A DNA stretch of 64,000 nucleotides from an uncultured Bacilli bacterium (GCA_934725685.1 CAKVBX010000004.1:7353-71352); one strand, 5' to 3'; positions 1-64,000 are shown, numbered from the stretch's first letter. A program made the numbers and translations. The notes: generated by a model from the sequence alone, not told the origin.

Positions 1-610
1 GGAGGACTAAAAGAAGGATGGTCATGTTCCGTTTGGCATTTCCGGCAGAGATGGCAGGGGAAAGGGCAGCGACGAGATAGCTTCCTAAGGAGGCGCTGAG
101 GTTGGTGACTCCCATGATTTTGGAACGTTTCCCTTCATCATAGGTCATCTTGTTGACGTAGGACCAATAAGCGATATCGTTGACCGAGAAGACACATTCG
201 GAACAGGTATAGAAAATGAGGAAGGCGATGACATAGGCCCAGCCGTCTCCGCAGAGCGGTGCGACAAAGAAAGTGAGGAAGGAGAAAAGTGTCGAAAGGG
301 AGGAGCCGACGAAGGTCATCGTACGGAATCTTCCGTACTTGAACCTTCCCGTCTCCAGGATGTGGGAAGAGATAGACCAGCAGAAGCCGGCCAGGATTTT
401 CGATCCAATCAGAACCATGGAAATCAGGAAGAACATGTCCGTGAATGACACATTCTGAGCGATTGGGGAGGCCAACTGGACATAGAGGAGCAAAAAGAAC
501 GAATTGAACTGGAATAAGGCTTCCTTGAAAAAAGAAACGAATTCAAACAGCCGAATGGTAGACTTAGGACATTCCGGCGTGGTGAAGGTTCTGTTCTTGA
601 TATTGATCAT
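1..610 (-). CDS. GPH/MFS-type sugar:cation symporter, N-terminal part (gene runs off the left edge)
   Basis: My own minus-strand translation from ATG (complement of 608-610) gives MINIKNRTFTT...FFLLLYVQLASP...VNDIAYWSYVNKMTYDEGKRSKIMGVTNLSASLGSYLVAA. Hydrophobic helices and the D-x-x-YW plus basic-loop pattern resemble MelB/GPH carriers. It is absent from the ORF track because there is no stop inside the window. Confidence 0.55.
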   Translation of the reverse strand, partial: MINIKNRTFTTPECPKSTIRLFEFVSFFKEALFQFNSFFLLLYVQLASPIAQNVSFTDMFFLISMVLIGSKILAGFCWSISSHILETGRFKYGRFRTMTFVGSSLSTLFSFLTFFVAPLCGDGWAYVIAFLIFYTCSECVFSVNDIAYWSYVNKMTYDEGKRSKIMGVTNLSASLGSYLVAALSPAISAGNAKRNMTILLLVL

Positions 611-793
611 GGTTCTCTTTTAATAACTTAAGTATTATACAACTTTACTCTATCCCTTCGACGATTTGTTTAAAAAATCGAAGAAGAAGCAGAAGGACGG
701 GCATAGTGCCAAGATTTCAGCATTTTTTTGATTTTAGAAAAAGCCCATAAATATGGGAAGATTCGGAAATCATAGTAAAAAAATATTGCTTTT

Positions 794-820
794 TTAGCAC
801 TCACCACTTGAAATTGCTAA
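794..820 (+). promoter_or_regulatory. Second, degenerate CIRCE-like inverted repeat overlapping the putative -35
   Basis: TTAGCACTC-N9-AATTGCTAA. The left arm is perfect and the right arm matches GAGTGCTAA at 7/9 positions. Confidence 0.45.
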
Positions 821-840
821 AAACATGACTATACTATAAT
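808..840 (+). promoter_or_regulatory. Putative sigma-A promoter of hsp20
   Basis: TTGAAA (808-813) with a 16-nt spacer to TATACT (830-835); an overlapping TATAAT lies at 835-840. Confidence 0.4.
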
Positions 841-866
841 TAGCACTCGAGAAAAGAGAGTGCTAA
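840..866 (+). promoter_or_regulatory. CIRCE operator (HrcA binding site), perfect consensus
   Basis: TTAGCACTC-GAGAAAAGA-GAGTGCTAA is an exact match to the CIRCE consensus TTAGCACTC-N9-GAGTGCTAA. It lies between the -10 and the hsp20 RBS (AAGGAGG at 881-887). Confidence 0.85.
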
Positions 867-887
867 ATAAGTAAACCAACAAGGAGG

Positions 888-1355
888 ATGAAACCTATGA
901 GTGAAAACGAAAACAACAAAGAGATGAAAGAAGTCAATCAGAACGAAGAGAGAAGAGGCTACGGCATCGACGGACTCCATCCGTTCTGGTCGTTCTTCAA
1001 CGACTGCTTCGGCAATGACGACAGCGCCGACGTCATGAAGACCGATATTGCCGACGAAGGTGGCGCCTATCGTCTCGAAGTCGAAGTTCCGGGCGTCGAC
1101 AAGAAAGACGTGAAGATTTCCCTCGACAAGGGTTATCTCTCCATCACTGCCAGAGTCAACTCCTCGGATAATCAGGGACACGGAAAGAACATCCACAGAG
1201 AACGTTTCTATGGTTCCTTCCGCAGAAGCTTCTATGTCGGCAACAGCATCGAAAAGGAGAACATCTCCGCTTCGATGGAAAACGGCATTCTCACCGTCAA
1301 GGTAAACAAGCCCAAAGAGAAGAGCGACGACGAGAAGTTCATCCAGATTCAGTAA
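888..1355 (+). CDS. Hsp20/alpha-crystallin family small heat-shock protein
   Basis: Alpha-crystallin core reads GAYRLEVEVPGVDKKDVKISLDKGYLSITA...RERFYGSFRRSFYV...ASMENGILTVKV. There is a strong SD directly upstream. Confidence 0.9.
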   Translation: MKPMSENENNKEMKEVNQNEERRGYGIDGLHPFWSFFNDCFGNDDSADVMKTDIADEGGAYRLEVEVPGVDKKDVKISLDKGYLSITARVNSSDNQGHGKNIHRERFYGSFRRSFYVGNSIEKENISASMENGILTVKVNKPKEKSDDEKFIQIQ

Positions 1356-1363
1356 CGGTTCGG

Positions 1364-1397
1364 AAAAAGGCAGGGTACGAAAGTGTCCTGCCTTTTT
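1364..1397. terminator. Bidirectional rho-independent terminator (hsp20 / acetyltransferase)
   Basis: AAAAAGGCAGG-loop-CCTGCCTTTTT, flanked by an A-run and a T-run, between convergent genes. Confidence 0.8.
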
Positions 1398-1403
1398 CCA
1401 TGT

Positions 1404-2072
1404 TCACTTTTTCCGTAATGGTAACGGCATCAGGTTCTTCACATACGTATCCCAGACATCCATCCTGTCCTCCTCGTCGATGGGGCGGACAACACGGGCC
1501 GGGACACCGGCCACGATCACATTGTCGGGAACATCCTTCGTGACGACGGAGCCGGCCGCCACGATGCTGTTCTTTCCGATGTGAACTCCGCCGAGGATAA
1601 CGGCACCGGAGCAGATCCAGACGTGGTCATCGATTGTAATCGGCTTCCCGTATTCGAGGTCATGGGGACCGAGATTGTCCGGATACTCATTATAAATCCG
1701 TTCCCGGTCCAAAAACGGATGCATCGGTGTCGCCAGGGTGACGGAGGCACCAATCCAGACGGAATCACCCAGAGTGATCGGAGCGATGTCGAGGAAGACG
1801 CAATTGTAGTTGACAAAACAGCCCTCTCCGACATGGATATTGACACCGTATTCACAGGAGAACGGAGAGAAGATGGTCATGTTCTTCCCTTTCGAAGAGG
1901 GAATCAGACGGTCTAAGGCTCTCTGTCTTGCTCTCTTCCTTTTATAGGAGATGCGGTTATACTTCTGACACCTTGTCATGCCTTCAATGTGCTGTTTCCG
2001 AATGTCTTCGCTCTCCGCATTATAGAGTCTCCCGTTCACCATCCTGTCCCAGTCACTGATGTTTTGATACAT
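1404..2072 (-). CDS. Maltose/galactoside O-acetyltransferase family protein (hexapeptide-repeat)
   Basis: N-terminal Mac-type region (MVNGRLYNAESEDIRKQHIEGMTRCQKYN) followed by left-handed beta-helix repeats (GEGCFVNYNCVFLD..ITLGDSVWIGASV...ICSGAVILGGVHIGKNSIVAAGSVV). Confidence 0.8.
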   Translation of the reverse strand: MYQNISDWDRMVNGRLYNAESEDIRKQHIEGMTRCQKYNRISYKRKRARQRALDRLIPSSKGKNMTIFSPFSCEYGVNIHVGEGCFVNYNCVFLDIAPITLGDSVWIGASVTLATPMHPFLDRERIYNEYPDNLGPHDLEYGKPITIDDHVWICSGAVILGGVHIGKNSIVAAGSVVTKDVPDNVIVAGVPARVVRPIDEEDRMDVWDTYVKNLMPLPLRKK

Positions 2073-2096
2073 GGTTTGTTTCCTTTCTTTTACCCA

Positions 2097-2125
2097 AATC
2101 AGGCATCCTCTTCGGATGCCTGATT
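2097..2125 (-). terminator. Hairpin downstream of rseP (weak T-tract)
   Basis: AATCAGGCATCC-TCTTC-GGATGCCTGATT is a 12-bp perfect stem. On the minus strand it is followed only by TTTGGG. Confidence 0.45.
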
Positions 2126-2133
2126 GATTGTTG

Positions 2134-3480
2134 TTATCTTACGACGATATCCTTGACGATGAGAAGACCGGCTAGGATGAGAAGAATGATGAGTCCGACG
2201 GTGTTAGCGATGGATTTTGCTTTTGTCGGGACTTTCTTTCTGCTGACGGTCTCGATAAGGGCAATCAAAGTCTGCCATCCGTCGAGTCCCGGGAAGGGGA
2301 GGAGATTGAAGCAACCAAGGTTGAGGGAGATATAGCCCCAGAGCAAGAGGAAGTAGGAGAAGGATCCGGACTGGATTCCCATGGTGGACATCTTATAGAC
2401 AGAGATGATGCCGCCGACATTCTTCCAGCCTTCCGGCGTGAAGAGGGAGCCTAAGGAAGTGTAGATGCCGACAAAGAGATTGCCGAACTGCTTCGAGGCC
2501 GATTTGACTGCACCGGTGAAATTCTCCTGATAAACGACGGTGGAAGGAGAGACACCGAGCGGCTCGAAGAAGTAGAGGGAGACGCCGTCCTTGTCCTTTG
2601 TCTCCTTGGTGGAGAGGGTGACGGTGAGCCAGCTATCGCCGCTCTTGTCCGTCTTCAAATGGATGATACGCTCCGAACTCGGGGTGACGGAAACGTTTTG
2701 GAAAGCTTCCGGAAGGTCGAAGAGTTTCTGATAACTCGTGGAGAAAATATCCTGAAGCGCATAGGAGATGCAGTTCTTGTCGAGGTCATTGTAGGTGCTA
2801 TTGGAAGTTGTAAGCTGACCGTTGTTGGTAGTCTGATAGAAGTCGATCTTGGTATCTTCCTTCGTCTCCGGGAAGAAAAGTTCCCCTGTCTGTCCGGAGA
2901 GTCCTTTGTATTCCTGATAGAGATAGAGAATCTGATCCCCGGTCTTGATGCCAGCTTCGCTGGCCTTGGAATCTTCAGCGACGGTAATCTGATTGGAATC
3001 GGCGACCTGACGGTCCATCGGAAGCAGAGAGGAACCGAAGAAGAGAATCCAGGCAAGGAGGAAGTTCATCGCGATGCCGGCGAGCATGATCAGAATCTGT
3101 TTGAAGTGATTGACACCGTTGAGGCATCTCTCTTTGGGGATGACCTTGCCATCCTCGGTCATATTGCCGTCTTCGCCCGCCATGGCGACATAGCCACCTA
3201 AGGGGAACCAGCGGAGTGCGAAGGCAGTCTCGCCTTCGACGGATTCCGTCACGGCCACTTTCTTGCCGTCAGCTCTCGCTTCGAAGAGTGGCTTTCCGTC
3301 CTGCAGGACTTTCTTCTTATGGCGGAACTTTTTCTTGAAAATGGCAGGACCGAAGCCGATGGAATACTCGAAGCAGTAGACCTTGCACATCTTCGCCATC
3401 AGAAGGTGACCTGCCTCATGGATGCAGACGACCATCGAAAGACAGAGAATAAAGATTATGATATAAAGCAGTGTTTTCAT
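2134..3480 (-). CDS. rseP: RIP metalloprotease RseP (site-2 protease, M50 family)
   Basis: HEAGHLLMA zinc motif in TM1, a PDZ-like middle region and the C-terminal NLLPFPGLDGW motif. I place the start at MKTLLY (ATG complement 3478-3480), which overlaps the dxr TGA as ATGA and uses GGAGGT as SD. The ORF track starts 4 codons earlier (3492). Confidence 0.9.
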   Translation of the reverse strand: MKTLLYIIIFILCLSMVVCIHEAGHLLMAKMCKVYCFEYSIGFGPAIFKKKFRHKKKVLQDGKPLFEARADGKKVAVTESVEGETAFALRWFPLGGYVAMAGEDGNMTEDGKVIPKERCLNGVNHFKQILIMLAGIAMNFLLAWILFFGSSLLPMDRQVADSNQITVAEDSKASEAGIKTGDQILYLYQEYKGLSGQTGELFFPETKEDTKIDFYQTTNNGQLTTSNSTYNDLDKNCISYALQDIFSTSYQKLFDLPEAFQNVSVTPSSERIIHLKTDKSGDSWLTVTLSTKETKDKDGVSLYFFEPLGVSPSTVVYQENFTGAVKSASKQFGNLFVGIYTSLGSLFTPEGWKNVGGIISVYKMSTMGIQSGSFSYFLLLWGYISLNLGCFNLLPFPGLDGWQTLIALIETVSRKKVPTKAKSIANTVGLIILLILAGLLIVKDIVVR

Positions 3481-4676
3481 TGTGACCTCCATGGTTTCTT
3501 ATCTAACAACTGAGAAGCGAAAATCTCGCTTTTCTTGATGAATTCGTTCAGATTTTCTTCGGTGAGTGCTTTTCTTTCCGGCATATGATGGAAAAGATAG
3601 AAGAGTGCACAGGCGATTTCGTCATAGGAGACTTCCCCATTCAGGAAGGCTTCGATTACTTTGGAATCCAAGGCATTATAATAGAACATTCCGGTATTTC
3701 CGTACTTCCGATAACATTCCTTGGTGAGAGCGAAGAGCGGATAGTGATCTGGATTGATGGGAGTGAGTCCGCTCACTTCCTTCTTCAACTTTTCCTCTTC
3801 CTCTTCATTGCAGTGATGGATGGTGCGTTTCCCTTTGGAGAGAGCAAAGGCGATGGCATTCTTCATCGAGCAGGGGGAATACTCATAATAGGTGGAAAGT
3901 TCCCCATTCTCATTTCTTGCCGTGACACCGGCATGGATGAGAGAGGAACGGCAGATCTTCGCTTCGATCTGTTCCATCGGATAGGAGAACATCTCACTGG
4001 CCTCGATGACTTCATAGCCTTTATTGACCAAGGTGGCACAGTCCACCGTAATCTTCGGAGACATCTTCCAGGTCGGATGAGCTAAGACCTCCTCCGGTTT
4101 TACCTTAGAGAGATCTTCCAATCTTTTGTCTCTCAGAGCACCGCCGCTGGCGGTGATCATCAAAGAGACAGGGGTTTCGTCTTTCCTACAGGCAGCCAGA
4201 CATTTAAAGAGTCCGACATGTTCGCTATCGATTGGATAGAGATGCCCGGTATAGGAAGCGAGTCTTCTCTTCATCAGAGAGGAACCGACGACATAGGATT
4301 CCTTGTTGGCCAAGAGAAGATCCTGATTGTTCTTTAAGGCAGAAAGAGTCGGAAGTATTCCGGCATTGCCGGAGATTGCATTGATCACCGTCGCATCCGG
4401 ATGACGGAGAAGGAGCTTTTCGATGGCACCTTCACCGTAATGGACCTTTCCCTTCCAAAACGGATGATGGAGGAGGAAGGCTTTCGCAGCTTCCTCCTCC
4501 ATCACAATATCCGTAAGCTTGTCGAACCAGAAAAGATAGGGTTCCAGCCTTTCAAAGCGGGAATGGAACGCAACTCCGACAAGGTCATATTCATCCTGAA
4601 AGCGAAGAATATCGAGTGCCTGGGTTCCGATATCCCCCGTGGCACCCAAGAGAATCAAAGGTTTTCCCATTGACAA
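3477..4676 (-). CDS. dxr: 1-deoxy-D-xylulose-5-phosphate reductoisomerase
   Basis: LGATGDIGTQALDI NADPH motif, LLLANKES, and YPIDSEH...ASGGA motifs. The start is either TTG (4676) or the ATG two codons later. Confidence 0.9.
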   Translation of the reverse strand: MSMGKPLILLGATGDIGTQALDILRFQDEYDLVGVAFHSRFERLEPYLFWFDKLTDIVMEEEAAKAFLLHHPFWKGKVHYGEGAIEKLLLRHPDATVINAISGNAGILPTLSALKNNQDLLLANKESYVVGSSLMKRRLASYTGHLYPIDSEHVGLFKCLAACRKDETPVSLMITASGGALRDKRLEDLSKVKPEEVLAHPTWKMSPKITVDCATLVNKGYEVIEASEMFSYPMEQIEAKICRSSLIHAGVTARNENGELSTYYEYSPCSMKNAIAFALSKGKRTIHHCNEEEEEKLKKEVSGLTPINPDHYPLFALTKECYRKYGNTGMFYYNALDSKVIEAFLNGEVSYDEIACALFYLFHHMPERKALTEENLNEFIKKSEIFASQLLDKKPWRSQ

Positions 4677-4685
4677 AATGATACC

Positions 4686-5744
4686 TCAGAGAACCATGTT
4701 GAATCCATAGGACATCATGGAGAGAAGTAACATGGAAAGAAAGGCGTTGGTGAGCAGAGAATCGAAACGGTCGATGACACCGCCATGGCCCGGGAATATT
4801 TTTCCATAATCCTTGATGGCATAATGGCGCTTGATGAGGGAGAAGAGGAAACCGCCGAGGTTGCCGTTGAAAGGAAGGAGCAGTCCAAGGATCAGAAGAA
4901 AGACCCAGGAAGCTCCGCCTAAGACGTTCATCGAAGAGAGCATGGAGGAAGTCCGGAACTGGAGGAGTCCGGGAACCAAGGGGATGTTGAAGACAAGTTC
5001 ATAAAGTGCAGCGAGACCGAAGAAGCAGAGATAGGAGAAGACACAGCCACCGATGAATCCTTCCCATGTCTTATGGGGAGAGATTCTCGGATTCATCGGA
5101 TGCTTTCCGAAGAGAACACCGACGAAATAGGCTCCGACATCACTCGACCAGGTTCCAATGGCGAGTGTAAGAAGGAAGGCGGAAGAGGACCAGCGCTGAT
5201 CGTGACCAGAGGTGACGAAGCTATCCCGGAAAGCACTTGTGGAAGTGAGGGTCCCTGACGCATTGGGAAGATAACGAACGAAATAGAGTCCCAAGATTCC
5301 ACAGGCGAAGAAAGTGATGATGGTAAAGAGATAAGTGACATCTTCCAACTTTGTCTTCTCAGAAAGAATGGCGATAAAGGAAAGGATAAAGAAGTAAAGT
5401 GCCATCAAAGAGAGAGGAACAAAAAGCGTCATCGGATTGAAGGAAAGAGACGTGGTATCCAAGGAAAATGGGTCCAATCCCTTGGCCCAGAGTGGGACAA
5501 AGAAGGAAAGGACAAAAAGCAGGGTATAGACATGTGTGATGATTCGGATCGGCCAGGAATATTTTCCTTTTCCGGGCACCATGAGCAGTTCATGGGTACC
5601 GATGAAAAGAAGAAATAATCCTAACACAAAATAGAACCATCCACCGAGGACCGAACAAGGGACAAGCACTGCGACTAAGACAATCGCCGTGATGATTCTC
5701 GTGATCATGCTCGATTTGCCTGATGACGAAAGTTTATTGGCCAT
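4686..5744 (-). CDS. cdsA: Phosphatidate cytidylyltransferase (long form, 352 aa)
   Basis: C-terminal CTP-transferase signature SPHKTWEGFIGG...KDYGKIFPGHGGVIDRFDS. It is polytopic, with an N-terminal region longer than usual. Confidence 0.85.
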   Translation of the reverse strand: MANKLSSSGKSSMITRIITAIVLVAVLVPCSVLGGWFYFVLGLFLLFIGTHELLMVPGKGKYSWPIRIITHVYTLLFVLSFFVPLWAKGLDPFSLDTTSLSFNPMTLFVPLSLMALYFFILSFIAILSEKTKLEDVTYLFTIITFFACGILGLYFVRYLPNASGTLTSTSAFRDSFVTSGHDQRWSSSAFLLTLAIGTWSSDVGAYFVGVLFGKHPMNPRISPHKTWEGFIGGCVFSYLCFFGLAALYELVFNIPLVPGLLQFRTSSMLSSMNVLGGASWVFLLILGLLLPFNGNLGGFLFSLIKRHYAIKDYGKIFPGHGGVIDRFDSLLTNAFLSMLLLSMMSYGFNMVL

Positions 5745-5803
5745 ATGGGGCTCCTTCCCTGTGAAAACTCACAGAGTCGACACGGAAAACAGAACGAAAT
5801 CAA

Positions 5804-6346
5804 TCAGATGGTTTCGATATCCTTGATTTTGAGAGCGAGCATTTTGTCGATTTCGACAATGTGCTTGTCGGTCTCTTTCTGAACCTTATCGGTGAGGTCG
5901 GACTTCATGTCCTCGCTGAGGGCAGTGTCCTTCTTGACGGCGTTGTTGGCATCGCGACGGATGTTGCGGATAGCGACTTTGCCGTCTTCGCAGTACTTCT
6001 TGGCCTGCTTGATGAGGTCCTGACGTCTGTCTTCACTCGGTGCCGGGAACTTGAGAATGACGGCATTGCCGTTCTGGGTGACCGTGCAGCCTAAATCGGC
6101 CTTGTTGAGTCCGGAAACGATGTCCTTGATGATGGAAGGATCAAATGTCTTGACGGAGAGGTCCGTGGCAGAGACGGAGCCAATCTGGGCGACCGACTTC
6201 AGAAGACACTTTTCACCGTAGGCGGTGATCATGACCTTATCCAAGAGCTGGGGAGTAACCTTGCCGGCTCTGAGGGTACCTAAGCTTTCCTTGAGGGAAA
6301 GGATGGATTTGTCCATCTTTTCGACAAACTCTTCTAATGTAGCCAT
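5804..6346 (-). CDS. frr: Ribosome recycling factor
   Basis: Typical RRF sequence (LRAGKVTPQLLDKV...PAPSEDRRQDLIKQAKKYCEDGKVAIRNIRRDAN), in the conserved position after pyrH. Confidence 0.95.
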   Translation of the reverse strand: MATLEEFVEKMDKSILSLKESLGTLRAGKVTPQLLDKVMITAYGEKCLLKSVAQIGSVSATDLSVKTFDPSIIKDIVSGLNKADLGCTVTQNGNAVILKFPAPSEDRRQDLIKQAKKYCEDGKVAIRNIRRDANNAVKKDTALSEDMKSDLTDKVQKETDKHIVEIDKMLALKIKDIETI

Positions 6347-6408
6347 AAAACTATCCTCCTATAATGGATATTACTATTCTAATAGAAACAGAAATCGAAA
6401 TAAAGAAC

Positions 6409-7125
6409 CTATTTGTTGGTGACGAGAGTTCCTAAGTCGTCTCCACGGACGGCACGGACAGCATTCTCCGGATCATTCATGTTGAAGACACGGACATCGA
6501 CATCGCTGTCGACCAAGAGGCCGACGGCAGTGCTGTCCATGACCTTGAGACCCTTGCTCAGAAGTTCCTGATAGGAAATCTTCTTGATGAGGGTGGCTTC
6601 CGGATGGACGCGGGGATCGTCGGTATAAATGCCTTCGACGCCGTTCTTGCCCATGAAGATGCCATCAGCGCAGATTTCCTTGGCACGGAGGGCGACGGAC
6701 GTGTCGGTCGTGAAGTACGGAGAACCGACACCGCCGGCAAAGATGACAACTCTCTTCTTCTCGAGATGGCGGATTGCTTTTCTGCGGATGTAGGGTTCAC
6801 AGCACTGGTTGACCGGAATGGCGGACATCACACGGGTAATCAGACCATGGTTTTCGAAATAAGACTGAAGGCACATGGCATTCATGATGGTAGCGAGCAT
6901 GCCCATGTAATCACCGGTGGTACGTTCGATACCGAGAGAGGAAGCGAGCCTGCCTCTCCAGATGTTCCCACCGCCGACGACGATGGCGACCTCAGTCCCC
7001 ATATCGGTAATCTTCTTGACGATTTCGTAGATCTTCTCCAGATATTCGGCATTGTAGATGTCATCATCCCCTTTGAGGGCTTCCCCTGAAATTTTCAGAA
7101 GGATTCTATGATACTGATTGGCCAT
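6409..7125 (-). CDS. pyrH: UMP kinase
   Basis: RILLKISGEAL...VVGGGNIWRG...VVIFAGGVGSPYFTTDT motifs. Confidence 0.95.
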   Translation of the reverse strand: MANQYHRILLKISGEALKGDDDIYNAEYLEKIYEIVKKITDMGTEVAIVVGGGNIWRGRLASSLGIERTTGDYMGMLATIMNAMCLQSYFENHGLITRVMSAIPVNQCCEPYIRRKAIRHLEKKRVVIFAGGVGSPYFTTDTSVALRAKEICADGIFMGKNGVEGIYTDDPRVHPEATLIKKISYQELLSKGLKVMDSTAVGLLVDSDVDVRVFNMNDPENAVRAVRGDDLGTLVTNK

Positions 7126-7208
7126 GGTGCTTGTTCACTCCTTATCTGTTTTTCGGATTGTAAGAAAGGCACCTCCGAAGAGGTGCCTCAAAAGAACTGA
7201 TTGGAAAA

Positions 7209-8102
7209 TTACTTACCGGAAGCCTGAGCAGCAACTTCAGCGGCAAAATCATCCTGACGCTTTTCGATACCTTCACCGACCGCATAGCGGAGGAAGGAAA
7301 CCATGGAAGCGCCATTCTCCTTGAGAAGCTGACCGACGGTCTTGTCCTCTTCGCCGATGAGGCCCATATCGACAAGAACACCCTCGAAGAGGGACTTCTT
7401 GACTCTGCCTTCGACGATCTTGTCCTGGATGGCAGCCGGCTTCTTGGCGAAGCTGGGATCCTGGAGGGAAGCTTCCTTCTGGACTTCGGTTTCCTTGGCG
7501 ATAACATCGGCAGGGATATCCTCTTCCTTGACATAGGAAGGATTGTTGGAGCAGACGACTAAGGAAATACGGTTGGCGATTTCTTCGTTGCCGCCCTTGA
7601 TGACGGTGAGAACACCGATTTTGCCCTTCATATGGAGGTAGGGTCCGAAGTGTTCATCATCATTTTTGTGAACGATGGCGAATCTTCTGAAGTCGAGCTT
7701 CTCGCCGAGTTTGACACCGGCATCAATGAAAAGTTCATTGATGGTCTTGCCATCCTTGTTGGCGGAGTTCTTGGCTTCTTCAAGGTCCTTCGGCTCATTG
7801 GCGAGGACAATTTCATTGATTTCGTGGATGAGGGCACGGAACGGATCAGAGTTGGCGACGAAGTCAGTTTCGCAGTTGACTTCGATGATGGCAGCCTTGT
7901 TTCCATCGACAAGGATGGAAGAGACGCCTTCGGCAGCGATACGGCTAGCGGCCTTCTTGGCAGCCTTGGCGATACCCTTTTCTCTGAGCCATGTGATGGC
8001 GGCTTCTAAGTCGTGGTTGTTAGCGGCAAGAGCCTTCTTGCAATCCATCAATCCGGCACCGGTGCGGTCACGGAGCTGCTTGATCTGTTCGATTTCGGTC
8101 AT
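7209..8102 (-). CDS. tsf: Elongation factor Ts
   Basis: UBA-like N-terminus IKQLRDRTGAGLMDCKKAL plus a dimerisation core, immediately downstream of rpsB. Confidence 0.95.
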   Translation of the reverse strand: MTEIEQIKQLRDRTGAGLMDCKKALAANNHDLEAAITWLREKGIAKAAKKAASRIAAEGVSSILVDGNKAAIIEVNCETDFVANSDPFRALIHEINEIVLANEPKDLEEAKNSANKDGKTINELFIDAGVKLGEKLDFRRFAIVHKNDDEHFGPYLHMKGKIGVLTVIKGGNEEIANRISLVVCSNNPSYVKEEDIPADVIAKETEVQKEASLQDPSFAKKPAAIQDKIVEGRVKKSLFEGVLVDMGLIGEEDKTVGQLLKENGASMVSFLRYAVGEGIEKRQDDFAAEVAAQASGK

Positions 8103-8104
8103 AA

Positions 8105-9145
8105 TTACTTGGCTTCTCCTGTTTCGGCTTCGGCCTTAGGGGCTTCTTCAGCCTTCGGGGCTTCAGCCGTCTTTCCTTCTTCCTTCTTGTCATCGAAGCG
8201 ACGGAAATTCTTCTTGACGAACTTCTTGTTGCGGGCAGGTCTCTTGCCGTTCTTTCTCATGGCGATGGCATCGTCTCTGAGCTTAGCACGGATGGCCTTG
8301 GTCTGTTCGGCGGCATCGACGCCCTTGAGCATTTCGCCCATGGTCTGAGCGGCATCAGCAGCGTTCTTGTAGGCATAAAGCGGTTCGCCGCCCTTGCCTT
8401 CGACAACAGCATCGGCTAAGAGGCCGACGATAATACGGATGGACTGTTCGCCGTCATCATTGGCAGGGATGAGGTGGTCAATGAGATCGGGATCGGTATT
8501 GGTATCACCTAAAGCGAAGACAGGGATGTTGAGGAGTCTGGCTTCGGCGACAGCGTTGTGCTCGGTCTTAGGATCGACAACAACGATGGCGTTCGGAAGA
8601 AGACGGATTTCCTTGATGCCTTCGAGGTTCTGGCTGAGTTTTTCTTTGAGCTTGATTCTCTCGGCAGCTTCCTTCTTAGGGAGCTTTTCGAGTTCACCAT
8701 TGAGCTCTTCCTGTTCGATGGTTCTGAGAAGGGCGATTCTCTTGATAATGGTGTGGAAGTTGGTGAGGGTGCCGCCAAGCCATCTGTGGGCAACATAGAA
8801 GGAACCGGAACGGACGGCTTCTTCCTGGATAGCCTTCTGAGCATAGGGCTTAGTTCCGACGAAGAGGACCTTGCCACCCTTGGCAACGATTCCCTTGAGA
8901 GCCTGATAAGCTTCCTGCATCTGAGCAGTGGTCTTGTTAAGATCGATGATGTGGAGGTTGTTTCTCTTTCCGTGGATGTACTTTCTCATCTTCGGATTCC
9001 ATCTGGAAACTCTGTGTCCGAAATGGCAACCAGCATCGAGTAATGTTTTTGCACTGACAACCGGATCATTAGGATTATGGACAGTGCTGGCCATGACATC
9101 CTGAGCCTGTTCGGCGACGGCTTCGACTTTGACTTCTTCGCTCAT
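8105..9145 (-). CDS. rpsB: 30S ribosomal protein S2 with N- and C-terminal extensions (346 aa)
   Basis: Core reads LLDAGCHFGHRVSRWNPKM...LFVGTK...GGTLTN...PVFALGDTNTDPD. Strong SD AAGGAGG lies 8 nt before the ATG at 9145. The charged tail ends ...KTAEAPKAEEAPKAEAETGEAK. Confidence 0.95.
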   Translation of the reverse strand: MSEEVKVEAVAEQAQDVMASTVHNPNDPVVSAKTLLDAGCHFGHRVSRWNPKMRKYIHGKRNNLHIIDLNKTTAQMQEAYQALKGIVAKGGKVLFVGTKPYAQKAIQEEAVRSGSFYVAHRWLGGTLTNFHTIIKRIALLRTIEQEELNGELEKLPKKEAAERIKLKEKLSQNLEGIKEIRLLPNAIVVVDPKTEHNAVAEARLLNIPVFALGDTNTDPDLIDHLIPANDDGEQSIRIIVGLLADAVVEGKGGEPLYAYKNAADAAQTMGEMLKGVDAAEQTKAIRAKLRDDAIAMRKNGKRPARNKKFVKKNFRRFDDKKEEGKTAEAPKAEEAPKAEAETGEAK

Positions 9146-9310
9146 GTTTTGAGCCTCCTTTTTGTTGACCTTCTGAATGTTTCAAGATGCCAACCCAATC
9201 CGCTATGCGTAGCTAAGCAATGGTATTCTTAGTTCTGGAGTGAGGTTCGACGGAGAGGACTCGTCGGCAAGATTCACATTCATGGTTATTGCGCAATACG
9301 CGCGTTGTTT

Positions 9311-9339
9311 AATATATCATATAATTTATATCGTTTCAA
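9311..9339 (-). promoter_or_regulatory. Putative sigma-A promoter of the rpsB-tsf operon
   Basis: On the minus strand, TTGAAA (comp. 9334-9339), a 17-nt spacer, then TATATT (comp. 9311-9316). This implies a 5' UTR of roughly 160 nt. Confidence 0.5.
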
Positions 9340-9360
9340 TTGCAATTTTCTATTTTGTTC

Positions 9361-9389
9361 TTGATTTTTGTCGATGATTCCGCTATAGT
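9361..9389 (+). promoter_or_regulatory. Putative sigma-A promoter of tRNA-Glu
   Basis: TTGATT (9361-9366), a 17-nt spacer, then TATAGT (9384-9389), 12 nt before the tRNA 5' end. Confidence 0.6.
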
Positions 9390-9401
9390 GTTTAAGCTTT
9401 T

Positions 9402-9478
9402 GGCCTCATCGACAAGCGGCTTAAGTCTCAGCCCTCTCAAGGCTGCATTCACGGGTTCGAATCCCGTTGAGGTCACCA
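9402..9478 (+). tRNA. tRNA-Glu (anticodon CUC), CCA encoded
   Basis: Hand-folded cloverleaf. Acceptor is GGCCTCA/TGAGGTC, with a 3-bp D stem and an AAGCGGCTTAA loop as in Bacillus tRNA-Glu. Anticodon stem is CAGCC/GGCTG with loop CT-CTC-AA. T arm is ACGGG-TTCGAAT-CCCGT, followed by discriminator A and CCA. Confidence 0.85.
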
Positions 9479-9490
9479 TCTAGAAACATC

Positions 9491-9520
9491 GACACTCTTG
9501 GAACTCCAAGAGTGTCTTTT
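9491..9520 (+). terminator. Rho-independent terminator after tRNA-Glu
   Basis: GACACTCTTGG-AACT-CCAAGAGTGTC followed by TTTT. Confidence 0.85.
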
Positions 9521-9620
9521 GGTTACTCCGTTTTCTGCCCGGTTCTATCTTGTTATTTTCTTGTTGTTCTATTAAATCGTCTTGTCTTCAATCTAAAAAA
9601 AGAATATAGTTTCTTCTTTT

Positions 9621-9719
9621 TGATAATGATTTCTTTAAAAAAATGATAATGATAAAAAGCCTTAGTTATCGGTATATTTCAGAATTTGTGCCAAAATATT
9701 GTTCAATTTTGATAATGAT
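9621..9719. repeat. Three exact copies of TGATAATGAT (Fur-box-like GATAAT hexamer arrays) in an AT-rich orphan spacer
   Basis: Copies lie at 9621-9630, 9644-9653 and 9710-9719. Copies 1 and 3 share the extended context TTTTGATAATGAT(GAT)TTCT. Confidence 0.6.
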
Positions 9720-9735
9720 GATTTCTGAGTTTTCC

Positions 9736-10083
9736 TCAACCGATTGTATGGTCGATAAACGGTTTTACATTGGAATGAACAATGACCTCAGTATCAGGGA
9801 ACGTTAAAGTCTCTCCATTGACAACAAGAGTCAGTTTCCCGTCCTTGTAGGATTGTTCATTTACAAGAATTGAACCCTCGAAATCATGAGCAATCTTAAT
9901 TCCACGGAAGACAAACTCATGGGAAAGGGTCATGTCAAATTCAGTTCTGACATGATTGCCGCCTTCAAACAGCATCTGAAAATCCACATTCAGAAAGAAG
10001 GCGAGACCTTCCTCTGTGTTTCTTATGGCAGAGACTTCCGTTTCCGGAAGAGAATAGAACTCCGCAAAAGACTTCGTCGTCAT
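9736..10083 (-). CDS. Hypothetical protein (115 aa), last gene of the hydrolase-glxK operon
   Basis: The ORF starts 4 nt after the glxK stop. Codon usage resembles its neighbours. I recognise no motif. Confidence 0.5.
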   Translation of the reverse strand: MTTKSFAEFYSLPETEVSAIRNTEEGLAFFLNVDFQMLFEGGNHVRTEFDMTLSHEFVFRGIKIAHDFEGSILVNEQSYKDGKLTLVVNGETLTFPDTEVIVHSNVKPFIDHTIG

Positions 10084-10086
10084 AAT

Positions 10087-11226
10087 TCACTTCTTCATTT
10101 CTACACCGAGCCGGACTAACGACAGTGCATTGAGACAGGAATGATAGTAGAAGACACCGGCCTGTCTCTTCATCTGTTCGAAGTGGACGGAGTTGCGGCC
10201 CGTTGTCACAATTGCGGAAAGTCCCCTAGACAGAAGTTTTTCTCCGTCCCGATCTGCAGCACCGCAGATTGCGACCACCGGAATTTCCTTTGCCTTCGCC
10301 CTCTTAAGGATTCCGGCGACAACCTTGCCTTCCAAGGTCTGTGCATCGACCTTGCCTTCTCCCGTGAAGACAATATCCACTCCTTCGAGACGCTGATTGA
10401 AATGAATGCGGTCAAGATAGAAATCGATGCCGCTCACAAGTTTCCCCTTCAGGAAGGAAAGAATGCCTCCTCCGATTCCGCCGGCAGCGCCGGCTCCCTT
10501 CGTCTCGGCGACAGAACAATATCCTTTCCGAAGAAGGAAAGAATGGAAGGCTGTCATCTTCTTTTCCAGTGTTCTTGTTCCGCTGATATCGGTCCCCTTC
10601 TGTTTTGAAAACATCAAAGAACATCCATGCTTCCCAAGCAAAGGGGCATCGACATCATAGAGGCCGATGAATTCAACACCCTTAGCATTTTCTTTTAAAT
10701 TGGTATCATCGATATCCATTATCTGATCCAGCGTTCCACCGGTCGGAAGAAACTCATCCCCTTCCTGATTGAAACACTTGAGACCCATGGCGACCAATAG
10801 ACCGATACCGAAGTCATTGGTGGAAGTGCCCCCTAAAGCAAGATAAATCTTCTTGCATCCTTTTCTGATGGCATCGAGCAGAAGGACACCGACGCCATAG
10901 GAAGTCGTAAGAAACGGATTCCGTTCTTTGGGGTCGGCTATGAAAAGACAGCTGGCGCACTCTAAATAGGCCTCTCCGTTTCCGTCGATCTCATAGGAGG
11001 CCACAATCGGTTTATGGTTGGCATCGAAGGTCTCCACTTCGACCCTCGTCCCCTTCTCAAGATAGAAAAGTGCCGAAAGGAATCCGTCTCCGCCATCGGA
11101 GACCGGAACCTTGACGACTTCCGTCTCCGGAAAGACCTTCTTCGAAGCCTGGGCAAAGAGGTTCATCGTATCGAAGGTCGACAAGGTTCCTTTAAAGGAA
11201 TCCGAAGCAATCAGAAATTTACTCAT
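10087..11226 (-). CDS. glxK: Glycerate kinase
   Basis: N-terminus KFLIASDSFKGTLS..., DGGDG, and GxGAAGGIGGG near residue 250, with C-terminal VFTGEGKVDAQT..GKV. All are typical of the GlxK/GarK family. Confidence 0.85.
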   Translation of the reverse strand: MSKFLIASDSFKGTLSTFDTMNLFAQASKKVFPETEVVKVPVSDGGDGFLSALFYLEKGTRVEVETFDANHKPIVASYEIDGNGEAYLECASCLFIADPKERNPFLTTSYGVGVLLLDAIRKGCKKIYLALGGTSTNDFGIGLLVAMGLKCFNQEGDEFLPTGGTLDQIMDIDDTNLKENAKGVEFIGLYDVDAPLLGKHGCSLMFSKQKGTDISGTRTLEKKMTAFHSFLLRKGYCSVAETKGAGAAGGIGGGILSFLKGKLVSGIDFYLDRIHFNQRLEGVDIVFTGEGKVDAQTLEGKVVAGILKRAKAKEIPVVAICGAADRDGEKLLSRGLSAIVTTGRNSVHFEQMKRQAGVFYYHSCLNALSLVRLGVEMKK

Positions 11227-12160
11227 GCATCGATTCCACCTTTCTTACAAATTCAGAAAGAACTTCCTCATAACGGACGGGGTCACTCTGTGCGGAGCAG
11301 GCATGCTCGGCACCGGGGAAGAGATATTTCACTTTGTATCCGGAAAACGCCTGATAGATATCTTCCGAATGGTCGTTGGGAATGAAGGCATCCCCTTCTC
11401 CGTGAGCGACAAAGAGCGGAATCTCGCAGCCCTTGATATAGGTGATTGGAGATGCCTCTTTCATATGGTATCCGTGGAACAGCTTCATATAGAAGTCACA
11501 CATAGGAAGGAAGAAGGGGGAAAGGTGCATCTGATGGCGGATCAGATAGCCGAAGAGCTTTCTAATAGAGCTATATCCACAGTCCTCTGCAAGGAAATCG
11601 ATGTTATCCTGATACTGCACCACCTGAAGAATGGTGGCGGCCCCCATGCTTTCGCCCTGAAGGCCGAGGAAGATATCCTCCCCATAGTTCTTTCTGATAT
11701 AGGCGATGATTTCGTGAAGATCGTGGGCTTCCTTATATCCCATGGTGACATCCTTGTGGATGTTGTCTCCATGGCTTCGGTGATCGTAGAGAACGATGCT
11801 GTAACCGAGGCGATAGAACATCATGGCATATTTCAAGGAGCATTCGCGATTGACGGAATAACCATGACAGAGGATGACGAACTTCTTTCCGTCTCCGTTC
11901 AGGGAGATGTCACCATGGATTTCGTATCCGTCTTCCATCTTCAAGGAAAAAGGCTTACGCTCCAACGCCTCTTCCCCTTCCAATAGTCCATGCTCTTTTT
12001 CTGCCTTATGGGATTCTTCTCTCGTATAGCGTTTCGGATAGGACATATACCGGACTAAGAACATCGGAATTATCACAAAACAGACAAGCAATGCCAATCC
12101 TAGGATGACAGCTAAGACAATCAATAAAATGTAATACCAGGCCATAGACAAGTTCCTCAC
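11219..12160 (-). CDS. Membrane-anchored alpha/beta hydrolase (serine hydrolase)
   Basis: N-terminal TM helix (WYYILLIVLAVILGLALLVCFVIIPMF), HG oxyanion (ILCHGYS), nucleophile elbow GESMGA, and late D/H residues. It overlaps the glxK start by 8 nt. Confidence 0.7.
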   Translation of the reverse strand: MRNLSMAWYYILLIVLAVILGLALLVCFVIIPMFLVRYMSYPKRYTREESHKAEKEHGLLEGEEALERKPFSLKMEDGYEIHGDISLNGDGKKFVILCHGYSVNRECSLKYAMMFYRLGYSIVLYDHRSHGDNIHKDVTMGYKEAHDLHEIIAYIRKNYGEDIFLGLQGESMGAATILQVVQYQDNIDFLAEDCGYSSIRKLFGYLIRHQMHLSPFFLPMCDFYMKLFHGYHMKEASPITYIKGCEIPLFVAHGEGDAFIPNDHSEDIYQAFSGYKVKYLFPGAEHACSAQSDPVRYEEVLSEFVRKVESMHE

Positions 12161-12325
12161 TGAGGATAGTTTAAGGCCCGAAAGCAGAAAAGAGAAGTGA
12201 AAATTCAGGAATAGGTTCCCTTAGAAGCAACAATGGATAGTTCTTTCCGTGATGTCCCGTTTTGATAATCGCATCAACTTCTAGAAGAAGTTGGAACACA
12301 TTCCGTTTTCTTTCTCTTTTAAAAC

Positions 12326-12365
12326 GAAAAAGTGCTGTCATCCTTAAGGACACAGCACTTTTCCG
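12326..12365 (-). terminator. Rho-independent terminator downstream of alsD
   Basis: AGTGCTGTCATCC-TTAA-GGACACAGCACT is an imperfect stem. A T-run follows on the minus strand (complement of CGAAAAA). Confidence 0.7.
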
Positions 12366-12447
12366 TTATTCAGAAAGGTGATTTTCTGATATTCCTTCCA
12401 TCTCAGGGAGAGAAATTCTATTTTCTTTCCGAAAAATCGGAAACGGA

Positions 12448-13164
12448 TTACTTCTTGGAAGAACCTTCGACAGCTTTCGTCTTCTCGCGGAGATCTTCTG
12501 TGAGATTCCAGCTAGAGAATCCTTCGGTGTGCGGCAAATAGACGTTCCATCCGTTGAGTTCGTTGAGCTTAAAGGAAACGTTCTTGCCTGAGACCTTGAG
12601 GATATGTCCACCCTTGGAAAGATCCTTGCTGAGGAAGTGGATATGCCAGCCCGGAAGGTTCATGCCCTCGACATAGTTCGGACAATAGACACCGATGACA
12701 TAGCCTTCAATCTCCTCATAACCGAACTCTCTCTGATCCTTGGCAACCTTATAAAGCGGTTCATAAGGTTCTTCCTGTCTGAAGCAGGAACGGACACGGA
12801 CGGAGAAAGTCCCTTCCATCTTGATCATATAGAAGTAGTTATGGGAAGGAAGATAAGCTTCCATCTCCTTCTTGAATCCTTCGATATCATCAAAGGAGAC
12901 CTGGTGTTCTTCGGCACTCTCATCGAAATGGCAGACGGTGGAGAAAGGAAGTCTGTCGTCATCCTTCATCGGATAGACTTTGCCGTCAGCTCTGCCGTTA
13001 TAGGCTTTGCCACCGAAGATGATGGCTTCTCCATCAAGTCCGTGGTAGGTACCGATACCAATATTGCCTTCCTTGAGAAGGTCCTTCACGGTGACTTCCC
13101 CGTGATAATCCCCCATCATCAGACTGTTCAGCGTACCGACCTGGAATAACTTGTTTTCTTTCAT
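12448..13164 (-). CDS. alsD: Alpha-acetolactate decarboxylase
   Basis: LFQVGTLNSLMMGDYHGEVTVKDLLKEGNIGIGTYHGLDGEAIIFGGKAY... and GWHIHFLS are classic ALDC motifs. Confidence 0.9.
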   Translation of the reverse strand: MKENKLFQVGTLNSLMMGDYHGEVTVKDLLKEGNIGIGTYHGLDGEAIIFGGKAYNGRADGKVYPMKDDDRLPFSTVCHFDESAEEHQVSFDDIEGFKKEMEAYLPSHNYFYMIKMEGTFSVRVRSCFRQEEPYEPLYKVAKDQREFGYEEIEGYVIGVYCPNYVEGMNLPGWHIHFLSKDLSKGGHILKVSGKNVSFKLNELNGWNVYLPHTEGFSSWNLTEDLREKTKAVEGSSKK

Positions 13165-13175
13165 GGTATAACCTC

Positions 13176-14414
13176 CTAGTTTTCCTTTCCTTCGTTTTCC
13201 CTTTGGGAATTATGATGGAATATCTTCTTGTACATTTCATGATTGTGATGATGCGTATGGTAAATGCCGTTTTCATCATACACCGCTTCGAGAAGTTCCG
13301 GATGGGATTGAGAGAAGACTCTCTTCGGATCTTCCATCTTATCCTTCTGGTGAGACTTGAAGTAGAAGTTCATTACCCACTTGGTGAAGAACGGATCGAG
13401 AATGTTGGTGATGAGAAGGACAACGGCAAGAATCAGAACCGCATCGGAAGCGAGATCCTGCGTATAGGTGATACCGCCGAAGCTGTATCCGACAAACATG
13501 GCAGGAATGGATAAAGAGACACCGGCAAGGGAAGCGGAACCGACGGAAGCATAGCCCGGTCTCTTTAAGGCAAAGCGGTCGACAACATACGGAATGATCA
13601 GCGTTACCGCCCAGAAAATTAGGGTGAGGACGATGGCGGCAATCCAGACCTTGCCATCGGAGAAAGCCTTGGCGAGGTTGATGGTGGAACCGAACTGGAA
13701 ACCTAAGAACGGAAGAAGAATCGTATTGCCGCCCTTGAAGACCTCACGAATCTTCGAATCGAGGTTTCCGAGGAGGAAGCCGAGAAGGAACGGTAAGAGC
13801 AAGGAGATAATCTGCATAATCTTGCTGAGCATTCCCGCATCGCCGGCGCTCGTACCGAGTGCGGAGATAACGATGAAAGGAAGCAGCGGCATGGAGAGGA
13901 TCAGCATAATCGGGAAGGTTGCGCGGTCGGAGTTATCGGCATAGGGAGGGATGATTCCCATGTAGAGGGCAGCATTGGCACTGGTGACACAGACACAGAA
14001 GGTGACAGGATCGATGCCCAAGAATCCCTGCGGACAGAAGAGGAAGACAAGGACAGAGAGGATATAGGCGGGTAAAAGTCTGGCCAAGATGATCCGGATG
14101 CCCCGCTTGAAGACATCGACGAAGTCATGCGGCTTGATCATGGTTCCGGTGCAGAAGAGCATCAGACCGATGATGAGCATCTGTCCGGTCTTACCGAAGA
14201 GATCCTTCATCGGGTTGCCGAGGAATTCATAGAGGGTGAGACCTTCTCCCGGCTTCCCGGTGCCGAGTCCACAGGCGATGCAGATGGAGCAGATGATGGC
14301 ATTGAGAACTAACGGAACGAACATCGTTCCGGCAGGAATCTTGTTCAGGAATTTCCAGATACCGATTCCTTGAAATGGTTTCTTTTCTTTTTTGTTTTGA
14401 TTTTCGTTTTCCAT
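13176..14414 (-). CDS. KdgT-family (2-keto-3-deoxygluconate permease-like) transporter with extended termini
   Basis: IPAGTMFVPLVLNAIIC... start, a polytopic profile and TSANAALYMG resemble KdgT. It has extra N-terminal (MENENQNKKEKK) and His-rich C-terminal (YHTHHHNHEMYKKIFHHNSQ) tails. Confidence 0.55.
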   Translation of the reverse strand: MENENQNKKEKKPFQGIGIWKFLNKIPAGTMFVPLVLNAIICSICIACGLGTGKPGEGLTLYEFLGNPMKDLFGKTGQMLIIGLMLFCTGTMIKPHDFVDVFKRGIRIILARLLPAYILSVLVFLFCPQGFLGIDPVTFCVCVTSANAALYMGIIPPYADNSDRATFPIMLILSMPLLPFIVISALGTSAGDAGMLSKIMQIISLLLPFLLGFLLGNLDSKIREVFKGGNTILLPFLGFQFGSTINLAKAFSDGKVWIAAIVLTLIFWAVTLIIPYVVDRFALKRPGYASVGSASLAGVSLSIPAMFVGYSFGGITYTQDLASDAVLILAVVLLITNILDPFFTKWVMNFYFKSHQKDKMEDPKRVFSQSHPELLEAVYDENGIYHTHHHNHEMYKKIFHHNSQRENEGKEN

Positions 14415-14549
14415 AAATGAATTGATAGTTTTTCTGTTCTTCCCGACCGGTCTTAGAAAGAACGCAAAAGATTGTATTCCACTGATTGGTTGAAAAGTAG
14501 AGTCCTTGGTGCTAAAATTTCGGTATGTTTTTGTGCTAGGAGACTAAAT

Positions 14550-15722
14550 ATGGACTTGTACCAGAAAATGTTGACCTTCGAAGAGAATGCCAAGGACCTA
14601 CCCGATCTGTTACGGGAATTCTATGAGCTCATCCCCTCTCCGATGGCCGTCATCGACGAGAACTACGATATCGTCGCCCACTTTGTCCTCAATGAGACGA
14701 CGGCAGACTCCCTTTATAACGATACGATGAAAGTCGGCCACTGGAACGTAGAGATCATCAACGAAGTCCTCGAAAGATTTGAAAAAGAACAAAAGGACAC
14801 CGTCCTTCACATCTTCGACGGCAGGAAGCGTCTCTTCTATCGGATTAGAAAAGAGGCGGCCGTGCTTGGCTATCTCGTCCTAATCGAGACGGTTCAGCCG
14901 CTCGAGGAGATCGACGGAGAACTCCTCTATCATTTCGGAAGGCTGATTGCCAAAGAACTCACCGGCCACAGAAAAGAGGAGACCCGTTCGAAGAAGACCA
15001 GTTTTCTCTCCTCTCTGCTCGGCTCCTCCTTTGCAAGCAGGGACGTGATGGAGAAAAAAAGGGAGACGGAACACATCGATATCCAAACGATTTCCTCGCT
15101 TCTACTTCTTTCCATGCATGGACTCTCAGCCAACCGTTACCGCCTTTTCGAGCAAGACCTCTCCTCCAAGTTTCCGGATGCCACCATCCTCTACCGGGAA
15201 AAATTCGTTCTTCTTTTCGCCCCATCCCTGAAAGAAGACGAGATGCTTTACTTCCTCGAAAAATATCATGTTCATGCCCTCTATCTTAAGGCAATCACAG
15301 ATTTTTTCCTCCTTCCCTTCCTTTATCAGTGTGCGAAGAACCTCCTCACCTATCTTTCCTGGAAAAAGAAAGAGGATCTTCTGTTCTATGAAGAACAATA
15401 CCGTTTTCTCTTCCCTCTGCTCGGTTATGAGAAGAGAGAAGAGCTCGCGCTGATGGTGCTTCCGGAAATCAAAACACTCCACGACTATGACAGAGAACAC
15501 AGCAAGGACTACTGTAAGACCCTGCTTGTCTATCTCGAAAAGGGGCGTTCCCTCAAGGAAGCCTGTCACACCTTGAATTACCACAAGAACACCATCACCT
15601 ATCGGCTGAACCAGATGAAGGAGAAGTTCGCCGTGGACGCCTTCGATTCCAGGCAATCCCTCTCCTATACCGTCTCCCTTCTAATCCTCGATTACCTCTC
15701 CATGACGGGAACGGAGAATTAG
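14550..15722 (+). CDS. PucR/CdaR-family transcriptional regulator
   Basis: C-terminal PucR-type HTH (SLKEACHTLNYHKNTITYRLNQMKEKF). I place the start at MDLYQKML (ATG 14550), preceded by AGGAG. The ORF track begins at an upstream TTG (14472). Confidence 0.7.
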   Translation: MDLYQKMLTFEENAKDLPDLLREFYELIPSPMAVIDENYDIVAHFVLNETTADSLYNDTMKVGHWNVEIINEVLERFEKEQKDTVLHIFDGRKRLFYRIRKEAAVLGYLVLIETVQPLEEIDGELLYHFGRLIAKELTGHRKEETRSKKTSFLSSLLGSSFASRDVMEKKRETEHIDIQTISSLLLLSMHGLSANRYRLFEQDLSSKFPDATILYREKFVLLFAPSLKEDEMLYFLEKYHVHALYLKAITDFFLLPFLYQCAKNLLTYLSWKKKEDLLFYEEQYRFLFPLLGYEKREELALMVLPEIKTLHDYDREHSKDYCKTLLVYLEKGRSLKEACHTLNYHKNTITYRLNQMKEKFAVDAFDSRQSLSYTVSLLILDYLSMTGTEN

Positions 15723-15758
15723 CGACAAAACACAGGGAAAAGCGGATATAATATAGGC

Positions 15759-18668
15759 ATGGAATACATACAGCTTTCTGCAACGACCGCCTATGAGTTC
15801 TCTCACTCCATCCTCTCCCCGGAGAGCTATGCGAAAAGGGCAACGGAACTCGGTTACAGCGCCATCGCCGTCACGGATGATACGATCCGCTGTTTTCCTT
15901 CGTTCGAGAAAGCCTGTCAGAAAAACGGAATCCGTCCGATTTTCGGACTCCGCTGTTCCTTATTGAGTTCCTTAGGAAAACCCTATTCCGGTTATCTCTA
16001 CATCAGAAACGAAACAGGCTACCATAACCTCCTTGCCCTGATGGCGAACGGAAAAAGCTTCGGTACCGCCTTACTTTCGAAACATCACGAAGGGCTCTTC
16101 CTCCTCCTTCAGGCGGACAGTGAAGTCTTCTTCCATGAATATTTCCTCAGTTCCATCTCTCCGGATGTCTTTGCCTATCAGAAAATCTTCGGACAGGATT
16201 TCGCCTTCGGTATCACCCTTCGCTGTAAGGAAGACCGGGAGGAAGCGCCTGTCTTCTATGAATACTGCGACCGAAATTCCTACCCAGTCTTCCCCTTCCC
16301 GGAGGTGAAATACCTCACAAAGAAGGATGGACTCCTCTTCCATCTCTATCAGTCAGGAATGAAGAAGGAACTATATGCCGAAAGCGAAGAAGACCCCTAT
16401 TTCCTGCTCTCCCCGAATACACTCGAGAGTCTCTATCGGAAAGAGGATATCGAAAGAATGGAGACAGTCTTTTCCACATTCTCCTTCTCCTTCCTACAAA
16501 AACGTGGTTCCTATATCCATATCGAAGGGGATAAGGAAAAACTGAGAGCCAAAGCTGAGGAAGGACTCAAAAGGCGAAAAAAAAAGAATGACGAATACCA
16601 AAAGCGGCTCGACTACGAACTCTCCGTCATCGAGAGCATGGATTTTTCCTCCTACTTCCTTTTAGTGGAAGACTATGTCTCCTTTGCTAGGAGAAGCGGA
16701 ATCAAAGTCGGTCCAGGAAGAGGATCGGCAGGTGGTTCCTTAGTTTCCTATTGCTTAGGCATCACCGATATCGATCCCATTCTTTATGACCTCTCCTTCG
16801 AACGATTTCTCAATCCGAAGAGAAAGACCATGCCGGATATCGATATCGACTTTGAGGACGACAGAAGAAACGAAGTCGTCCGTTATCTCGAAAACCGTTA
16901 CGGAGAAGACAAGGTCAGCACCATCCGGACTTATGTCACTCTGAGGCCGAGAAGTGCCCTCAACCTCATCGGTCCCGCATTGGGCATTCAGGATAACCGC
17001 ATCAAGAAAATCACTTCCCTCATCCAGGATAACGCCAAGACCTTTGAAGAGGCACTCGACCAATCCTGGAAAGGAAGACGTCTTGCCGAACTTCTAAAGG
17101 ATCCCTATTACCGGGATTTCGTCGACAAAGCAAAGGGTCTTCTCTCCCTTCCCATCAACACTTCCTTTCATGCGCCGGGTGTCATCCTGAGCGAAGAGAA
17201 AATCAGCAAGGAATGTCCAAGGGAACACCTCGATTCCGGAACGGTCGAATTCGAATACCCCTATATGGAAGAGATGGGATATCTCAAGATGGATATTCTC
17301 CCCTTGAGTACCCTCACCTTCATCAAGGATATCGAAAGCCGGATTCAGCGGTCCGGGGAAAACATACCATCGATAGAAGAGCATCTCGATGACGAAAAAA
17401 CTTTCGTTTTGCTCAACAAGCTTCATTTAGGAAGCATCTTCCAGCTCGATGCCACAATCGGTATGGCTGATACCATCAAAGAAGTCAAGCCGAAGCGATT
17501 CTATGATATTCCAGCAATTCTTGCTCTCTACCGTCCGGGTCCGAAGGATTATATCCCCACCTATGCAAGAAGAAAGAACGGAAAAGAACCGGTCGTCTAC
17601 GCCGATCAGAGGCTTGAGGATGTTCTAAAGGAAACATATGGCATCATGGTCTATCAGGAACAGGTCATGAAGTCCCTGATGGTCTTAGCCGGATTCTCTG
17701 CAGGGGATAGTGACCTCTTCCGAAGAGCCATTTCCAAGAAGAACATCAGTAAGATGAAAGAATACCAGGGTGAGTTCCTGAAAGGCTGTAAGAAAAACGG
17801 CATCGACGAAGAGAAGGCCATGAAAATTTATCAGGACATCGAGAAATTCGCCAATTACGGTTTCAACAAATCCCACGCCTACTCCTATGCTTTCCTCACC
17901 TATCAGCTTCTCTATTACAAAGCCCATTATCCCAAGGCCTTCTATGCTAGTGCCTTCCATCAGCACGCCTTTTCCTCCGTGACCGGCATCAACATGATGA
18001 AGGAAATCCGGGAGATGGGACTTCACTTCCACCTCCCTGACTTAGCGCACTCCGACAAAGAGGACATTGTCTTTACGGAAGAGTTTGTCTATCTTCCTTT
18101 CTCCGCCATTTCCTCTGCCGACAAGAAAATCATCGACATCCTGATTGAGGAGCGTGATAAAAAAGCCTTTGTCTCCTTCTATGATGTCCTTCTGAGATTG
18201 CAGAAAAGTCTTGCCGACTACGACAATCGGAACCTCATTCCACTCATCGATGCCGGTGTCTTCGACTCCCTGAAAAAGAACCGCACCGGACTGAAGAATC
18301 ACCTTTCACAATACCACGACTTTGCCAAAATGTCCTTCGATGAAAGCATGCTTCCCGAAATCGAGGAAGAAAAAGGAAATCCGGGTCTCACCCTCCTCTA
18401 CGAAAAAGCGAGAGTCGGCCTCATCCTCTCAAGAAAGATCTCCTCGCTCGGAAAGAAAGCGGGATACGAAACCTTCCTTGTCGGAGACACCTCCTACCTC
18501 GAGAGTGAGCACATGCTCACCGTGGAAAGTGAGACGAAGAGTTATCTCGTCGTTCTCCCGGAAAGCATCCCGGCGAAGAAAGGAGACCTCCTCCTTCTTC
18601 CTTCCGATACGAATTTCTACCAAAAACGCATCTATCCGAAGCGTTTCCAACACTATAAAAACAGCTGA
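15759..18668 (+). CDS. dnaE: DNA polymerase III alpha subunit, DnaE type (969 aa, short form)
   Basis: PHP-like N-terminus. Palm/fingers motifs read GPGRGSAGGSLVSYCLGITDIDP, PDIDIDF, LKMDILPLSTL, FQLDA, YRPGP, MVYQEQVM, and FANYGFNKSHAYSYA. Confidence 0.9.
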   Translation: MEYIQLSATTAYEFSHSILSPESYAKRATELGYSAIAVTDDTIRCFPSFEKACQKNGIRPIFGLRCSLLSSLGKPYSGYLYIRNETGYHNLLALMANGKSFGTALLSKHHEGLFLLLQADSEVFFHEYFLSSISPDVFAYQKIFGQDFAFGITLRCKEDREEAPVFYEYCDRNSYPVFPFPEVKYLTKKDGLLFHLYQSGMKKELYAESEEDPYFLLSPNTLESLYRKEDIERMETVFSTFSFSFLQKRGSYIHIEGDKEKLRAKAEEGLKRRKKKNDEYQKRLDYELSVIESMDFSSYFLLVEDYVSFARRSGIKVGPGRGSAGGSLVSYCLGITDIDPILYDLSFERFLNPKRKTMPDIDIDFEDDRRNEVVRYLENRYGEDKVSTIRTYVTLRPRSALNLIGPALGIQDNRIKKITSLIQDNAKTFEEALDQSWKGRRLAELLKDPYYRDFVDKAKGLLSLPINTSFHAPGVILSEEKISKECPREHLDSGTVEFEYPYMEEMGYLKMDILPLSTLTFIKDIESRIQRSGENIPSIEEHLDDEKTFVLLNKLHLGSIFQLDATIGMADTIKEVKPKRFYDIPAILALYRPGPKDYIPTYARRKNGKEPVVYADQRLEDVLKETYGIMVYQEQVMKSLMVLAGFSAGDSDLFRRAISKKNISKMKEYQGEFLKGCKKNGIDEEKAMKIYQDIEKFANYGFNKSHAYSYAFLTYQLLYYKAHYPKAFYASAFHQHAFSSVTGINMMKEIREMGLHFHLPDLAHSDKEDIVFTEEFVYLPFSAISSADKKIIDILIEERDKKAFVSFYDVLLRLQKSLADYDNRNLIPLIDAGVFDSLKKNRTGLKNHLSQYHDFAKMSFDESMLPEIEEEKGNPGLTLLYEKARVGLILSRKISSLGKKAGYETFLVGDTSYLESEHMLTVESETKSYLVVLPESIPAKKGDLLLLPSDTNFYQKRIYPKRFQHYKNS

Positions 18669-18733
18669 GCCGAAATCCCCATCAAGGAGGCAGTGCCATC
18701 GGGGAAAAGACAGAAAGCACTGAATCATACACC

Positions 18734-21385
18734 ATGCCAAAAACTTACATCGTCGACGGAAATTCCCTTCTGTTCCGTGCCTATTACTCCACCGCCTATA
18801 CCGGCAATCTGATGACCACGAAAAGCGGCCTTCCCATCAACGCCATCTTCGCCTTCCACAATCTGATCAAGAAAATCAAAGCCATGGTTACGGACGGAGA
18901 CCATCTCTATGTCACCTTCGACACCGGAAAACCGACCTTCCGCAAAAAGGAATTCGAGAATTACAAGGCGCAGCGTTCCCCGGCCCCCCAGGAACTTGTC
19001 GCCCAGATGCCGATTGCCAGAGAGATGCTTGAAAGCATGGATATCTGCTGGAAAGAGCTCGAAGGCTACGAAGGGGACGATCTCGCCGGTTCCATGGCCC
19101 GCTATGCGAGTGAAAAAGGAGACGAAGTCCGCCTTTTTAGCTCCGACAAGGATTTCCTTCAGCTCCTCGACTTCTCGGACCATGTCACCGTCGAAATGCT
19201 CAAGAAGGGTCTCACCGAAACCATCTGCTATACCAAGAATAATCTCAAGGAACTCTTCGGTCTCAATCCGGATCAGATTGTCGACTTCAAGGGAATCGCC
19301 GGCGACAGTTCCGACAACTACAAGGGAATCAAGGGAATCGGAGAAAAGACGGCGATGAAGCTTTTGGAAGAACACGGACACCTCGAGGAAATCATCGCAT
19401 ACTGCAAAGAGCATCCAGAGAACAAGACCAACCAGAAGATCATCAACGGAGAGCAGGATGCCCTCTTCTTCAAGAAGCTTGCCAATATCTATACCGAACT
19501 CGATATGAAGGAAGACTATGAGAATTCACTCTATCATCATTATCAGAAGAGCAAACTCTCCAGTTTCTATCTGAAGTATTCCCTCTCTCAGTTTCTGAAA
19601 GGCATCGATAGGATGCCCGGTATCATCGATGATACCAACCATCAGATTTCCCTGTTCCAGATGGAGAGCGGAGATATTTCTCTCACCGAGGAAGAGGAAA
19701 AGGATTTTGAGATCAGCTTCGACGAAAAGGAAATCGTCAATATCAAAAGCTTCTCGGAAATCAAGGAAAAGGTCTTAGCCATGTCCTACGATTCCTTGGG
19801 AGACAATGAGAACACCTCTCCTCTCTACGGGTTCTATTTTGCAGGGAGCAAAAAAATCTATGCTCTCGCTCTTTCGGATGCCAAAGAGGATGAGAGCTTC
19901 ATCAGTTTCTTGAAAGAGGAAGACAAGGATCTTGCCGTCTATGACCTCAAAAGCATGCTCGTCCTCCTTGACCGTTTTGCTTTCCCGGCCCTGAAAGGAG
20001 TCGGATTCGATCTTCTTTTGGCGACCTATCTCACCAATCCCGATTCCGGTCAGAAGAAGGAAGAACTCTTCCTCTCCTATGGAATCTCCTTGATTCCCGA
20101 GAAGAACATCGCCGCACAGGTCGCTTTCTATACGATGGGGCTTAGAACCCGGGTTGAGGAAGAGCTGGACAAGAACGAAGAGAAGAGACTCTTCCAGGAA
20201 GTCGAGCTTCCCCTGAGCCGCATTCTCTCCGGCATGGAAATCGAAGGTTTCCCGATGGACAAGGATACCCTTGCCCTCATCGACAAAGAATACCAGGGAA
20301 TCCTAAGTGATCTGCAAAAGAAAATCTATGACCTCGCCGGAAAAGAGTTCAACATCAATTCTCCTCGTCAGCTCGAACAGGTTCTCTTCACTGACTTAGG
20401 AATCGAAAGGAACAAAGGGGAAAAAGGGACCGGCATCGATGTTCTCACCGCCCATCAGGAAGAATCTCCGATTATTTCCTTAATCATCAAATACCGTCTC
20501 TACAACAAGCTTGTCTCCGGATATACCCAGGCTCTTCCTACGCACGTCCAGAAAGACGGAAAAATCCATGCCATCTACAATCAGGCCCTCACTTCCACAG
20601 GAAGACTCTCGATGAGTGAGCCGAACCTTCAGAACATCTCTATCCGCAATGAAGAAGGTAAGAGCATCAGAAAAGCATTCTATTATCCTGACCATGAGTT
20701 TTATATCCTTTCCCTCGATTATTCTCAGGTTGAATTAAGAATGCTTGCCCACGTTGCGAATATCGAAGCACTCAAGGAAATCTTCCGGGAGGGAAAGGAT
20801 ATCCATAGAGCCACGGCAAGCAAGGTCTTCTCCGTCCCCTTCGAGGAAGTCACCGACGAAATGAGAAGAAGAGCCAAGGCCGTCAACTTCGGCATTGTCT
20901 ATGGTATCTCCAGTTTCGGTCTTTCCAATCAGCTCGGCATTTCCGGAAAGGAAGCTTCCCTTCTGATCAGTCAGTTCAAGAGCGCTTTTTCCGGCATCGA
21001 TCAGTTCCAGAAGGACTGCATCGAGCAGGCCAGAAAGAACGGTTATGTGAAGACCATCCTCAACAGACGCCGCTATCTCAAAGACATCAATTCCACCAAC
21101 CGCGCCTTACGCGCCTTCTCGGAACGTGCCGCTGTCAACACGGTCATCCAGGGATCGGCTGCCGACCTCATCAAGGTGGCGATGATCGCCTGCGATAAAG
21201 CACTCCAGGGATATAAGACCAAGATCATCCTTCAGATTCACGATGAACTGCTCTTCAAGGTTCCAAAGGACGAACTCAAGACTGTATTACCGATTCTGGA
21301 GCAAGCGATGGACCACGCCTTGGAGCTTTCCGTTCCGCTTCAGGCCGACGGTACTGCCGCCCTCGACTGGTATGAGGCTCACTGA
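18734..21385 (+). CDS. polA: DNA polymerase I
   Basis: 5' nuclease (IVDGNSLLFRAYY, GYEGDDL, GIKGIGEKTA). Pol motifs are A (LSLDYSQVELRMLAH), B (RRRAKAVNFGIVYG) and C (LQIHDELLF). Confidence 0.95.
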   Translation: MPKTYIVDGNSLLFRAYYSTAYTGNLMTTKSGLPINAIFAFHNLIKKIKAMVTDGDHLYVTFDTGKPTFRKKEFENYKAQRSPAPQELVAQMPIAREMLESMDICWKELEGYEGDDLAGSMARYASEKGDEVRLFSSDKDFLQLLDFSDHVTVEMLKKGLTETICYTKNNLKELFGLNPDQIVDFKGIAGDSSDNYKGIKGIGEKTAMKLLEEHGHLEEIIAYCKEHPENKTNQKIINGEQDALFFKKLANIYTELDMKEDYENSLYHHYQKSKLSSFYLKYSLSQFLKGIDRMPGIIDDTNHQISLFQMESGDISLTEEEEKDFEISFDEKEIVNIKSFSEIKEKVLAMSYDSLGDNENTSPLYGFYFAGSKKIYALALSDAKEDESFISFLKEEDKDLAVYDLKSMLVLLDRFAFPALKGVGFDLLLATYLTNPDSGQKKEELFLSYGISLIPEKNIAAQVAFYTMGLRTRVEEELDKNEEKRLFQEVELPLSRILSGMEIEGFPMDKDTLALIDKEYQGILSDLQKKIYDLAGKEFNINSPRQLEQVLFTDLGIERNKGEKGTGIDVLTAHQEESPIISLIIKYRLYNKLVSGYTQALPTHVQKDGKIHAIYNQALTSTGRLSMSEPNLQNISIRNEEGKSIRKAFYYPDHEFYILSLDYSQVELRMLAHVANIEALKEIFREGKDIHRATASKVFSVPFEEVTDEMRRRAKAVNFGIVYGISSFGLSNQLGISGKEASLLISQFKSAFSGIDQFQKDCIEQARKNGYVKTILNRRRYLKDINSTNRALRAFSERAAVNTVIQGSAADLIKVAMIACDKALQGYKTKIILQIHDELLFKVPKDELKTVLPILEQAMDHALELSVPLQADGTAALDWYEAH

Positions 21386-21387
21386 CC

Positions 21388-22758
21388 ATGCCAGAGCTTC
21401 CTGAAGTCGAGACGGTGAGACGGGAACTGTCCCGTTTCCTCCTCGGAAAAGTCTTCGACAATCCTCAAGTCCTCTATCTCCCCGTCATCAAGACAGGGAA
21501 AGAAATGTTTCTCTCTTCCCTGAAGGGAAAGAGAATCCTTTCCTTGGGACGGAAAGGAAAATATCTGATTTTCCATCTGAGCGAAGAGAAGAAGCTTCTC
21601 TTCCATCTGAGGATGGAAGGAAAGCTCTTCGTCGAAAAGAAGGAAGGACTGAATCAAAAGCATATGACCATCTTCTTTCCTTTCCTGAATGACGGAGAAG
21701 GTCTCGCGTTTTACGATATCCGGAAATTCGGCTGTGTCTATTTCCTCAATGAAAACGAAGAAGGACCTCTTATCCATGTCGGAGAAGAACCCTTCACCAT
21801 GAAGAAAGAGAAGCTCTATTCTCTTTACCACAGTGAAAACAAACCGATCAAGACAGTCCTGATGGACCAGTCTCTCATGAGCGGCATCGGAAATATCTAT
21901 GCCGATGAAATCCTCTTCCGTAGCCGGATTTCGCCATTCCGGAATGCAGCTACCCTCACGGAAGCGGAAATCGGACTTCTGTTAGAAAATGCAGTTGCCA
22001 TCCTGAATGCGTCCATCGCCTCCCATGGTTCGACCGTGAAAACCTATCAGGCGAGCGAACACGTGAAAGGATCTTTCCAGGATCAGATTCAGGTCTATGG
22101 AAAAGAAGGAGCGCTCTGTCCCTGCTGCAGGAAATCTAAGATTGAAAAGAGAATCCTTTCCGGACGCGGCACTTCTTACTGTCCGCTCTGTCAGAAGACC
22201 GGCATCAATGTCGCTATCACCGGAAAGATTGCAAGCGGAAAAAGCTTAGCCTCCCACTATTTCGAGGAAGAAGGGTTTGCCCGCTTTTCCGCCGATGAAA
22301 AAGTCCACGAACTCTATCAGGATAAGAGATTCCTTCTTCTCCTAAAGGAACGGTTCCCGGAAGTTTTTCTGCGGGGAAAGCTCTCCAAGGAGAGAATCGC
22401 AAAACTCTTGCAGAACAAATCTTTCAATAGAAAATATACGTCATTCCTTTTCCGTGCTGTCAAAGATGCCGTCAACGACTTCATCATAAAAAACGACGGC
22501 AGGAACAAGATTATCGAGATTCCGCTCCTCTTCGACGCTCACATGGAAAAGGACTTCACTTACCTCGTCGGCATAGAGACCACAAAACAGAACGAGCACC
22601 TTCTCGAACGCGGAGAAGACATCACAAGGAAGGATTTCAACGCACTCAACTCATATGACCGACACCGGGAGGAGCTCGATTTCATCCTTCATTCCGATGG
22701 TACCAAAGAGGAACTGAAAATAAAGGTTCAAAACCTCATCAGAAGGATAACGGACTGA
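21388..22758 (+). CDS. Fused formamidopyrimidine-DNA glycosylase (MutM/Fpg) and dephospho-CoA kinase (CoaE), single 456-aa ORF
   Basis: N-terminal MPELPEVETVRRE, H2TH (GIGNIYADEILF) and zinc finger CPCC...CPLCQK. The frame then continues directly into the CoaE P-loop INVAITGKIASGKS, ...FSADEKVHELY..., and IEIPLLFD. There is no stop or start codon at the junction (about 22199-22216). Confidence 0.8.
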   Translation: MPELPEVETVRRELSRFLLGKVFDNPQVLYLPVIKTGKEMFLSSLKGKRILSLGRKGKYLIFHLSEEKKLLFHLRMEGKLFVEKKEGLNQKHMTIFFPFLNDGEGLAFYDIRKFGCVYFLNENEEGPLIHVGEEPFTMKKEKLYSLYHSENKPIKTVLMDQSLMSGIGNIYADEILFRSRISPFRNAATLTEAEIGLLLENAVAILNASIASHGSTVKTYQASEHVKGSFQDQIQVYGKEGALCPCCRKSKIEKRILSGRGTSYCPLCQKTGINVAITGKIASGKSLASHYFEEEGFARFSADEKVHELYQDKRFLLLLKERFPEVFLRGKLSKERIAKLLQNKSFNRKYTSFLFRAVKDAVNDFIIKNDGRNKIIEIPLLFDAHMEKDFTYLVGIETTKQNEHLLERGEDITRKDFNALNSYDRHREELDFILHSDGTKEELKIKVQNLIRRITD

Positions 22759-22806
22759 CAAAACCTGTTCTGTATCAGGAAGTTGTCTTTTCGTTTTTTG
22801 GTAGAT

Positions 22807-22839
22807 AAAAAGGTTACTGCATTGCTGCAGTAACCTTTT
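22807..22839. terminator. Bidirectional terminator between mutM-coaE and pckA
   Basis: AAAAGGTTACTGCA-TTGC-TGCAGTAACCTTTT. Confidence 0.85.
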
Positions 22840-22859
22840 CTGATTCGATAGAAAGTAGA

Positions 22860-24467
22860 TTAGTCGAGATGCGGACCGGCCTTGACTAAAGCCTTACCGG
22901 ACTCATTGTTCTCATACTTGTGGAAGTTCTTGATGAAACGGCCGGCAAGATCCTTTGCCTTCTCATCCCACTTGGAAGGATCGGCATAGGTGTCTCTCGG
23001 ATCGAGGATGTTGGTGGCAACACCTTCGAGTTCGGTCGGAACTTCGAAATCGAAGTACGGAATCTTCTTGGTTGGAGCCTTGAGGATGGCACCATCGAGG
23101 ATGGCATCGATAATTCCACGGGTATCCTTGATGGAGATACGCTTTCCGGTTCCGTTCCAGCCGGTGTTGACGAGGTAAGCCTTGGCGCCGGACTTCTGCA
23201 TATGGCGGACGAGTTCTTCAGCATACTTGGTCGGATGGAGTTCAAGGAAGGCCTGTCCGAAGCAGGCGGAGAAGGTCGGAGTCGGTTCCGTGATGCCTCT
23301 TTCGGTACCGGCAAGCTTTGCGGTGAAGCCGCTGAGGAAGTAATACTGAGTCTGTTCCGGAGTAAGGATGGAAACAGGAGGCAGGACACCGAAGGCGTCA
23401 GCGGAAAGGAAGATGACGTTCTTGGCAGCCGGGGCATGGCTGATCGGTTTGACGATGTTCTTGATGTGATAGATTGGATAGGAGACACGGGTGTTCTCGG
23501 TCACGCTCTTGTCGTGGAAATCAATCTTGCCGTTTCCGTCGACCGTGACGTTCTCAAGAAGTGCGTCTCTCTTGATGGCACCATAGATGTCCGGTTCGGC
23601 ATCCTTGTCGAGGTCGATGACCTTGGCATAGCAGCCGCCTTCGAGGTTGAAGACGCCATTGTCATCCCAACCATGTTCATCATCGCCGATGAGGAGTCTC
23701 TTCGGATCGGTGGAAAGCGTGGTCTTGCCGGTTCCGGAAAGTCCGAAGAAGACGGCGGTGTTCTCACCATTGAGGTCGGTGTTGGCAGAGGAGTGCATGG
23801 AAGCGATGCCCTTGAGCGGGAGGTAGTAGTTCATCATGGAGAACATACCCTTCTTCATCTCTCCGCCGTACCAAGTGTTGAGGATGACCTGTTCATGGGA
23901 AGTGATGTTGAACATGACGCAGGTTTCAGAATGGAGTCCGAGTTCCTTCCAGTTCTCAACCTTGGCCTTGGAGGCATTGTAGACGATGAAATCCGGCTTG
24001 AAGTTGGCTTCCTCTTCGGCAGTCGGACGGATGAACATATTGCGGACGAAATGAGCCTGCCAGGCGACTTCCATGATGAAGCGGACTGCCATTCTGGTAT
24101 CCTTGTTGGCGCCGCAGAAGCCATCGACGACATAAAGTTTCTTGCCGGAAAGTTCCTTCTTGGCGATATCCTTGACGGCAGCCCAGGCCTTTTCGGAAGC
24201 CGGATGGTTGTCATTCGGATATTCTTCGGAAGTCCACCAGACGGTGTCCTTAGAGTTCTCATCAACAACGATGAATTTATCCTTGGGAGAACGGCCGGTG
24301 TAGATGCCGGTCATGACATTGACAGCGCCGAGTTCGGTTTCCTGTCCCTTTTCATAGCCTTCGAGAGAAGGATCCATCTCAGCTTTGTAGAGATCTTCAT
24401 AGGAAGGATTGTAGACGACTTCTTTGGCATCCTTGATGCCATACTGCGTTAAATCGATATTTTTCAT
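22860..24467 (-). CDS. pckA: Phosphoenolpyruvate carboxykinase (ATP)
   Basis: [12 protein letters not shown], the kinase-1a motif [13 protein letters not shown], and IGDDEHGW. Confidence 0.95.
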
Positions 24468-24505
24468 AAGTACCCTTTCTATTCACACAGTTTCTGTGGA
24501 ATGAA

Positions 24506-25231
24506 CTAATGATAATTTTTTTCCAAGGTGACTTCACCGCTATGGAGGGAATAGGTTTTCTCTCCGTCTCTGACGATGAGACTCCCGTCGGAGGCGATGG
24601 AGAGTGCCTCGACATGTCTGTCTTCTCCGTAATAGTTGAGATAGAGCTTCTTTCCTGTCAGGTAAGAGCGCTCTCTCACCGTATCGAGGAAGGAATCGTC
24701 ACCCTTGAGGAACATCCCGTAACAGCAGTCGAAATGACGTAAGAAACAATCCAGAACAATCTTCTTATCGAACTGTTTTCCGGTGGCCTGATAAAGCGAT
24801 ATCGCTTTATCCTTCAGCTCCCCCGGAAAGGACTTCTGAGAGACATTCACACCGATTCCGATGATGAGTGCCTCCCTTTTCGTCTCATAGACCGACTCGA
24901 GCAGGATTCCGACCGCTTTCTTATCCCCGATGAGAATGTCATTAGGCCACTTGATGGAATTCTCGATACCGAGTTCATAGAGGGCATCCGACATTGCCGC
25001 ACCGGTGAGTAGCGGAAGAAGGGAAGTATCGTTTTCCCGTTCCTCCCCCTTGAGAAGAAGAGAGAACGGAAGGGAAGCACTAGAGTCTTCCCAAACCCTT
25101 CCTCGTCTTCCTCTCCCCGCCGTCTGGTGATCGGCGGTGACGATGGTGAAGTCAGGGAGATTATTGTATTCCCGCTTGAGATAGGAATTCGTCGAATCGA
25201 TTTCAGGAAAAGACAGAATCGTATGCTGCAT
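24506..25231 (-). CDS. birA: Biotin--[acetyl-CoA-carboxylase] ligase, group I (no N-terminal HTH)
   Basis: The 241-aa protein starts directly in the catalytic domain (IDSTNSYLK...QTAGRGRRGRVW...KWPNDIL). Confidence 0.9.
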   Translation of the reverse strand: MQHTILSFPEIDSTNSYLKREYNNLPDFTIVTADHQTAGRGRRGRVWEDSSASLPFSLLLKGEERENDTSLLPLLTGAAMSDALYELGIENSIKWPNDILIGDKKAVGILLESVYETKREALIIGIGVNVSQKSFPGELKDKAISLYQATGKQFDKKIVLDCFLRHFDCCYGMFLKGDDSFLDTVRERSYLTGKKLYLNYYGEDRHVEALSIASDGSLIVRDGEKTYSLHSGEVTLEKNYH

Positions 25232-25237
25232 CAGAGA

Positions 25238-26500
25238 TTAGCCGAGAAGCTGTATCAGAAGACCGGCAGCGACCGCGCTTCCGATGACGCCGGCGACATT
25301 CGGTCCCATGGCGTGCATGAGAAGGAAGTTGCTCGGATCTTCTCTCTGGCCTTCCTTCTGGACGACACGGGCGGCCATCGGAACGGCGGAGACACCCGCA
25401 GCACCGATCATCGGGTTGATCTTGCCGTGCGTGAGCCAGCACATCAGCTTTCCGATGAGTACACCGCTTGCCGTAGCAAGGATGAAGGCGATGATCCCGA
25501 GAGCGAAGATGAGAAGGGTCTTCGGATTGAGGAAGTACTCGGCACTGGCGGTAGCACCGACAGAGAGGCCGAGAAGAATCGTGACAGCATAAAGAATTGT
25601 ATTGGAAGCCGCCTCGACGAGTTTAGGAACAACACCGCTCTCCTTGACGAGGTTACCCATCATAAGGCAGCCGATGAGAGGAGCGGAAGAAGGAACGATT
25701 AGGATGACGACAATCATGACAGCAATCGGGAAGATGATTTTCTTCGTCTTGCTGACCGGCTTGAGCTCTTCCATATGGATCATTCTTTCCTTCTTGGTCG
25801 TGAGCAGTCGGATGACCGGCGGCTGAATGAAAGGAACCAGTGCCATATAGGAATATGCGGCGATGGCAATGGAGGAGAGCAAGGCAGGGGAGAGAGTCTT
25901 CGTTGTCAGAATGGCAGTCGGTCCGTCGGCTCCGCCGATGATACCGATACTGGCTGCCTGCTGGGCATCAAAGCCACAGGCAGAGGCAAGCATGAGAGTG
26001 AGGAAGATACCAATCTGGGCGGCGGCACCTAAGATGAGGGTCTTCGGATTGGAGATGAGCGGTCCGAAGTCCGTCGTGGCACCGATGCCTAAGAAGATAA
26101 GGCAAGGATAGATATCGTATTGGACCCCTTTGTAGAGTGTACCGAGAAGTCCCGAATATCCTGTGATGGTCTTGACATCTTCTCCGTTTGGATAGATGAG
26201 ACCGAGAAGTCCCTTATAGTCGACGTGCGTAACCTTGATGTCCGTTGTGCCTTCCACCGTCTGGTAGATCGGTTTCATGACATCCACCCCGGGGAGGTTT
26301 GCTAAGAGCATACCCACGCCCATCGGGATGAGCAGATAAGGTTCCGCTTTCTTGAAGATGGCAAGATAGAGGAGTAAGACGGCAATCAGAATCATGATGA
26401 GGTTTTTCCAACCTCCCGCTTCGAAGAATCCGGCAATACCTGTATTTCTGAAAAAATCCAGGAAGAATTCTCCGACGTCATTCGCAAGAACCGATGCCAT
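25238..26500 (-). CDS. oadB: Na+-translocating decarboxylase beta subunit (OadB/GcdB/MmdB family)
   Basis: Polytopic 420-aa protein with the family pattern ...IGIIGGADGPT...MGNL..ESGV... and IGAAGVSAVPMAARV. Confidence 0.85.
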   Translation of the reverse strand: MASVLANDVGEFFLDFFRNTGIAGFFEAGGWKNLIMILIAVLLLYLAIFKKAEPYLLIPMGVGMLLANLPGVDVMKPIYQTVEGTTDIKVTHVDYKGLLGLIYPNGEDVKTITGYSGLLGTLYKGVQYDIYPCLIFLGIGATTDFGPLISNPKTLILGAAAQIGIFLTLMLASACGFDAQQAASIGIIGGADGPTAILTTKTLSPALLSSIAIAAYSYMALVPFIQPPVIRLLTTKKERMIHMEELKPVSKTKKIIFPIAVMIVVILIVPSSAPLIGCLMMGNLVKESGVVPKLVEAASNTILYAVTILLGLSVGATASAEYFLNPKTLLIFALGIIAFILATASGVLIGKLMCWLTHGKINPMIGAAGVSAVPMAARVVQKEGQREDPSNFLLMHAMGPNVAGVIGSAVAAGLLIQLLG

Positions 26501-26503
26501 AGT

Positions 26504-26887
26504 TTACCCCAGAACGACCAAAGTATCTTTGCTGTTGACCTGCTGACCCTTCGTGACTGCGACACTGATGATGGTTCCGTCATTCGGAGCCTTGATTTCG
26601 TTCTCGAGCTTCATGGCCTCGAGGACACAGAGGACCTGACCGGCCTTGACGGCATCACCGGCCTTGACTTTGACATCAAGGATAGTGCCCTGCATCGGAG
26701 CAGGGACCGGAGTTCCGTTTCCGGTAGGAGCCGGAGCGGCTGCGGGAGCAGCGGCCGGGGCTGGAGCGGCAGCAGGGGCTGCGACAGCACCTTTGACCGT
26801 CGTCACTTCCGTCGGTTCGACCTCAGTGATTCCCATGACTTTGACTTCATAGGTTTTTCCATTGACTTTGATTTTGTAGATTCTCAT
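26504..26887 (-). CDS. Biotin carboxyl carrier protein of the decarboxylase (free-standing biotinyl domain)
   Basis: Ala/Pro linker (AAPAAAPAPAAAPAAAPAP) followed by the biotinylation motif LEAMKLENEI. Confidence 0.9.
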   Translation of the reverse strand: MRIYKIKVNGKTYEVKVMGITEVEPTEVTTVKGAVAAPAAAPAPAAAPAAAPAPTGNGTPVPAPMQGTILDVKVKAGDAVKAGQVLCVLEAMKLENEIKAPNDGTIISVAVTKGQQVNSKDTLVVLG

Positions 26888-26902
26888 AAATTTACCTCGT
26901 TG

Positions 26903-27208
26903 TCATTTCCGTTTTTTCTTCTTCGTCTCGTCTTCGATCAGCTTGCAGCTGAGCACTTTCACATCTTCCTTGCGTTCCTTGCGGTAATCGAGGGTGGCGA
27001 CAAGGATGGCGGCCATCATATCTTCATCAGCTTCGGTTCCGTCCTTCATCTTGACCTTTTCCTTGACATCGAGCGCACGGATGCGGTTGAGCAGGGAAAG
27101 GACAAGGGTGATGATGATCAGAACTGCGAAGACGACGAGAATGCAGAGGAGAGAGAGCAGTGCGGCATCACCGAAGTTATCGATTGTCCATTTTGCCAGG
27201 GTCATCAT
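26903..27208 (-). CDS. oadG: OadG-like small membrane subunit of the decarboxylase
   Basis: Single N-terminal TM helix (AALLSLLCILVVFAVLIIITLVLSLL) followed by a charged tail. It sits between the carboxyltransferase and BCCP genes, with an ATGA overlap with the upstream gene. Confidence 0.6.
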   Translation of the reverse strand: MMTLAKWTIDNFGDAALLSLLCILVVFAVLIIITLVLSLLNRIRALDVKEKVKMKDGTEADEDMMAAILVATLDYRKERKEDVKVLSCKLIEDETKKKKRK

Positions 27209-28587
27209 AATTCAACATTAAACTCCTCGGCATCGATGCCGTATTTCTTACGGAGGAACTTGATGGCGACCTGATCGAAGAGGGCGATGGAAAGGACATC
27301 CTCATCACACTTTGCAATCTTCTTGTATTCCTTCTTCAGTTTCTCGAACTCCGGTTCGAGCTTGTCGGCAGGACGATAGGTGATGACTTCATCGTCACCG
27401 ATGATCTTGTGCTGAACCTCCGGATTGACCGGTGCGGGAGCCTTGCCATAGAGACCATGAAGATAATCCTTGATTTCCTTCGGGACCATCTTGTATCTTT
27501 CCCCGGTGAGGACATTCATGACCGCCTGGGTCCCGACCATCTGAGAAAGAGGAGTGACAAGCGGCGGATAGCCTAAGTCCTTACGGACAAGCGGAACTTC
27601 CTTAAGAACTTCCTCATATTTGTCCATGGCACCCTGCTTGTCGAGCTGACTCATCAGGTTGGAGAGCATGCCACCCGGAACCTGATACTTGAGAATGTTC
27701 GGATTGACGCAGAGGGCTTTGACCTTGAGCGTTCCGTTTTTGAGATATTTCTGTTTAATCTTATCGAGCTTGGCACTGGCCTGGTTGAGAAGGTCGGCGT
27801 CGAGATGCGGATCATATTCCGTACCCTGAAGTGCATAGTTGAAGGATTCGGTGCATGGCTGAGAAGTTCCGCCGGAGAGCGGAGACAAGGCTGTGTCGAT
27901 GATATCGACACCGGCTTCAATGGCCTTGAGATAGGTCATCTGGCAGATGCCACCGGTGCAATGGGAGTGGAGCTCGATTGGAAGCTTGGTCTCGGCTTTG
28001 AGACGGCTGATGAGTTCATAGGCATCCTTCGGAAGAAGGACACCGGCCATATCCTTGATGCAGAGGGAATCGGCACCCATATGTTCGACTTCCTTGGCAA
28101 GGCTGACATAGTAGTCGACCGTGTGGACAGGGGAAGTAGTATAGGATAATGCAATCTGGCAGTGTGCGTTCGGGAATCTGTCCTTAAACTTATTGCAGGC
28201 ATCGACGGCACTCTTGAGGTTTCTGACATCGTTCAGCGCATCGAAGACACGGATGATGTCAATGCCGTTTTCCAAGGACTTTTCGACGAACTTTTCGACG
28301 ATATCATCCGGATAATGATGATATCCGAGGATGTTCTGCCCACGGAAGAGCATCTGAAGTTTGGTGTTCGGACAGGCTTTGCGGATGGCGCGAAGTCTCT
28401 CCCAGGGATCCTCGTCGAGGAAACGGAGACAGGAATCGAAGGTGGCTCCTCCCCAGACTTCCAAAGCATAGTATCCCGCTTTGTCAAGAAGCGGAGCGAC
28501 AGACAGAATCTCGTCAGTAGTGAGACGAGTTGCGATCAGAGACTGAGACCCGTCACGCAAGGCAGTATCGACAATTTTTACTCCCAT
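27205..28587 (-). CDS. oadA: Oxaloacetate decarboxylase alpha subunit, carboxyltransferase domain only (no biotinyl domain)
   Basis: HMGL-like TIM-barrel signature VKIVDTALRDGSQSL...LEVWGGATFD...HCQIALSYT...LCIKDMAGVL...IELHSHCTGG. I place the start at MGVKIVDT (comp. 28585-28587). The upstream 40 codons in the ORF track look non-coding and contain the promoter. Confidence 0.85.
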   Translation of the reverse strand: MGVKIVDTALRDGSQSLIATRLTTDEILSVAPLLDKAGYYALEVWGGATFDSCLRFLDEDPWERLRAIRKACPNTKLQMLFRGQNILGYHHYPDDIVEKFVEKSLENGIDIIRVFDALNDVRNLKSAVDACNKFKDRFPNAHCQIALSYTTSPVHTVDYYVSLAKEVEHMGADSLCIKDMAGVLLPKDAYELISRLKAETKLPIELHSHCTGGICQMTYLKAIEAGVDIIDTALSPLSGGTSQPCTESFNYALQGTEYDPHLDADLLNQASAKLDKIKQKYLKNGTLKVKALCVNPNILKYQVPGGMLSNLMSQLDKQGAMDKYEEVLKEVPLVRKDLGYPPLVTPLSQMVGTQAVMNVLTGERYKMVPKEIKDYLHGLYGKAPAPVNPEVQHKIIGDDEVITYRPADKLEPEFEKLKKEYKKIAKCDEDVLSIALFDQVAIKFLRKKYGIDAEEFNVEL

Positions 28588-28631
28588 AAAGTGGCCCTTT
28601 CTATAAAAAGCTAAATTTTCGTCGTATACTA

Positions 28632-28660
28632 TTTTACAACCTCTTGACATGGTTTTAAAG
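28632..28660 (-). promoter_or_regulatory. Putative promoter of the oad operon
   Basis: On the minus strand, TTTAAA (comp. 28655-28660), a 17-nt spacer, then TAAAAT (comp. 28632-28637). Confidence 0.4.
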
Positions 28661-28741
28661 GGGGCAAATACGCAAATCAACCATAGTAAGCGCTCCATGT
28701 TGCTCATCTGTCGCAGAACATAAGCAAGAATGCGAAAATTG

Positions 28742-28771
28742 TTGTCAAAGCATACTTTTTTGTCCTATAAT
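28742..28771 (+). promoter_or_regulatory. Putative promoter of bioY
   Basis: TTGTCA (28742-28747), an 18-nt spacer, then TATAAT (28766-28771). The -10 ends only 9 nt before the bioY ATG. Confidence 0.5.
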
Positions 28772-28780
28772 CGTGTCCGT

Positions 28781-29353
28781 ATGAAACTCAGAGACATCGC
28801 ATTCATCGCCATCGGCACCGCCCTGATGTGCGTCTTAGCACCATTATCCATCCCAATCGGCATCGTTCCGATCTCCTTGGCCACCTTTGCCCTCTATCTG
28901 ATTGGCACCCTGTTAGGTCCTTTCAAGGCGAGCATCTCTGTCCTTTTATATATCATTATCGGCGTCATCGGTGCACCGGTGTTCTCTAAGTTCCAGGCGG
29001 GACCTTCCGTCATCATGGGACCAACCGGTGGATTCATCATCGGTTATGTGCCGGCCGTCTTTGTTCAGGCTCTCCTTACGACCAGATTCAAAGATAGGAA
29101 AAGCGCCTATGTCTTCGGTATCCTCTTAGGAACCGTCATCGTCTATGCCACAGGTATGGCCTGGTTCCTTGTCGTCACCGCAGGAAAATATACGTTCGCT
29201 CAGGCCATGGCTGCCTGTGTCTATCCATTCCTCATCGGAGATACGGTCAAGCTCATCATCTCGGTCATGGTCGGATATAAGTTACGGCCGATCATCGAAA
29301 GAGTCACGGACACGAGCCGTTACCGCAGCAGCAGGAAAGTGAAAAATAGATAA
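28781..29353 (+). CDS. bioY: Biotin transporter BioY (ECF S-component)
   Basis: MKLRDIAFIAIGTALMCVLAPLSIPIGIVPISLATFALYL...GPTGGFIIGYV is a typical BioY sequence. The start is taken at ATG 28781. Confidence 0.9.
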   Translation: MKLRDIAFIAIGTALMCVLAPLSIPIGIVPISLATFALYLIGTLLGPFKASISVLLYIIIGVIGAPVFSKFQAGPSVIMGPTGGFIIGYVPAVFVQALLTTRFKDRKSAYVFGILLGTVIVYATGMAWFLVVTAGKYTFAQAMAACVYPFLIGDTVKLIISVMVGYKLRPIIERVTDTSRYRSSRKVKNR

Positions 29354-29357
29354 CATC

Positions 29358-29385
29358 ATCCCGGCATGTGCCGGGATTTTGTTTT
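29358..29385 (+). terminator. Rho-independent terminator after bioY
   Basis: ATCCCGGC-ATGT-GCCGGGAT followed by TTTGTTTT. Confidence 0.85.
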
Positions 29386-29484
29386 CGCCATAAAATAAGA
29401 AATCTCAATTTCTTGATAAATCCCCTCAGTCATCGGCTTTTTCACTCTTTCATCTCCTCTGCTTTGCAAAAGGCATCCAATATC

Positions 29485-29527
29485 AAAAAACCTATAGGGA
29501 GGTACCATTCAAGGCTTTCCCTATAGG
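29485..29527 (-). terminator. Rho-independent terminator after the glycosyltransferase gene
   Basis: CCTATAGGGA...TCCCTATAGG is a 10-bp stem. A T6 run follows on the minus strand (complement of AAAAAA 29485-29490). Confidence 0.75.
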
Positions 29528-29543
29528 TTATATTTTGTTGGAA

Positions 29544-30872
29544 TTAGCGGCGTTTCTTCTTCAAAGCCTTCCGTTCTTCCTTGTTGGAGAATTCGTCCGA
29601 GGAGTGGAAGACATCCTTCTTGACGATATAAGGATTCTCCAATCCTATCTTCTTGGCAATCTTCTTCAGATGGCGACGTTCCCGGAAACTGGAGTAATAC
29701 GTTCTTCCTAAACGGTGGTCTTCTTTGTCTCGTTCGATTTCAAGCTTCATCATCTCCTCTAAGGCCTTGGCTTTCTTGACAATGTCGAATTCCTTGCTGT
29801 ACTCGACATATTTCGCGGAGAGTTCCTGAATGGCTTCCGGATGCTCGATGAAGTAATCAATCCGCTGTTGCAGTGAGTTATGGTCCCCGGCGCGGAAAAG
29901 GCTTCTTTCATCCAGAGCGAAATGATTGGTCGCACTGAACCTGGAATCGGAGATGACGGGGACTTTGCCGCAGGCAAAGGCCTCGACACAGGCAATGGCC
30001 TCACTCTCGATATCGGAGGCGTGGATATATAAGTCGGAATAATTGATGACTTCCTTGAGCTGACGCTGGGAACAGAAACGGAAAATCGGCGGATTCTTCA
30101 GATACTTCGCCGCAAGCTTCTCAAGATGCTTCTTGTTCGGGCCCTGCCCACAGAGGATAAGCTGGATTTTTTCGTTATACTTGCTCTTGCCGATGGCACG
30201 GATGATGATATCCTGTCTCTTTTCGCCGGAGAGTCTTCCGACCATCAGAATTAGGAATTTATCCTTCAGTTCCTCCGGTTTTTCATGGGATTCCGGCTCG
30301 AAATAAGGGGAGACACCATTGGAAATCGCATGGATGTCACTGTGATAGTGATGCTGGATCATCAGACAGCGCATGGTTTCGGAAGGCGTGTGGACGGTTC
30401 TGGTATAACGGTAAAGCCACCGGTCAAAGAAATGATAGATGAGGGCATTGAGAGGTTGGAAATGGCCCATGTGCATATTGTAAGAGACGGAATCCGGCTG
30501 GAGATGATAAGCACTCGTGACCGGGATGGAAAGAATCTTTGCAATCTTTCGGGCCTTTGCCTCGAGCACAAAGGGAAGCATGACATGGACGACATCGCTT
30601 CCTTTGATGAACTCTGCCATCTCTTTTTCGTCGCAGTCGGCAAAAGTAAAGCCGTTGGCAACGACAATCCAATCGAAAATCGGAAGAGAGACTCTATAGC
30701 AGCGTAGGATTTTATAATCCTTGAGATCGTCCGCATCCGCATTTTCCGGAATATAGGCGATAATCCGGACTTCGTTTCCGAACTCCTTGAGCAGATGAGC
30801 TGTTCTCATCGCCGTTACCGTCGTTCCGTTATTTTTATCTCCGAAGAGATCAATGACCATTGTGATAACCAT
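29544..30872 (-). CDS. GT-B fold glycosyltransferase (GT4-like), probable diacylglycerol glycolipid synthase
   Basis: N-terminus reads GDKNNGTTVTAMRTAHLLKEFGNEVRII. The GT4 C-terminal half reads GRLSGEKRQD...SDIESEAIACVEAFACGKVPV. The basic C-terminal tail resembles membrane-surface-binding glycolipid synthases. Confidence 0.65.
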   Translation of the reverse strand: MVITMVIDLFGDKNNGTTVTAMRTAHLLKEFGNEVRIIAYIPENADADDLKDYKILRCYRVSLPIFDWIVVANGFTFADCDEKEMAEFIKGSDVVHVMLPFVLEAKARKIAKILSIPVTSAYHLQPDSVSYNMHMGHFQPLNALIYHFFDRWLYRYTRTVHTPSETMRCLMIQHHYHSDIHAISNGVSPYFEPESHEKPEELKDKFLILMVGRLSGEKRQDIIIRAIGKSKYNEKIQLILCGQGPNKKHLEKLAAKYLKNPPIFRFCSQRQLKEVINYSDLYIHASDIESEAIACVEAFACGKVPVISDSRFSATNHFALDERSLFRAGDHNSLQQRIDYFIEHPEAIQELSAKYVEYSKEFDIVKKAKALEEMMKLEIERDKEDHRLGRTYYSSFRERRHLKKIAKKIGLENPYIVKKDVFHSSDEFSNKEERKALKKKRR

Positions 30873-30940
30873 ATTTATTATTAAATCTTTTCCAAATTGT
30901 AAGATAGGAAGATAATCTTGTCAACAATTAGAAGACAAAA

Positions 30941-31585
30941 CTATTCGAGCCAAAACGGCGCTAAAGTGAAATGATGCTGACGCATTCTCAGCGTTTCCGG
31001 GAAGATCAGTTCATAGGCGTTGAGCATCATTCTGTCAGAATCATCCAACGCATACTTCTTATCTCCGATGAGAGTGAGTCCCAAAGAGTGAAGGGCGATA
31101 CGGATCTGATTCTGTCTCCCGGTCTTGATGCAGATATCCAGTGCCGTTCCCATCTTCACCGGATTTTTCGCCTTCACATAGGTGATGGCCTCGTCTCCTT
31201 TTCTTCTGTCTTTCGTAACAAAAACCTTGCCGCTCCGATGGTCGAAGCAAAGATACTGGACCACTCTCTTTTCAAAATCAAGCGGGACATTCTCTTTTAC
31301 GACGGCTTCATACTTACGAATAACAGTGCGATCTTCGAAGGCAGACTGAAGCATCCGTTTCACTTCCATGCTCTTTGCGAAAATCATCAGTCCAGAAGTG
31401 GATTTATCGAGCCGGTGCACGATGAAGATTTTCTGCTTCTTCCGATTGACGTATTCCCTCACATAATGGTAGAGGTTATGCATGTCGCCGTCATCGGTGG
31501 CAATGGAGAGCATTCCGCTCTTCTTATAGACGACAATCAGGTCTTTGTCTTCATAGACAATATCAAAGGGGTTGTTTCTTTTCAT
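30941..31585 (-). CDS. RluA-family pseudouridine synthase (no S4 domain)
   Basis: Catalytic motif HRLDKSTSGLMIFAK and GRQNQIRIAL. The start is ambiguous. I use MKRNNPFDIVYEDKDLIV (comp. 31583-31585), with an alternative ATG at 31603. The ORF-track start at 31759 adds about 58 non-homologous residues. Confidence 0.8.
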   Translation of the reverse strand: MKRNNPFDIVYEDKDLIVVYKKSGMLSIATDDGDMHNLYHYVREYVNRKKQKIFIVHRLDKSTSGLMIFAKSMEVKRMLQSAFEDRTVIRKYEAVVKENVPLDFEKRVVQYLCFDHRSGKVFVTKDRRKGDEAITYVKAKNPVKMGTALDICIKTGRQNQIRIALHSLGLTLIGDKKYALDDSDRMMLNAYELIFPETLRMRQHHFTLAPFWLE

Positions 31586-31934
31586 TTCAGTATTTCTCTG
31601 CATTAGGGTACAACATAGCGAGGAGAAAGGCAAACCATTCCGGCTTCTGTAGTCGCTTTTTATTGTCCTCAAGTCAGAAAGTAAAAGAAAGAAAATGAGA
31701 TAATCATTCTCTAGCAACTTATTTTGAATCGAATCAGTAGTTTGTATAGAAAAGAACAATATTTTTCAATTATCGCAAACATCAATCATCGATAAAAACA
31801 ATCAATGTTATTAGCAAACTATCGCAGAAAAGACGTCAATTCCTCCCGTTACCAGCAACCGATTTCTCAATTTTGTCTTTTCATAGTGCTCATTTCTCGG
31901 TATAATAAGCGTTTGAGAAATGGAGGTTCAACCT

Positions 31935-32585
31935 ATGGACTTAAAAGAATATCCGAATGTGACACTTCTCAATCATCCCCTCTTGAAGCATAAGATTTCG
32001 ATTCTGCGTGACGAGAAGACTCCGACCAGCGAATTCCGTACCATTGTCAAGGAAATCGCTATGATGGAAGGCTACGAAGCACTCAAAGATGTCGAGACGA
32101 AAGATGTTCTCATCAAGACTCCTATCGAAGAGACGATGCAGCCCATGGTGGAAGGAAAGAACCTCTGCTTTGTTCCGATTCTCCGTGCCGGTATGGGCAT
32201 GGTCGACGGATTTACGGAACTTGTTCCGACCGCCCGTGTCGGACACATCGGTCTCTACCGTGACGAAGTCACCCATGAACCCCACGAATACTATTGCAAG
32301 CTTCCCAATAACCTCGGAGACAAGAAGATTTATGTCCTCGATCCGATGCTTGCCACTGGCGGCAGCGCCATTGATGCCATCAAGCTTCTGAAGCAGCATG
32401 GTGCCAAGAACCTGCACTTCATCTGCATCATCGCCGCTCCGGAAGGTGTCGAAGCCTTCTGCAAGGCCAATCCGGATATCCCGCTCTTCATCGGATCCCT
32501 CGACAGACAGCTCAATGAGCATGCCTATATCTGCCCGGGTCTCGGTGATGCCGGCGACAGAATCTTCGGAACCGTCAAAGAATAA
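31935..32585 (+). CDS. upp: Uracil phosphoribosyltransferase
   Basis: HPLLKHKISILRDEKT, ILRAGMGM, and the PRPP motif IYVLDPMLATGGSA. The start is at MDLKE (ATG 31935), 8 nt after GGAGG. Confidence 0.95.
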   Translation: MDLKEYPNVTLLNHPLLKHKISILRDEKTPTSEFRTIVKEIAMMEGYEALKDVETKDVLIKTPIEETMQPMVEGKNLCFVPILRAGMGMVDGFTELVPTARVGHIGLYRDEVTHEPHEYYCKLPNNLGDKKIYVLDPMLATGGSAIDAIKLLKQHGAKNLHFICIIAAPEGVEAFCKANPDIPLFIGSLDRQLNEHAYICPGLGDAGDRIFGTVKE

Positions 32586-32587
32586 TC

Positions 32588-32643
32588 GAAAAAGACTGCT
32601 GGAAAGCAAGGTGACCCCCCTGCTCTTCCGGCAGTCTTTTTTT
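32588..32643. terminator. Long imperfect hairpin terminator after upp, marking the left edge of the low-GC island
   Basis: AAAAAGACTGC...GCAGTCTTTTTTT with an inner GGAAAGCA/TGCTCTTCC pairing. It is flanked by an A-run and a T-run. Confidence 0.7.
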
Positions 32644-32656
32644 CGATTTTACCGAA

Positions 32657-33556
32657 TCAATCCAAGGCATCCGGACCGAAGATGGATAGAATCGCTTCTT
32701 TCTCGGATGGGATATCAACCGTCTTTTTCGCTTCGAAATCGAATCGATACGACGTCTCAGTAAGAATATAATTTTCTTTGGCTTGATGTTTTTTGTTGTT
32801 CCAATCCTTCTTTCCATCAACAGCGGCATAGGAATCCTCGGTACAAGAGACAAGGAAAAAGTTCGAATCAAACAAGTATTTTGCATGATAAGAAGTCATG
32901 ATATTCTCAGAGTAATAATCGATGTCAACTAAATACCTATCCGCATCCATCCTGGACGAATATCGGCTCACCTTCGCTTCATTCTTTATGGAATAAGCTG
33001 ACTGGTAAGATGCGACATAATCCGGATAGCGGGACGGGGTCAGAACACCCTCAAGAATCGTATCGGCTTCTTTTCTGGAAATGTACCTTGGGCTGTTTAG
33101 CAACTTACTATCATCGCTGATTACTTTCGAATAATTGATAATGCCGTTTTCGAAATCATGAAGGATTTCGTTCGGTGCCTGTTGGTTCGCTCTCGACAGG
33201 GAGAAGAACGTCTTTTCGTTGTGATAGAAATAATGATGGTGGTTTTCATAGGACTCTTTTTTTGTCCCATTCTCCTCCGACAGCCAGTAAAGCATCGAAT
33301 ATTCCGTAGATTCATTGCAGTCAGCCCTGGCCCCTTCTGTCGATTTCGCTAAAACGGTCCTCTTCTGATTCTTTTCTACTTTTGTTTTCTTTTCCTCCCT
33401 CTGATACTCCCTCAGAGATTGAAAATCCAGGCTTTGCAGAAATGATGTGAAATGATCCAAAGTATCAAAAGAAGGATGGTTTAACGTAGAAGTATCCAGC
33501 TCCGTAGACTGACATCCCGTTACGAAAAGCAAAAAAATAGGTAACATCGACTTCAT
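32657..33556 (-). CDS. Orphan lipoprotein (about 299 aa)
   Basis: Signal peptide plus lipobox MKSMLPIFLLFVTGC|QST. No family is recognised. The start lies 13 nt after the stop of the upstream gene, and G+C is lower than the flanks. Confidence 0.65.
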   Translation of the reverse strand: MKSMLPIFLLFVTGCQSTELDTSTLNHPSFDTLDHFTSFLQSLDFQSLREYQREEKKTKVEKNQKRTVLAKSTEGARADCNESTEYSMLYWLSEENGTKKESYENHHHYFYHNEKTFFSLSRANQQAPNEILHDFENGIINYSKVISDDSKLLNSPRYISRKEADTILEGVLTPSRYPDYVASYQSAYSIKNEAKVSRYSSRMDADRYLVDIDYYSENIMTSYHAKYLFDSNFFLVSCTEDSYAAVDGKKDWNNKKHQAKENYILTETSYRFDFEAKKTVDIPSEKEAILSIFGPDALD

Positions 33557-33569
33557 TAAGTTCCTTTGT

Positions 33570-35423
33570 TTAAAAATACGCATTGAACATGTCTCCTTCC
33601 GTATATTCGCGATTTGTAATCAAACTTCGATAAGACTCATTATACTTTCCATTGCTTTTTTCCACTTCATTTTCTTCAATTAAGTCCAAGCCATCATCCA
33701 TTTCATACAAATAGGCTTTTTCACTTGATGAAGAATAGGAAGTCAGCAGCTTTTCAGCTTTACAATAATCAATCGAATGTCTAGAATGCAACCATGTTTC
33801 ATTTGACAAATCATTTATAATATATTCATTTGTTAAATATGAATTAACTTTTAGACGATAAACAACAACCCCATTGAAATTAGAGTTTTTCTCGTAATCA
33901 TTTCTTTGTAGCCACGCATTGGCCCCTTCTTCTTTGATAGGATAGCAATCGTCATAGAGAGAATAATCAAACTCAGCTTTTCTAGCAATTGTTGTGGTCG
34001 CAGTATGACTTTTAATCGTTTTAGAAGTGGGAGAAAACTCGATTATTTCATCTTCAGAATATAAAATTGGATGTAAGATATTGTTTTTCTTATAAAGATT
34101 ATAAGTGAAATCTACAGTTTGCTGTATCGCCGATTCAACGGAAGTGCCATTCAACACTTTATTCCAAATATAATTTGTAAATATCCTAGAGGAATCAACC
34201 CCAATAGTTGTATTCCAACCTAAAGAATAAGTACCACCATTTAGAATTGAAAAGACAGCAGGACTATAATCCGAACCACCATAGCAAGTGGCCCAAATTG
34301 AAAAATAACAACCCTCCATAGATGGAAGTTTATCACATGCAATAGAATCTGAAGGATTGATTGAAACGCCACCATCATCACCACCATGTGAGGAAATCAT
34401 GAAATATTCATGTTGAGTCATCAACTTACCATCAGTCATCGGAAGATAAAAATCATAATATGTTGGATTATTTATATGATTAAAAACATAGCCTTTTCTC
34501 TTAAAAAGATTATACGGTTCTATCATGTCTGGTCTTGTATCGATATCCCCAGCGTTCATAAATGAAGTGAAATACACTTGTTTTTTGGGAAATAAGGATA
34601 ATATGACCTTGCCCACATTATTTTTCGAACGAGCATTTACATAATAATCAGTGTTAGGACACAATGACACTTCTATTAGGTCAAGCGAATCATAGCCACG
34701 ATTCTCATTAGTTGCAATAATATCACCCGATGAATTCGCGATTTCAAGAACAAGATCAGTGATATCTTCTTTTTTCTCGATTTTAATAATGTAATCTGAA
34801 GTTTGAGAAACAATCAACCTTCGCATAAAGTCTGTACCTGATAGATTTAACGTTGTCATGGAATTCTGGACTAAATCATTAGTCTTTATAAATTTCCATT
34901 CAAAGATGGATTCATTCATTAAATTAATATCAGATTGAATCAATTCATTATTAACTTGAAAATCATAATTCGCAGCCGTTAAATACTTCGAATAGGAAGA
35001 GGCACTAGTTGTCAGTTTAAAACTTGTATCATCCGTATCTTGACTAATCGAAAACCAATAATAATTGGGACTGCTCATGTCATTCTCATCAATTAGTTCC
35101 ACTTTAGCACCCGAAACAAAAGGATTATTTGATAGACCGATTGAAAGATTTTGTGCTTTCAGCGGAGAGATTCGATATCTTTTAAAATTAGATTGTCCCA
35201 ATTCTTTTCTAATTACGAATCTTTGAGAATCATCATTAGTATAAGCTTTAAGAGATAAGCCTCCACTAGAACTCAAAACCAAATTTTGGTTATAAGCTGA
35301 ATGAATAGTATAAACACCACAATCACTAAACGAATTAGAAAATCCAATCGACTTTGTAGAATTCACAACAGCGGAGCCATTAATTGAAAGCAAAAGAGAA
35401 GCTGCCAAAAAAACACTTACCAT
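33570..35423 (-). CDS. Secreted multidomain protein: ricin-type beta-trefoil lectin, PPC-like beta-sandwich, putative clan-CD (gingipain/caspase-like) cysteine peptidase and an unknown C-terminal domain
   Basis: Start at MVSVFLAASLLLSINGSAV (signal peptide; SD GGAAGGA). Three-fold repeat ends in SQRFVIR / NYYWFSI / IFEWKFI. The PPC-like segment reads DYIIKIEKKEDITDLVLEIANSSGDIIATN...NTDYYVNARSKNNVGKVILSL. The His-Gly...Cys dyad context reads YFMISSHGGDDGG-(about 30 aa)-CYFSIWATCYGGSDY. The gene is markedly AT-rich. Confidence 0.6.
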   Translation of the reverse strand: MVSVFLAASLLLSINGSAVVNSTKSIGFSNSFSDCGVYTIHSAYNQNLVLSSSGGLSLKAYTNDDSQRFVIRKELGQSNFKRYRISPLKAQNLSIGLSNNPFVSGAKVELIDENDMSSPNYYWFSISQDTDDTSFKLTTSASSYSKYLTAANYDFQVNNELIQSDINLMNESIFEWKFIKTNDLVQNSMTTLNLSGTDFMRRLIVSQTSDYIIKIEKKEDITDLVLEIANSSGDIIATNENRGYDSLDLIEVSLCPNTDYYVNARSKNNVGKVILSLFPKKQVYFTSFMNAGDIDTRPDMIEPYNLFKRKGYVFNHINNPTYYDFYLPMTDGKLMTQHEYFMISSHGGDDGGVSINPSDSIACDKLPSMEGCYFSIWATCYGGSDYSPAVFSILNGGTYSLGWNTTIGVDSSRIFTNYIWNKVLNGTSVESAIQQTVDFTYNLYKKNNILHPILYSEDEIIEFSPTSKTIKSHTATTTIARKAEFDYSLYDDCYPIKEEGANAWLQRNDYEKNSNFNGVVVYRLKVNSYLTNEYIINDLSNETWLHSRHSIDYCKAEKLLTSYSSSSEKAYLYEMDDGLDLIEENEVEKSNGKYNESYRSLITNREYTEGDMFNAYF

Positions 35424-35475
35424 AAGATTGTTTCCTTCCTTTAAATTAAGCTCGTTGAAGTGATATTGCAAAACC

Positions 35476-35505
35476 ATTTTAGCATTTATTTAAATGTAAA
35501 GTAAA
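35476..35505 (-). promoter_or_regulatory. Putative promoter of the island operon
   Basis: On the minus strand, TTTACT (comp. 35500-35505), an 18-nt spacer, then TAAAAT (comp. 35476-35481). This places the TSS downstream of the ORF-track ATG (35477) and so supports the 35423 start. Confidence 0.4.
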
Positions 35506-35605
35506 GTCATCAAAAAAAACAAGCAATTAACCTGTCAAGAATCCCTCTTTCTCTTCAGAGAAAAGAGCCTTTTTCCTCCCTCTTTTGATACAATAACATT
35601 TCGGT

Positions 35606-37009
35606 ATGAAAGACACGACACAAGAACTCGAGCAAGGGAAACTCTTCCCGCTCATCCTGAAACTGACCTTCCCTGCTGTCATCGCACAGCTGATCACTTT
35701 TCTGTACAATGTCGTGGACAGGATCTATGTTTCCAATATACAGGGAATCAAGACCGAGGCATTGGCTGCCCTCGGCATCGTCCTTCCCATCACCATCCTC
35801 GTCCAGGCGTTCAGCAATCTCATCGGACTCGGAGGGAGTCCTAGGGCAACGATTGCCCTAGGAGAAGGAAAGAAGGAAGAATCCAACCGGATCTTCAATA
35901 CCTCTTTCCTGCTTCTTGTTCTGTTCGGAATTGTCCTGTCCTTCCTTCTCTTTTTCTATGGGAAAGACCTCATCATTCTATTCGGCTGTCCAGATGCCTC
36001 GCTTTCCTATGCGAGCGATTATCTGAGAATCTATTCCCTCGGCACCCTCTTCATCCTGCTTTCTCAAGGTCTCAATCCCTTCATCACAGCACAAGGTAGG
36101 TCCTTCAGTGCGATGTTCTCCATTCTGATCGGTGCCCTCATCAATATCGCTCTCGACCCTTTATTCATCTTTGTCTTCCGGATGGGAGTGAAAGGGGCAA
36201 GCCTTGCGACCATCCTCTCTCAGGCCATCTCCTTTATCTGGATTTTCACTTTTTTCTTCCGGAAATCGAGCATCTTCCGTATCAGACTGAAAGACATGGC
36301 ATTCTCCCTAAGACGATGTCTCAGCATCTTTTCCCTCGGTCTTTCTCCGTTCATTATGACGGCGACAGAATGCGCCATCCAGATTGTCTTCAATATCTGC
36401 CTGAAGAAAGTCACCGGCAGCGATGAAGCCTATACCGCCGCACTCACCATCATGCTCTCCGCCCTTCAGCTCATCTCACTTCCCCTCAACGGCATGGGTT
36501 ATGGAATGCAGCCGTTTGTCAGCTACAATTACGGAAAAGGAAATATCAAGCGGCTGAAAAAAGGGATTTTTCTCATTACCGGAATTGCCTTTGTCTTTGC
36601 TGTTATGATTTATACCATTTCCATGATCTATCCTGGGATGTATGCCACGATATTCTCTGCAGACCCCAAGGTGAGACAAATTGTCATCGCCTATTGTCCG
36701 CTGTTTCTCATGGGAACCATCATGTTCTTCATCCAGATGACATTGCAGAATATCAATGTCGCTTTAGGACAGGCGCTCAGCGCCCTTTGTCTCGCCTGTA
36801 TGAGAAAGGTCGTCATCCTCATTCCGCTCTGTTTCCTTCTCTCCCATTATCTCGGAGCAGAAGGCGTCTTTCTTTCCGAAGGAATCGCCGATTCTCTCGC
36901 CGGTATCATCACCGGAATTGTTCTCTTCCTTTCCTTCCGTTCTCTTTTTAAGCAGAGGGAAAAACCTTCCGTAGCTCTGACAAAAGGGCTCTCCGGAAAA
37001 GGGATGTGA
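35606..37009 (+). CDS. MATE-family efflux transporter
   Basis: GKLFPLILKLTFPAVIAQLITFLYNVVDRIYVS start, 12 predicted TM helices and two-fold internal symmetry. Confidence 0.85.
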   Translation: MKDTTQELEQGKLFPLILKLTFPAVIAQLITFLYNVVDRIYVSNIQGIKTEALAALGIVLPITILVQAFSNLIGLGGSPRATIALGEGKKEESNRIFNTSFLLLVLFGIVLSFLLFFYGKDLIILFGCPDASLSYASDYLRIYSLGTLFILLSQGLNPFITAQGRSFSAMFSILIGALINIALDPLFIFVFRMGVKGASLATILSQAISFIWIFTFFFRKSSIFRIRLKDMAFSLRRCLSIFSLGLSPFIMTATECAIQIVFNICLKKVTGSDEAYTAALTIMLSALQLISLPLNGMGYGMQPFVSYNYGKGNIKRLKKGIFLITGIAFVFAVMIYTISMIYPGMYATIFSADPKVRQIVIAYCPLFLMGTIMFFIQMTLQNINVALGQALSALCLACMRKVVILIPLCFLLSHYLGAEGVFLSEGIADSLAGIITGIVLFLSFRSLFKQREKPSVALTKGLSGKGM

Positions 37010-37257
37010 AAAGCCAAGGAAGAAGGTCATTCTAGAAAAAGACAACATCATAAAGAAAAGAAGAATAGGGGATGACAATCGCCAAAGTCCTTCCCCGATA
37101 CCATATGTTATCCTTTTGGATGCACCGAGAGAAACCTCAGCCCGAATTCCTCAAGGAGACAATGATTTTAAGAAGTATTCCAGAGAAGCCTGATGGCTAT
37201 GGAGGATGTGATGTGCACTTTTACCTTTTTTCGTATTCTCATTCGAATACTTCAAGA

Positions 37258-37305
37258 GGGACAAAATCACTGAACAACTTTCAGGGACAAATTCACAGAA
37301 CAACT
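37258..37305 (+). repeat. Tandem 22-nt direct repeats (period 26 nt) just upstream of the infC promoter
   Basis: GGGACAAAATCACTGAACAACT (37258-37279) and GGGACAAATTCACAGAACAACT (37284-37305) are identical at 20/22 positions. Confidence 0.7.
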
Positions 37306-37325
37306 ACAACATTCAGAAAAAAACA

Positions 37326-37354
37326 TTGACTATAAATGCTTATTGTTGTAAACT
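37326..37354 (+). promoter_or_regulatory. Putative sigma-A promoter of the infC-rpmI-rplT operon
   Basis: TTGACT (37326-37331), a 17-nt spacer, then TAAACT (37349-37354). Confidence 0.55.
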
Positions 37355-37540
37355 TATCCTTGCGAAAAACGCAACTAAGAAAGAGAACGCCCGTTCTCAC
37401 CTGACTGAATCTCGTTTCGGTAGGTCAAAAGCTTGAGTTGAAATCGCACAGACGGCAGAACTCATCGATTCTGTTTTTGTGCGCTATCAATGGCTATAAC
37501 GGGTTTCTCTTGCGAGGAACCCGTTTTTTGTAAGCATAAT
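37355..37540 (+). promoter_or_regulatory. L20-type ribosomal-protein leader (transcription attenuator) upstream of infC
   Basis: A roughly 190-nt structured untranslated leader between the promoter and the infC SD. It ends in an intrinsic terminator (AACGGGTT...AACCCGTT followed by TTTTT, 37498-37530). Position and architecture match the Firmicute L20 leader (Rfam L20_leader). No covariance search was run. Confidence 0.55.
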
Positions 37541-37554
37541 GGAGGATTCGTCTT

Positions 37555-38136
37555 ATATACAACAAGTATCAAGGTCAGCAGTTCCGTCCGAAGAACAATA
37601 ATGATCGAGAATTAGTCAACGAAAGGATTCACTTCAAGGAAGTCCTTCTTATCGGGCCTCAGGGAGAAAGCTTCGGCGTTGTCCCAATCAAGGTTGCCAT
37701 GCAGAAGTCCTATGAATATCAGATGGATATTCTCTGTGTCTCTCCGCAGGCGCATCCGCCGGTCTGTAAGATTGTCGACTATGGCAAGTACAAGTTCGAT
37801 AAGGACAAGAAAGCCAAGGAAGCCAAGAAGAACCAGAAGAAGACTGTTGTCAAAGAGATCAGATTTACTGCGACGACGGACAAACATGACTTGGAAACTA
37901 AGGCCAAAGCCGCACTCAAGTTCCTTGAGGATGGCATGAAAGTCAAGGTTTCCGTCTACATCAAAGGAAGAATGATGCAGAGAATGGATATCGTCAAGGA
38001 AACACTGAGTTCCTTCTTATCCATGGTCAAAGACTACTGCACGACCGAAAAAGAACCTGAATTGGTCGGAAAAGATTATTCCATCATGCTGAATCCGAAA
38101 GCTTCAAAAAAACAGGAGGGCCAGAAAAATGCCTAA
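37555..38136 (+). CDS. infC: Translation initiation factor IF-3, non-AUG start
   Basis: The frame is open from 37540. Translation ...LVNERIHFKEVLLIGPQGESFGVVPIKVAMQKSYEYQMDILCVSPQAHPPVCKIVDYGKYKFDKDKKAKEAKKNQK..VKEIRF matches IF3. The only plausible initiators are ATA (37555, 9 nt after GGAGG 37541-37545) or ATT (37546). The ORF track shows only the internal Met (37699). Confidence 0.85.
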   Translation: MYNKYQGQQFRPKNNNDRELVNERIHFKEVLLIGPQGESFGVVPIKVAMQKSYEYQMDILCVSPQAHPPVCKIVDYGKYKFDKDKKAKEAKKNQKKTVVKEIRFTATTDKHDLETKAKAALKFLEDGMKVKVSVYIKGRMMQRMDIVKETLSSFLSMVKDYCTTEKEPELVGKDYSIMLNPKASKKQEGQKNA

Positions 38137-38323
38137 AATGAAGAGTAAACGTGGTGCCGTCAAGAGATTCAAAATTACTGCCAGCGGCAAGGTCAAGAAG
38201 TGGAACCAGAATACGAGCCACCTCTCTCACAACAAGACCCATAAGATGATCCGTCACAACCGCAAGGCCAGATACCTTGGCAACCTTGAGTCCAAGAAGA
38301 TGATGGGACTCATCAGTAAGTAA
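38129..38323 (+). CDS. rpmI: 50S ribosomal protein L35
   Basis: MPKMKSKRGAVKRFKITASGKVK... It overlaps the infC end by 8 nt. Confidence 0.95.
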   Translation: MPKMKSKRGAVKRFKITASGKVKKWNQNTSHLSHNKTHKMIRHNRKARYLGNLESKKMMGLISK

Positions 38324-38339
38324 AGAGAGGTAAGTAACA

Positions 38340-38699
38340 ATGAGAGTTAAACGTGGTACCGTCAGACACGACAGCCGTAAAAAGATTTTAAAGAGAGCCG
38401 AAGGATACTTCGGTGCAAGACATAAGCTCTTCAAGACCGCCAAAGAAGCGACCATGAAGGCTGATGCCCATGCCTTCAACGGACGTAAGGAAAGAAAACA
38501 GGATTACAGAAAGCTCTGGATCCGTCGTATCTCCGCCGCCTGCAAGGTCAATGACATCTCCTATTCTCAGTTCATGTATGGACTGAAGCTTGCCGATATT
38601 CAGCTCAACAGAAAGATGCTCAGTGAAATCGCCGGCACCAACGCCGAAGAGTTCAAGAATCTTGTCGAGACTGCCAAGCAGGCTATTGCTTCCAAGTAA
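38340..38699 (+). CDS. rplT: 50S ribosomal protein L20
   Basis: MRVKRGTVRHDSRKKILKRAEGYFGARHKLFKTAKE... Confidence 0.95.
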   Translation: MRVKRGTVRHDSRKKILKRAEGYFGARHKLFKTAKEATMKADAHAFNGRKERKQDYRKLWIRRISAACKVNDISYSQFMYGLKLADIQLNRKMLSEIAGTNAEEFKNLVETAKQAIASK

Positions 38700-38720
38700 T
38701 TTCTTCCAAAAGTAATCGAA

Positions 38721-38752
38721 AGAGGACAGCCATCCGGCTGTCCTCTTTTTTT
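38721..38752. terminator. Terminator after rplT, also facing the convergent feo operon
   Basis: AGAGGACAGCC-ATCC-GGCTGTCCTCT followed by TTTTTT. Confidence 0.85.
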
Positions 38753-38757
38753 CTTTC

Positions 38758-38934
38758 TCATTTTTTCTTCCCTTTCTCTTCCTTCCGCTTCGTTCTCTTA
38801 TAATCCCGAAGCAGTTCCTTCGCTTTCCTCGATTTCCTTTTCTTCTTAAAAAGAATCGGATAGAGCTTATAGAAAAGAACGGAAAGAAGTGCAATCACGA
38901 CACAGAGAACGACAAGGAAATCAATCCAGTTCAT
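38758..38934 (-). CDS. Small membrane protein (58 aa) translationally coupled to feoB (not in the ORF track, which lists nothing shorter than 60 aa)
   Basis: The ATG (comp. 38932-38934) overlaps the feoB TGA as ATGA. My translation is MNWIDFLVVLCVVIALLSVLFYKLYPILFKKKRKSRKAKELLRDYKRTKRKEEKGKKK: one TM helix plus a Lys/Arg-rich tail. It stops just before the terminator. Confidence 0.5.
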   Translation of the reverse strand: MNWIDFLVVLCVVIALLSVLFYKLYPILFKKKRKSRKAKELLRDYKRTKRKEEKGKKK

Positions 38935-41048
38935 AAGCCGGTCACCCCCGCGAATCCGTTACAGGCCCAGGCGATGGTGCCAAGCACCGTCGAAATCAGA
39001 TAGGCAATCAAGACTTCCATCGACATCGTGAAAATCAGTTTCTTCGTTGAACCGAGTTCCCGTTTTAGGGCACTTACCGCAGAGATACATGGAATGGAGA
39101 AGAGATTGAAGGACAGGAAGGACAAGGAGGTGAGAATTCCATTGGCATCGAGTGTAGAGAGGAAAGAAAAAGGAGAGGTAGAGGAAAGAATGGCGTTGCT
39201 TCCTCCTGCGATGACGGAAAGGGAAGAGACCACCTGTTCCTTGGCAATCAGGCCCTGCATTGCCGAAACGGTGAGTCCCCAGGAATAGTGCCCGCCGAAA
39301 GCAGGAATGAAGAGATAGGCGAGAACCTTCCCGACGCTCGCCAGCATGGAAGAGGAAATCGCCATGGTCTCGATGTTGGAAAAGGTATCTTTCGGCCCGA
39401 CATAAGCAAAGGTCCAGGTGAAGCGGGTAAAGAACCAAACCAAGAATGTGCATAGGAAAATGGTAGTTCCAGCCCTTTCGATAAAATCAAGAGTTTTGTC
39501 TTTTACATCACGATAGACATAATAAGCATTCGGCATCTTGTATTCCGGTAGTTCGGAAATGAAGGAATCATTTCCTTTTCGGAAAAAGAACTTCTTTAGA
39601 ATGATGTTGACAAAGAGAATGATGAAAAGAGAGAAGAGGTAACAGACAAACGTCACAAGCCAGCCGGCTTTAGGGAAAATCACACCTGCGAGAAGAGACA
39701 TGATTGGCAGTTTCGCATTGCAGGGAATGAAAGGAACAAGCATGGCCGTCATCTCTTTCTCCTCCGGATTCTCGACGGTTCTCGCCGTCATGATGCCGGG
39801 GACAGAGCAGCCAGTCCCAACAATGAAGGGTATGATCGACTTACCGGAAAGGCCGAACTTTTTGAAGAGCGCATCGAGAAAGAAAGCGATTCTCGACATA
39901 TAGCCGCTTGCCTCCAGAACCGAGAGGCACAAGAATAGAGTGACAAGCTGCGGGATGAATGAAAGGACAGTGGAGATACCGCCGATAATGCCGTTGGCGA
40001 CAAGGTCGCTCGCCCAGACAGAACCTCCCGCCTGCTCAATTGACCTTCCAAGAAGCGGCCCGAGGCCTTCGATGGAGAAGGGAACCTCCTGGAAGAAAAT
40101 TCCGATTGTTGTCGATCCGTTGAAGAGAGCATCAATGAAATCGCTCGTGACAGAACCGATGACACCGATGGAAAGGAAATACATCAGTCCGATGACGAGG
40201 AGGAAAATCGGCAAGGCGAGGTAACGGTTGAGAACGATCCGATCGATTTTATCCGTGATGGATTCCGGCATTTCCTTTTCTACAAGGCAGTCCGCCTTGA
40301 CGGAGGTGACATACTGATAACGCTGGTCGGCGATAATCTGCTCCGCATCCATATCATAACGTTCTTCCAGAGCGGATACTTCCTTTCTGGTCGAAACATT
40401 GTTCAGTGCCTGATAGAAAGGGTCCTTTTCGAACAGCTTGACGGCTGCAAAACGGAGTTCTTTTTTATCCTCGAGCTCCTGACTGAGATCCATCTCAAGA
40501 TGATGGAGCTCTTCTGCAACATCTGAGGCATAGATGTTCCGTTTCGGATTGGGACGGTATCCGTGAGTTTTGATCAAGGAAATCAGTCGGTCGATTCCTT
40601 CTCCCGTCTTGGCGGAAATGCGGACCACAGAGACGCCGAGTCTCTCTTCCAGTTTCTTAAAATCGATATTAATTCCCTTCTTCTCGAGAATATCGGCCAT
40701 ATTCATCGCCACGATGACATCTGCATCCAGTTCGAGGAGCTGGGTAGTAAGATAAAGGGACCGCTCCATGCTGGTTGCATCGACAATATTGATGATGAGG
40801 TCCGGATTCTGATCGATGCAGAACTGTCGGGTGACCTTTTCCTCACTGGTATACGGAGAGAGGGAATAGACACCAGGCGTATCGACGAGAATAAGGTCCT
40901 TGGTTCCTCGGATGACGCCTTCCTTCCGTTCGATGGTGACACCCGGCCAGTTTCCGATGGTGGCATTCTGCCCGGTCAATGCATTGAATAATGTGGTCTT
41001 CCCGGCATTCTGGTTTCCGATGAGACCGATTGTCATGCTATCCTTCAT
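38931..41048 (-). CDS. feoB: Ferrous iron transporter FeoB
   Basis: N-terminal G-domain (GNQNAGKTTLFNALTG, DTPG, NMAD) plus a polytopic permease domain. The ATGA overlaps the feoA stop. Confidence 0.95.
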   Translation of the reverse strand: MKDSMTIGLIGNQNAGKTTLFNALTGQNATIGNWPGVTIERKEGVIRGTKDLILVDTPGVYSLSPYTSEEKVTRQFCIDQNPDLIINIVDATSMERSLYLTTQLLELDADVIVAMNMADILEKKGINIDFKKLEERLGVSVVRISAKTGEGIDRLISLIKTHGYRPNPKRNIYASDVAEELHHLEMDLSQELEDKKELRFAAVKLFEKDPFYQALNNVSTRKEVSALEERYDMDAEQIIADQRYQYVTSVKADCLVEKEMPESITDKIDRIVLNRYLALPIFLLVIGLMYFLSIGVIGSVTSDFIDALFNGSTTIGIFFQEVPFSIEGLGPLLGRSIEQAGGSVWASDLVANGIIGGISTVLSFIPQLVTLFLCLSVLEASGYMSRIAFFLDALFKKFGLSGKSIIPFIVGTGCSVPGIMTARTVENPEEKEMTAMLVPFIPCNAKLPIMSLLAGVIFPKAGWLVTFVCYLFSLFIILFVNIILKKFFFRKGNDSFISELPEYKMPNAYYVYRDVKDKTLDFIERAGTTIFLCTFLVWFFTRFTWTFAYVGPKDTFSNIETMAISSSMLASVGKVLAYLFIPAFGGHYSWGLTVSAMQGLIAKEQVVSSLSVIAGGSNAILSSTSPFSFLSTLDANGILTSLSFLSFNLFSIPCISAVSALKRELGSTKKLIFTMSMEVLIAYLISTVLGTIAWACNGFAGVTGL

Positions 41049-41338
41049 TTTTCGCTCCCGATGACCACAATGTCGATGTTTCTCAGATCTTCAATCCGCA
41101 TGGCAAGCTCATATCCTCTCAACTCGATGTCGACCGGGTTTCCGAAAGGGGCCACCTTCTTCACTCTGACAGTGACGCCCCTCGTGATTCCCATATCGAG
41201 AAGATGCCGCTTCAGTGCGGCATTGTCGTTATGGAAATCGAGCACTTTTGCTATTTGGCCTTTTCTCAGGTCAGAAAGGTGGCCGTGATCCCCAACTTTC
41301 AGATTCTGTCGGTGTTTTGTCGCGTCGTTGACACTCAT
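41045..41338 (-). CDS. feoA: FeoA-domain protein
   Basis: SH3-like FeoA core LSDLRKGQIAKVLDF...LLDMGITRGVTVRVKKVAPFGNPVDIELRGYELAMR. Confidence 0.85.
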   Translation of the reverse strand: MSVNDATKHRQNLKVGDHGHLSDLRKGQIAKVLDFHNDNAALKRHLLDMGITRGVTVRVKKVAPFGNPVDIELRGYELAMRIEDLRNIDIVVIGSEK

Positions 41339-41453
41339 GATGAAGTCTCCTTTCCTAATGGCAGAAAACAGCTTATAACGTGAATAATTCCTAGAAGCAT
41401 CTTGCTGATTTCAGTCGGATTTTTCTATTGTGGAGAATGCGTTCTACCCGCTC

Positions 41454-41480
41454 ATAAAATGCCGCCCGAAGGCGGCATTT
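41454..41480 (-). terminator. Rho-independent terminator after thiI
   Basis: AAATGCCGCC-CGAA-GGCGGCATTT, followed by TTTTAT on the minus strand. Confidence 0.8.
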
Positions 41481-41485
41481 GAAAT

Positions 41486-42664
41486 TCAGAATTCGTCTTC
41501 TTGCAACGTCACATGCTCGGCTGTCGTATTCTTCACGCATTCACTGACCATGGACTGCCAGTCGAATTCGGATTCGATCTTATTGACGACCTCCAAGGAA
41601 GGATGCGTGACCGGATCCTTGAGGGTGAAAATAGTACAGCAGTCTTCGTAGGGACGGATGGAGATTTCATAGGTGCCGATCTTCTTGGCAAGATCCATGA
41701 TCTCCGTCTTGTCGACACAGGCTAACGGTCTCACCATCGGAAGATGGGAGCACTCTTCGATGACCCGCATCGATGGAAGCGTCTGCGAGGCGACCTGACC
41801 GATGCTCTCTCCGGAAGAGAGAATGAGGTCGTTGTGCTTGTTGGCAATCCGCTCTGCGATTCTCATCATCATTCTTCTCATGACGGTGACGCAGTAGCTC
41901 GGACCGGCGACCTCATAGATTTTCCGTTCCAGTTCCGTGAACGGAACGACATAAAGCTTGATATCCGGCTGATACTCGTTCAGGACATGGAGAAGGTCAT
42001 GGATTTTCTCGATGACGGCCTGGGAAGTATAAGGCGGAGCGGCAAAGTGGATGCACTCGAGTTTGACACCGCGCTTCATCATCAGGTAGGCGGCCACGGG
42101 GGAGTCGATGCCACCGCTTAAGAGGCAGAGGGATTTCCCCGCGATACCGAGCGGATATCCGCCCATTCCCTTTTCCTTCAGGGCATAGACATAGGCGCCT
42201 TCCGGACGGATCATGACATGGATCAGGATATCTGGGGTATGGACATCGACCTGGCTGTTCTGTGTCGCACGGAGCACATAGGATCCGACCTTGCGGGAAA
42301 CCTCATCGGAGTGAATCGGGAATTCCTTGTCGGCGCGACGGGTCTCGATTTTGAAGGTTTTCTTGCCGGAGGCTAAGTAAACTTCCTTCGCCTCTTCCGA
42401 GATGGCTTCCATCGTTTTCTCGACATTCTTTGCCAAAGCAAAAGAACCGATACCGGAAACCTTCTTCAGTGGTTTCTTCACTTCCTCGTAGTCTTCTCCG
42501 TTGAGAAGGATGTAGATGTGATCTTTCTTGATTTCATAGGTCAGGCCTTTGAAATTGCGGAGTGCATACTGAATATTCTTTCCGAGGAGTCGGATGAAAT
42601 TCATGATGTTCTTTCCTTTTGTGGAAAGTTCACCGAAGAATACGATAATCATGTCTGTGTTCAT
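41486..42664 (-). CDS. thiI: tRNA 4-thiouridine(8) synthase ThiI (no rhodanese domain)
   Basis: THUMP region plus the PP-loop LSGGIDSPVAAYLMMKRG. Confidence 0.9.
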   Translation of the reverse strand: MNTDMIIVFFGELSTKGKNIMNFIRLLGKNIQYALRNFKGLTYEIKKDHIYILLNGEDYEEVKKPLKKVSGIGSFALAKNVEKTMEAISEEAKEVYLASGKKTFKIETRRADKEFPIHSDEVSRKVGSYVLRATQNSQVDVHTPDILIHVMIRPEGAYVYALKEKGMGGYPLGIAGKSLCLLSGGIDSPVAAYLMMKRGVKLECIHFAAPPYTSQAVIEKIHDLLHVLNEYQPDIKLYVVPFTELERKIYEVAGPSYCVTVMRRMMMRIAERIANKHNDLILSSGESIGQVASQTLPSMRVIEECSHLPMVRPLACVDKTEIMDLAKKIGTYEISIRPYEDCCTIFTLKDPVTHPSLEVVNKIESEFDWQSMVSECVKNTTAEHVTLQEDEF

Positions 42665-43809
42665 TTTTCTTCCTCCTTCACTTTGATTTCCAAAAGGATT
42701 TCGCGAAGATTCTTCATAAAGGTCTGGGCCTGTTCCAAAGTCTCTCTGCCCGAGAAGGAAAGACGGATTCCATTATAGGCAATCTTTTCGTTGTATCCTG
42801 CATTTTTCAGCACATAGGAATAGCCTTCCTCTCGGCTGGAACAAGCAGATTTCGTCGAAACATAGATGCCGCGGTTACTGAGTGCTTCCGCAATGACGGA
42901 GCCTTTGTGTTCCCGAAGGGCAAAGGAGAGAATGAAAGGAGTGCAGTTTCCTTTCGACGTAATTTCAACCTCTTCGATTTTGGAAAGTTCCTCCCGAAGA
43001 TAGGCATTCACTTTCTTTGCCTGACTTTTCCGTTCTGCCTCTGAAGAGAGGGAGAGACGGAGGGCAGTGGCAAGAGAGCAATCGAGTCCAAGCGGTGTCG
43101 TTCCGGCACGGAGTCCGTTTTCCTGTTCTCCGCCGAGAATCTGTTCTTCCAAAAGGACATGTTTCTTTTTCACAAGGATGCCGGATCCTTTGAGTCCTCC
43201 GATCTTATGACCGGAGAAGGTCATCAGATCATAACTGTCCGGACTGAGCATTTCCTTTCCAATTGCCTGTGTGGCATCGACATGGAGGAGAGCTCTCGAA
43301 TGAGAGTGGACGATTTTGCTGACTTCCGAAACCGGAAAGATATATCCGACTTCATTGTTGACGGCCATGACGGATACTAAGGAGGTCGGAACGGAGAGAG
43401 CATCTTCCAGTTCCTTCAGATTCAGTTTTCCTTCTTCGTCATAGTCGAGGTAGACGACATCGAATCCTTCCTTTTCAAGTTTACGGAAAACCTCCATCAC
43501 GGAAGGATGTTCGGCTTTCGTGGTGATAATCCGTTTGGCCCAACCTCTGTTGTGGTAGGCGACCCCTTTGATGGCGAGATTGTTCCCTTCGCTCGCACCG
43601 GAAGTGAAGACGACTTCCTCCGGAAGAACATGGAGATACTTCGCCACCTGCATCCTCGCCCGCTGCAGAGTCGAAGAACAGGCAAAACCTAACGCATGGT
43701 TGGAGGATGCGTTGGCAAAAGAGTTCACGGAAACATCTTGGAAGACCTTGAGGACTTCCGGGTAAGGTCTGACTGTGCTCGCACAGTCAAAATAGATATC
43801 GCAGTTCAT
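42661..43809 (-). CDS. nifZ: Cysteine desulfurase (class V aminotransferase, NifS/IscS-like) partnered with ThiI
   Basis: FTSGASEGNN, HVDATQA, the PLP lysine SGHKIGGLKGSG, and the active-site Cys STKSACSS. A 4-nt overlap with thiI matches Bacillus nifZ-thiI. Confidence 0.8.
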   Translation of the reverse strand: MNCDIYFDCASTVRPYPEVLKVFQDVSVNSFANASSNHALGFACSSTLQRARMQVAKYLHVLPEEVVFTSGASEGNNLAIKGVAYHNRGWAKRIITTKAEHPSVMEVFRKLEKEGFDVVYLDYDEEGKLNLKELEDALSVPTSLVSVMAVNNEVGYIFPVSEVSKIVHSHSRALLHVDATQAIGKEMLSPDSYDLMTFSGHKIGGLKGSGILVKKKHVLLEEQILGGEQENGLRAGTTPLGLDCSLATALRLSLSSEAERKSQAKKVNAYLREELSKIEEVEITSKGNCTPFILSFALREHKGSVIAEALSNRGIYVSTKSACSSREEGYSYVLKNAGYNEKIAYNGIRLSFSGRETLEQAQTFMKNLREILLEIKVKEEEK

Positions 43810-43812
43810 CGT

Positions 43813-45537
43813 TTATTGATTGGCAGTGTTGAGTGCCTTGTTGAAAGAGGTGTTGGCTTTACAGGCTTTGGCGTAAGCGCGAGAGAAGTCTCCTTCCCAG
43901 TAGGCGCTCTCCGCCTCTCTCACAAGCTTGTCACAGTCAGTGTAGTCAAGGCGGTAGGCATTGGCATAGACAATGGCCTGTTCGGCCTTGTCAGCTTCTT
44001 CAATTTTCTTCTTTGCATCATCCAAGAAGACCTGGCAGTCATCATGAAGGGAATTGAAGCGGGAGACGATTTTGCTGACATCCATCGGAAGAACATGGAG
44101 CAGGCTGCTGATTGCATCAATTTCCGAAAGGAAACGGTTGATGCGGAAATCGCTGCTCTCGAGGAAATCATTCAGTCCGAGATGGCGGATTTTGTTTCTC
44201 ATTGTGAGGATATCGACCACACAGTTTCTCAGTCCCTGGTAGACATCCTCCATGGACTGGCGGAGAGAATTGACATATTGCTGATAATCCTTCATCGTGC
44301 GTTCGCACTTGGTCATCTCAGAGCGCATTTCAGAGCTCTTCTTCATGATGATGGTGTAAGGCTGACGATTGGAGGTATCGAGATAGGAGTCGAGCTGACG
44401 CTTGAGAATGCCGATGTTCTCGATATCGTTCTTCAGGGCAGTCATCTGATCCACATACTTCCGGTTAAGGACATAGACTTTGTCGTATTCCGGAAGGCTG
44501 TTCATCAGGAGGCTATAGGTTCTTTCATCTTCGTAGGTGGAATCATCCATGGCGTTACGGGTGTTGAAATAATTGGTCTTGGCCAGTTTCTCTTCTTCGA
44601 AGGCGGCATTGATATCGGTGATTTCCGACTGGATGGCATCAATTTTGTCATGGACACCCTGGGTGTCGAGAACAAGGAGCTGGTTTTTCAGGCTGGCGAT
44701 TTCGTTCTTAATCTTCTCGATCCGTTCTTCGACATGGAGATGACGGATGACATAGTCTTCCTTCACCATGCTCTGATAGGTCTTCAGAAGATCATCGAGC
44801 TTTTTGGGAAGCACGGTGGAAACACTCGCCTGAAGGAACGGAATCTGCGTCATGACAGCGCTGATGACTGTGAGAATTTCGTCAAGTTCGTTCAAGGCCT
44901 TCTGTGCTTCATCATATTTGGCTTCGTTGGTCAGAGTCTGGAACTGTTCAAGTCTCTTCTTGGCATCACTGATGACGTACTCAAAAGAGACTTCCAAACC
45001 TTTTAGTTCATTGACATGATTATTATAGAAGTTTTCGATTTCCCGGAATTTTGATTTGACCGGAACAGAGGCGGAATTGATGACATCGTCCTCCTGAAGC
45101 AGCGTGGAAAGGTCAGAAGAGAAGTCGGAGACCAATTTGCTGAAGGAGCTGAGACTATTTGCAATCTCACTTTCGGCTTCCCGGACTCTATGGTATTCCT
45201 TGGCTTTCACCATGCTCTCCAAAGAGGCAATCGACCGAGCAATCGGAGCATCTTTTCTGTTCAGAATATCGTCGTACTGTTTTTTTCTGTCGGCATAGAT
45301 GTTCTGATACTCCTCGGAATAATGTCCGAGCGTCTCCAGACGGGTCAGAGAAGTATTGCAGTTGTTCGCAAGGCGGAAATGGATGTCATCATATTGTTTT
45401 TTGAGATTGCTGGAAGCGGAGGAAAAACGATGCTTGTGGAAGAGGATGGCACCAACAACGGCACCGGCGACAGCGACGACGGAAACGACACTGATAACAA
45501 TAATGGTGGGAACGCTCATCAAAATGGGAAGAGACAT
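43813..45537 (-). CDS. ezrA: Septation ring formation regulator EzrA
   Basis: N-terminal TM anchor followed by about 540 aa of coiled-coil repeats. The C-terminal patch (AIVYANAYRLDY...EAESAYWEGDFSRAY) parallels the Bacillus EzrA QNR patch. Synteny with nifZ-thiI supports the call. Confidence 0.7.
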   Translation of the reverse strand: MSLPILMSVPTIIVISVVSVVAVAGAVVGAILFHKHRFSSASSNLKKQYDDIHFRLANNCNTSLTRLETLGHYSEEYQNIYADRKKQYDDILNRKDAPIARSIASLESMVKAKEYHRVREAESEIANSLSSFSKLVSDFSSDLSTLLQEDDVINSASVPVKSKFREIENFYNNHVNELKGLEVSFEYVISDAKKRLEQFQTLTNEAKYDEAQKALNELDEILTVISAVMTQIPFLQASVSTVLPKKLDDLLKTYQSMVKEDYVIRHLHVEERIEKIKNEIASLKNQLLVLDTQGVHDKIDAIQSEITDINAAFEEEKLAKTNYFNTRNAMDDSTYEDERTYSLLMNSLPEYDKVYVLNRKYVDQMTALKNDIENIGILKRQLDSYLDTSNRQPYTIIMKKSSEMRSEMTKCERTMKDYQQYVNSLRQSMEDVYQGLRNCVVDILTMRNKIRHLGLNDFLESSDFRINRFLSEIDAISSLLHVLPMDVSKIVSRFNSLHDDCQVFLDDAKKKIEEADKAEQAIVYANAYRLDYTDCDKLVREAESAYWEGDFSRAYAKACKANTSFNKALNTANQ

Positions 45538-45554
45538 AGTTTTACTCCCCGTTC

Positions 45555-46574
45555 TTACTTAGTGGTGGAACGCTTGTTGTAAGTGGCACGGAAGCGGAAC
45601 GTCTTGGTCGGAGCGGAGTTGCCATCATCGTTGAGGAGCTTGGTGAGCATACGGACGGCAACAGAACCGACTTTGAACATATCCATGGAGAAAGAGGAAA
45701 TCTCCGGCCTTGTCATATAGGAAACCTTGCTTCCGATGGCGGAGAGGACTTCGATGTCCTCCGGGATGCGGAGGCCGGATTCGATGGCGGCATTGACGAC
45801 AGCGGCAGCGAGAGAATCTCTCGGTGCGACAAAATAACCCTTGCGATGGGTCTTGAAGAATTCCTTCATGGCAGGATAGACAATGCTATAGGAATCGTTG
45901 AGGGTGATGGTTTCGATGTGTCTGTCATTGGCCTTGGCGTAATCGAGAAGTCCGTCGCGGATTTCGTCGAGCATCTTGCCCTGATTGACGACGTCGAGGA
46001 TAAAGACATCGTCTTCCTTGGTGGACATCATGTGTTCCTTGACGACATCCATGACCGGATCCTTGTATTCGATGATGATGGAGCCTAAGGAATCGCCTTC
46101 CATATCGTGACCGACGACGATGAGCGGGATGTGATAGTTCTGGATGGAACGGATTTCATCGGTTCCGAGTTCATCGTCATAGATGACGGCACCGTCGACA
46201 TGGGACTTGATGAGGGATTCGATGACGGCACCGGAATCCTCTTTCGTTCTCTTGGTGATGAAAATCGAAGTGATGTATTTATAAATTTTGGCGACTTCGA
46301 TCATGCCGTCGAGCATATTGGAAACATAGGAATAACCCGTGGACGGAATCATGATACCGATGTTGGTGGAACGGGAGTTGGCAAGGCCCTGCGCAAGGGC
46401 AGAGGGCTTGTATCCCAATCTCTGAATGGCATCATTGACGGCCTTTTTGGTCTTTTCCGTCACGTTCTGATGGTTGTTGATGACACGGCTGACAGTTGCC
46501 AGGGAAACACCGGCCACTTTGGCGACCTCATAGATAGTCACTCTGTCTTTAAACATTTTCTTGTTGTCTTCCAT
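45555..46574 (-). CDS. ccpA: LacI-family regulator, CcpA-like
   Basis: HTH VTIYEVAKVAGVSLATVSRVINN. The protein resembles B. subtilis CcpA as I recall it along its length, including IYKY and the C-terminal VRMLTKLLN...KRSTTK (compare MRLLTKLMN...RKSTK). Confidence 0.55.
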   Translation of the reverse strand: MEDNKKMFKDRVTIYEVAKVAGVSLATVSRVINNHQNVTEKTKKAVNDAIQRLGYKPSALAQGLANSRSTNIGIMIPSTGYSYVSNMLDGMIEVAKIYKYITSIFITKRTKEDSGAVIESLIKSHVDGAVIYDDELGTDEIRSIQNYHIPLIVVGHDMEGDSLGSIIIEYKDPVMDVVKEHMMSTKEDDVFILDVVNQGKMLDEIRDGLLDYAKANDRHIETITLNDSYSIVYPAMKEFFKTHRKGYFVAPRDSLAAAVVNAAIESGLRIPEDIEVLSAIGSKVSYMTRPEISSFSMDMFKVGSVAVRMLTKLLNDDGNSAPTKTFRFRATYNKRSTTK

Positions 46575-46610
46575 AATTCCTCCTCGTCAAAAATATTTGA
46601 CTTCAAGAAG

Positions 46611-46639
46611 ATTATATATATTTAATAACCTATAGTCAA
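46611..46639 (-). promoter_or_regulatory. Near-consensus sigma-A promoter of the ccpA-like gene
   Basis: On the minus strand, TTGACT (comp. 46634-46639), a 17-nt spacer, then TATAAT (comp. 46611-46616). Confidence 0.6.
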
Positions 46640-46646
46640 AGCTCTA

Positions 46647-46660
46647 TGAAAATATTTTCA
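46647..46660. promoter_or_regulatory. Perfect 14-bp palindrome, cre-like, abutting the -35
   Basis: TGAAAATATTTTCA matches cre (TGWNANCGNTNWCA) except at the central CG. Confidence 0.35.
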
Positions 46661-46700
46661 CGGAAGTTTTTCGTAGGGAAAAGACAAGGTTTTCCTTCTG

Positions 46701-46747
46701 AAAAAAAGCGGAAAAAGAAATCGCCTATGCCACTTCGGCATAGGCGA
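46701..46747 (-). terminator. Rho-independent terminator after rubrerythrin
   Basis: TCGCCTATGCC-ACTTC-GGCATAGGCGA, followed by a T-rich run on the minus strand. Confidence 0.8.
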
Positions 46748-46768
46748 ATGCTTTTCTCTCCGGGCAGA

Positions 46769-47332
46769 TCAGAGAGAATAATTCATGGCGTAGGGAAGGA
46801 ACGTATTCTTGTGTCCGCAGACAGGGCAGACCTTCGGAGCCGTCTTGCCGACATGGATATGTCCGCAGACTTCGCACTTCCAGACGACGAGGACATCCTC
46901 CTTGAGGACGGCCTTGTCCGTATGGAGCTGTTCGAGAAGGGATTTGTAACGTGCTTCGTGTCTCGCTTCGATCTTGCCGACAAGTTCGAACTTGGCAGCA
47001 ATTTCCATGAATCCTTCTTCGCGGGCGATGCGGGCGAATTCCGGATACATCTCAGTCTGCTCATAGTTTTCGCCATTTGCGGCATCCTCGAGATTCTTTT
47101 CGGTCGTAGGGATGTGTCCGCCATGGAGATACTTGAACCAGAGTTCGGCATGCTCCATCTCATTGAGAGAGGTCTCCATGAAAAGGTCGGAAAACTCCTT
47201 GTGCCCTTCCTTGGCGGCGACTTCGGCATAGTAGCGATATTTGGTGTGAGCCTGGCTCTCACCGGCAAAAGCGGCCTTCAGGTTAGCTTCCGTCTTCGTA
47301 CCTGCTAATTTCTTCAATTCTTCTTCAGTCAT
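46769..47332 (-). CDS. rbr: Rubrerythrin
   Basis: Diiron four-helix bundle (EANLKAAFAGESQAHTKYRYYA, two E..H motifs) plus a C-terminal rubredoxin CxxC...CxxC (CEVCGH...CPVCGH). The start is taken at MTEEELKK, preceded by AGGAGG. Confidence 0.9.
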   Translation of the reverse strand: MTEEELKKLAGTKTEANLKAAFAGESQAHTKYRYYAEVAAKEGHKEFSDLFMETSLNEMEHAELWFKYLHGGHIPTTEKNLEDAANGENYEQTEMYPEFARIAREEGFMEIAAKFELVGKIEARHEARYKSLLEQLHTDKAVLKEDVLVVWKCEVCGHIHVGKTAPKVCPVCGHKNTFLPYAMNYSL

Positions 47333-47356
47333 TTGGCATAGCCTCCTAGCTGACTT

Positions 47357-47365
47357 CATTATACC
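47357..47365 (-). promoter_or_regulatory. Extended -10 element (TGgTATAAT) for rbr
   Basis: The complement of 47357-47365 reads TGGTATAAT. It overlaps the upstream ATG of the ORF-track model, which argues for the downstream start. Confidence 0.4.
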
Positions 47366-47494
47366 ATGTTTGTTATTTCAGAAAAGGAAAATGCTCAGAG
47401 CCGATTGAACGGCTTTCATAGCTCTTTTCAGTTGACTTTTACTATGTAAAGGCGGAAAGTATAGAGCACGGAATCAAATTGAGGATTAGACTAT

Positions 47495-49285
47495 ATGAAC
47501 AAAATAAAGCGAAAACAAAGCACATTCCATCTCCTTCACTTTCTGAAGCCCTACCGGGTTTCCTTTCTCATTGCCGTCGTAGCGATTACTTTGGAGAACA
47601 TCCTTGAGATTTCTCTTCCGTTTCTGATGAATCAGTTACTCAAGAACGGCATGAGCAAGACACCGGACGGAAGCTATACCTACGATGCCCCCTATGTCTA
47701 TACCATCGGCGGCATCATGCTAGGCTTCGCCGTCTGTTCCTTTTTCCTCGGCGTCTTTTCCGCGAAGTTCACGGCAAAGGCGGGAAGAGGACTCGGATAC
47801 GAACTGAGAAGAGAAGAATACCGGAAGATTCAGGATTTTTCCTTTTCCAACCTCGATGAATTCCGGCTCAATTCCCTGATCACGAGAATGACAAACGATG
47901 TTCAGATCATCTCCGACACCTTCTGCCAGGTTCTACGTCCTTTGCTCCGCGCCCCTGTCCAGTTAGTCTGTGCCATCGTCTTCGCACTTCTCATCTCCAA
48001 AGAGCTCTCCCTTGTCTTCGCTATCGTCATTCCTGCCCTCGCCATTCTTCTTTCTGTCATCGTTTTCCTCTCCAGACCGAAGTTCTACAGGCTCCAAGGA
48101 GCACTCGACAGCATCAACCGGACGACGGAAGAATCCCTCACCGCCATGCGGATGGTCCGGGCCAATGCCAAAAAGGATTTCGAGAACGAAAAATTCAACA
48201 CGGTTAACACCCAAGTCAAAAAGATCGGAAACAGCGCCCTGAGTCTCATCGCCCTCAACCAGGGAATCATGCAGTTCATGACCTATGCCTGCATGGTCGG
48301 CATCCTTCTCATCGGCGGCACCAGCGTCTTTCAGAACTGGCACCCGGAGATTGAAGCCACGAAGACCGCCGCCGACATCGCCTCATTCTTAAGCTATGCC
48401 ACGCAGACGCTCACTTCCCTCATGATGATCTCGATGGTCTTCATGTCATTCACAAGAGCCAGCGCTTCCTTTTCCCGTGTGAAGGAAGTGTTCGATAGCC
48501 AGAGTGAAATCGTCGACAGAAAGGATTCCAGCCTTCGTGTTGCTGACGGCAGTATCGACTTCGACCATGTCAGTTTCCGATACAACAGAAGTGCAAAGGA
48601 AAACGTACTCTCTGATATCACTTTCCACATCAAGGACGGAGAGACCATCGGCATCCTCGGCGAGACCGGCTCGAGTAAATCGACCTTGATTTATCTTATA
48701 GAACGCTTTTATGATGCGACCGAAGGAAGAATTGCCATCTCCGGTCACGATATCAAAGATTATTCCCTCACTGAACTTCGCGACAGCATCGCCATTGCCT
48801 TCCAGAGCCCGAGGCTCTTCTCCGGAACCGTCCGGGAAAACCTCCTCTGGGGAAATAGGGAGGCTACAGAAGAAGACTTAGTCAAAGCCTGCCGCATCGC
48901 CTGCTGTCTCGATGTCATCGAGAACTCTTTCAAGGACGGCTTTGACACCTATATTTCCCAGAGCGGAAACAACATCTCCGGCGGACAGAGACAGCGAATC
49001 TGTATCGCCAGAGCCATTCTCCGCAATCCGAAGATTCTCATCCTCGACGACTCCTTCTCCGCTCTCGACCGCATGACGGAACACCGGCTCAAGGAAAACC
49101 TGAAAACCGAGCTTCCGCATATGACCAAGATCATCATCTCCCAGAAAGTCTCCGCCATCAAGGATGCCGACCGCATCATCGTCCTCAACGACGGCAAGAT
49201 CAACAATATCGGTACCGGAGAAGAGCTTCTCGCCAACGACAGTATCTATCAGGACATCTACAATATCCAGAAGGAGGGGCACTGA
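47495..49285 (+). CDS. ABC exporter half-transporter (TMD-NBD), chain with a degenerate catalytic site
   Basis: Walker A GETGSSKST and signature ISGGQRQR. The Walker B is ILILDDSFSALD, with Asp where the catalytic Glu is expected. Confidence 0.85.
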   Translation: MNKIKRKQSTFHLLHFLKPYRVSFLIAVVAITLENILEISLPFLMNQLLKNGMSKTPDGSYTYDAPYVYTIGGIMLGFAVCSFFLGVFSAKFTAKAGRGLGYELRREEYRKIQDFSFSNLDEFRLNSLITRMTNDVQIISDTFCQVLRPLLRAPVQLVCAIVFALLISKELSLVFAIVIPALAILLSVIVFLSRPKFYRLQGALDSINRTTEESLTAMRMVRANAKKDFENEKFNTVNTQVKKIGNSALSLIALNQGIMQFMTYACMVGILLIGGTSVFQNWHPEIEATKTAADIASFLSYATQTLTSLMMISMVFMSFTRASASFSRVKEVFDSQSEIVDRKDSSLRVADGSIDFDHVSFRYNRSAKENVLSDITFHIKDGETIGILGETGSSKSTLIYLIERFYDATEGRIAISGHDIKDYSLTELRDSIAIAFQSPRLFSGTVRENLLWGNREATEEDLVKACRIACCLDVIENSFKDGFDTYISQSGNNISGGQRQRICIARAILRNPKILILDDSFSALDRMTEHRLKENLKTELPHMTKIIISQKVSAIKDADRIIVLNDGKINNIGTGEELLANDSIYQDIYNIQKEGH

Positions 49286-51157
49286 ATGAAAAGCACCAAA
49301 CGGGCCGATAACCTTCCCAAGACCCTTTTCCGTCTTGTCTCCTACTTCAAAGATTACGCTTTTTTCTTCCTTCTCGCCCTCGTGACTGCTTCCCTCACCG
49401 GTGTCGCCAATGTCTTAGGCACCTATTTCGGCGGCTTTGTCACCGACCACATTCTCGAGTATGCAAATCTAGTCGGTACTTCGGCGGACACCGCCGCACT
49501 CCTTTCTCAATACTGGGGCATCTTCGTAAAGGATATCGTCACCATCGTCGGTATCTATGTCGGCGGTGTCTTCTGTGCCATCCTCCACAACGAAATCATG
49601 GTCAATCTGACCCAGAAGGTTCTCTTCCGCATCCGTTCCTCGCTGATGGTGAAGATGCAGGAACTTCCGATTTCCTTCTTCGATACGCATTCCCACGGGG
49701 AGATCATGTCCTTATTCACCAATGATGTCGATTCGATTCTTCAGGCGCTTAACGACGCCTTAGCCAACATCGTCCTCTCCTTCACCAACATGGTCGGCAC
49801 CATCGTCTCCCTCTTTGTCATCAATGTCCCCCTCTCCTTCATCGTCGTCTTCTTCCTCCTTGTCATGTTCGTCTTCATGTTCGTCAATGCGAAGGTTTCC
49901 AGAAAATACTACCGGCTTCAGCAGCAGACCCTCGCCGATGTCAACGCCGTCGTCGAAGAGGACATCGCCGGCGTCAGGGTCATCAAGGCCTTTTCCCACG
50001 AAGAGGAAAGCTTTGCCAAGTTCGACCGCTATAACGAAGAATGGAGAAAAGCGAGCCAGAATGCCTTCTACCATACCCAGGTCAACACGCCGTTCTTTGT
50101 CTCGCTCAGTTACTTCAATTTCTCCGTTTCTTCCGTCTGCGGCATTCTCGCCCTCTGTACCGGTTGGGCGGGTCCTCTCACCTTCGGCGGACTGCAGTCT
50201 TATCTCGTCTTCACCAGAAATGCCTGCCAGCCGTTCAACTACTTCACCCAGCATCTCAATTCGATTCTCGTCGCCAGTGCAGGTGCCGAACGGATTTTCC
50301 GTTTCCTCGATGAAAAGAGTGAGGAAGACCAGGGTGAGGTCGCACTGCTTCTTGCCGACAAAGAGAGCGAAGAGTTCACCAAACGTTATGTCTGGAAAAT
50401 GGAAGACGGATCGACAAGACCGATTCAGGGTGTCATCCGCTTTGAGAATGTCCATTTCTCCTATGTGAAAGGCAAGGAGATTCTTAAAGGCATCTCCTTT
50501 GAGGTACACCCCGGAAAGAAGGTGGCCTTTGTCGGCTCGACCGGAGCCGGAAAGACGACAATCATCTCTCTTCTCGCCCGGTTCTATCCGATCGACAGCG
50601 GAAAGATTACCTATGACGGCATCGATATTCAGGATATCAGACTCGATTCCTTGCGAAGGGCGCTCTCCATGGTGACCCAGGATACCCATCTTTTCACCGA
50701 TACCATCCTCGACAATATCCGTTATGTCCGGAGACATTCGACGGAGGAAGAAGTGAAAAATGCCAGTATCGCTTCTCACGCTGATTCCTTCATCCGCCGT
50801 TCTCCCCAAGGCTATCAGACGATGCTTTATGATGACGGCGGCAATCTCTCCGAAGGGCAGAGACAGCTCCTCGGTATCACCAGAGCGAGTCTCAACCATT
50901 CTCCGGTCATGATTCTCGACGAGGCGACCTCCAATATCGATACCCGCAGCGAGCTGCTCATCCAAGAAGGGCTGAAGACTATGATGAAAGGAAGAAGCGT
51001 CATCGTGATTGCCCACCGTCTTTCCACCATCCGCGATGCCGATGAAATCATGGTATTGGATCATGGTGTCATCATCGAACGTGGCACACAGGAAGCCCTG
51101 CTTGAAAGAAAAGGTGCCTATTATGATCTTTATACCGGAAAAATAGAACTGAGCTAG
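49286..51157 (+). CDS. ABC exporter half-transporter (TMD-NBD), partner chain
   Basis: Walker A GSTGAGKTT and Walker B MILDEATSNID with a canonical Glu. The signature is the non-canonical LSEGQRQL. The start abuts the upstream stop. Confidence 0.85.
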   Translation: MKSTKRADNLPKTLFRLVSYFKDYAFFFLLALVTASLTGVANVLGTYFGGFVTDHILEYANLVGTSADTAALLSQYWGIFVKDIVTIVGIYVGGVFCAILHNEIMVNLTQKVLFRIRSSLMVKMQELPISFFDTHSHGEIMSLFTNDVDSILQALNDALANIVLSFTNMVGTIVSLFVINVPLSFIVVFFLLVMFVFMFVNAKVSRKYYRLQQQTLADVNAVVEEDIAGVRVIKAFSHEEESFAKFDRYNEEWRKASQNAFYHTQVNTPFFVSLSYFNFSVSSVCGILALCTGWAGPLTFGGLQSYLVFTRNACQPFNYFTQHLNSILVASAGAERIFRFLDEKSEEDQGEVALLLADKESEEFTKRYVWKMEDGSTRPIQGVIRFENVHFSYVKGKEILKGISFEVHPGKKVAFVGSTGAGKTTIISLLARFYPIDSGKITYDGIDIQDIRLDSLRRALSMVTQDTHLFTDTILDNIRYVRRHSTEEEVKNASIASHADSFIRRSPQGYQTMLYDDGGNLSEGQRQLLGITRASLNHSPVMILDEATSNIDTRSELLIQEGLKTMMKGRSVIVIAHRLSTIRDADEIMVLDHGVIIERGTQEALLERKGAYYDLYTGKIELS

Positions 51158-51195
51158 TAGGTAGAATGCTATAATGAGTTCCGAACATGAGGTGA

Positions 51196-51852
51196 ATGAT
51201 GAACAAGAAAAAAGTACTGTGTTTCGATTTTGACGGAACACTCGCTGACAGTGAGCCGCTAGAGAAGGAATCCATCGTCCAGACCTTGGAGTATTTCGGA
51301 AACGAAAGTGTCACAAAGGAGAATCTATCTGACCATTATGGCCCGACAGAGACCGGCATTCTTCAGATGGTACTCGGAGAAGAGGAATCCGTCGCTGCCA
51401 TTCCGCATTTCTACGCCACTTATTCCGAGCTTCAGGAGCAATATCTGAAGAAATCCGAGGAAATCGAAGAGATGCTGAAGACCGTCCACGAAAAGCATCC
51501 GGAGACCATTCTGCTTCTCGTCACCGGAAGGGATGCCGAGACCCTCGATATTTCCTTAAGTTACCTCGGCTTCGGTTCCTTTTTCGTAAAGACCTATACC
51601 GGAAGTAAGGAAGGCATCAACAAAGACGAAAGCATGAAAAAAGCCATGCGCGACTTCGACTGCGACAAGGAAGACATGCTCTACATCGGTGACACCTTGG
51701 CCGATGTCCGCGTCATGAAAGAGAACGGATTCGATCTCTTCTCTGCCGGCTATTACCATGACAAAAGTTATCAGGAAAAACTCCGTAAGGAGAATGAAAA
51801 TACGTTCACGAGTATCCGTGAACTGAAAGAGGCACTCTTAGCAATTCTCTAG
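51196..51852 (+). CDS. HAD-superfamily hydrolase (phosphatase)
   Basis: Motif I is FDFDGTLADS. Motif IV is YIGDTLADV. Confidence 0.75.
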   Translation: MMNKKKVLCFDFDGTLADSEPLEKESIVQTLEYFGNESVTKENLSDHYGPTETGILQMVLGEEESVAAIPHFYATYSELQEQYLKKSEEIEEMLKTVHEKHPETILLLVTGRDAETLDISLSYLGFGSFFVKTYTGSKEGINKDESMKKAMRDFDCDKEDMLYIGDTLADVRVMKENGFDLFSAGYYHDKSYQEKLRKENENTFTSIRELKEALLAIL

Positions 51853-51883
51853 TCTGCCTAGCAATCAATGAAAGGAGGAACGT

Positions 51884-53428
51884 ATGGAAAACAAAGAAAA
51901 CAAACTCAGCCAAGAGAAGAAGCCATCCGGGCTTCCGCTTCCTGACCAGCCTGAAGGCGAGCAGGAAAAAATCGCCTTGGACGAAGAACTCCATTCCTCT
52001 TTGATCATCGGAGACAAAGACCGGCTGACCATCGCCTTGAAGGAGAATGCTCCGGTTCAGCTTTCAGATGCTCTAAATGCCTTGCGTTCGGATGAAGTCG
52101 TCCTTTTCTATTCCCTCACCGGGAACGATTACGACAAACTCGGTGAGATTTTCTCGTACCTTTATATTGAAAAGAAAATCGCCCTGATAGAACACCTGCC
52201 CAAGAAGAACCTTGCCATCGTCCTTCAGAATGTCTCCAACGATGACCTTTCCGACTTCCTCGAGGACGTGAAGAAACAGGTCCGCGAGAAAGTTTTATCC
52301 TATCTTCCGAACAAACGGAAGCAGCAGATCAAGGAACTCTCCCGCTATTCCGACGACACCGTCGGAAGTATCATGACCACCGAATTCCTCACAATTCAGA
52401 GCGGATGCAGAGTCCAGGATGTCTTTGAGAAAATCAAGGAAATCGGAAACACCCTCGAAACCGTCCGCACCATTTTCATCCTCGACAAATCCAACAAACT
52501 CATCGGCACCGAGCGGCTCGAAGACATGATGTTCGAGGAGAAAGACGAATTCATCGACAATGTCATGCAGAAGGACTTCCCCTACATCTCTCCGATTGCC
52601 GATAAGGAACAGGCTGTTCCAATCTGCGAAGAGTACGACCTCCCGGTTCTTCCCGTCGTCAGCAAGACCGGCGAAATGCTCGGCATCCTCACCTTCGACG
52701 ATGTCATGGATGTTCTCGAAGAAGAGAACACCGAAGACGTCCTCAAGCAAGGTGCCGTCTCTCCGACCCAGCGTCCGTACATGGAGAACAAAATTTTCAA
52801 CATCGCCCGTTCTTATGTCATCTGGCTGATTGCCCTTCTAGTCATCAACACCTTCTCCGGCATCATCGTCTCCCGTTTCGAATCCGCACTCCTCACTTTG
52901 CCCGTCCTCATCTCCTTTGTCCCTGCCCTGAATGACTCCACCGGCAACTCCGGAAGCCAGACCACTTCCATGGTCATCCGTGCCCTCACGACAGAAAATG
53001 TCAAGAGAAAGGATTACTGGAAGATCATCGGCAAAGAGTGTCTCGTCGGTTTGATCACCGGCCTTGTCGTCGCCCTCTTCAACTTCGGATGGGTCATGAT
53101 CGAACTCAACACTCCTCTGCTCAATGTCACCGACGAAATGAAGAAGACTTTGTTGGAGGATTTGCATTTCGGGAATCTCAACAATGGGATCCAATACGGA
53201 TACATGGTTATTGCAGCCATCGTCTCCGCCGCTTTATTCTTCGGCATATTCCTTTCCAAAATGTTCGCTTCCATTCTCCCTCTCATTGCAAAGGTTGTCC
53301 ATATCGACCCCGCTTTGATGTCCGGTCCGCTCGTTGCTTCTTTGATGGATATCATGACCCTGCTTCTCTACTTCGGCATCGCCATGGCTGTCATCGATAG
53401 CATCAATCCGGGCTTACTAGCCATGTAG
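51884..53428 (+). CDS. mgtE: Magnesium transporter MgtE (paralog 1)
   Basis: MgtE N-domain, CBS pair (VGSIMTTEFLTI..., LPVLPVVSKTGEMLGILTFDDVMDVLEEENTED), TM domain with GNSGSQ, and the late Asp (LVASLMDIMTLLLYF). Confidence 0.85.
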   Translation: MENKENKLSQEKKPSGLPLPDQPEGEQEKIALDEELHSSLIIGDKDRLTIALKENAPVQLSDALNALRSDEVVLFYSLTGNDYDKLGEIFSYLYIEKKIALIEHLPKKNLAIVLQNVSNDDLSDFLEDVKKQVREKVLSYLPNKRKQQIKELSRYSDDTVGSIMTTEFLTIQSGCRVQDVFEKIKEIGNTLETVRTIFILDKSNKLIGTERLEDMMFEEKDEFIDNVMQKDFPYISPIADKEQAVPICEEYDLPVLPVVSKTGEMLGILTFDDVMDVLEEENTEDVLKQGAVSPTQRPYMENKIFNIARSYVIWLIALLVINTFSGIIVSRFESALLTLPVLISFVPALNDSTGNSGSQTTSMVIRALTTENVKRKDYWKIIGKECLVGLITGLVVALFNFGWVMIELNTPLLNVTDEMKKTLLEDLHFGNLNNGIQYGYMVIAAIVSAALFFGIFLSKMFASILPLIAKVVHIDPALMSGPLVASLMDIMTLLLYFGIAMAVIDSINPGLLAM

Positions 53429-53439
53429 GAGGTTTTCCC

Positions 53440-54942
53440 ATGAACGAAACAAACGAAAAAGAAAATCTCAGCGAAGAAGAAATCCAGGTCGACCAGAGCC
53501 TCGCTCCGAAAGTCCACCATGAGCTTTCCCCTTCCGCCCTCAAAGTCATCATCGATACGCACAACACCGCCTTACTCAACACCATGGCGTGTACTTACGA
53601 TCCGACCAATATCGCCCACGCCCTCGAAGGCCTTTCCCAGGAAGATCTGCTCTTCTTCTTCAAATCCGTCAAGAGTGACGAATCCGCAGAGATTTTTACC
53701 TATCTCGAGCAGGATACCAAGGAGAGCGTCGTCCAGGCCTTCTCCTCGCTCGAACTGCACAGCATCGTCGACAGCATGGCGACAGATGACCTCGTCGACT
53801 TTGTCGATGACCTTCCCGCCAACCTGATTCACAAGGTCCTGATGGCCGCCTCCCCGGAGGACAAGGCACAAATCAACGCCTATCTTCACTTCAAGGACGA
53901 TTCCGCCGGTACCCTGATGACCCCGGAATATCTCTCGGTCCGCGACACAGACAACGTAGAAGATGCCATCGGCAAGATTCGGAAATACGGAAAGGAAATG
54001 GAGACCATCTGGGAGATTTTCGTCGTTGACAGCACAAGAAAGCTCGTCGGCACGGTCACCCTGGATAAGCTCGTCGAATCCGACTTAGACAAGACCATGG
54101 CGGAAGTTATGACCAACCAGGTCGTCTCCGTTCAGGTCAACACCGACCAGGAAATCGTTCTGCAGTACTTCCGGAAATACGACATCTCCGTCATCCCGGT
54201 CACCAACGCTTCCGACCGCATGCTCGGCATCATCACCTTCGACGACGCCATGGACGTCGCCAACGACGAAAACACGGAAGATACTTTACTTTCCTCCGCC
54301 GTTCTCCCTTCCGACACCCCATATCTGAAGACTTCCATTCTGAGGCTTGTCCGAAGCTATGGTGTCTGGCTGATTCTTCTTCTCGTCCTCAACACCTTCA
54401 CCAGTATGGCACTATCCTATCTGAGCGCACTCGGGCCGCTCCTTGCCATCCCTGTCCTCACCGCCTTCCTTCCGACCATCATGGGAACCAACGGAAACTC
54501 CTCTGATCAGACAGCGACCGTCACCGTCCGTGAGCTCGCCTTAGGAAACATCACGACAAAGAACTATTTCAAGGCGATGTGGAAGGAGTTCCGTGCCGCC
54601 AGTATCACAGGATTCATTCTTGCCGTCTTCTCCTTCGGCTGGATGCTCGTCGAGCTCTATTCCGGAATGATCGCCCTCACCGCCAGAGACAACGACATCA
54701 TCGTAAGACTCTGTAACGGAGACAGGAACATCTTCTTCCTCCTTTTGGCCATGTCCGTCTCCCTCACCTTCCTCATCACGACGATTTTGGCGAAACTCTT
54801 AGGTATCTCCCTCCCGGTCTTAGCCAAGAAGATCCATCTCGATCCCGCCGTCATGTCACAGCCGGTCATCTCCACGGTCTTAGACATCATCTCCATCGTG
54901 GTCTACTTCCTCTTCACTTCTCTGATTTTCCGCGGTCTATAA
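53440..54942 (+). CDS. mgtE: Magnesium transporter MgtE (paralog 2)
   Basis: Same architecture as paralog 1: AGTLMTPEYLSV, ISVIPVTNASDRMLGIITFDDAMDVANDENTED, GNSSDQ, and VISTVLDIISIVVYF. It starts 11 nt after paralog 1, behind AGGAGG. Confidence 0.85.
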   Translation: MNETNEKENLSEEEIQVDQSLAPKVHHELSPSALKVIIDTHNTALLNTMACTYDPTNIAHALEGLSQEDLLFFFKSVKSDESAEIFTYLEQDTKESVVQAFSSLELHSIVDSMATDDLVDFVDDLPANLIHKVLMAASPEDKAQINAYLHFKDDSAGTLMTPEYLSVRDTDNVEDAIGKIRKYGKEMETIWEIFVVDSTRKLVGTVTLDKLVESDLDKTMAEVMTNQVVSVQVNTDQEIVLQYFRKYDISVIPVTNASDRMLGIITFDDAMDVANDENTEDTLLSSAVLPSDTPYLKTSILRLVRSYGVWLILLLVLNTFTSMALSYLSALGPLLAIPVLTAFLPTIMGTNGNSSDQTATVTVRELALGNITTKNYFKAMWKEFRAASITGFILAVFSFGWMLVELYSGMIALTARDNDIIVRLCNGDRNIFFLLLAMSVSLTFLITTILAKLLGISLPVLAKKIHLDPAVMSQPVISTVLDIISIVVYFLFTSLIFRGL

Positions 54943-54950
54943 AAAGCGAC

Positions 54951-54975
54951 AGCCCAGCAAAAATGCTGGGCTTTT
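54951..54975 (+). terminator. Rho-independent terminator after the mgtE pair
   Basis: AGCCCAGCA-AAAA-TGCTGGGCT followed by TTT. Confidence 0.8.
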
Positions 54976-55051
54976 CTACTGAAATTGTTTTTCTGTGTGG
55001 TTTTCCACTTTCGTCTAAAAAGCCTAATCCGAAAATCAGACGTTTTCTATA

Positions 55052-55753
55052 TTAGCCTCTTGTCTTCAGTTCATAGAAGGCGACGGCAATGGAGGTCGTC
55101 AGATTCAGGGAATCGACCTCATTGCTCTGCTCGATGCGGACATTGTTTTCGTTGTGAATGCTCGGAGGCAGCCCGGTCGCTTCATTGCCGAAAACAAGGG
55201 AGCAGGGATGGAAGAAGGTAACATCATGAAGCGGTCTTGAAGTATCCAGGACAAAGGGATAGAACGTGCGGGGATACTTTTTGAGATAGGTTTCGAAGGA
55301 ATCGAATTCTTCGATTCTGATTTTGAAGATTGCGCCCATGGAGGCACGGACAGCCTTCGGATTGAAGCGGTCGGCGCAGGGTGTGATGAGTGCGAGATCG
55401 TGATATCCGAACGCCAACAGGGTTCTCATCGCGTTGCCGAGATTTCCCATATCGCTCGGATTCACCATGACAAGGTGGTCTTTCTCCGGGTTCAGCGGTT
55501 CGCTGAATTTGGAAAAGACACCGATGACATGGGCGTTCTCCTTGGATTTAAGGACGTTGAACGCCTTTTCGGAGATGATGACTTTGTCCTTGGGGACAAG
55601 AGTCAGAATCTTCTTGTATCCGTCGCTGTCGACGGCATCTGGATTGACGTAGACGCTGCGGAGACTATCTTTCCGATATTGAATCATCTCGAAGGTCGGA
55701 AAGAAGCCTTCGGTGTAAGAATAATCCAGGTCTTTGTTATAGGTTTTGATCAT
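55052..55753 (-). CDS. SpoU/TrmH-family RNA 2'-O-methyltransferase
   Basis: SPOUT motifs NPSDMGNLGNAMRT, SLVFGNEATGLP, and IEQSNEVDSLNLTTSIAV. Confidence 0.8.
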   Translation of the reverse strand: MIKTYNKDLDYSYTEGFFPTFEMIQYRKDSLRSVYVNPDAVDSDGYKKILTLVPKDKVIISEKAFNVLKSKENAHVIGVFSKFSEPLNPEKDHLVMVNPSDMGNLGNAMRTLLAFGYHDLALITPCADRFNPKAVRASMGAIFKIRIEEFDSFETYLKKYPRTFYPFVLDTSRPLHDVTFFHPCSLVFGNEATGLPPSIHNENNVRIEQSNEVDSLNLTTSIAVAFYELKTRG

Positions 55754-55841
55754 GCCTATATTCTAACCTTTTCCGAGGAAAGATAAAAGATAGACGGAAA
55801 CAGGTTCGGAAATGATATATTGATACTAGGAGAAAACAATC

Positions 55842-56777
55842 ATGACTGAACTGCATTTACATCTGGATGGCTCGCTGCGGGCAAAGACCTGTCTTGAACT
55901 CTATCGGGAACAGCGGATTCCCGCCCCCTGTGAAGACGAAGGAACGATGAAGAGACTTCTCACTGCCAGCGAGGACTGCAAGAATCTCGAGGAAGTGCTT
56001 CGCTGCTTCAATATTCCGCTCAAGGTCCTTCAGAAGGACTGGGCGCTCGAGCGAGTCGCCTATGAGCTTGTCGAAGACTTATCGAAAAGCCATGACGACT
56101 ACTGCGAAATCCGTTTTGCGCCGAATCTTTCCCTTGCTGAGGGCATGACACAAAAGGAGGTCACGGAAGCGGTCCTGAGAGGAGTAGAGCACGGCATGAA
56201 GGATTTTCCGATCCGCATCGGACTGATTCTCTGTGTCATGCGTGGAAAGAGCGAAGAGGAGAACATGGAGACTGTCGAAGTCTGTGAGAGAATGAGAGGC
56301 GATGTCGTATGCGGTCTCGATCTCGCCGGTGCCGAGAATCTCTTCCCGGCAAAACTATACCGCCCTGTCTTCGAACGGGCGAACCGTTATCATATTCCCT
56401 TCACGATGCACGCCGGGGAGAGTCTCGATCTCAACAATGTCTATGATGCTATCGACATGGGAGCGAGAAGACTCGGTCACGGCATCACCGTCGTCAAAGA
56501 TGAGAAACTTCTGCAGCTTGTCAAGGAAAAGAATATCCATGTCGAATGCTGCCTCACCAGCAACATTCAGACCAAAGAGGTCGCTTCCTTCGACGTGCAT
56601 CCGATCAGGAAACTCTTCGACGAAGGAATCTCTGTCTCCATCAACACAGACAACCTTTCCGTCTCGGATTCCGATCACGAGAAGGAACTTGCCATCGCAA
56701 GAAAATACCTTCACTTCACGGATGCGGAGATGGAGGAAATCGAGCGACGCGCCAAAACAGCGAGATTCCTTCACTGA
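55842..56777 (+). CDS. add: Adenosine deaminase
   Basis: ELHLHLDGSL, FTMHAGE, LGHG, and the SINTDN motifs. Confidence 0.9.
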   Translation: MTELHLHLDGSLRAKTCLELYREQRIPAPCEDEGTMKRLLTASEDCKNLEEVLRCFNIPLKVLQKDWALERVAYELVEDLSKSHDDYCEIRFAPNLSLAEGMTQKEVTEAVLRGVEHGMKDFPIRIGLILCVMRGKSEEENMETVEVCERMRGDVVCGLDLAGAENLFPAKLYRPVFERANRYHIPFTMHAGESLDLNNVYDAIDMGARRLGHGITVVKDEKLLQLVKEKNIHVECCLTSNIQTKEVASFDVHPIRKLFDEGISVSINTDNLSVSDSDHEKELAIARKYLHFTDAEMEEIERRAKTARFLH

Positions 56778-56804
56778 GTTTCTTCTCTGAAAAACTGACA
56801 AAAG

Positions 56805-56845
56805 AAAAAACCTTGGATGATGTGGTCCAAGGTTTTCTTTTTTTC
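56805..56845. terminator. Bidirectional terminator between add and rpsR
   Basis: AAAAAACCTTGGA-loop-TCCAAGGTTTTCTTTTTTT. Confidence 0.85.
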
Positions 56846-56856
56846 AGTTCTGCTGA

Positions 56857-57081
56857 TTAGTCAGCGACGTACGGCAAGAGAGCCATGAATCTGGCGCGTT
56901 TGATAGCGACAGCCAACATTCTCTGATACTTGCTGCAAGTGCCGGTGATCTTCTTAGGAGTAATCTTTCCGGAAGGAGAGATGTACTTCTTGAGAAGCTC
57001 GACATCCTTGTAGTCGATGTACTTGATGTTGTTTTTAGTGAAATAGCAGACCTTCTTGCGAGGTTTCATTCTACGGAACAT
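56857..57081 (-). CDS. rpsR: 30S ribosomal protein S18
   Basis: [63 protein letters not shown]. Confidence 0.95.
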
Positions 57082-57122
57082 TTCATTAATCCTTTCTTCC
57101 TAGACGCCAAGTGAGCTCTAGG

Positions 57123-57557
57123 TCAGAATGGCAAATCGTCATCAGAGGAGTCAATCCCTTCGTGGGCGACACTCTGTTCGGAGCCTGTGCCATTATCAGT
57201 GGGTTGATAGGATTCCGCCACATCCTCATTGCTCCCCTTCTTTTCGAGGAACTGAACAGATTCGGCGACGACTTCGATGATGGAGCGCTTTGCACCGCTC
57301 TTATCTTCGTAGCTGCGCTGATTCAGTCTGCCGTCGACACCGACCATGGAACCTTTTCCACAGTATTTGGCGACGTTTTCCGCTGTCTTGTTCCAGCAGG
57401 TGCAAGGAATGAAGCTAGTGGTCTTTTCACCACCCTTGCTTGTCATGTTGTCGATTGCGACCGTGAAGGAAGTGACAGAAGCTCCCGAGGTTGTCCTCTT
57501 GAGTTCCGGATCCCTTGTCAGTCTACCGACCAAAACTACACGATTTAATCCAGCCAT
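57123..57557 (-). CDS. ssb: Single-stranded DNA-binding protein
   Basis: OB fold NRVVLVGRLTRDPELK with an acidic tip ...DDDLPF. Confidence 0.95.
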   Translation of the reverse strand: MAGLNRVVLVGRLTRDPELKRTTSGASVTSFTVAIDNMTSKGGEKTTSFIPCTCWNKTAENVAKYCGKGSMVGVDGRLNQRSYEDKSGAKRSIIEVVAESVQFLEKKGSNEDVAESYQPTDNGTGSEQSVAHEGIDSSDDDLPF

Positions 57558-57585
57558 ACCCTTCGTTCTCCTTTTCTTTTAAGAA

Positions 57586-57873
57586 TTAGTTGTGAGCGAC
57601 GGTGATAAGGAATCTCATAACCTTGGCATCGAGAGCGACGATTCTGTTGAATTCGCTGACAGCCTTGCTATCGCTGGAGAAATTGCAGACGACATAATAG
57701 CCCTTCGTCTGTTTCTTGATAGCATAAGCCAGGTCTCTCATTCCCCATTCGTTGACGCCGGTGATCTTTCCACCGTTGTCGGTGATGATCTTCTGAAGAG
57801 CAGCGTTTTCAGCCTTAATCTCTTCTTCGGCAAGCGTGGGCATGAGAATGTACATGAGTTCGTAATTTTTCAT
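57586..57873 (-). CDS. rpsF: 30S ribosomal protein S6
   Basis: MKNYELMYILMPTL...WGMRDLAYAIKKQTKGYYV. Confidence 0.95.
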   Translation of the reverse strand: MKNYELMYILMPTLAEEEIKAENAALQKIITDNGGKITGVNEWGMRDLAYAIKKQTKGYYVVCNFSSDSKAVSEFNRIVALDAKVMRFLITVAHN

Positions 57874-58184
57874 GCGTGTATACCTCCCTATGGTCTTTCG
57901 GCCAATTCTACATCAGGAATTGGCAAGAAAGTATATGGCCACAAAAAATGGCCTAGGTAAGTATAATAAATTATCAACTCTAAGTAAAGAGATTTCTTAT
58001 CTTGTCCCTCCTACTGACATATACAGGAATTTCGCCGGAAAACACAAAAATTCGGTAAAAAAATATGTGGTTTCTCCCCTCTTCGGAATCCGCTTCTTGC
58101 AAGGCAGGATTGGCAAAATGGATTCCTATTTTGGATAGACCAGTTCAGCATTTTTGATTATATGTTTTGAGTTTTTTCTATCAA

Positions 58185-58490
58185 TCAACAGCGGCTGACG
58201 CTTAAAAGATTATCGAAAGGCACTTTCTTCCCGTTCAGAATCAATCTTCGTTCGATTGAATCGCAGCGGACGAAAGAATCGATCACGTGAAGAATCTGTC
58301 CCTCATCGAAATAAGTGACATCGACACTGTCTCCCCGAGAGAGTGAGATGAGAAGATTGTTGATATCCTCGATTTCGTCGTCTGACAACTCCGGCTTTTC
58401 CTTTTTCTCTTTCTGCCTGCGGTGTTCTTCCAGCACCTGATATTGTCCCGACAGCGACTTGAACGGCTGCCATTTCATCATACCTCTCAT
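58185..58490 (-). CDS. YolD-like protein (accessory factor of Y-family polymerases)
   Basis: About 100 aa. The pattern MKWQPFKSL..., with a charged middle and VTYFDEGQILHV...I...L, is typical of YolD-like proteins. The ATGA overlaps the polymerase gene. Confidence 0.65.
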   Translation of the reverse strand: MRGMMKWQPFKSLSGQYQVLEEHRRQKEKKEKPELSDDEIEDINNLLISLSRGDSVDVTYFDEGQILHVIDSFVRCDSIERRLILNGKKVPFDNLLSVSRC

Positions 58491-59746
58491 GCGTGATGTC
58501 CTCCGATTTGATTCCTTCTCGTCAGATAAGTGGAAGAGAGACTCAGCGCCGAACAGGGCATTGCCTTGACGGCCCCGTATTTCTTCCTGATGGCGATCAG
58601 GGTCTCCTCCAGCCGATAGATTTCCCTTCCTTCTTCCGGTGCTTCAAAAAGCGAAAGCTGATAATGCCCTTTCTCCGTCACATCCAAGGCAACGAGGGAA
58701 AGCTGGCGGTAAAGCACATCGTCACTCCGGTACTCTTCCTCGAACTTTTTGGCGAATCCGCGACCGATTCGCTCCGCCGAATCCGTCGGCGTGAGGAAAG
58801 AGAGCTTCAGAACGACACCGTTATGATCCTTATATCCGAGATAGAGAACAAAGTCCTTGGCCGCTTTTTTCTCTTCGTGGAGGCGGTCCGACATCTCGAT
58901 GGCCATGTCCCGGATCAAAGTCGTCATCTCTTCGCTCGCATAATCCCGCAACAGCACCTGTCCGCAGGAGAGGGAGTGGTTTTTGCTGTGATAACTTTCC
59001 TGAAGCAGAGCATCGTCATATCCCAAGGAATGATAATGAATTTCCTCTCCGATGACACCGAGCTCCTTCTTCAAATATTCGGGATCAGAGACAGCGATGT
59101 CTCCGACGCAGTAGAAGCCTAAGGCATTGAGTCTTTTCTCCAGTCTACTTCCGATGCCCCACATCTTGCTTAGCGGCGCCACAGGCCAGAGATGCTCGGG
59201 AATTTTGGAATAATCCCATTCCGCGAGAAACTCCGGATTGTGCTTCGCTTCGATATCCATAGCAGCCTTGGCCATGAACAAATTCAGGCCGATGCCTGCC
59301 GTGACAGTGAGTCCCATCTTGCCCCTGATTTCATCGATGATCTTTTTTGCATAGCTTTTCGGAGTGTCATGGTTCCGTTTCAAATAGGCGGTAACATCGA
59401 GGAACGACTCATCGATGGAATAGACAAAGAGGTCTTCCTCGCTCACGTATTCAAGATAGACATCGTTGACAAAGGCGCTGACTTCCAAATAGCGTCTCAT
59501 CTTCGGCTGGGCGATGATGAGGTCAGGAATGCTCTTGGGGATCTCATAGAGACGGCAGCGCGATTTGACGCCGTATTTTGCCTTGATATAGGGAGAGGCA
59601 GCTAAGACAATGGTGCCGTCTCCTCTGGATTCGTCAGCGACGACAAGTGGCGTCGTAAAAGGGTCCAGACCTCTGTCGAGACATTCCACAGAGGCGTAAA
59701 AAGACTTCAGATCGATGGCTAGAATAATGCGGTCATTTCGTTTCAT
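58487..59746 (-). CDS. Y-family translesion DNA polymerase (UvrX/ImpB/DinB-like)
   Basis: ILAIDLKSFYASVEC catalytic Asp motif, SIDESFLDVT, and MWGIGSRLEKRLN (HhH). Confidence 0.85.
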   Translation of the reverse strand: MKRNDRIILAIDLKSFYASVECLDRGLDPFTTPLVVADESRGDGTIVLAASPYIKAKYGVKSRCRLYEIPKSIPDLIIAQPKMRRYLEVSAFVNDVYLEYVSEEDLFVYSIDESFLDVTAYLKRNHDTPKSYAKKIIDEIRGKMGLTVTAGIGLNLFMAKAAMDIEAKHNPEFLAEWDYSKIPEHLWPVAPLSKMWGIGSRLEKRLNALGFYCVGDIAVSDPEYLKKELGVIGEEIHYHSLGYDDALLQESYHSKNHSLSCGQVLLRDYASEEMTTLIRDMAIEMSDRLHEEKKAAKDFVLYLGYKDHNGVVLKLSFLTPTDSAERIGRGFAKKFEEEYRSDDVLYRQLSLVALDVTEKGHYQLSLFEAPEEGREIYRLEETLIAIRKKYGAVKAMPCSALSLSSTYLTRRNQIGGHHA

Positions 59747-59916
59747 GCTTCTATTCTAAGGGAGGAAAAGGAAAATGGGAGGAGGCAATAAACAACTTGA
59801 AGAAAGGGGGTGGTATAGACAAATCCTATTCTTAGCCACTTATCGGAAAAGATGGGAAAAAGAAAAGAAAGACCGAAAGGGGAAACAATCAGAAACAACC
59901 CCTTGACAGCAGAAAT

Positions 59917-59947
59917 AGGCAAAAGAAAAGAGAGGTTGTTCCTCTCT
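59917..59947 (-). terminator. Rho-independent terminator after the guanylate-kinase-like gene
   Basis: AGAGAGG-TTGTT-CCTCTCT, followed by TTTTCTTTT on the minus strand. Confidence 0.7.
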
Positions 59948-60530
59948 AGTCTTTCAGAGCCTGAAGTTCCTTCTCGTAATCGATGCCCCTCTCTTTGAGG
60001 ATTTCGATATATTTCTTATAGATGTATTCGGCTGCATGCGGAAGGTCATAGACGCTCGTATCGACATTGCAGTCAATCATTTTTCCGGCTTCCGGCGTGA
60101 GATGGAAAGCCTCTTTGTCATTCTCGATGCGGGAAGCGACCTTCTCTGGCTTGTCGCCGCGGGAGAGCATCCGCTCTCTGCAGGTATCCTCATCGAGGAT
60201 GAGGCGGAACAGGACGATGTGCGGATCGTTAAAAGACTTATACGTCATCGCACCATTGAGTTCCACGGCCATGCATTTGTCGATGCGGACTTCTTTTCTG
60301 CTGGTTCCGTAATGATGTCCGTTATAGAAGACATGTTCGACAAACTCGTCGTTCTTCACCATTCTCTCGAACTCTTCTTCACTGACAAAATGATAGTCGA
60401 CATCATTCTGTTCGCCGTCACGCATTTCTCTTGTCGTATGGGTGATGACTTTTCTGATTCCATAGTGTTCCTGAAGATAATAGCAAGTTGCAGTCTTCCC
60501 AGATGCAGACGGGCCAGTGATAACAATCAT
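59946..60530 (-). CDS. Guanylate kinase family protein
   Basis: P-loop ITGPSASGKT and THTTREMRDGEQNDVDYHFVS (GMP-binding pattern TTR..R.GE..G.DY.F). Confidence 0.7.
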   Translation of the reverse strand: MIVITGPSASGKTATCYYLQEHYGIRKVITHTTREMRDGEQNDVDYHFVSEEEFERMVKNDEFVEHVFYNGHHYGTSRKEVRIDKCMAVELNGAMTYKSFNDPHIVLFRLILDEDTCRERMLSRGDKPEKVASRIENDKEAFHLTPEAGKMIDCNVDTSVYDLPHAAEYIYKKYIEILKERGIDYEKELQALKD

Positions 60531-60618
60531 AGAAACCTCCGATTTGATTTGACGTCTATTTTAATGAGAAAATCGGGCCTTTTCAAGACCATAGAATACG
60601 ATTAGGAAAATAAAATGA

Positions 60619-61293
60619 TCAGAGTGTTCCGTCGATGACCTGTCTGATTTCCTCCCGGGAAGTGAGATAGGCAGTCGGCTGAAGCGGATAGGATTTCAGT
60701 TTTTCTTCCGGATCATAGCCCCAAAGCACGGAATAGGTGCCCCCGCATCTGAGATTATGGGCCGTCATGATATCCGTGGTGGAATCCCCGAAATACATGA
60801 CTTTCCCGAAATCGAGATGATAGGACTCCGTCGCCTTGAAGAACGCTTCAGGATCGGGTTTTGTGACACCGCCGAGCGGAATACCGACAAGAAGATCGAA
60901 GAGGTTCTGCGGAAAGCAGCGATGCATAACTTCCATAGCAATATCGTGCGGTTTGTTCGTATAGATAAAAAGGAGGATTCCTTTGCTCTTAGCATACTCG
61001 AGTGCTTCAATCAGGCCGGAATAAGGTTTTGTCTTCACACAGAAGTGGGTGAGATAATAATCATAATAGGTTTGGAAGACACTATCGAAATAAGAGAGCT
61101 GTTCTTCTCCGAGTGCCCGCTTGATCAAAAGGACGGATCCGTTTCCCAGATAGGTCGTGACCTCTTCATAGCTCCTTGTCTTGAGAGCGTGCTTCTTCAG
61201 AGCGTAGTTGACGGAATCAGCGATATCCTCCACCGTAGAGACAATCGTCCCGTCCATATCGAACACCAGTGCCTGCGGAATGGTATTTTTCAT
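60619..61293 (-). CDS. HAD-superfamily hydrolase (phosphoglycolate phosphatase-like)
   Basis: Motif I is VFDMDGTIV. Motif II is YTNK. Motif IV is YFGDSTTDI. The start is at MKNTIPQ, preceded by GGAGGTG. Confidence 0.75.
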   Translation of the reverse strand: MKNTIPQALVFDMDGTIVSTVEDIADSVNYALKKHALKTRSYEEVTTYLGNGSVLLIKRALGEEQLSYFDSVFQTYYDYYLTHFCVKTKPYSGLIEALEYAKSKGILLFIYTNKPHDIAMEVMHRCFPQNLFDLLVGIPLGGVTKPDPEAFFKATESYHLDFGKVMYFGDSTTDIMTAHNLRCGGTYSVLWGYDPEEKLKSYPLQPTAYLTSREEIRQVIDGTL

Positions 61294-61569
61294 CGTTTCA
61301 CCTCCGAATATCCCCATAATCTTACCACAGAAGGCTTAAGAAAGCCTGAAAAAAACACCCTGAAAAATCGAGGAGGAAAACAAGCGAAAAAACGCACGGA
61401 AAATTCAAAAAAAATTTGAGGGGGTCAAATACGTAAAACCTTTTATTTTAGTAAAAAGTTTTTGCATATGTTGCTCTATTGGAATTGACAATATTGGTTT
61501 ATGGTATTTAGTTTCATGACTTTTCAATCTAGCAACATGGTAGTCTCAAAAAAATCCCCCCGGGTTTTT

Positions 61570-61624
61570 CAAGCGAAAAAAAAGTGTTGTTTTTTGCTTC
61601 GATTTCCTTTATATTTTTCGCTTG
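61570..61624 (+). promoter_or_regulatory. Inverted repeats in the potA leader capable of alternative hairpins next to the RBS
   Basis: CAAGCGAAAAA (61570-61580) is the perfect reverse complement of TTTTTCGCTTG (61614-61624). The same left arm can instead pair with TTTTTTGCTT (about 61590-61599). Confidence 0.35.
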
Positions 61625-61644
61625 TAAAAAGGGGGTATTCCGAA

Positions 61645-63339
61645 ATGAAACCTGTCGATTTCTCTTCTGAGAAGAAAAATAACGATGAGTACATCATCCA
61701 GCTGAAAAATGTGACAAAGATTTTTGATGGCACAACCGTCATCGACAAGATGAATCTGAACATCAGAAAAGGTGAATTCGTAACGCTTCTCGGTCCGTCC
61801 GGCTGCGGTAAGTCCACGACGTTAAGAATGATTGCCGGTTTCGAAACTCCGGACAGCGGCGACATTCTCCTCTCCGGAAGAGACATCACACCGGTTCCGC
61901 CGAACAAGAGACCAATCAACACGGTTTTTCAGCATTACGCTTTGTTTCCGAACCTCGATGTCTATGACAATGTCGCCTTCGGCTTGAGAAACAAGAAGAT
62001 CCCTGTCGCCTTAAAGGACAAAGACGGCAACCCTGTCATGAAGGTCAACAAGGCCCAGGTCAAATATCTCCGTTCTCAGATCAAGCGTATCCAGAAAGAT
62101 AAGATTATAGATGCCACGGAAAAAGCCACTCGTCTCGAGGACTTGAGCACCAGATTGGATGAGGCGTTGAACACCCCCGTCCAAGCCTATAAATATAAGC
62201 ATCTCTCGGAAGAGGAAATCGATGAGAAGGTCGTCCGCGCCCTTTCCATCGTCGACCTCGACGAACTTGAAGACCGTGATATCTCCACGCTTTCCGGCGG
62301 TCAGCAGCAGAGAGTCGCCATTGCCCGTTCCATCATCTGCGAACCAGACATCCTTCTTCTCGATGAGCCACTCGGCGCCCTCGACCTGAAGATGAGAAAA
62401 GACATGCAGATTGAGCTCAAGGAAATGCACAAGAGACTCGGCATCACCTTCATCTACGTCACGCACGACCAGGAAGAGGCCCTCACCATGTCCGATACCA
62501 TCATCGTCATGAACAACGGCGTCATCCAGCAGATTGGTTCTCCGGAAGGTATCTACAACGAGCCGATAAATGCCTATGTCGCCGACTTCATCGGTTCCAG
62601 CAACATCTATAACGGTACGGTCATCGCGCCGAAGAAGGTCAGAATCCTCAATTCCAATTTCGAATGCGTCGATGACTTCCCCGTCAACGAGCGTGTCGAT
62701 GTCGTCATCCGTCCGGAAGACATCAAGCTCTCTTCCGAACCGAAAGACGGCTATATCCAGGGCAGAATCTCGGCCAAAGTCTTCAAGGGTATCCATTATC
62801 AGTATGTCATCATGGTCGGTCACGATGAAGTTCTCGCACAGTCCATCGACAACTACGACAGCAACAAGCCGATTTATCTAAGCATCCTTCCGGATGGTCT
62901 CCATCTCATGCACAAACAGGATGATATCAACATCTATACCGACTCCTATATCGGAAAGGACCACATGGTCTATATCGACGAACAGCCTTTCGAAGCCGAT
63001 CTCAGCAAACTCATTCCCAACTCCAAGGTCGATGAGGACGGCATCGTCACCTTCGACAAAAAACAGTACGATTTCGCCGATGCCGATGTCGTCTGCACCA
63101 TCAAGCCGACGGACATCCAGATCAGCGACGACACTTCCGAAGCACAGATCACCGGTCAGGTCATCAATTCCGTCTACAAAGGCGACCACTATGTCATCCT
63201 TGTCCGTAGCGAAGACGATGAGGACTTCTTAGTCTCCACCCCGGACACCTTCAACGAAGGCGACATCGTCGGTCTCCGTGTCCAGAAAGAGAACATCTCT
63301 CTCCGCCTGAAAGGAGACATGGCAGATTATGCGTTATAA
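61645..63339 (+). CDS. potA: Spermidine/putrescine ABC transporter ATPase PotA, enlarged form (565 aa)
   Basis: Walker A GPSGCGKST, Q-loop VFQHYALFP, LSGGQQQRVAIAR, LLLDEPLGALD, and VTHDQEEA. There are about 60 extra residues between GLRNKK and LSGGQ, and two consecutive TOBE-like C-terminal repeats. The start is at MKPVDFS (ATG 61645), behind AAAAAGGGGG. Confidence 0.85.
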   Translation: MKPVDFSSEKKNNDEYIIQLKNVTKIFDGTTVIDKMNLNIRKGEFVTLLGPSGCGKSTTLRMIAGFETPDSGDILLSGRDITPVPPNKRPINTVFQHYALFPNLDVYDNVAFGLRNKKIPVALKDKDGNPVMKVNKAQVKYLRSQIKRIQKDKIIDATEKATRLEDLSTRLDEALNTPVQAYKYKHLSEEEIDEKVVRALSIVDLDELEDRDISTLSGGQQQRVAIARSIICEPDILLLDEPLGALDLKMRKDMQIELKEMHKRLGITFIYVTHDQEEALTMSDTIIVMNNGVIQQIGSPEGIYNEPINAYVADFIGSSNIYNGTVIAPKKVRILNSNFECVDDFPVNERVDVVIRPEDIKLSSEPKDGYIQGRISAKVFKGIHYQYVIMVGHDEVLAQSIDNYDSNKPIYLSILPDGLHLMHKQDDINIYTDSYIGKDHMVYIDEQPFEADLSKLIPNSKVDEDGIVTFDKKQYDFADADVVCTIKPTDIQISDDTSEAQITGQVINSVYKGDHYVILVRSEDDEDFLVSTPDTFNEGDIVGLRVQKENISLRLKGDMADYAL

Positions 63340-64000
63340 AATCGCCCGGAAATCCCTCGCCATTCCGTTCGTCCTGTTTTTGATTCTTTTCGTCCTCATT
63401 CCGATTCTCTTCATCGTCTTCTATGCATTCACTGATGCCGAAGGCAATTTCACGATGGAGGCCTTCGTTTCCTTCTTCACTTCCCCCACAAAACTCAACG
63501 TTCTTCTGATTTCCATCCTCATCGGTCTCTTCAACACCGCACTCTGCTTACTCATCGGTTTCCCGTTGTCCTATCTCCTCTCCAACCCGAAGTTCAACAG
63601 AAACTATATGCTCGTCATGCTCTTCGTCATGCCGATGTGGATTAACTTCGTTCTGAGAACCGGCGCCTTGCGTGACCTTCTCTCCCTCATTCTCACCAGC
63701 ATGGGGTCCAGCACCGGTCAACATCCGCTCTTATGTACGATGATAGGAATGGTAATCAACTATCTCCCGTTCACTATCCTTCCTCTTTATTCCACTCTTC
63801 TCAAACTTGACAAGAGTCAGATTGAAGCGGCCAGAGACTTGGGATGCAACGGATTCCAGACTTTCATGAAAGCCATCATCCCTCAGGCAATGCCCGGCAT
63901 CATCTCTGCCAGCATGATGGTCTTCATGCCGACCATCTCTTCCTACGTCATCTCCGATACACTCAGTGAAGGCAAAATCATGCTCTTCGGAAACTCCATC
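63329..64000 (+). CDS. potB: Spermidine/putrescine ABC transporter permease PotB (5' part, runs off the right edge)
   Basis: My own translation gives MRYKIARKSLAIPFVLFLILFVLIPILFIVFYAFTD... and later the EAA-loop-like SQIEAARDLGCNGFQTF. It overlaps the potA end by 11 nt. Confidence 0.8.
   Translation, partial: MRYKIARKSLAIPFVLFLILFVLIPILFIVFYAFTDAEGNFTMEAFVSFFTSPTKLNVLLISILIGLFNTALCLLIGFPLSYLLSNPKFNRNYMLVMLFVMPMWINFVLRTGALRDLLSLILTSMGSSTGQHPLLCTMIGMVINYLPFTILPLYSTLLKLDKSQIEAARDLGCNGFQTFMKAIIPQAMPGIISASMMVFMPTISSYVISDTLSEGKIMLFGNSI

Follow-up and report, generated by a model that had tools for sequence, protein, structure and literature searches.

We analysed a window of 64,000 nucleotides, the whole stretch of DNA under study, from an uncultured Bacilli bacterium. 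Between upp (Pfam UPRTase, 5e-75) and a MATE transporter gene (Pfam MatE, 3.4e-38), both on the plus strand, two open reading frames were found on the minus strand, at the positions given in an earlier note made from the sequence alone (Table 1). The upstream gene encodes a large modular protein, and the downstream gene encodes a lipoprotein, referred to here as the partner. All six motifs quoted in the earlier note (SQRFVIR, NYYWFSI, IFEWKFI, YFMISSHGG, FSIWATCYGG, and LFVTGC) were present.

Organisation of the two-gene locus

The large gene had been described as having 635 codons. The reading frame of that length was confirmed, while its first ATG was not retained as the start, since the single promoter-like site upstream contains this ATG (35477) in its -10 element. 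Translation probably begins instead at Met19 (35423), preceded by AAGGAAGGA, and the resulting 617-aa product is identical to family member P0001. The promoter-like site is a pattern match only, the consensus scan of the region having returned 14 sites against 10.6 expected; it is kept 5' of the partner gene in the relative L019. For the partner gene, a start 13 nt past the upstream stop had been proposed. We instead consider the overlapping ATG at 33583 (MRIFKQRNLMKSMLPIFLLFVTGC) the most likely start, judging from the N-terminus 'MRIFKQ', which is kept in homologs as MRISKQ and MLIFKH. This start overlaps the stop of the large gene by 14 nt, and the identical 14-nt overlap was seen in the relatives L001, L021, and L029. 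The hairpin between the convergent upp and partner genes reads as a putative upp terminator; read on the minus strand, it has no T's after it.

Table 1. Coordinates of the genes, sites, and predicted domains at the locus
Feature	Position	Strand	Details
upp	31920..32585	+	
Hairpin and T-run between convergent upp and partner genes	32620..32634	+	
Partner gene	32657..33583	-	308 codons/aa; lipobox VTG-C24, Cys codon 33512-33514
Large open reading frame	33570..35477	-	635 codons
Large gene, likely extent	33570..35423	-	617 aa from Met19 of the 635-codon frame, plus stop
C-terminal alpha/beta domain, ~160 aa	33573..34049	-	AF2 pLDDT 84-94 over residues ~480-590
Segment missing from L019	33599..35436		1838 bp; protease gene and its ribosome-binding site; blastn, junction read
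Minimal caspase-hemoglobinase-fold (clan CD) predicted peptidase domain	34050..34586	-	residues 298-476
Putative catalytic codon, Cys398	34284-34286	-	
Putative catalytic codon, His364	34386-34388	-	
PPC/collagen-binding-domain-like beta-sandwich	34587..34871	-	residues ~203-297
Ricin-type beta-trefoil	34878..35330	-	Foldseek, Pfam on family, profile search
N-terminal hydrophobic export segment and linker	35331..35423	-	residues 19-49 of the 635-codon frame
Promoter-like site	35476..35505	-	TTTACT, 18 nt, extended -10 TGcTAAAAT; consensus scan
MATE transporter gene	35606..37009	+	

Composition and presence/absence of the locus

The composition of the pair had been judged by eye to differ from its flanks, and the measured values agreed. 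The large gene has a G+C content of 0.329 (32.9%) and a GC3 of 0.27, and the lipoprotein gene is intermediate (41.6%, or 0.416; GC3 0.48), against 0.480 G+C for the whole window and a GC3 of 0.61 for upp and 0.60 for the MATE gene. The large gene lies at z = -7.6 relative to all other 1.9-kb windows (mean 0.487, sd 0.021, minimum 0.434), and the lipoprotein gene falls within the lowest 1.5% of 900-nt windows. Homologous genes elsewhere gave 0.33 against 0.52 for the host in L024, 0.36 against 0.46 in L030, and 0.34 against 0.41 in L001.

Comparison by blastn with the collinear relative L019 (93-97% identity) showed that the protease gene alone is missing there and that the lipoprotein gene is retained. 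The ends of the 1838-bp indel fall in short AAGGA-type repeats made by the two Shine-Dalgarno sequences, and apart from these repeats no integrase, IS element, or tRNA was found beside the pair in the window. Neither gene occurs within 8 kb of the MATE gene in ten related species, whose MATE proteins are 61-65% identical and in which synteny is not conserved. The neighbours of homologous loci elsewhere include IS66, IS3, ISL3, serine recombinases, AbiE, SymE, and an RHS/YD gene. The proposal of a horizontally acquired accessory insertion is supported by the atypical composition and by the indel polymorphism in L019, but the unit that is polymorphic there is the protease gene alone and not the pair.

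Family and domain architecture of the large protein

The family alignment comprised 78 members (clusters), and an exhaustive profile search returned 71 clusters (50% identity) at E < 1e-30, most of which share the architecture of the window protein. Neither protein of the window matched Pfam or NCBIfam, and no database source gave a name for any of six members whose clusters were checked, in line with the orphan status that the earlier note had assigned to both proteins. In most family members, Pfam matches the lectin part alone.

The AF2 model of the large protein, built on an alignment of 7 sequences, had a pLDDT of 76.9 and a pTM of 0.75, with pLDDT <50 over residues 1-45. The signal peptide proposed for this N-terminus is matched across the family by a hydrophobic segment in 49 of 55 full-length members, 40 of those 49 having a basic n-region, and some members carry lipoboxes. 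The subclade of the window protein has no K/R ahead of the hydrophobic segment, an uncommon arrangement for a Sec signal; we infer from the sequence that the protein is probably exported in this subclade as well.

The next module had been recognised as a ricin-type beta-trefoil (CBM13-like) from its threefold repeat with QxW-like motifs, and the structural and family-level searches agreed with this. Pfam RicinB_lectin_2 (PF14200) matched 52/78 family members and PF00652 matched 16/78, the family profile matched ThreeFoil at 3.8e-24 and the mosquitocidal toxin (MTX) lectin at 4.4e-24, and Foldseek matched HA33, PSL, and MOA. Residues Q85, F87, F142, and W194 are invariant in alignment A1. For the segment previously likened to a PPC beta-sandwich, Foldseek returned the ColG collagen-binding domain (1nqj, TM 0.81) and a B. 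anthracis PPC domain (5sv5, TM 0.70), consistent with that likeness; neither the window protein nor its 78 relatives had a listed Pfam PPC (PF04151) match. Giant proteins retrieved by the profile search carry 5-17 copies of this module.

Clan CD proteins have a central sheet flanked by helices in the order b1-a1-b2-a2-b3-...-b4-a3-b5-a4-a5-b6, with a His followed by Gly on the loop after b3, a Cys on the loop after b4, and an aromatic residue after b5 (PMC4357240). In the AF2 model of the enzyme domain (pLDDT ~80-95), DSSP gave b1 (300-305), a1, b2, a2, b3 (358-365), short strands at 371-374 and 377-379, b4 (392-397), a3, b5 (417-421), a4, a5, and b6 (470-474), an order over residues 300-474 that agrees with the clan CD order. 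YFMISSH364-G365 closes strand 358-365, FSIWATC398 comes after strand 392-397, so that both His and Cys have a hydrophobic strand before them, and W421 is the aromatic residue after b5. The best Foldseek match of this domain was the SAVED-CHAT protease 8tl0 (E 1.7e-5, ~205 columns, rmsd 3.6-3.9).

Among family members, Pfam CHAT matched 14/78 at E <= 0.01 (best 1.3e-7) and Peptidase_C25 matched 2/78 (best 1.5e-5). The CHAT matches in ten relatives inspected scored 15-22 bits, under the Pfam cutoff of 24 bits, and spanned CHAT profile positions ~123-272; in the three where His and Cys were located (P0049, P0053, and P0054), the match covered the Cys in all and the His also in P0054. When a profile of the protease domain was searched against the PDB, 20 of 21 matches were caspases or CHAT proteins, with caspase-1 first (E ~0.06), and the family's 'issHG' was aligned to the 'FMSHG' of caspase-1. 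The window protein itself had no Pfam match even at E <= 1, including CHAT (PF12770) and C25 (PF01364). The sequence ties to named clan CD families are weak, mostly under curated thresholds.

Conservation of the two residues had been named as a check on the His-then-Cys segment read earlier as clan CD. H364 is retained in 70/78 family clusters, G365 in 76/78, and C398 in 70/78, and both His and Cys are invariant in a 32-sequence set (A6). Of the eight clusters missing His364, all seven inspected align well, lack His and Cys jointly, and keep G365, and most of these seven also retain W395 and G420. Joint loss of this kind is what a functional dyad would be expected to show. The predicted fold, the structural and profile matches, and this conservation support a clan CD assignment with a putative His364/Cys398 dyad, as the segment had been interpreted. 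An acidic loop after b1, D311-x-D313-T-x-x-D317, is conserved in part (D311 39/78; D313 48/78, with N in another 23; D317 40/78), and it is the sole hint that the peptidase may prefer a basic P1 residue. The C-terminal domain, in which no motif had been recognised over about 150 residues, had no PDB match and no consistent Pfam match outside the family.

The partner gene across the family

The N-terminus of the partner, MRIFKQRNLMKSMLPIFLLFVTG-C24, has a basic n-region, a hydrophobic core, and a lipobox that agrees with the pattern [LVI][ASTVI][GAS]C. In the partner alignment A4, where it is numbered C15, the lipobox Cys does not vary. No Pfam, NCBIfam, or PADLOC match was obtained for this protein, and its AF2 model had a pLDDT of 35.6; the description of a lipobox lipoprotein that fits no family stands.

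Eleven distinct loci were read, and in each of them the protease gene lies beside a gene for a lipoprotein or membrane protein without a Pfam match. A homolog of the partner (a ~300-aa lipoprotein) is present in L001 and L021, and the same pair occurs in L026; identity to the window pair in these three loci was 44-54% for the protease and 34-38% for the partner. Other partners are directly adjacent as well, namely a 365-aa lipoprotein in L027, ~155-aa lipoproteins or N-anchored proteins in L008, L025, L029, and L030, and small multi-TM proteins in L005, L007, and L024. There are thus at least three unrelated partner types, and the type varies between subclades. The dN/dS of the partner against L019 was 0.23, indicating that it is still under constraint, a value compatible both with dependence on the protease and with independence from it. 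L019 carries a 2-bp frameshift, which could be an assembly error. Genomic hallmarks of toxin/immunity pairs are present, including co-oriented coupled genes, a variable partner, a partner kept without the enzyme in L019, and a mobile context elsewhere.

Comparison with known systems

Like the CHAT proteases (PF12770; 8tl0, type III CRISPR), the window protein has a predicted caspase-hemoglobinase fold with His-Gly after b3 and Cys after b4. Unlike them, it misses the CHAT model, with its inspected relatives under the cutoff, and its domain is much smaller (~180 aa); it is predicted to be exported and is fused to a lectin and a beta-sandwich, without a sensor domain or defence context. The gingipains (C25) and clostripain/PmC11 (C11) are a parallel as exported bacterial clan CD endopeptidases with non-catalytic accessory domains, a description that the modelled protein would share. 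Its His-to-Cys spacing of 34 residues is, we assume, near that of gingipain R, and the acidic loop after b1 suggests a basic P1 preference like that of gingipain and clostripain. It differs from these enzymes in having no significant sequence match to them and no type IX C-terminal or haemagglutinin/adhesin domains, and in carrying a ricin trefoil, a PPC-like module, a novel C-terminal domain, and a lipoprotein partner gene.

The chimerolectins MOA (Marasmius oreades) and PSL1a (Polyporus squamosus) also join a trefoil and a cysteine protease domain in one polypeptide, and the MOA/PSL trefoils are among our Foldseek and profile matches. In these lectins the protease domain has a papain-like fold (clan CA), takes part in dimerisation, and is activated by Ca/Mn; unlike the window system, they are fungal and have neither a PPC module nor a partner gene. 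In AB-type toxins such as MTX, HA33, and the lectin-carrying PF07598 VM proteins of Leptospira, a ricin-type trefoil is likewise the cell-binding part beside an enzymatic toxin part (PMC9900628 for the VM proteins). Those toxins are ADP-ribosyltransferases, DNases, or neurotoxins rather than caspase-fold peptidases, and they have no lipoprotein partner.

An order of enzyme or toxin gene followed by a small cognate gene is known from the NisI/SpaI immunity lipoproteins, the type VI Tsi lipoproteins, and the staphopain-staphostatin operons. The window pair resembles toxin-immunity systems in its tethered, faster-diverging, and type-variable partner, in a partner that outlives loss of the enzyme in L019, and in the mobile context of homologous loci. 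It is unlike them in that the partner showed no sequence or fold link to a known immunity or inhibitor family and that no dedicated export or delivery apparatus lies near the pair. The large protein is best read as representing a new clan CD family and architecture.

Proposed function and alternatives

We propose, with a probability of about 0.6, that the locus encodes a mobile, exported, glycan-guided cysteine peptidase and a cognate envelope partner, possibly an inhibitor or immunity protein. The locus would be a mobile two-gene operon in which gene 1 encodes an exported modular enzyme and gene 2 is translationally coupled to it. The trefoil would bind glycans, as its fold suggests, and the minimal caspase-fold domain would cut a target protein through the His364/Cys398 dyad, a proteolytic activity predicted from the model and the conserved residues; regulation and partner binding are both guesses for the C-terminal domain of ~160 aa. 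The lipoprotein would be tethered to the outer side of the producing cell's membrane as the cognate partner of the enzyme, and its likeliest job, suggested by genomic context, would be to hold the peptidase in check or inactivate it at the surface of that cell. The pair is a candidate sugar-guided protease weapon or colonisation factor. A more specific version, which we put forward only tentatively, is that the family comprises unrecognised lectin-guided, caspase-fold, contact-independent antibacterial toxins (large bacteriocins) of uncultured gut Firmicutes with fast-evolving, envelope-tethered immunity partners, in cassettes that moved with IS elements and left orphan immunity genes behind, as in L019.

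The same enzyme could instead serve in host interaction or nutrition, cleaving gut mucins, IgA, or other glycoproteins, with the lipoprotein as an anchor, docking, or maturation factor. The nearest structural neighbours of the trefoil include HA33 of the botulinum progenitor complex and other lectins, the source appears to be an animal-gut Bacilli lineage, and tight translational coupling fits an assembly partner just as well. An anchor or maturation factor should, however, keep one type, and such a role is disfavoured because unrelated partner types interchange between subclades, because the partner diverges faster (34-38% identity) than the enzyme (44-54%), and because L019 keeps the partner after loss of the enzyme; we hold this explanation to be possible but doubtful. 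It is quite unlikely that the protein is a non-catalytic surface lectin or adhesin whose caspase-like domain is a mere scaffold. Non-catalytic versions do exist, at least 7 of 78 clusters being without both His and Cys, and the window protein has no significant peptidase-model match, but it retains His364-Gly365 and Cys398 at the canonical places, and the retention of each residue in 70/78 clusters and their joint loss in all seven exceptions inspected argue against a scaffold.

If the protein were instead a CHAT-type effector acting in the cytoplasm for anti-phage defence or abortive infection, comparable to SAVED-CHAT and other defence caspases, this would account for the best structural match of the enzyme domain and for the homologs near AbiE and SymE genes. 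We rate this reading as very improbable, because the protein has neither a sensor nor an NTPase domain and gave no PADLOC match, classical signal peptides occur in most members and lipoboxes in some, lectin and PPC modules are typical of extracellular proteins, and searches of viral contigs, phages, and plasmids returned no relative. Slighter still is the chance of an assembly artefact, in which a low-GC piece of another organism was misjoined into the contig of a metagenome-assembled genome. The compositional break is sharp and the source is a metagenome assembly, yet a 161-kb ENA contig, 99.995% identical to the window, has the same arrangement, and the 635-aa product of the open reading frame is recorded by NCBI, Logan, and ENA on a 75-kb contig. 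Moreover, the L019 junction lies exactly at the gene borders in short repeats, with flanks common to both, and the homologous pair is present in several other assemblies.

Implications

Clan CD includes caspases, gingipains, legumains, and new defence proteases, and another exported bacterial family of this clan, carrying a ricin-type lectin, would bring in a glycan-addressed form of extracellular caspase-fold proteolysis. Given the family size, the absence of names for the six members checked, and Pfam coverage limited to the lectin part in most members, one characterised member could serve to annotate thousands of metagenomic proteins. The constant yet variable envelope partner leads to a direct hypothesis, inhibitor or immunity protein versus anchor or maturation factor, for which L019, protease-minus and partner-plus, is a natural variant ready for comparison. 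The answer would matter for how these poorly known gut Bacilli compete or interact with their hosts.

Locus organization, gene starts and base composition

The large (protease) gene and the partner lipoprotein gene are co-oriented on the minus strand between upp and a MatE transporter gene, and the remainder of the window holds ordinary housekeeping genes (infC-rpmI-rplT, feoAB, dnaE, polA, an rluA-like gene and a glycosyltransferase gene). In the long ORF, the first ATG falls inside the promoter-like site; therefore, the large protein likely starts at Met19 at 35423, preceded by AAGGAAGGA, which gives 617 aa, the same as database entry P0001. For the partner, the sequence points to the ATG at 33583 (MRIFKQRNLMKSMLPIFLLFVTG-C) as the most likely start, because the N-terminus is kept in homologs (MRIFKQ, MRISKQ or MLIFKH) and the same 14-nt overlap with the large-gene stop occurs in three other loci. 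This start replaces that of an earlier note on this DNA, which had placed it 13 nt past the stop.

Features of the gene pair, the large protein and the partner types of homologous loci (L numbers); residues follow the 635-codon ORF
Feature	Position or locus	Strand	Remarks
upp	31920..32585	+	One flank of pair
Partner gene	32657..33583	-	ORF, 308 codons
Large gene	33570..35477	-	ORF, 635 codons
Promoter-like site (TTTACT, 18 nt, TGcTAAAAT)	35505..35476	-	Sole such site upstream of large gene
MatE transporter gene	35606..37009	+	Other flank of pair
Ricin-type beta-trefoil	Residues ~50-200		Foldseek, Pfam, family profile
PPC/collagen-binding-like beta-sandwich	Residues ~203-297		Foldseek
Caspase-fold domain	Residues 298-476		AF2 model, Foldseek, profiles
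Unnamed C-terminal domain	Residues 477-635		Confident alpha/beta in AF2 model
Partner type: 365-aa lipoprotein	L027		Adjoins protease gene, no Pfam match
Partner type: ~155-aa lipoproteins or N-anchored proteins, GCxC motif	L008, L025, L029; L030 possibly
Partner type: small multi-TM proteins	Downstream in L005; upstream in L007, L023, L024

The large gene had a G+C of 0.329 and a GC3 of 0.27, and the partner gene 0.416 and 0.48; GC3 in the flanks was 0.61 for upp and 0.60 for MATE. Across all other 1.9-kb windows, G+C averaged 0.487 (sd 0.021) and never fell below 0.434, which puts the large gene at a z of -7.6; the partner gene lay within the lowest 1.5% of 900-nt windows for G+C. The earlier by-eye estimate, about one-third G+C with an intermediate partner, was accurate. 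The G+C of the protease gene was below that of its host in the window and in loci L024, L030 and L001.

Several other features were recorded in the window. G+C falls to 0.36 at 31500-31999, intergenic between the rluA-like gene and upp, where Rfam at its gathering threshold found no family. Directly after polA, one 456-aa ORF (21388-22758, +) carries Fapy_DNA_glyco, H2TH and CoaE domains and has the appearance of a mutM-coaE fusion or of two genes merged into one. Tandem full-length MgtE paralogs (MgtE_N + CBS + MgtE) lie at 51884-53428 and 53440-54942 (+), with 12 nt between them. A 612-aa ABC ATPase (61501-63339, +) has a C-terminal TOBE_2 domain and a long ATPase-to-TOBE stretch; the 137-position ABC_tran model is matched over residues 82-291, indicating a large insertion.

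Domain architecture of the large protein

The AF2 model of the large protein, built on a 7-sequence alignment, had a pLDDT of 76.9 and a pTM of 0.75, with residues 1-45 disordered and the remaining domains confident. Foldseek against the PDB matched the trefoil to HA33, PSL and MOA, Pfam RicinB_lectin_2 was found in 52 of 78 relatives, and the family profile matched ThreeFoil and a mosquitocidal-toxin lectin at ~4e-24. For the sandwich, Foldseek found the ColG collagen-binding domain and a B. anthracis PPC domain at TM 0.7-0.8, with no PPC match at the sequence level. For the C-terminal domain, the profile had no match in the PDB and its members gave only scattered single matches in Pfam; hhalign showed no relationship to the lipoprotein partner (probability 0.1%).

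The caspase-fold domain matched the SAVED-CHAT protease 8tl0 in Foldseek (E 1.7e-5, ~205 columns, rmsd 3.6-3.9). The modelled order is b1, a1, b2, a2, b3, two short strands, b4, a3, b5, a4, a5, b6, in which b3 ends at His364-Gly365, Cys398 follows b4, and b5 ends at Gly420-Trp421. In clan CD enzymes, the dyad residues sit on the loops that follow b3 and b4, Gly neighbours the His, and b5 is followed by an aromatic residue (PMC4357240). As modelled, the element order and dyad placement of the domain are those of clan CD. By inference, a conserved acidic loop after b1 (D311, D313, T314, D317) could serve as an S1 or Ca2+ site.

Profile evidence placed the domain outside the Pfam CHAT and C25 thresholds. 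Pfam CHAT was matched in 14 of the 78 relatives and Peptidase_C25 in 2; the CHAT matches inspected were under the curated cutoff and covered CHAT profile positions ~123-272. In the three proteins with His and Cys located (P0049, P0053 and P0054), the match spanned Cys, and in P0054 also His. Against the PDB, 20 of the 21 matches of the protease-domain profile were caspases or CHAT proteins, at a best E of only 0.06, and the family 'SSHG' was aligned on the caspase-1 'MSHG'.

In the 78-sequence alignment of family clusters, 70 clusters retain His364, 76 retain Gly365 and 70 retain Cys398; within a 32-sequence protease set, His and Cys were invariant. Seven of the eight clusters without His364 were inspected; all seven were well aligned, lacked His and Cys together (replaced, for example, as PG...Q, TG...N, AG...P or EG...T) and kept G365, most of them also keeping W395 and G420. 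Such coupled loss is the expectation for a working dyad and points to pseudo-enzymes within the family: the His/Cys-replaced full-length relatives P0019, P0021, P0022, P0041, P0064, P0066 and P0107 are apparent pseudo-proteases. Two readings of the earlier note, a ricin-type trefoil and a clan CD His-then-Cys order, were borne out, whereas its PPC-like segment was recovered as a fold only. At the domain level, there is good support for an exported large protein in which lectin, beta-sandwich and clan CD peptidase modules are joined to a new domain.

Partner proteins across loci

The 308-aa partner carries a canonical lipoprotein signal; Pfam, NCBIfam and PADLOC assigned it to no family, and its AF2 model (pLDDT 35.6) was unusable. 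In L001 and L021, the protease gene is followed by a gene for a homologous lipoprotein of ~300 aa, and L026 has the same pair; identity to the window was only 34-38% for the partners, compared with 44-54% for the proteases. In other subclades, the protease gene has other partner types, in every case directly adjacent and without a Pfam match. Such an envelope-type neighbour gene was present in 11 of the 11 distinct loci read.

The ~155-aa partners of three divergent protease genes (L008 3415-3876, L025 2339-2809, L029 4455-4928) share an N-terminal anchor or lipobox, 'GCxC...E..V.I.Y.D' and a C-terminal 'LY..YI'; on these motifs they form a second unnamed partner family.

Polymorphism and mobility

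Locus L019 (NCBI GCA_050873565.1), which runs collinear with the window at 93-97% identity, lacks window positions 33599..35436, the protease gene plus its ribosome-binding site, with the junction within AAGGA-type repeats made by two Shine-Dalgarno sequences. Consequently, its partner gene stands directly behind the protease promoter. That partner is 91% identical in DNA, and its last ~45 codons are broken by a 2-bp deletion, which may be genuine or an error of assembly. Because the partner dN/dS between the window and L019 (0.23) was above that of the flanking genes (0.01-0.13) yet not neutral, the claim that the partner is decaying in L019 was dropped.

The two genes also occur together in unrelated surroundings: in L001 they adjoin an RHS/YD gene, and in L026 they come just after an IS66 element. 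Deletion in L019 is therefore the more parsimonious event, compared with an insertion in the window. Of the earlier idea of a two-gene insertion, horizontal acquisition is supported by low G+C and the absence of the protease gene in L019; the unit that varies in L019 is the protease gene alone. In ten genomes with 61-65% identical MATE, upp was not beside MATE, so absence of the pair there is uninformative on insertion. More distant homologs adjoin AbiE with ISL3, SymE with serine recombinases, or IS3.

In L001 (P0003 lineage), the protease-lipoprotein pair is divergent to a cassette of an 851-aa RHS/YD-shell (TEN_YD-shell) protein (3271-5826, -) and a Pfam-less 303-aa gene (2347-3258, -). As this is another toxin-like cassette, the region may be a small competition island.

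Family size and database searches

Neither protein had a match in Pfam, NCBIfam or a single-sequence PDB search, and PADLOC and PHROGs gave no meaningful match. A word-indexed search yielded six sequences related to the large protein and three related to the partner; repeated with the 78-sequence alignment, it yielded 3. An exhaustive profile search gave 1989 matches at E <= 1e-3, of which 71 reached E <= 1e-30, counted as clusters at 50% identity. Most strong matches were ~630 aa and aligned end to end; the weaker ones were mostly giant proteins with 5-17 tandem copies of the beta-sandwich module (profile positions ~195-295 of the family alignment A1), uncharacterised metagenome proteins of 1,000-3,500 aa (P0038, P0043, P0048, P0052 and others). 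Cluster look-ups for six members gave no name from any source. The A1-based search for related loci returned 4 metagenome loci and nothing from viral contigs. Plasmids and phages had no tblastn match, and Foldseek against its viral library yielded lectin or beta-sandwich noise only.

Discussion

Taken singly, the parts (R-type lectin, PPC-like sandwich, clan CD fold, lipoprotein) are of familiar kinds. A literature search for an exported lectin plus clan CD/CHAT protease found no such family described, nor its combination with a dedicated partner.

An assembly artefact is unlikely; a 161-kb ENA metagenome contig was 99.995% identical to the window. So is a cytoplasmic defence role: an N-terminal hydrophobic segment was found in 49 of 55 full-length members, 40 of the 49 with a basic n-region, and several full-length members carry lipoboxes. 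In the window subclade (the window protein, P0002 and P0003), no Lys/Arg precedes the hydrophobic segment, and export there is therefore likely only. A purely non-catalytic adhesin is also improbable, as most of the family keeps His and Cys.

A serious rival is a host-directed enzyme that would cleave mucin or immunoglobulin, with the lipoprotein as its anchor. An inhibitor or immunity role fits the partner pattern better than anchoring or maturation by a conserved factor, because the partner is envelope-tethered, switches type between subclades, diverges faster and survives enzyme loss. The partner would then protect against the peptidase as an inhibitor or immunity protein. We give a chance of roughly one in four that the family is a lectin-guided caspase-fold bacteriocin with envelope immunity.
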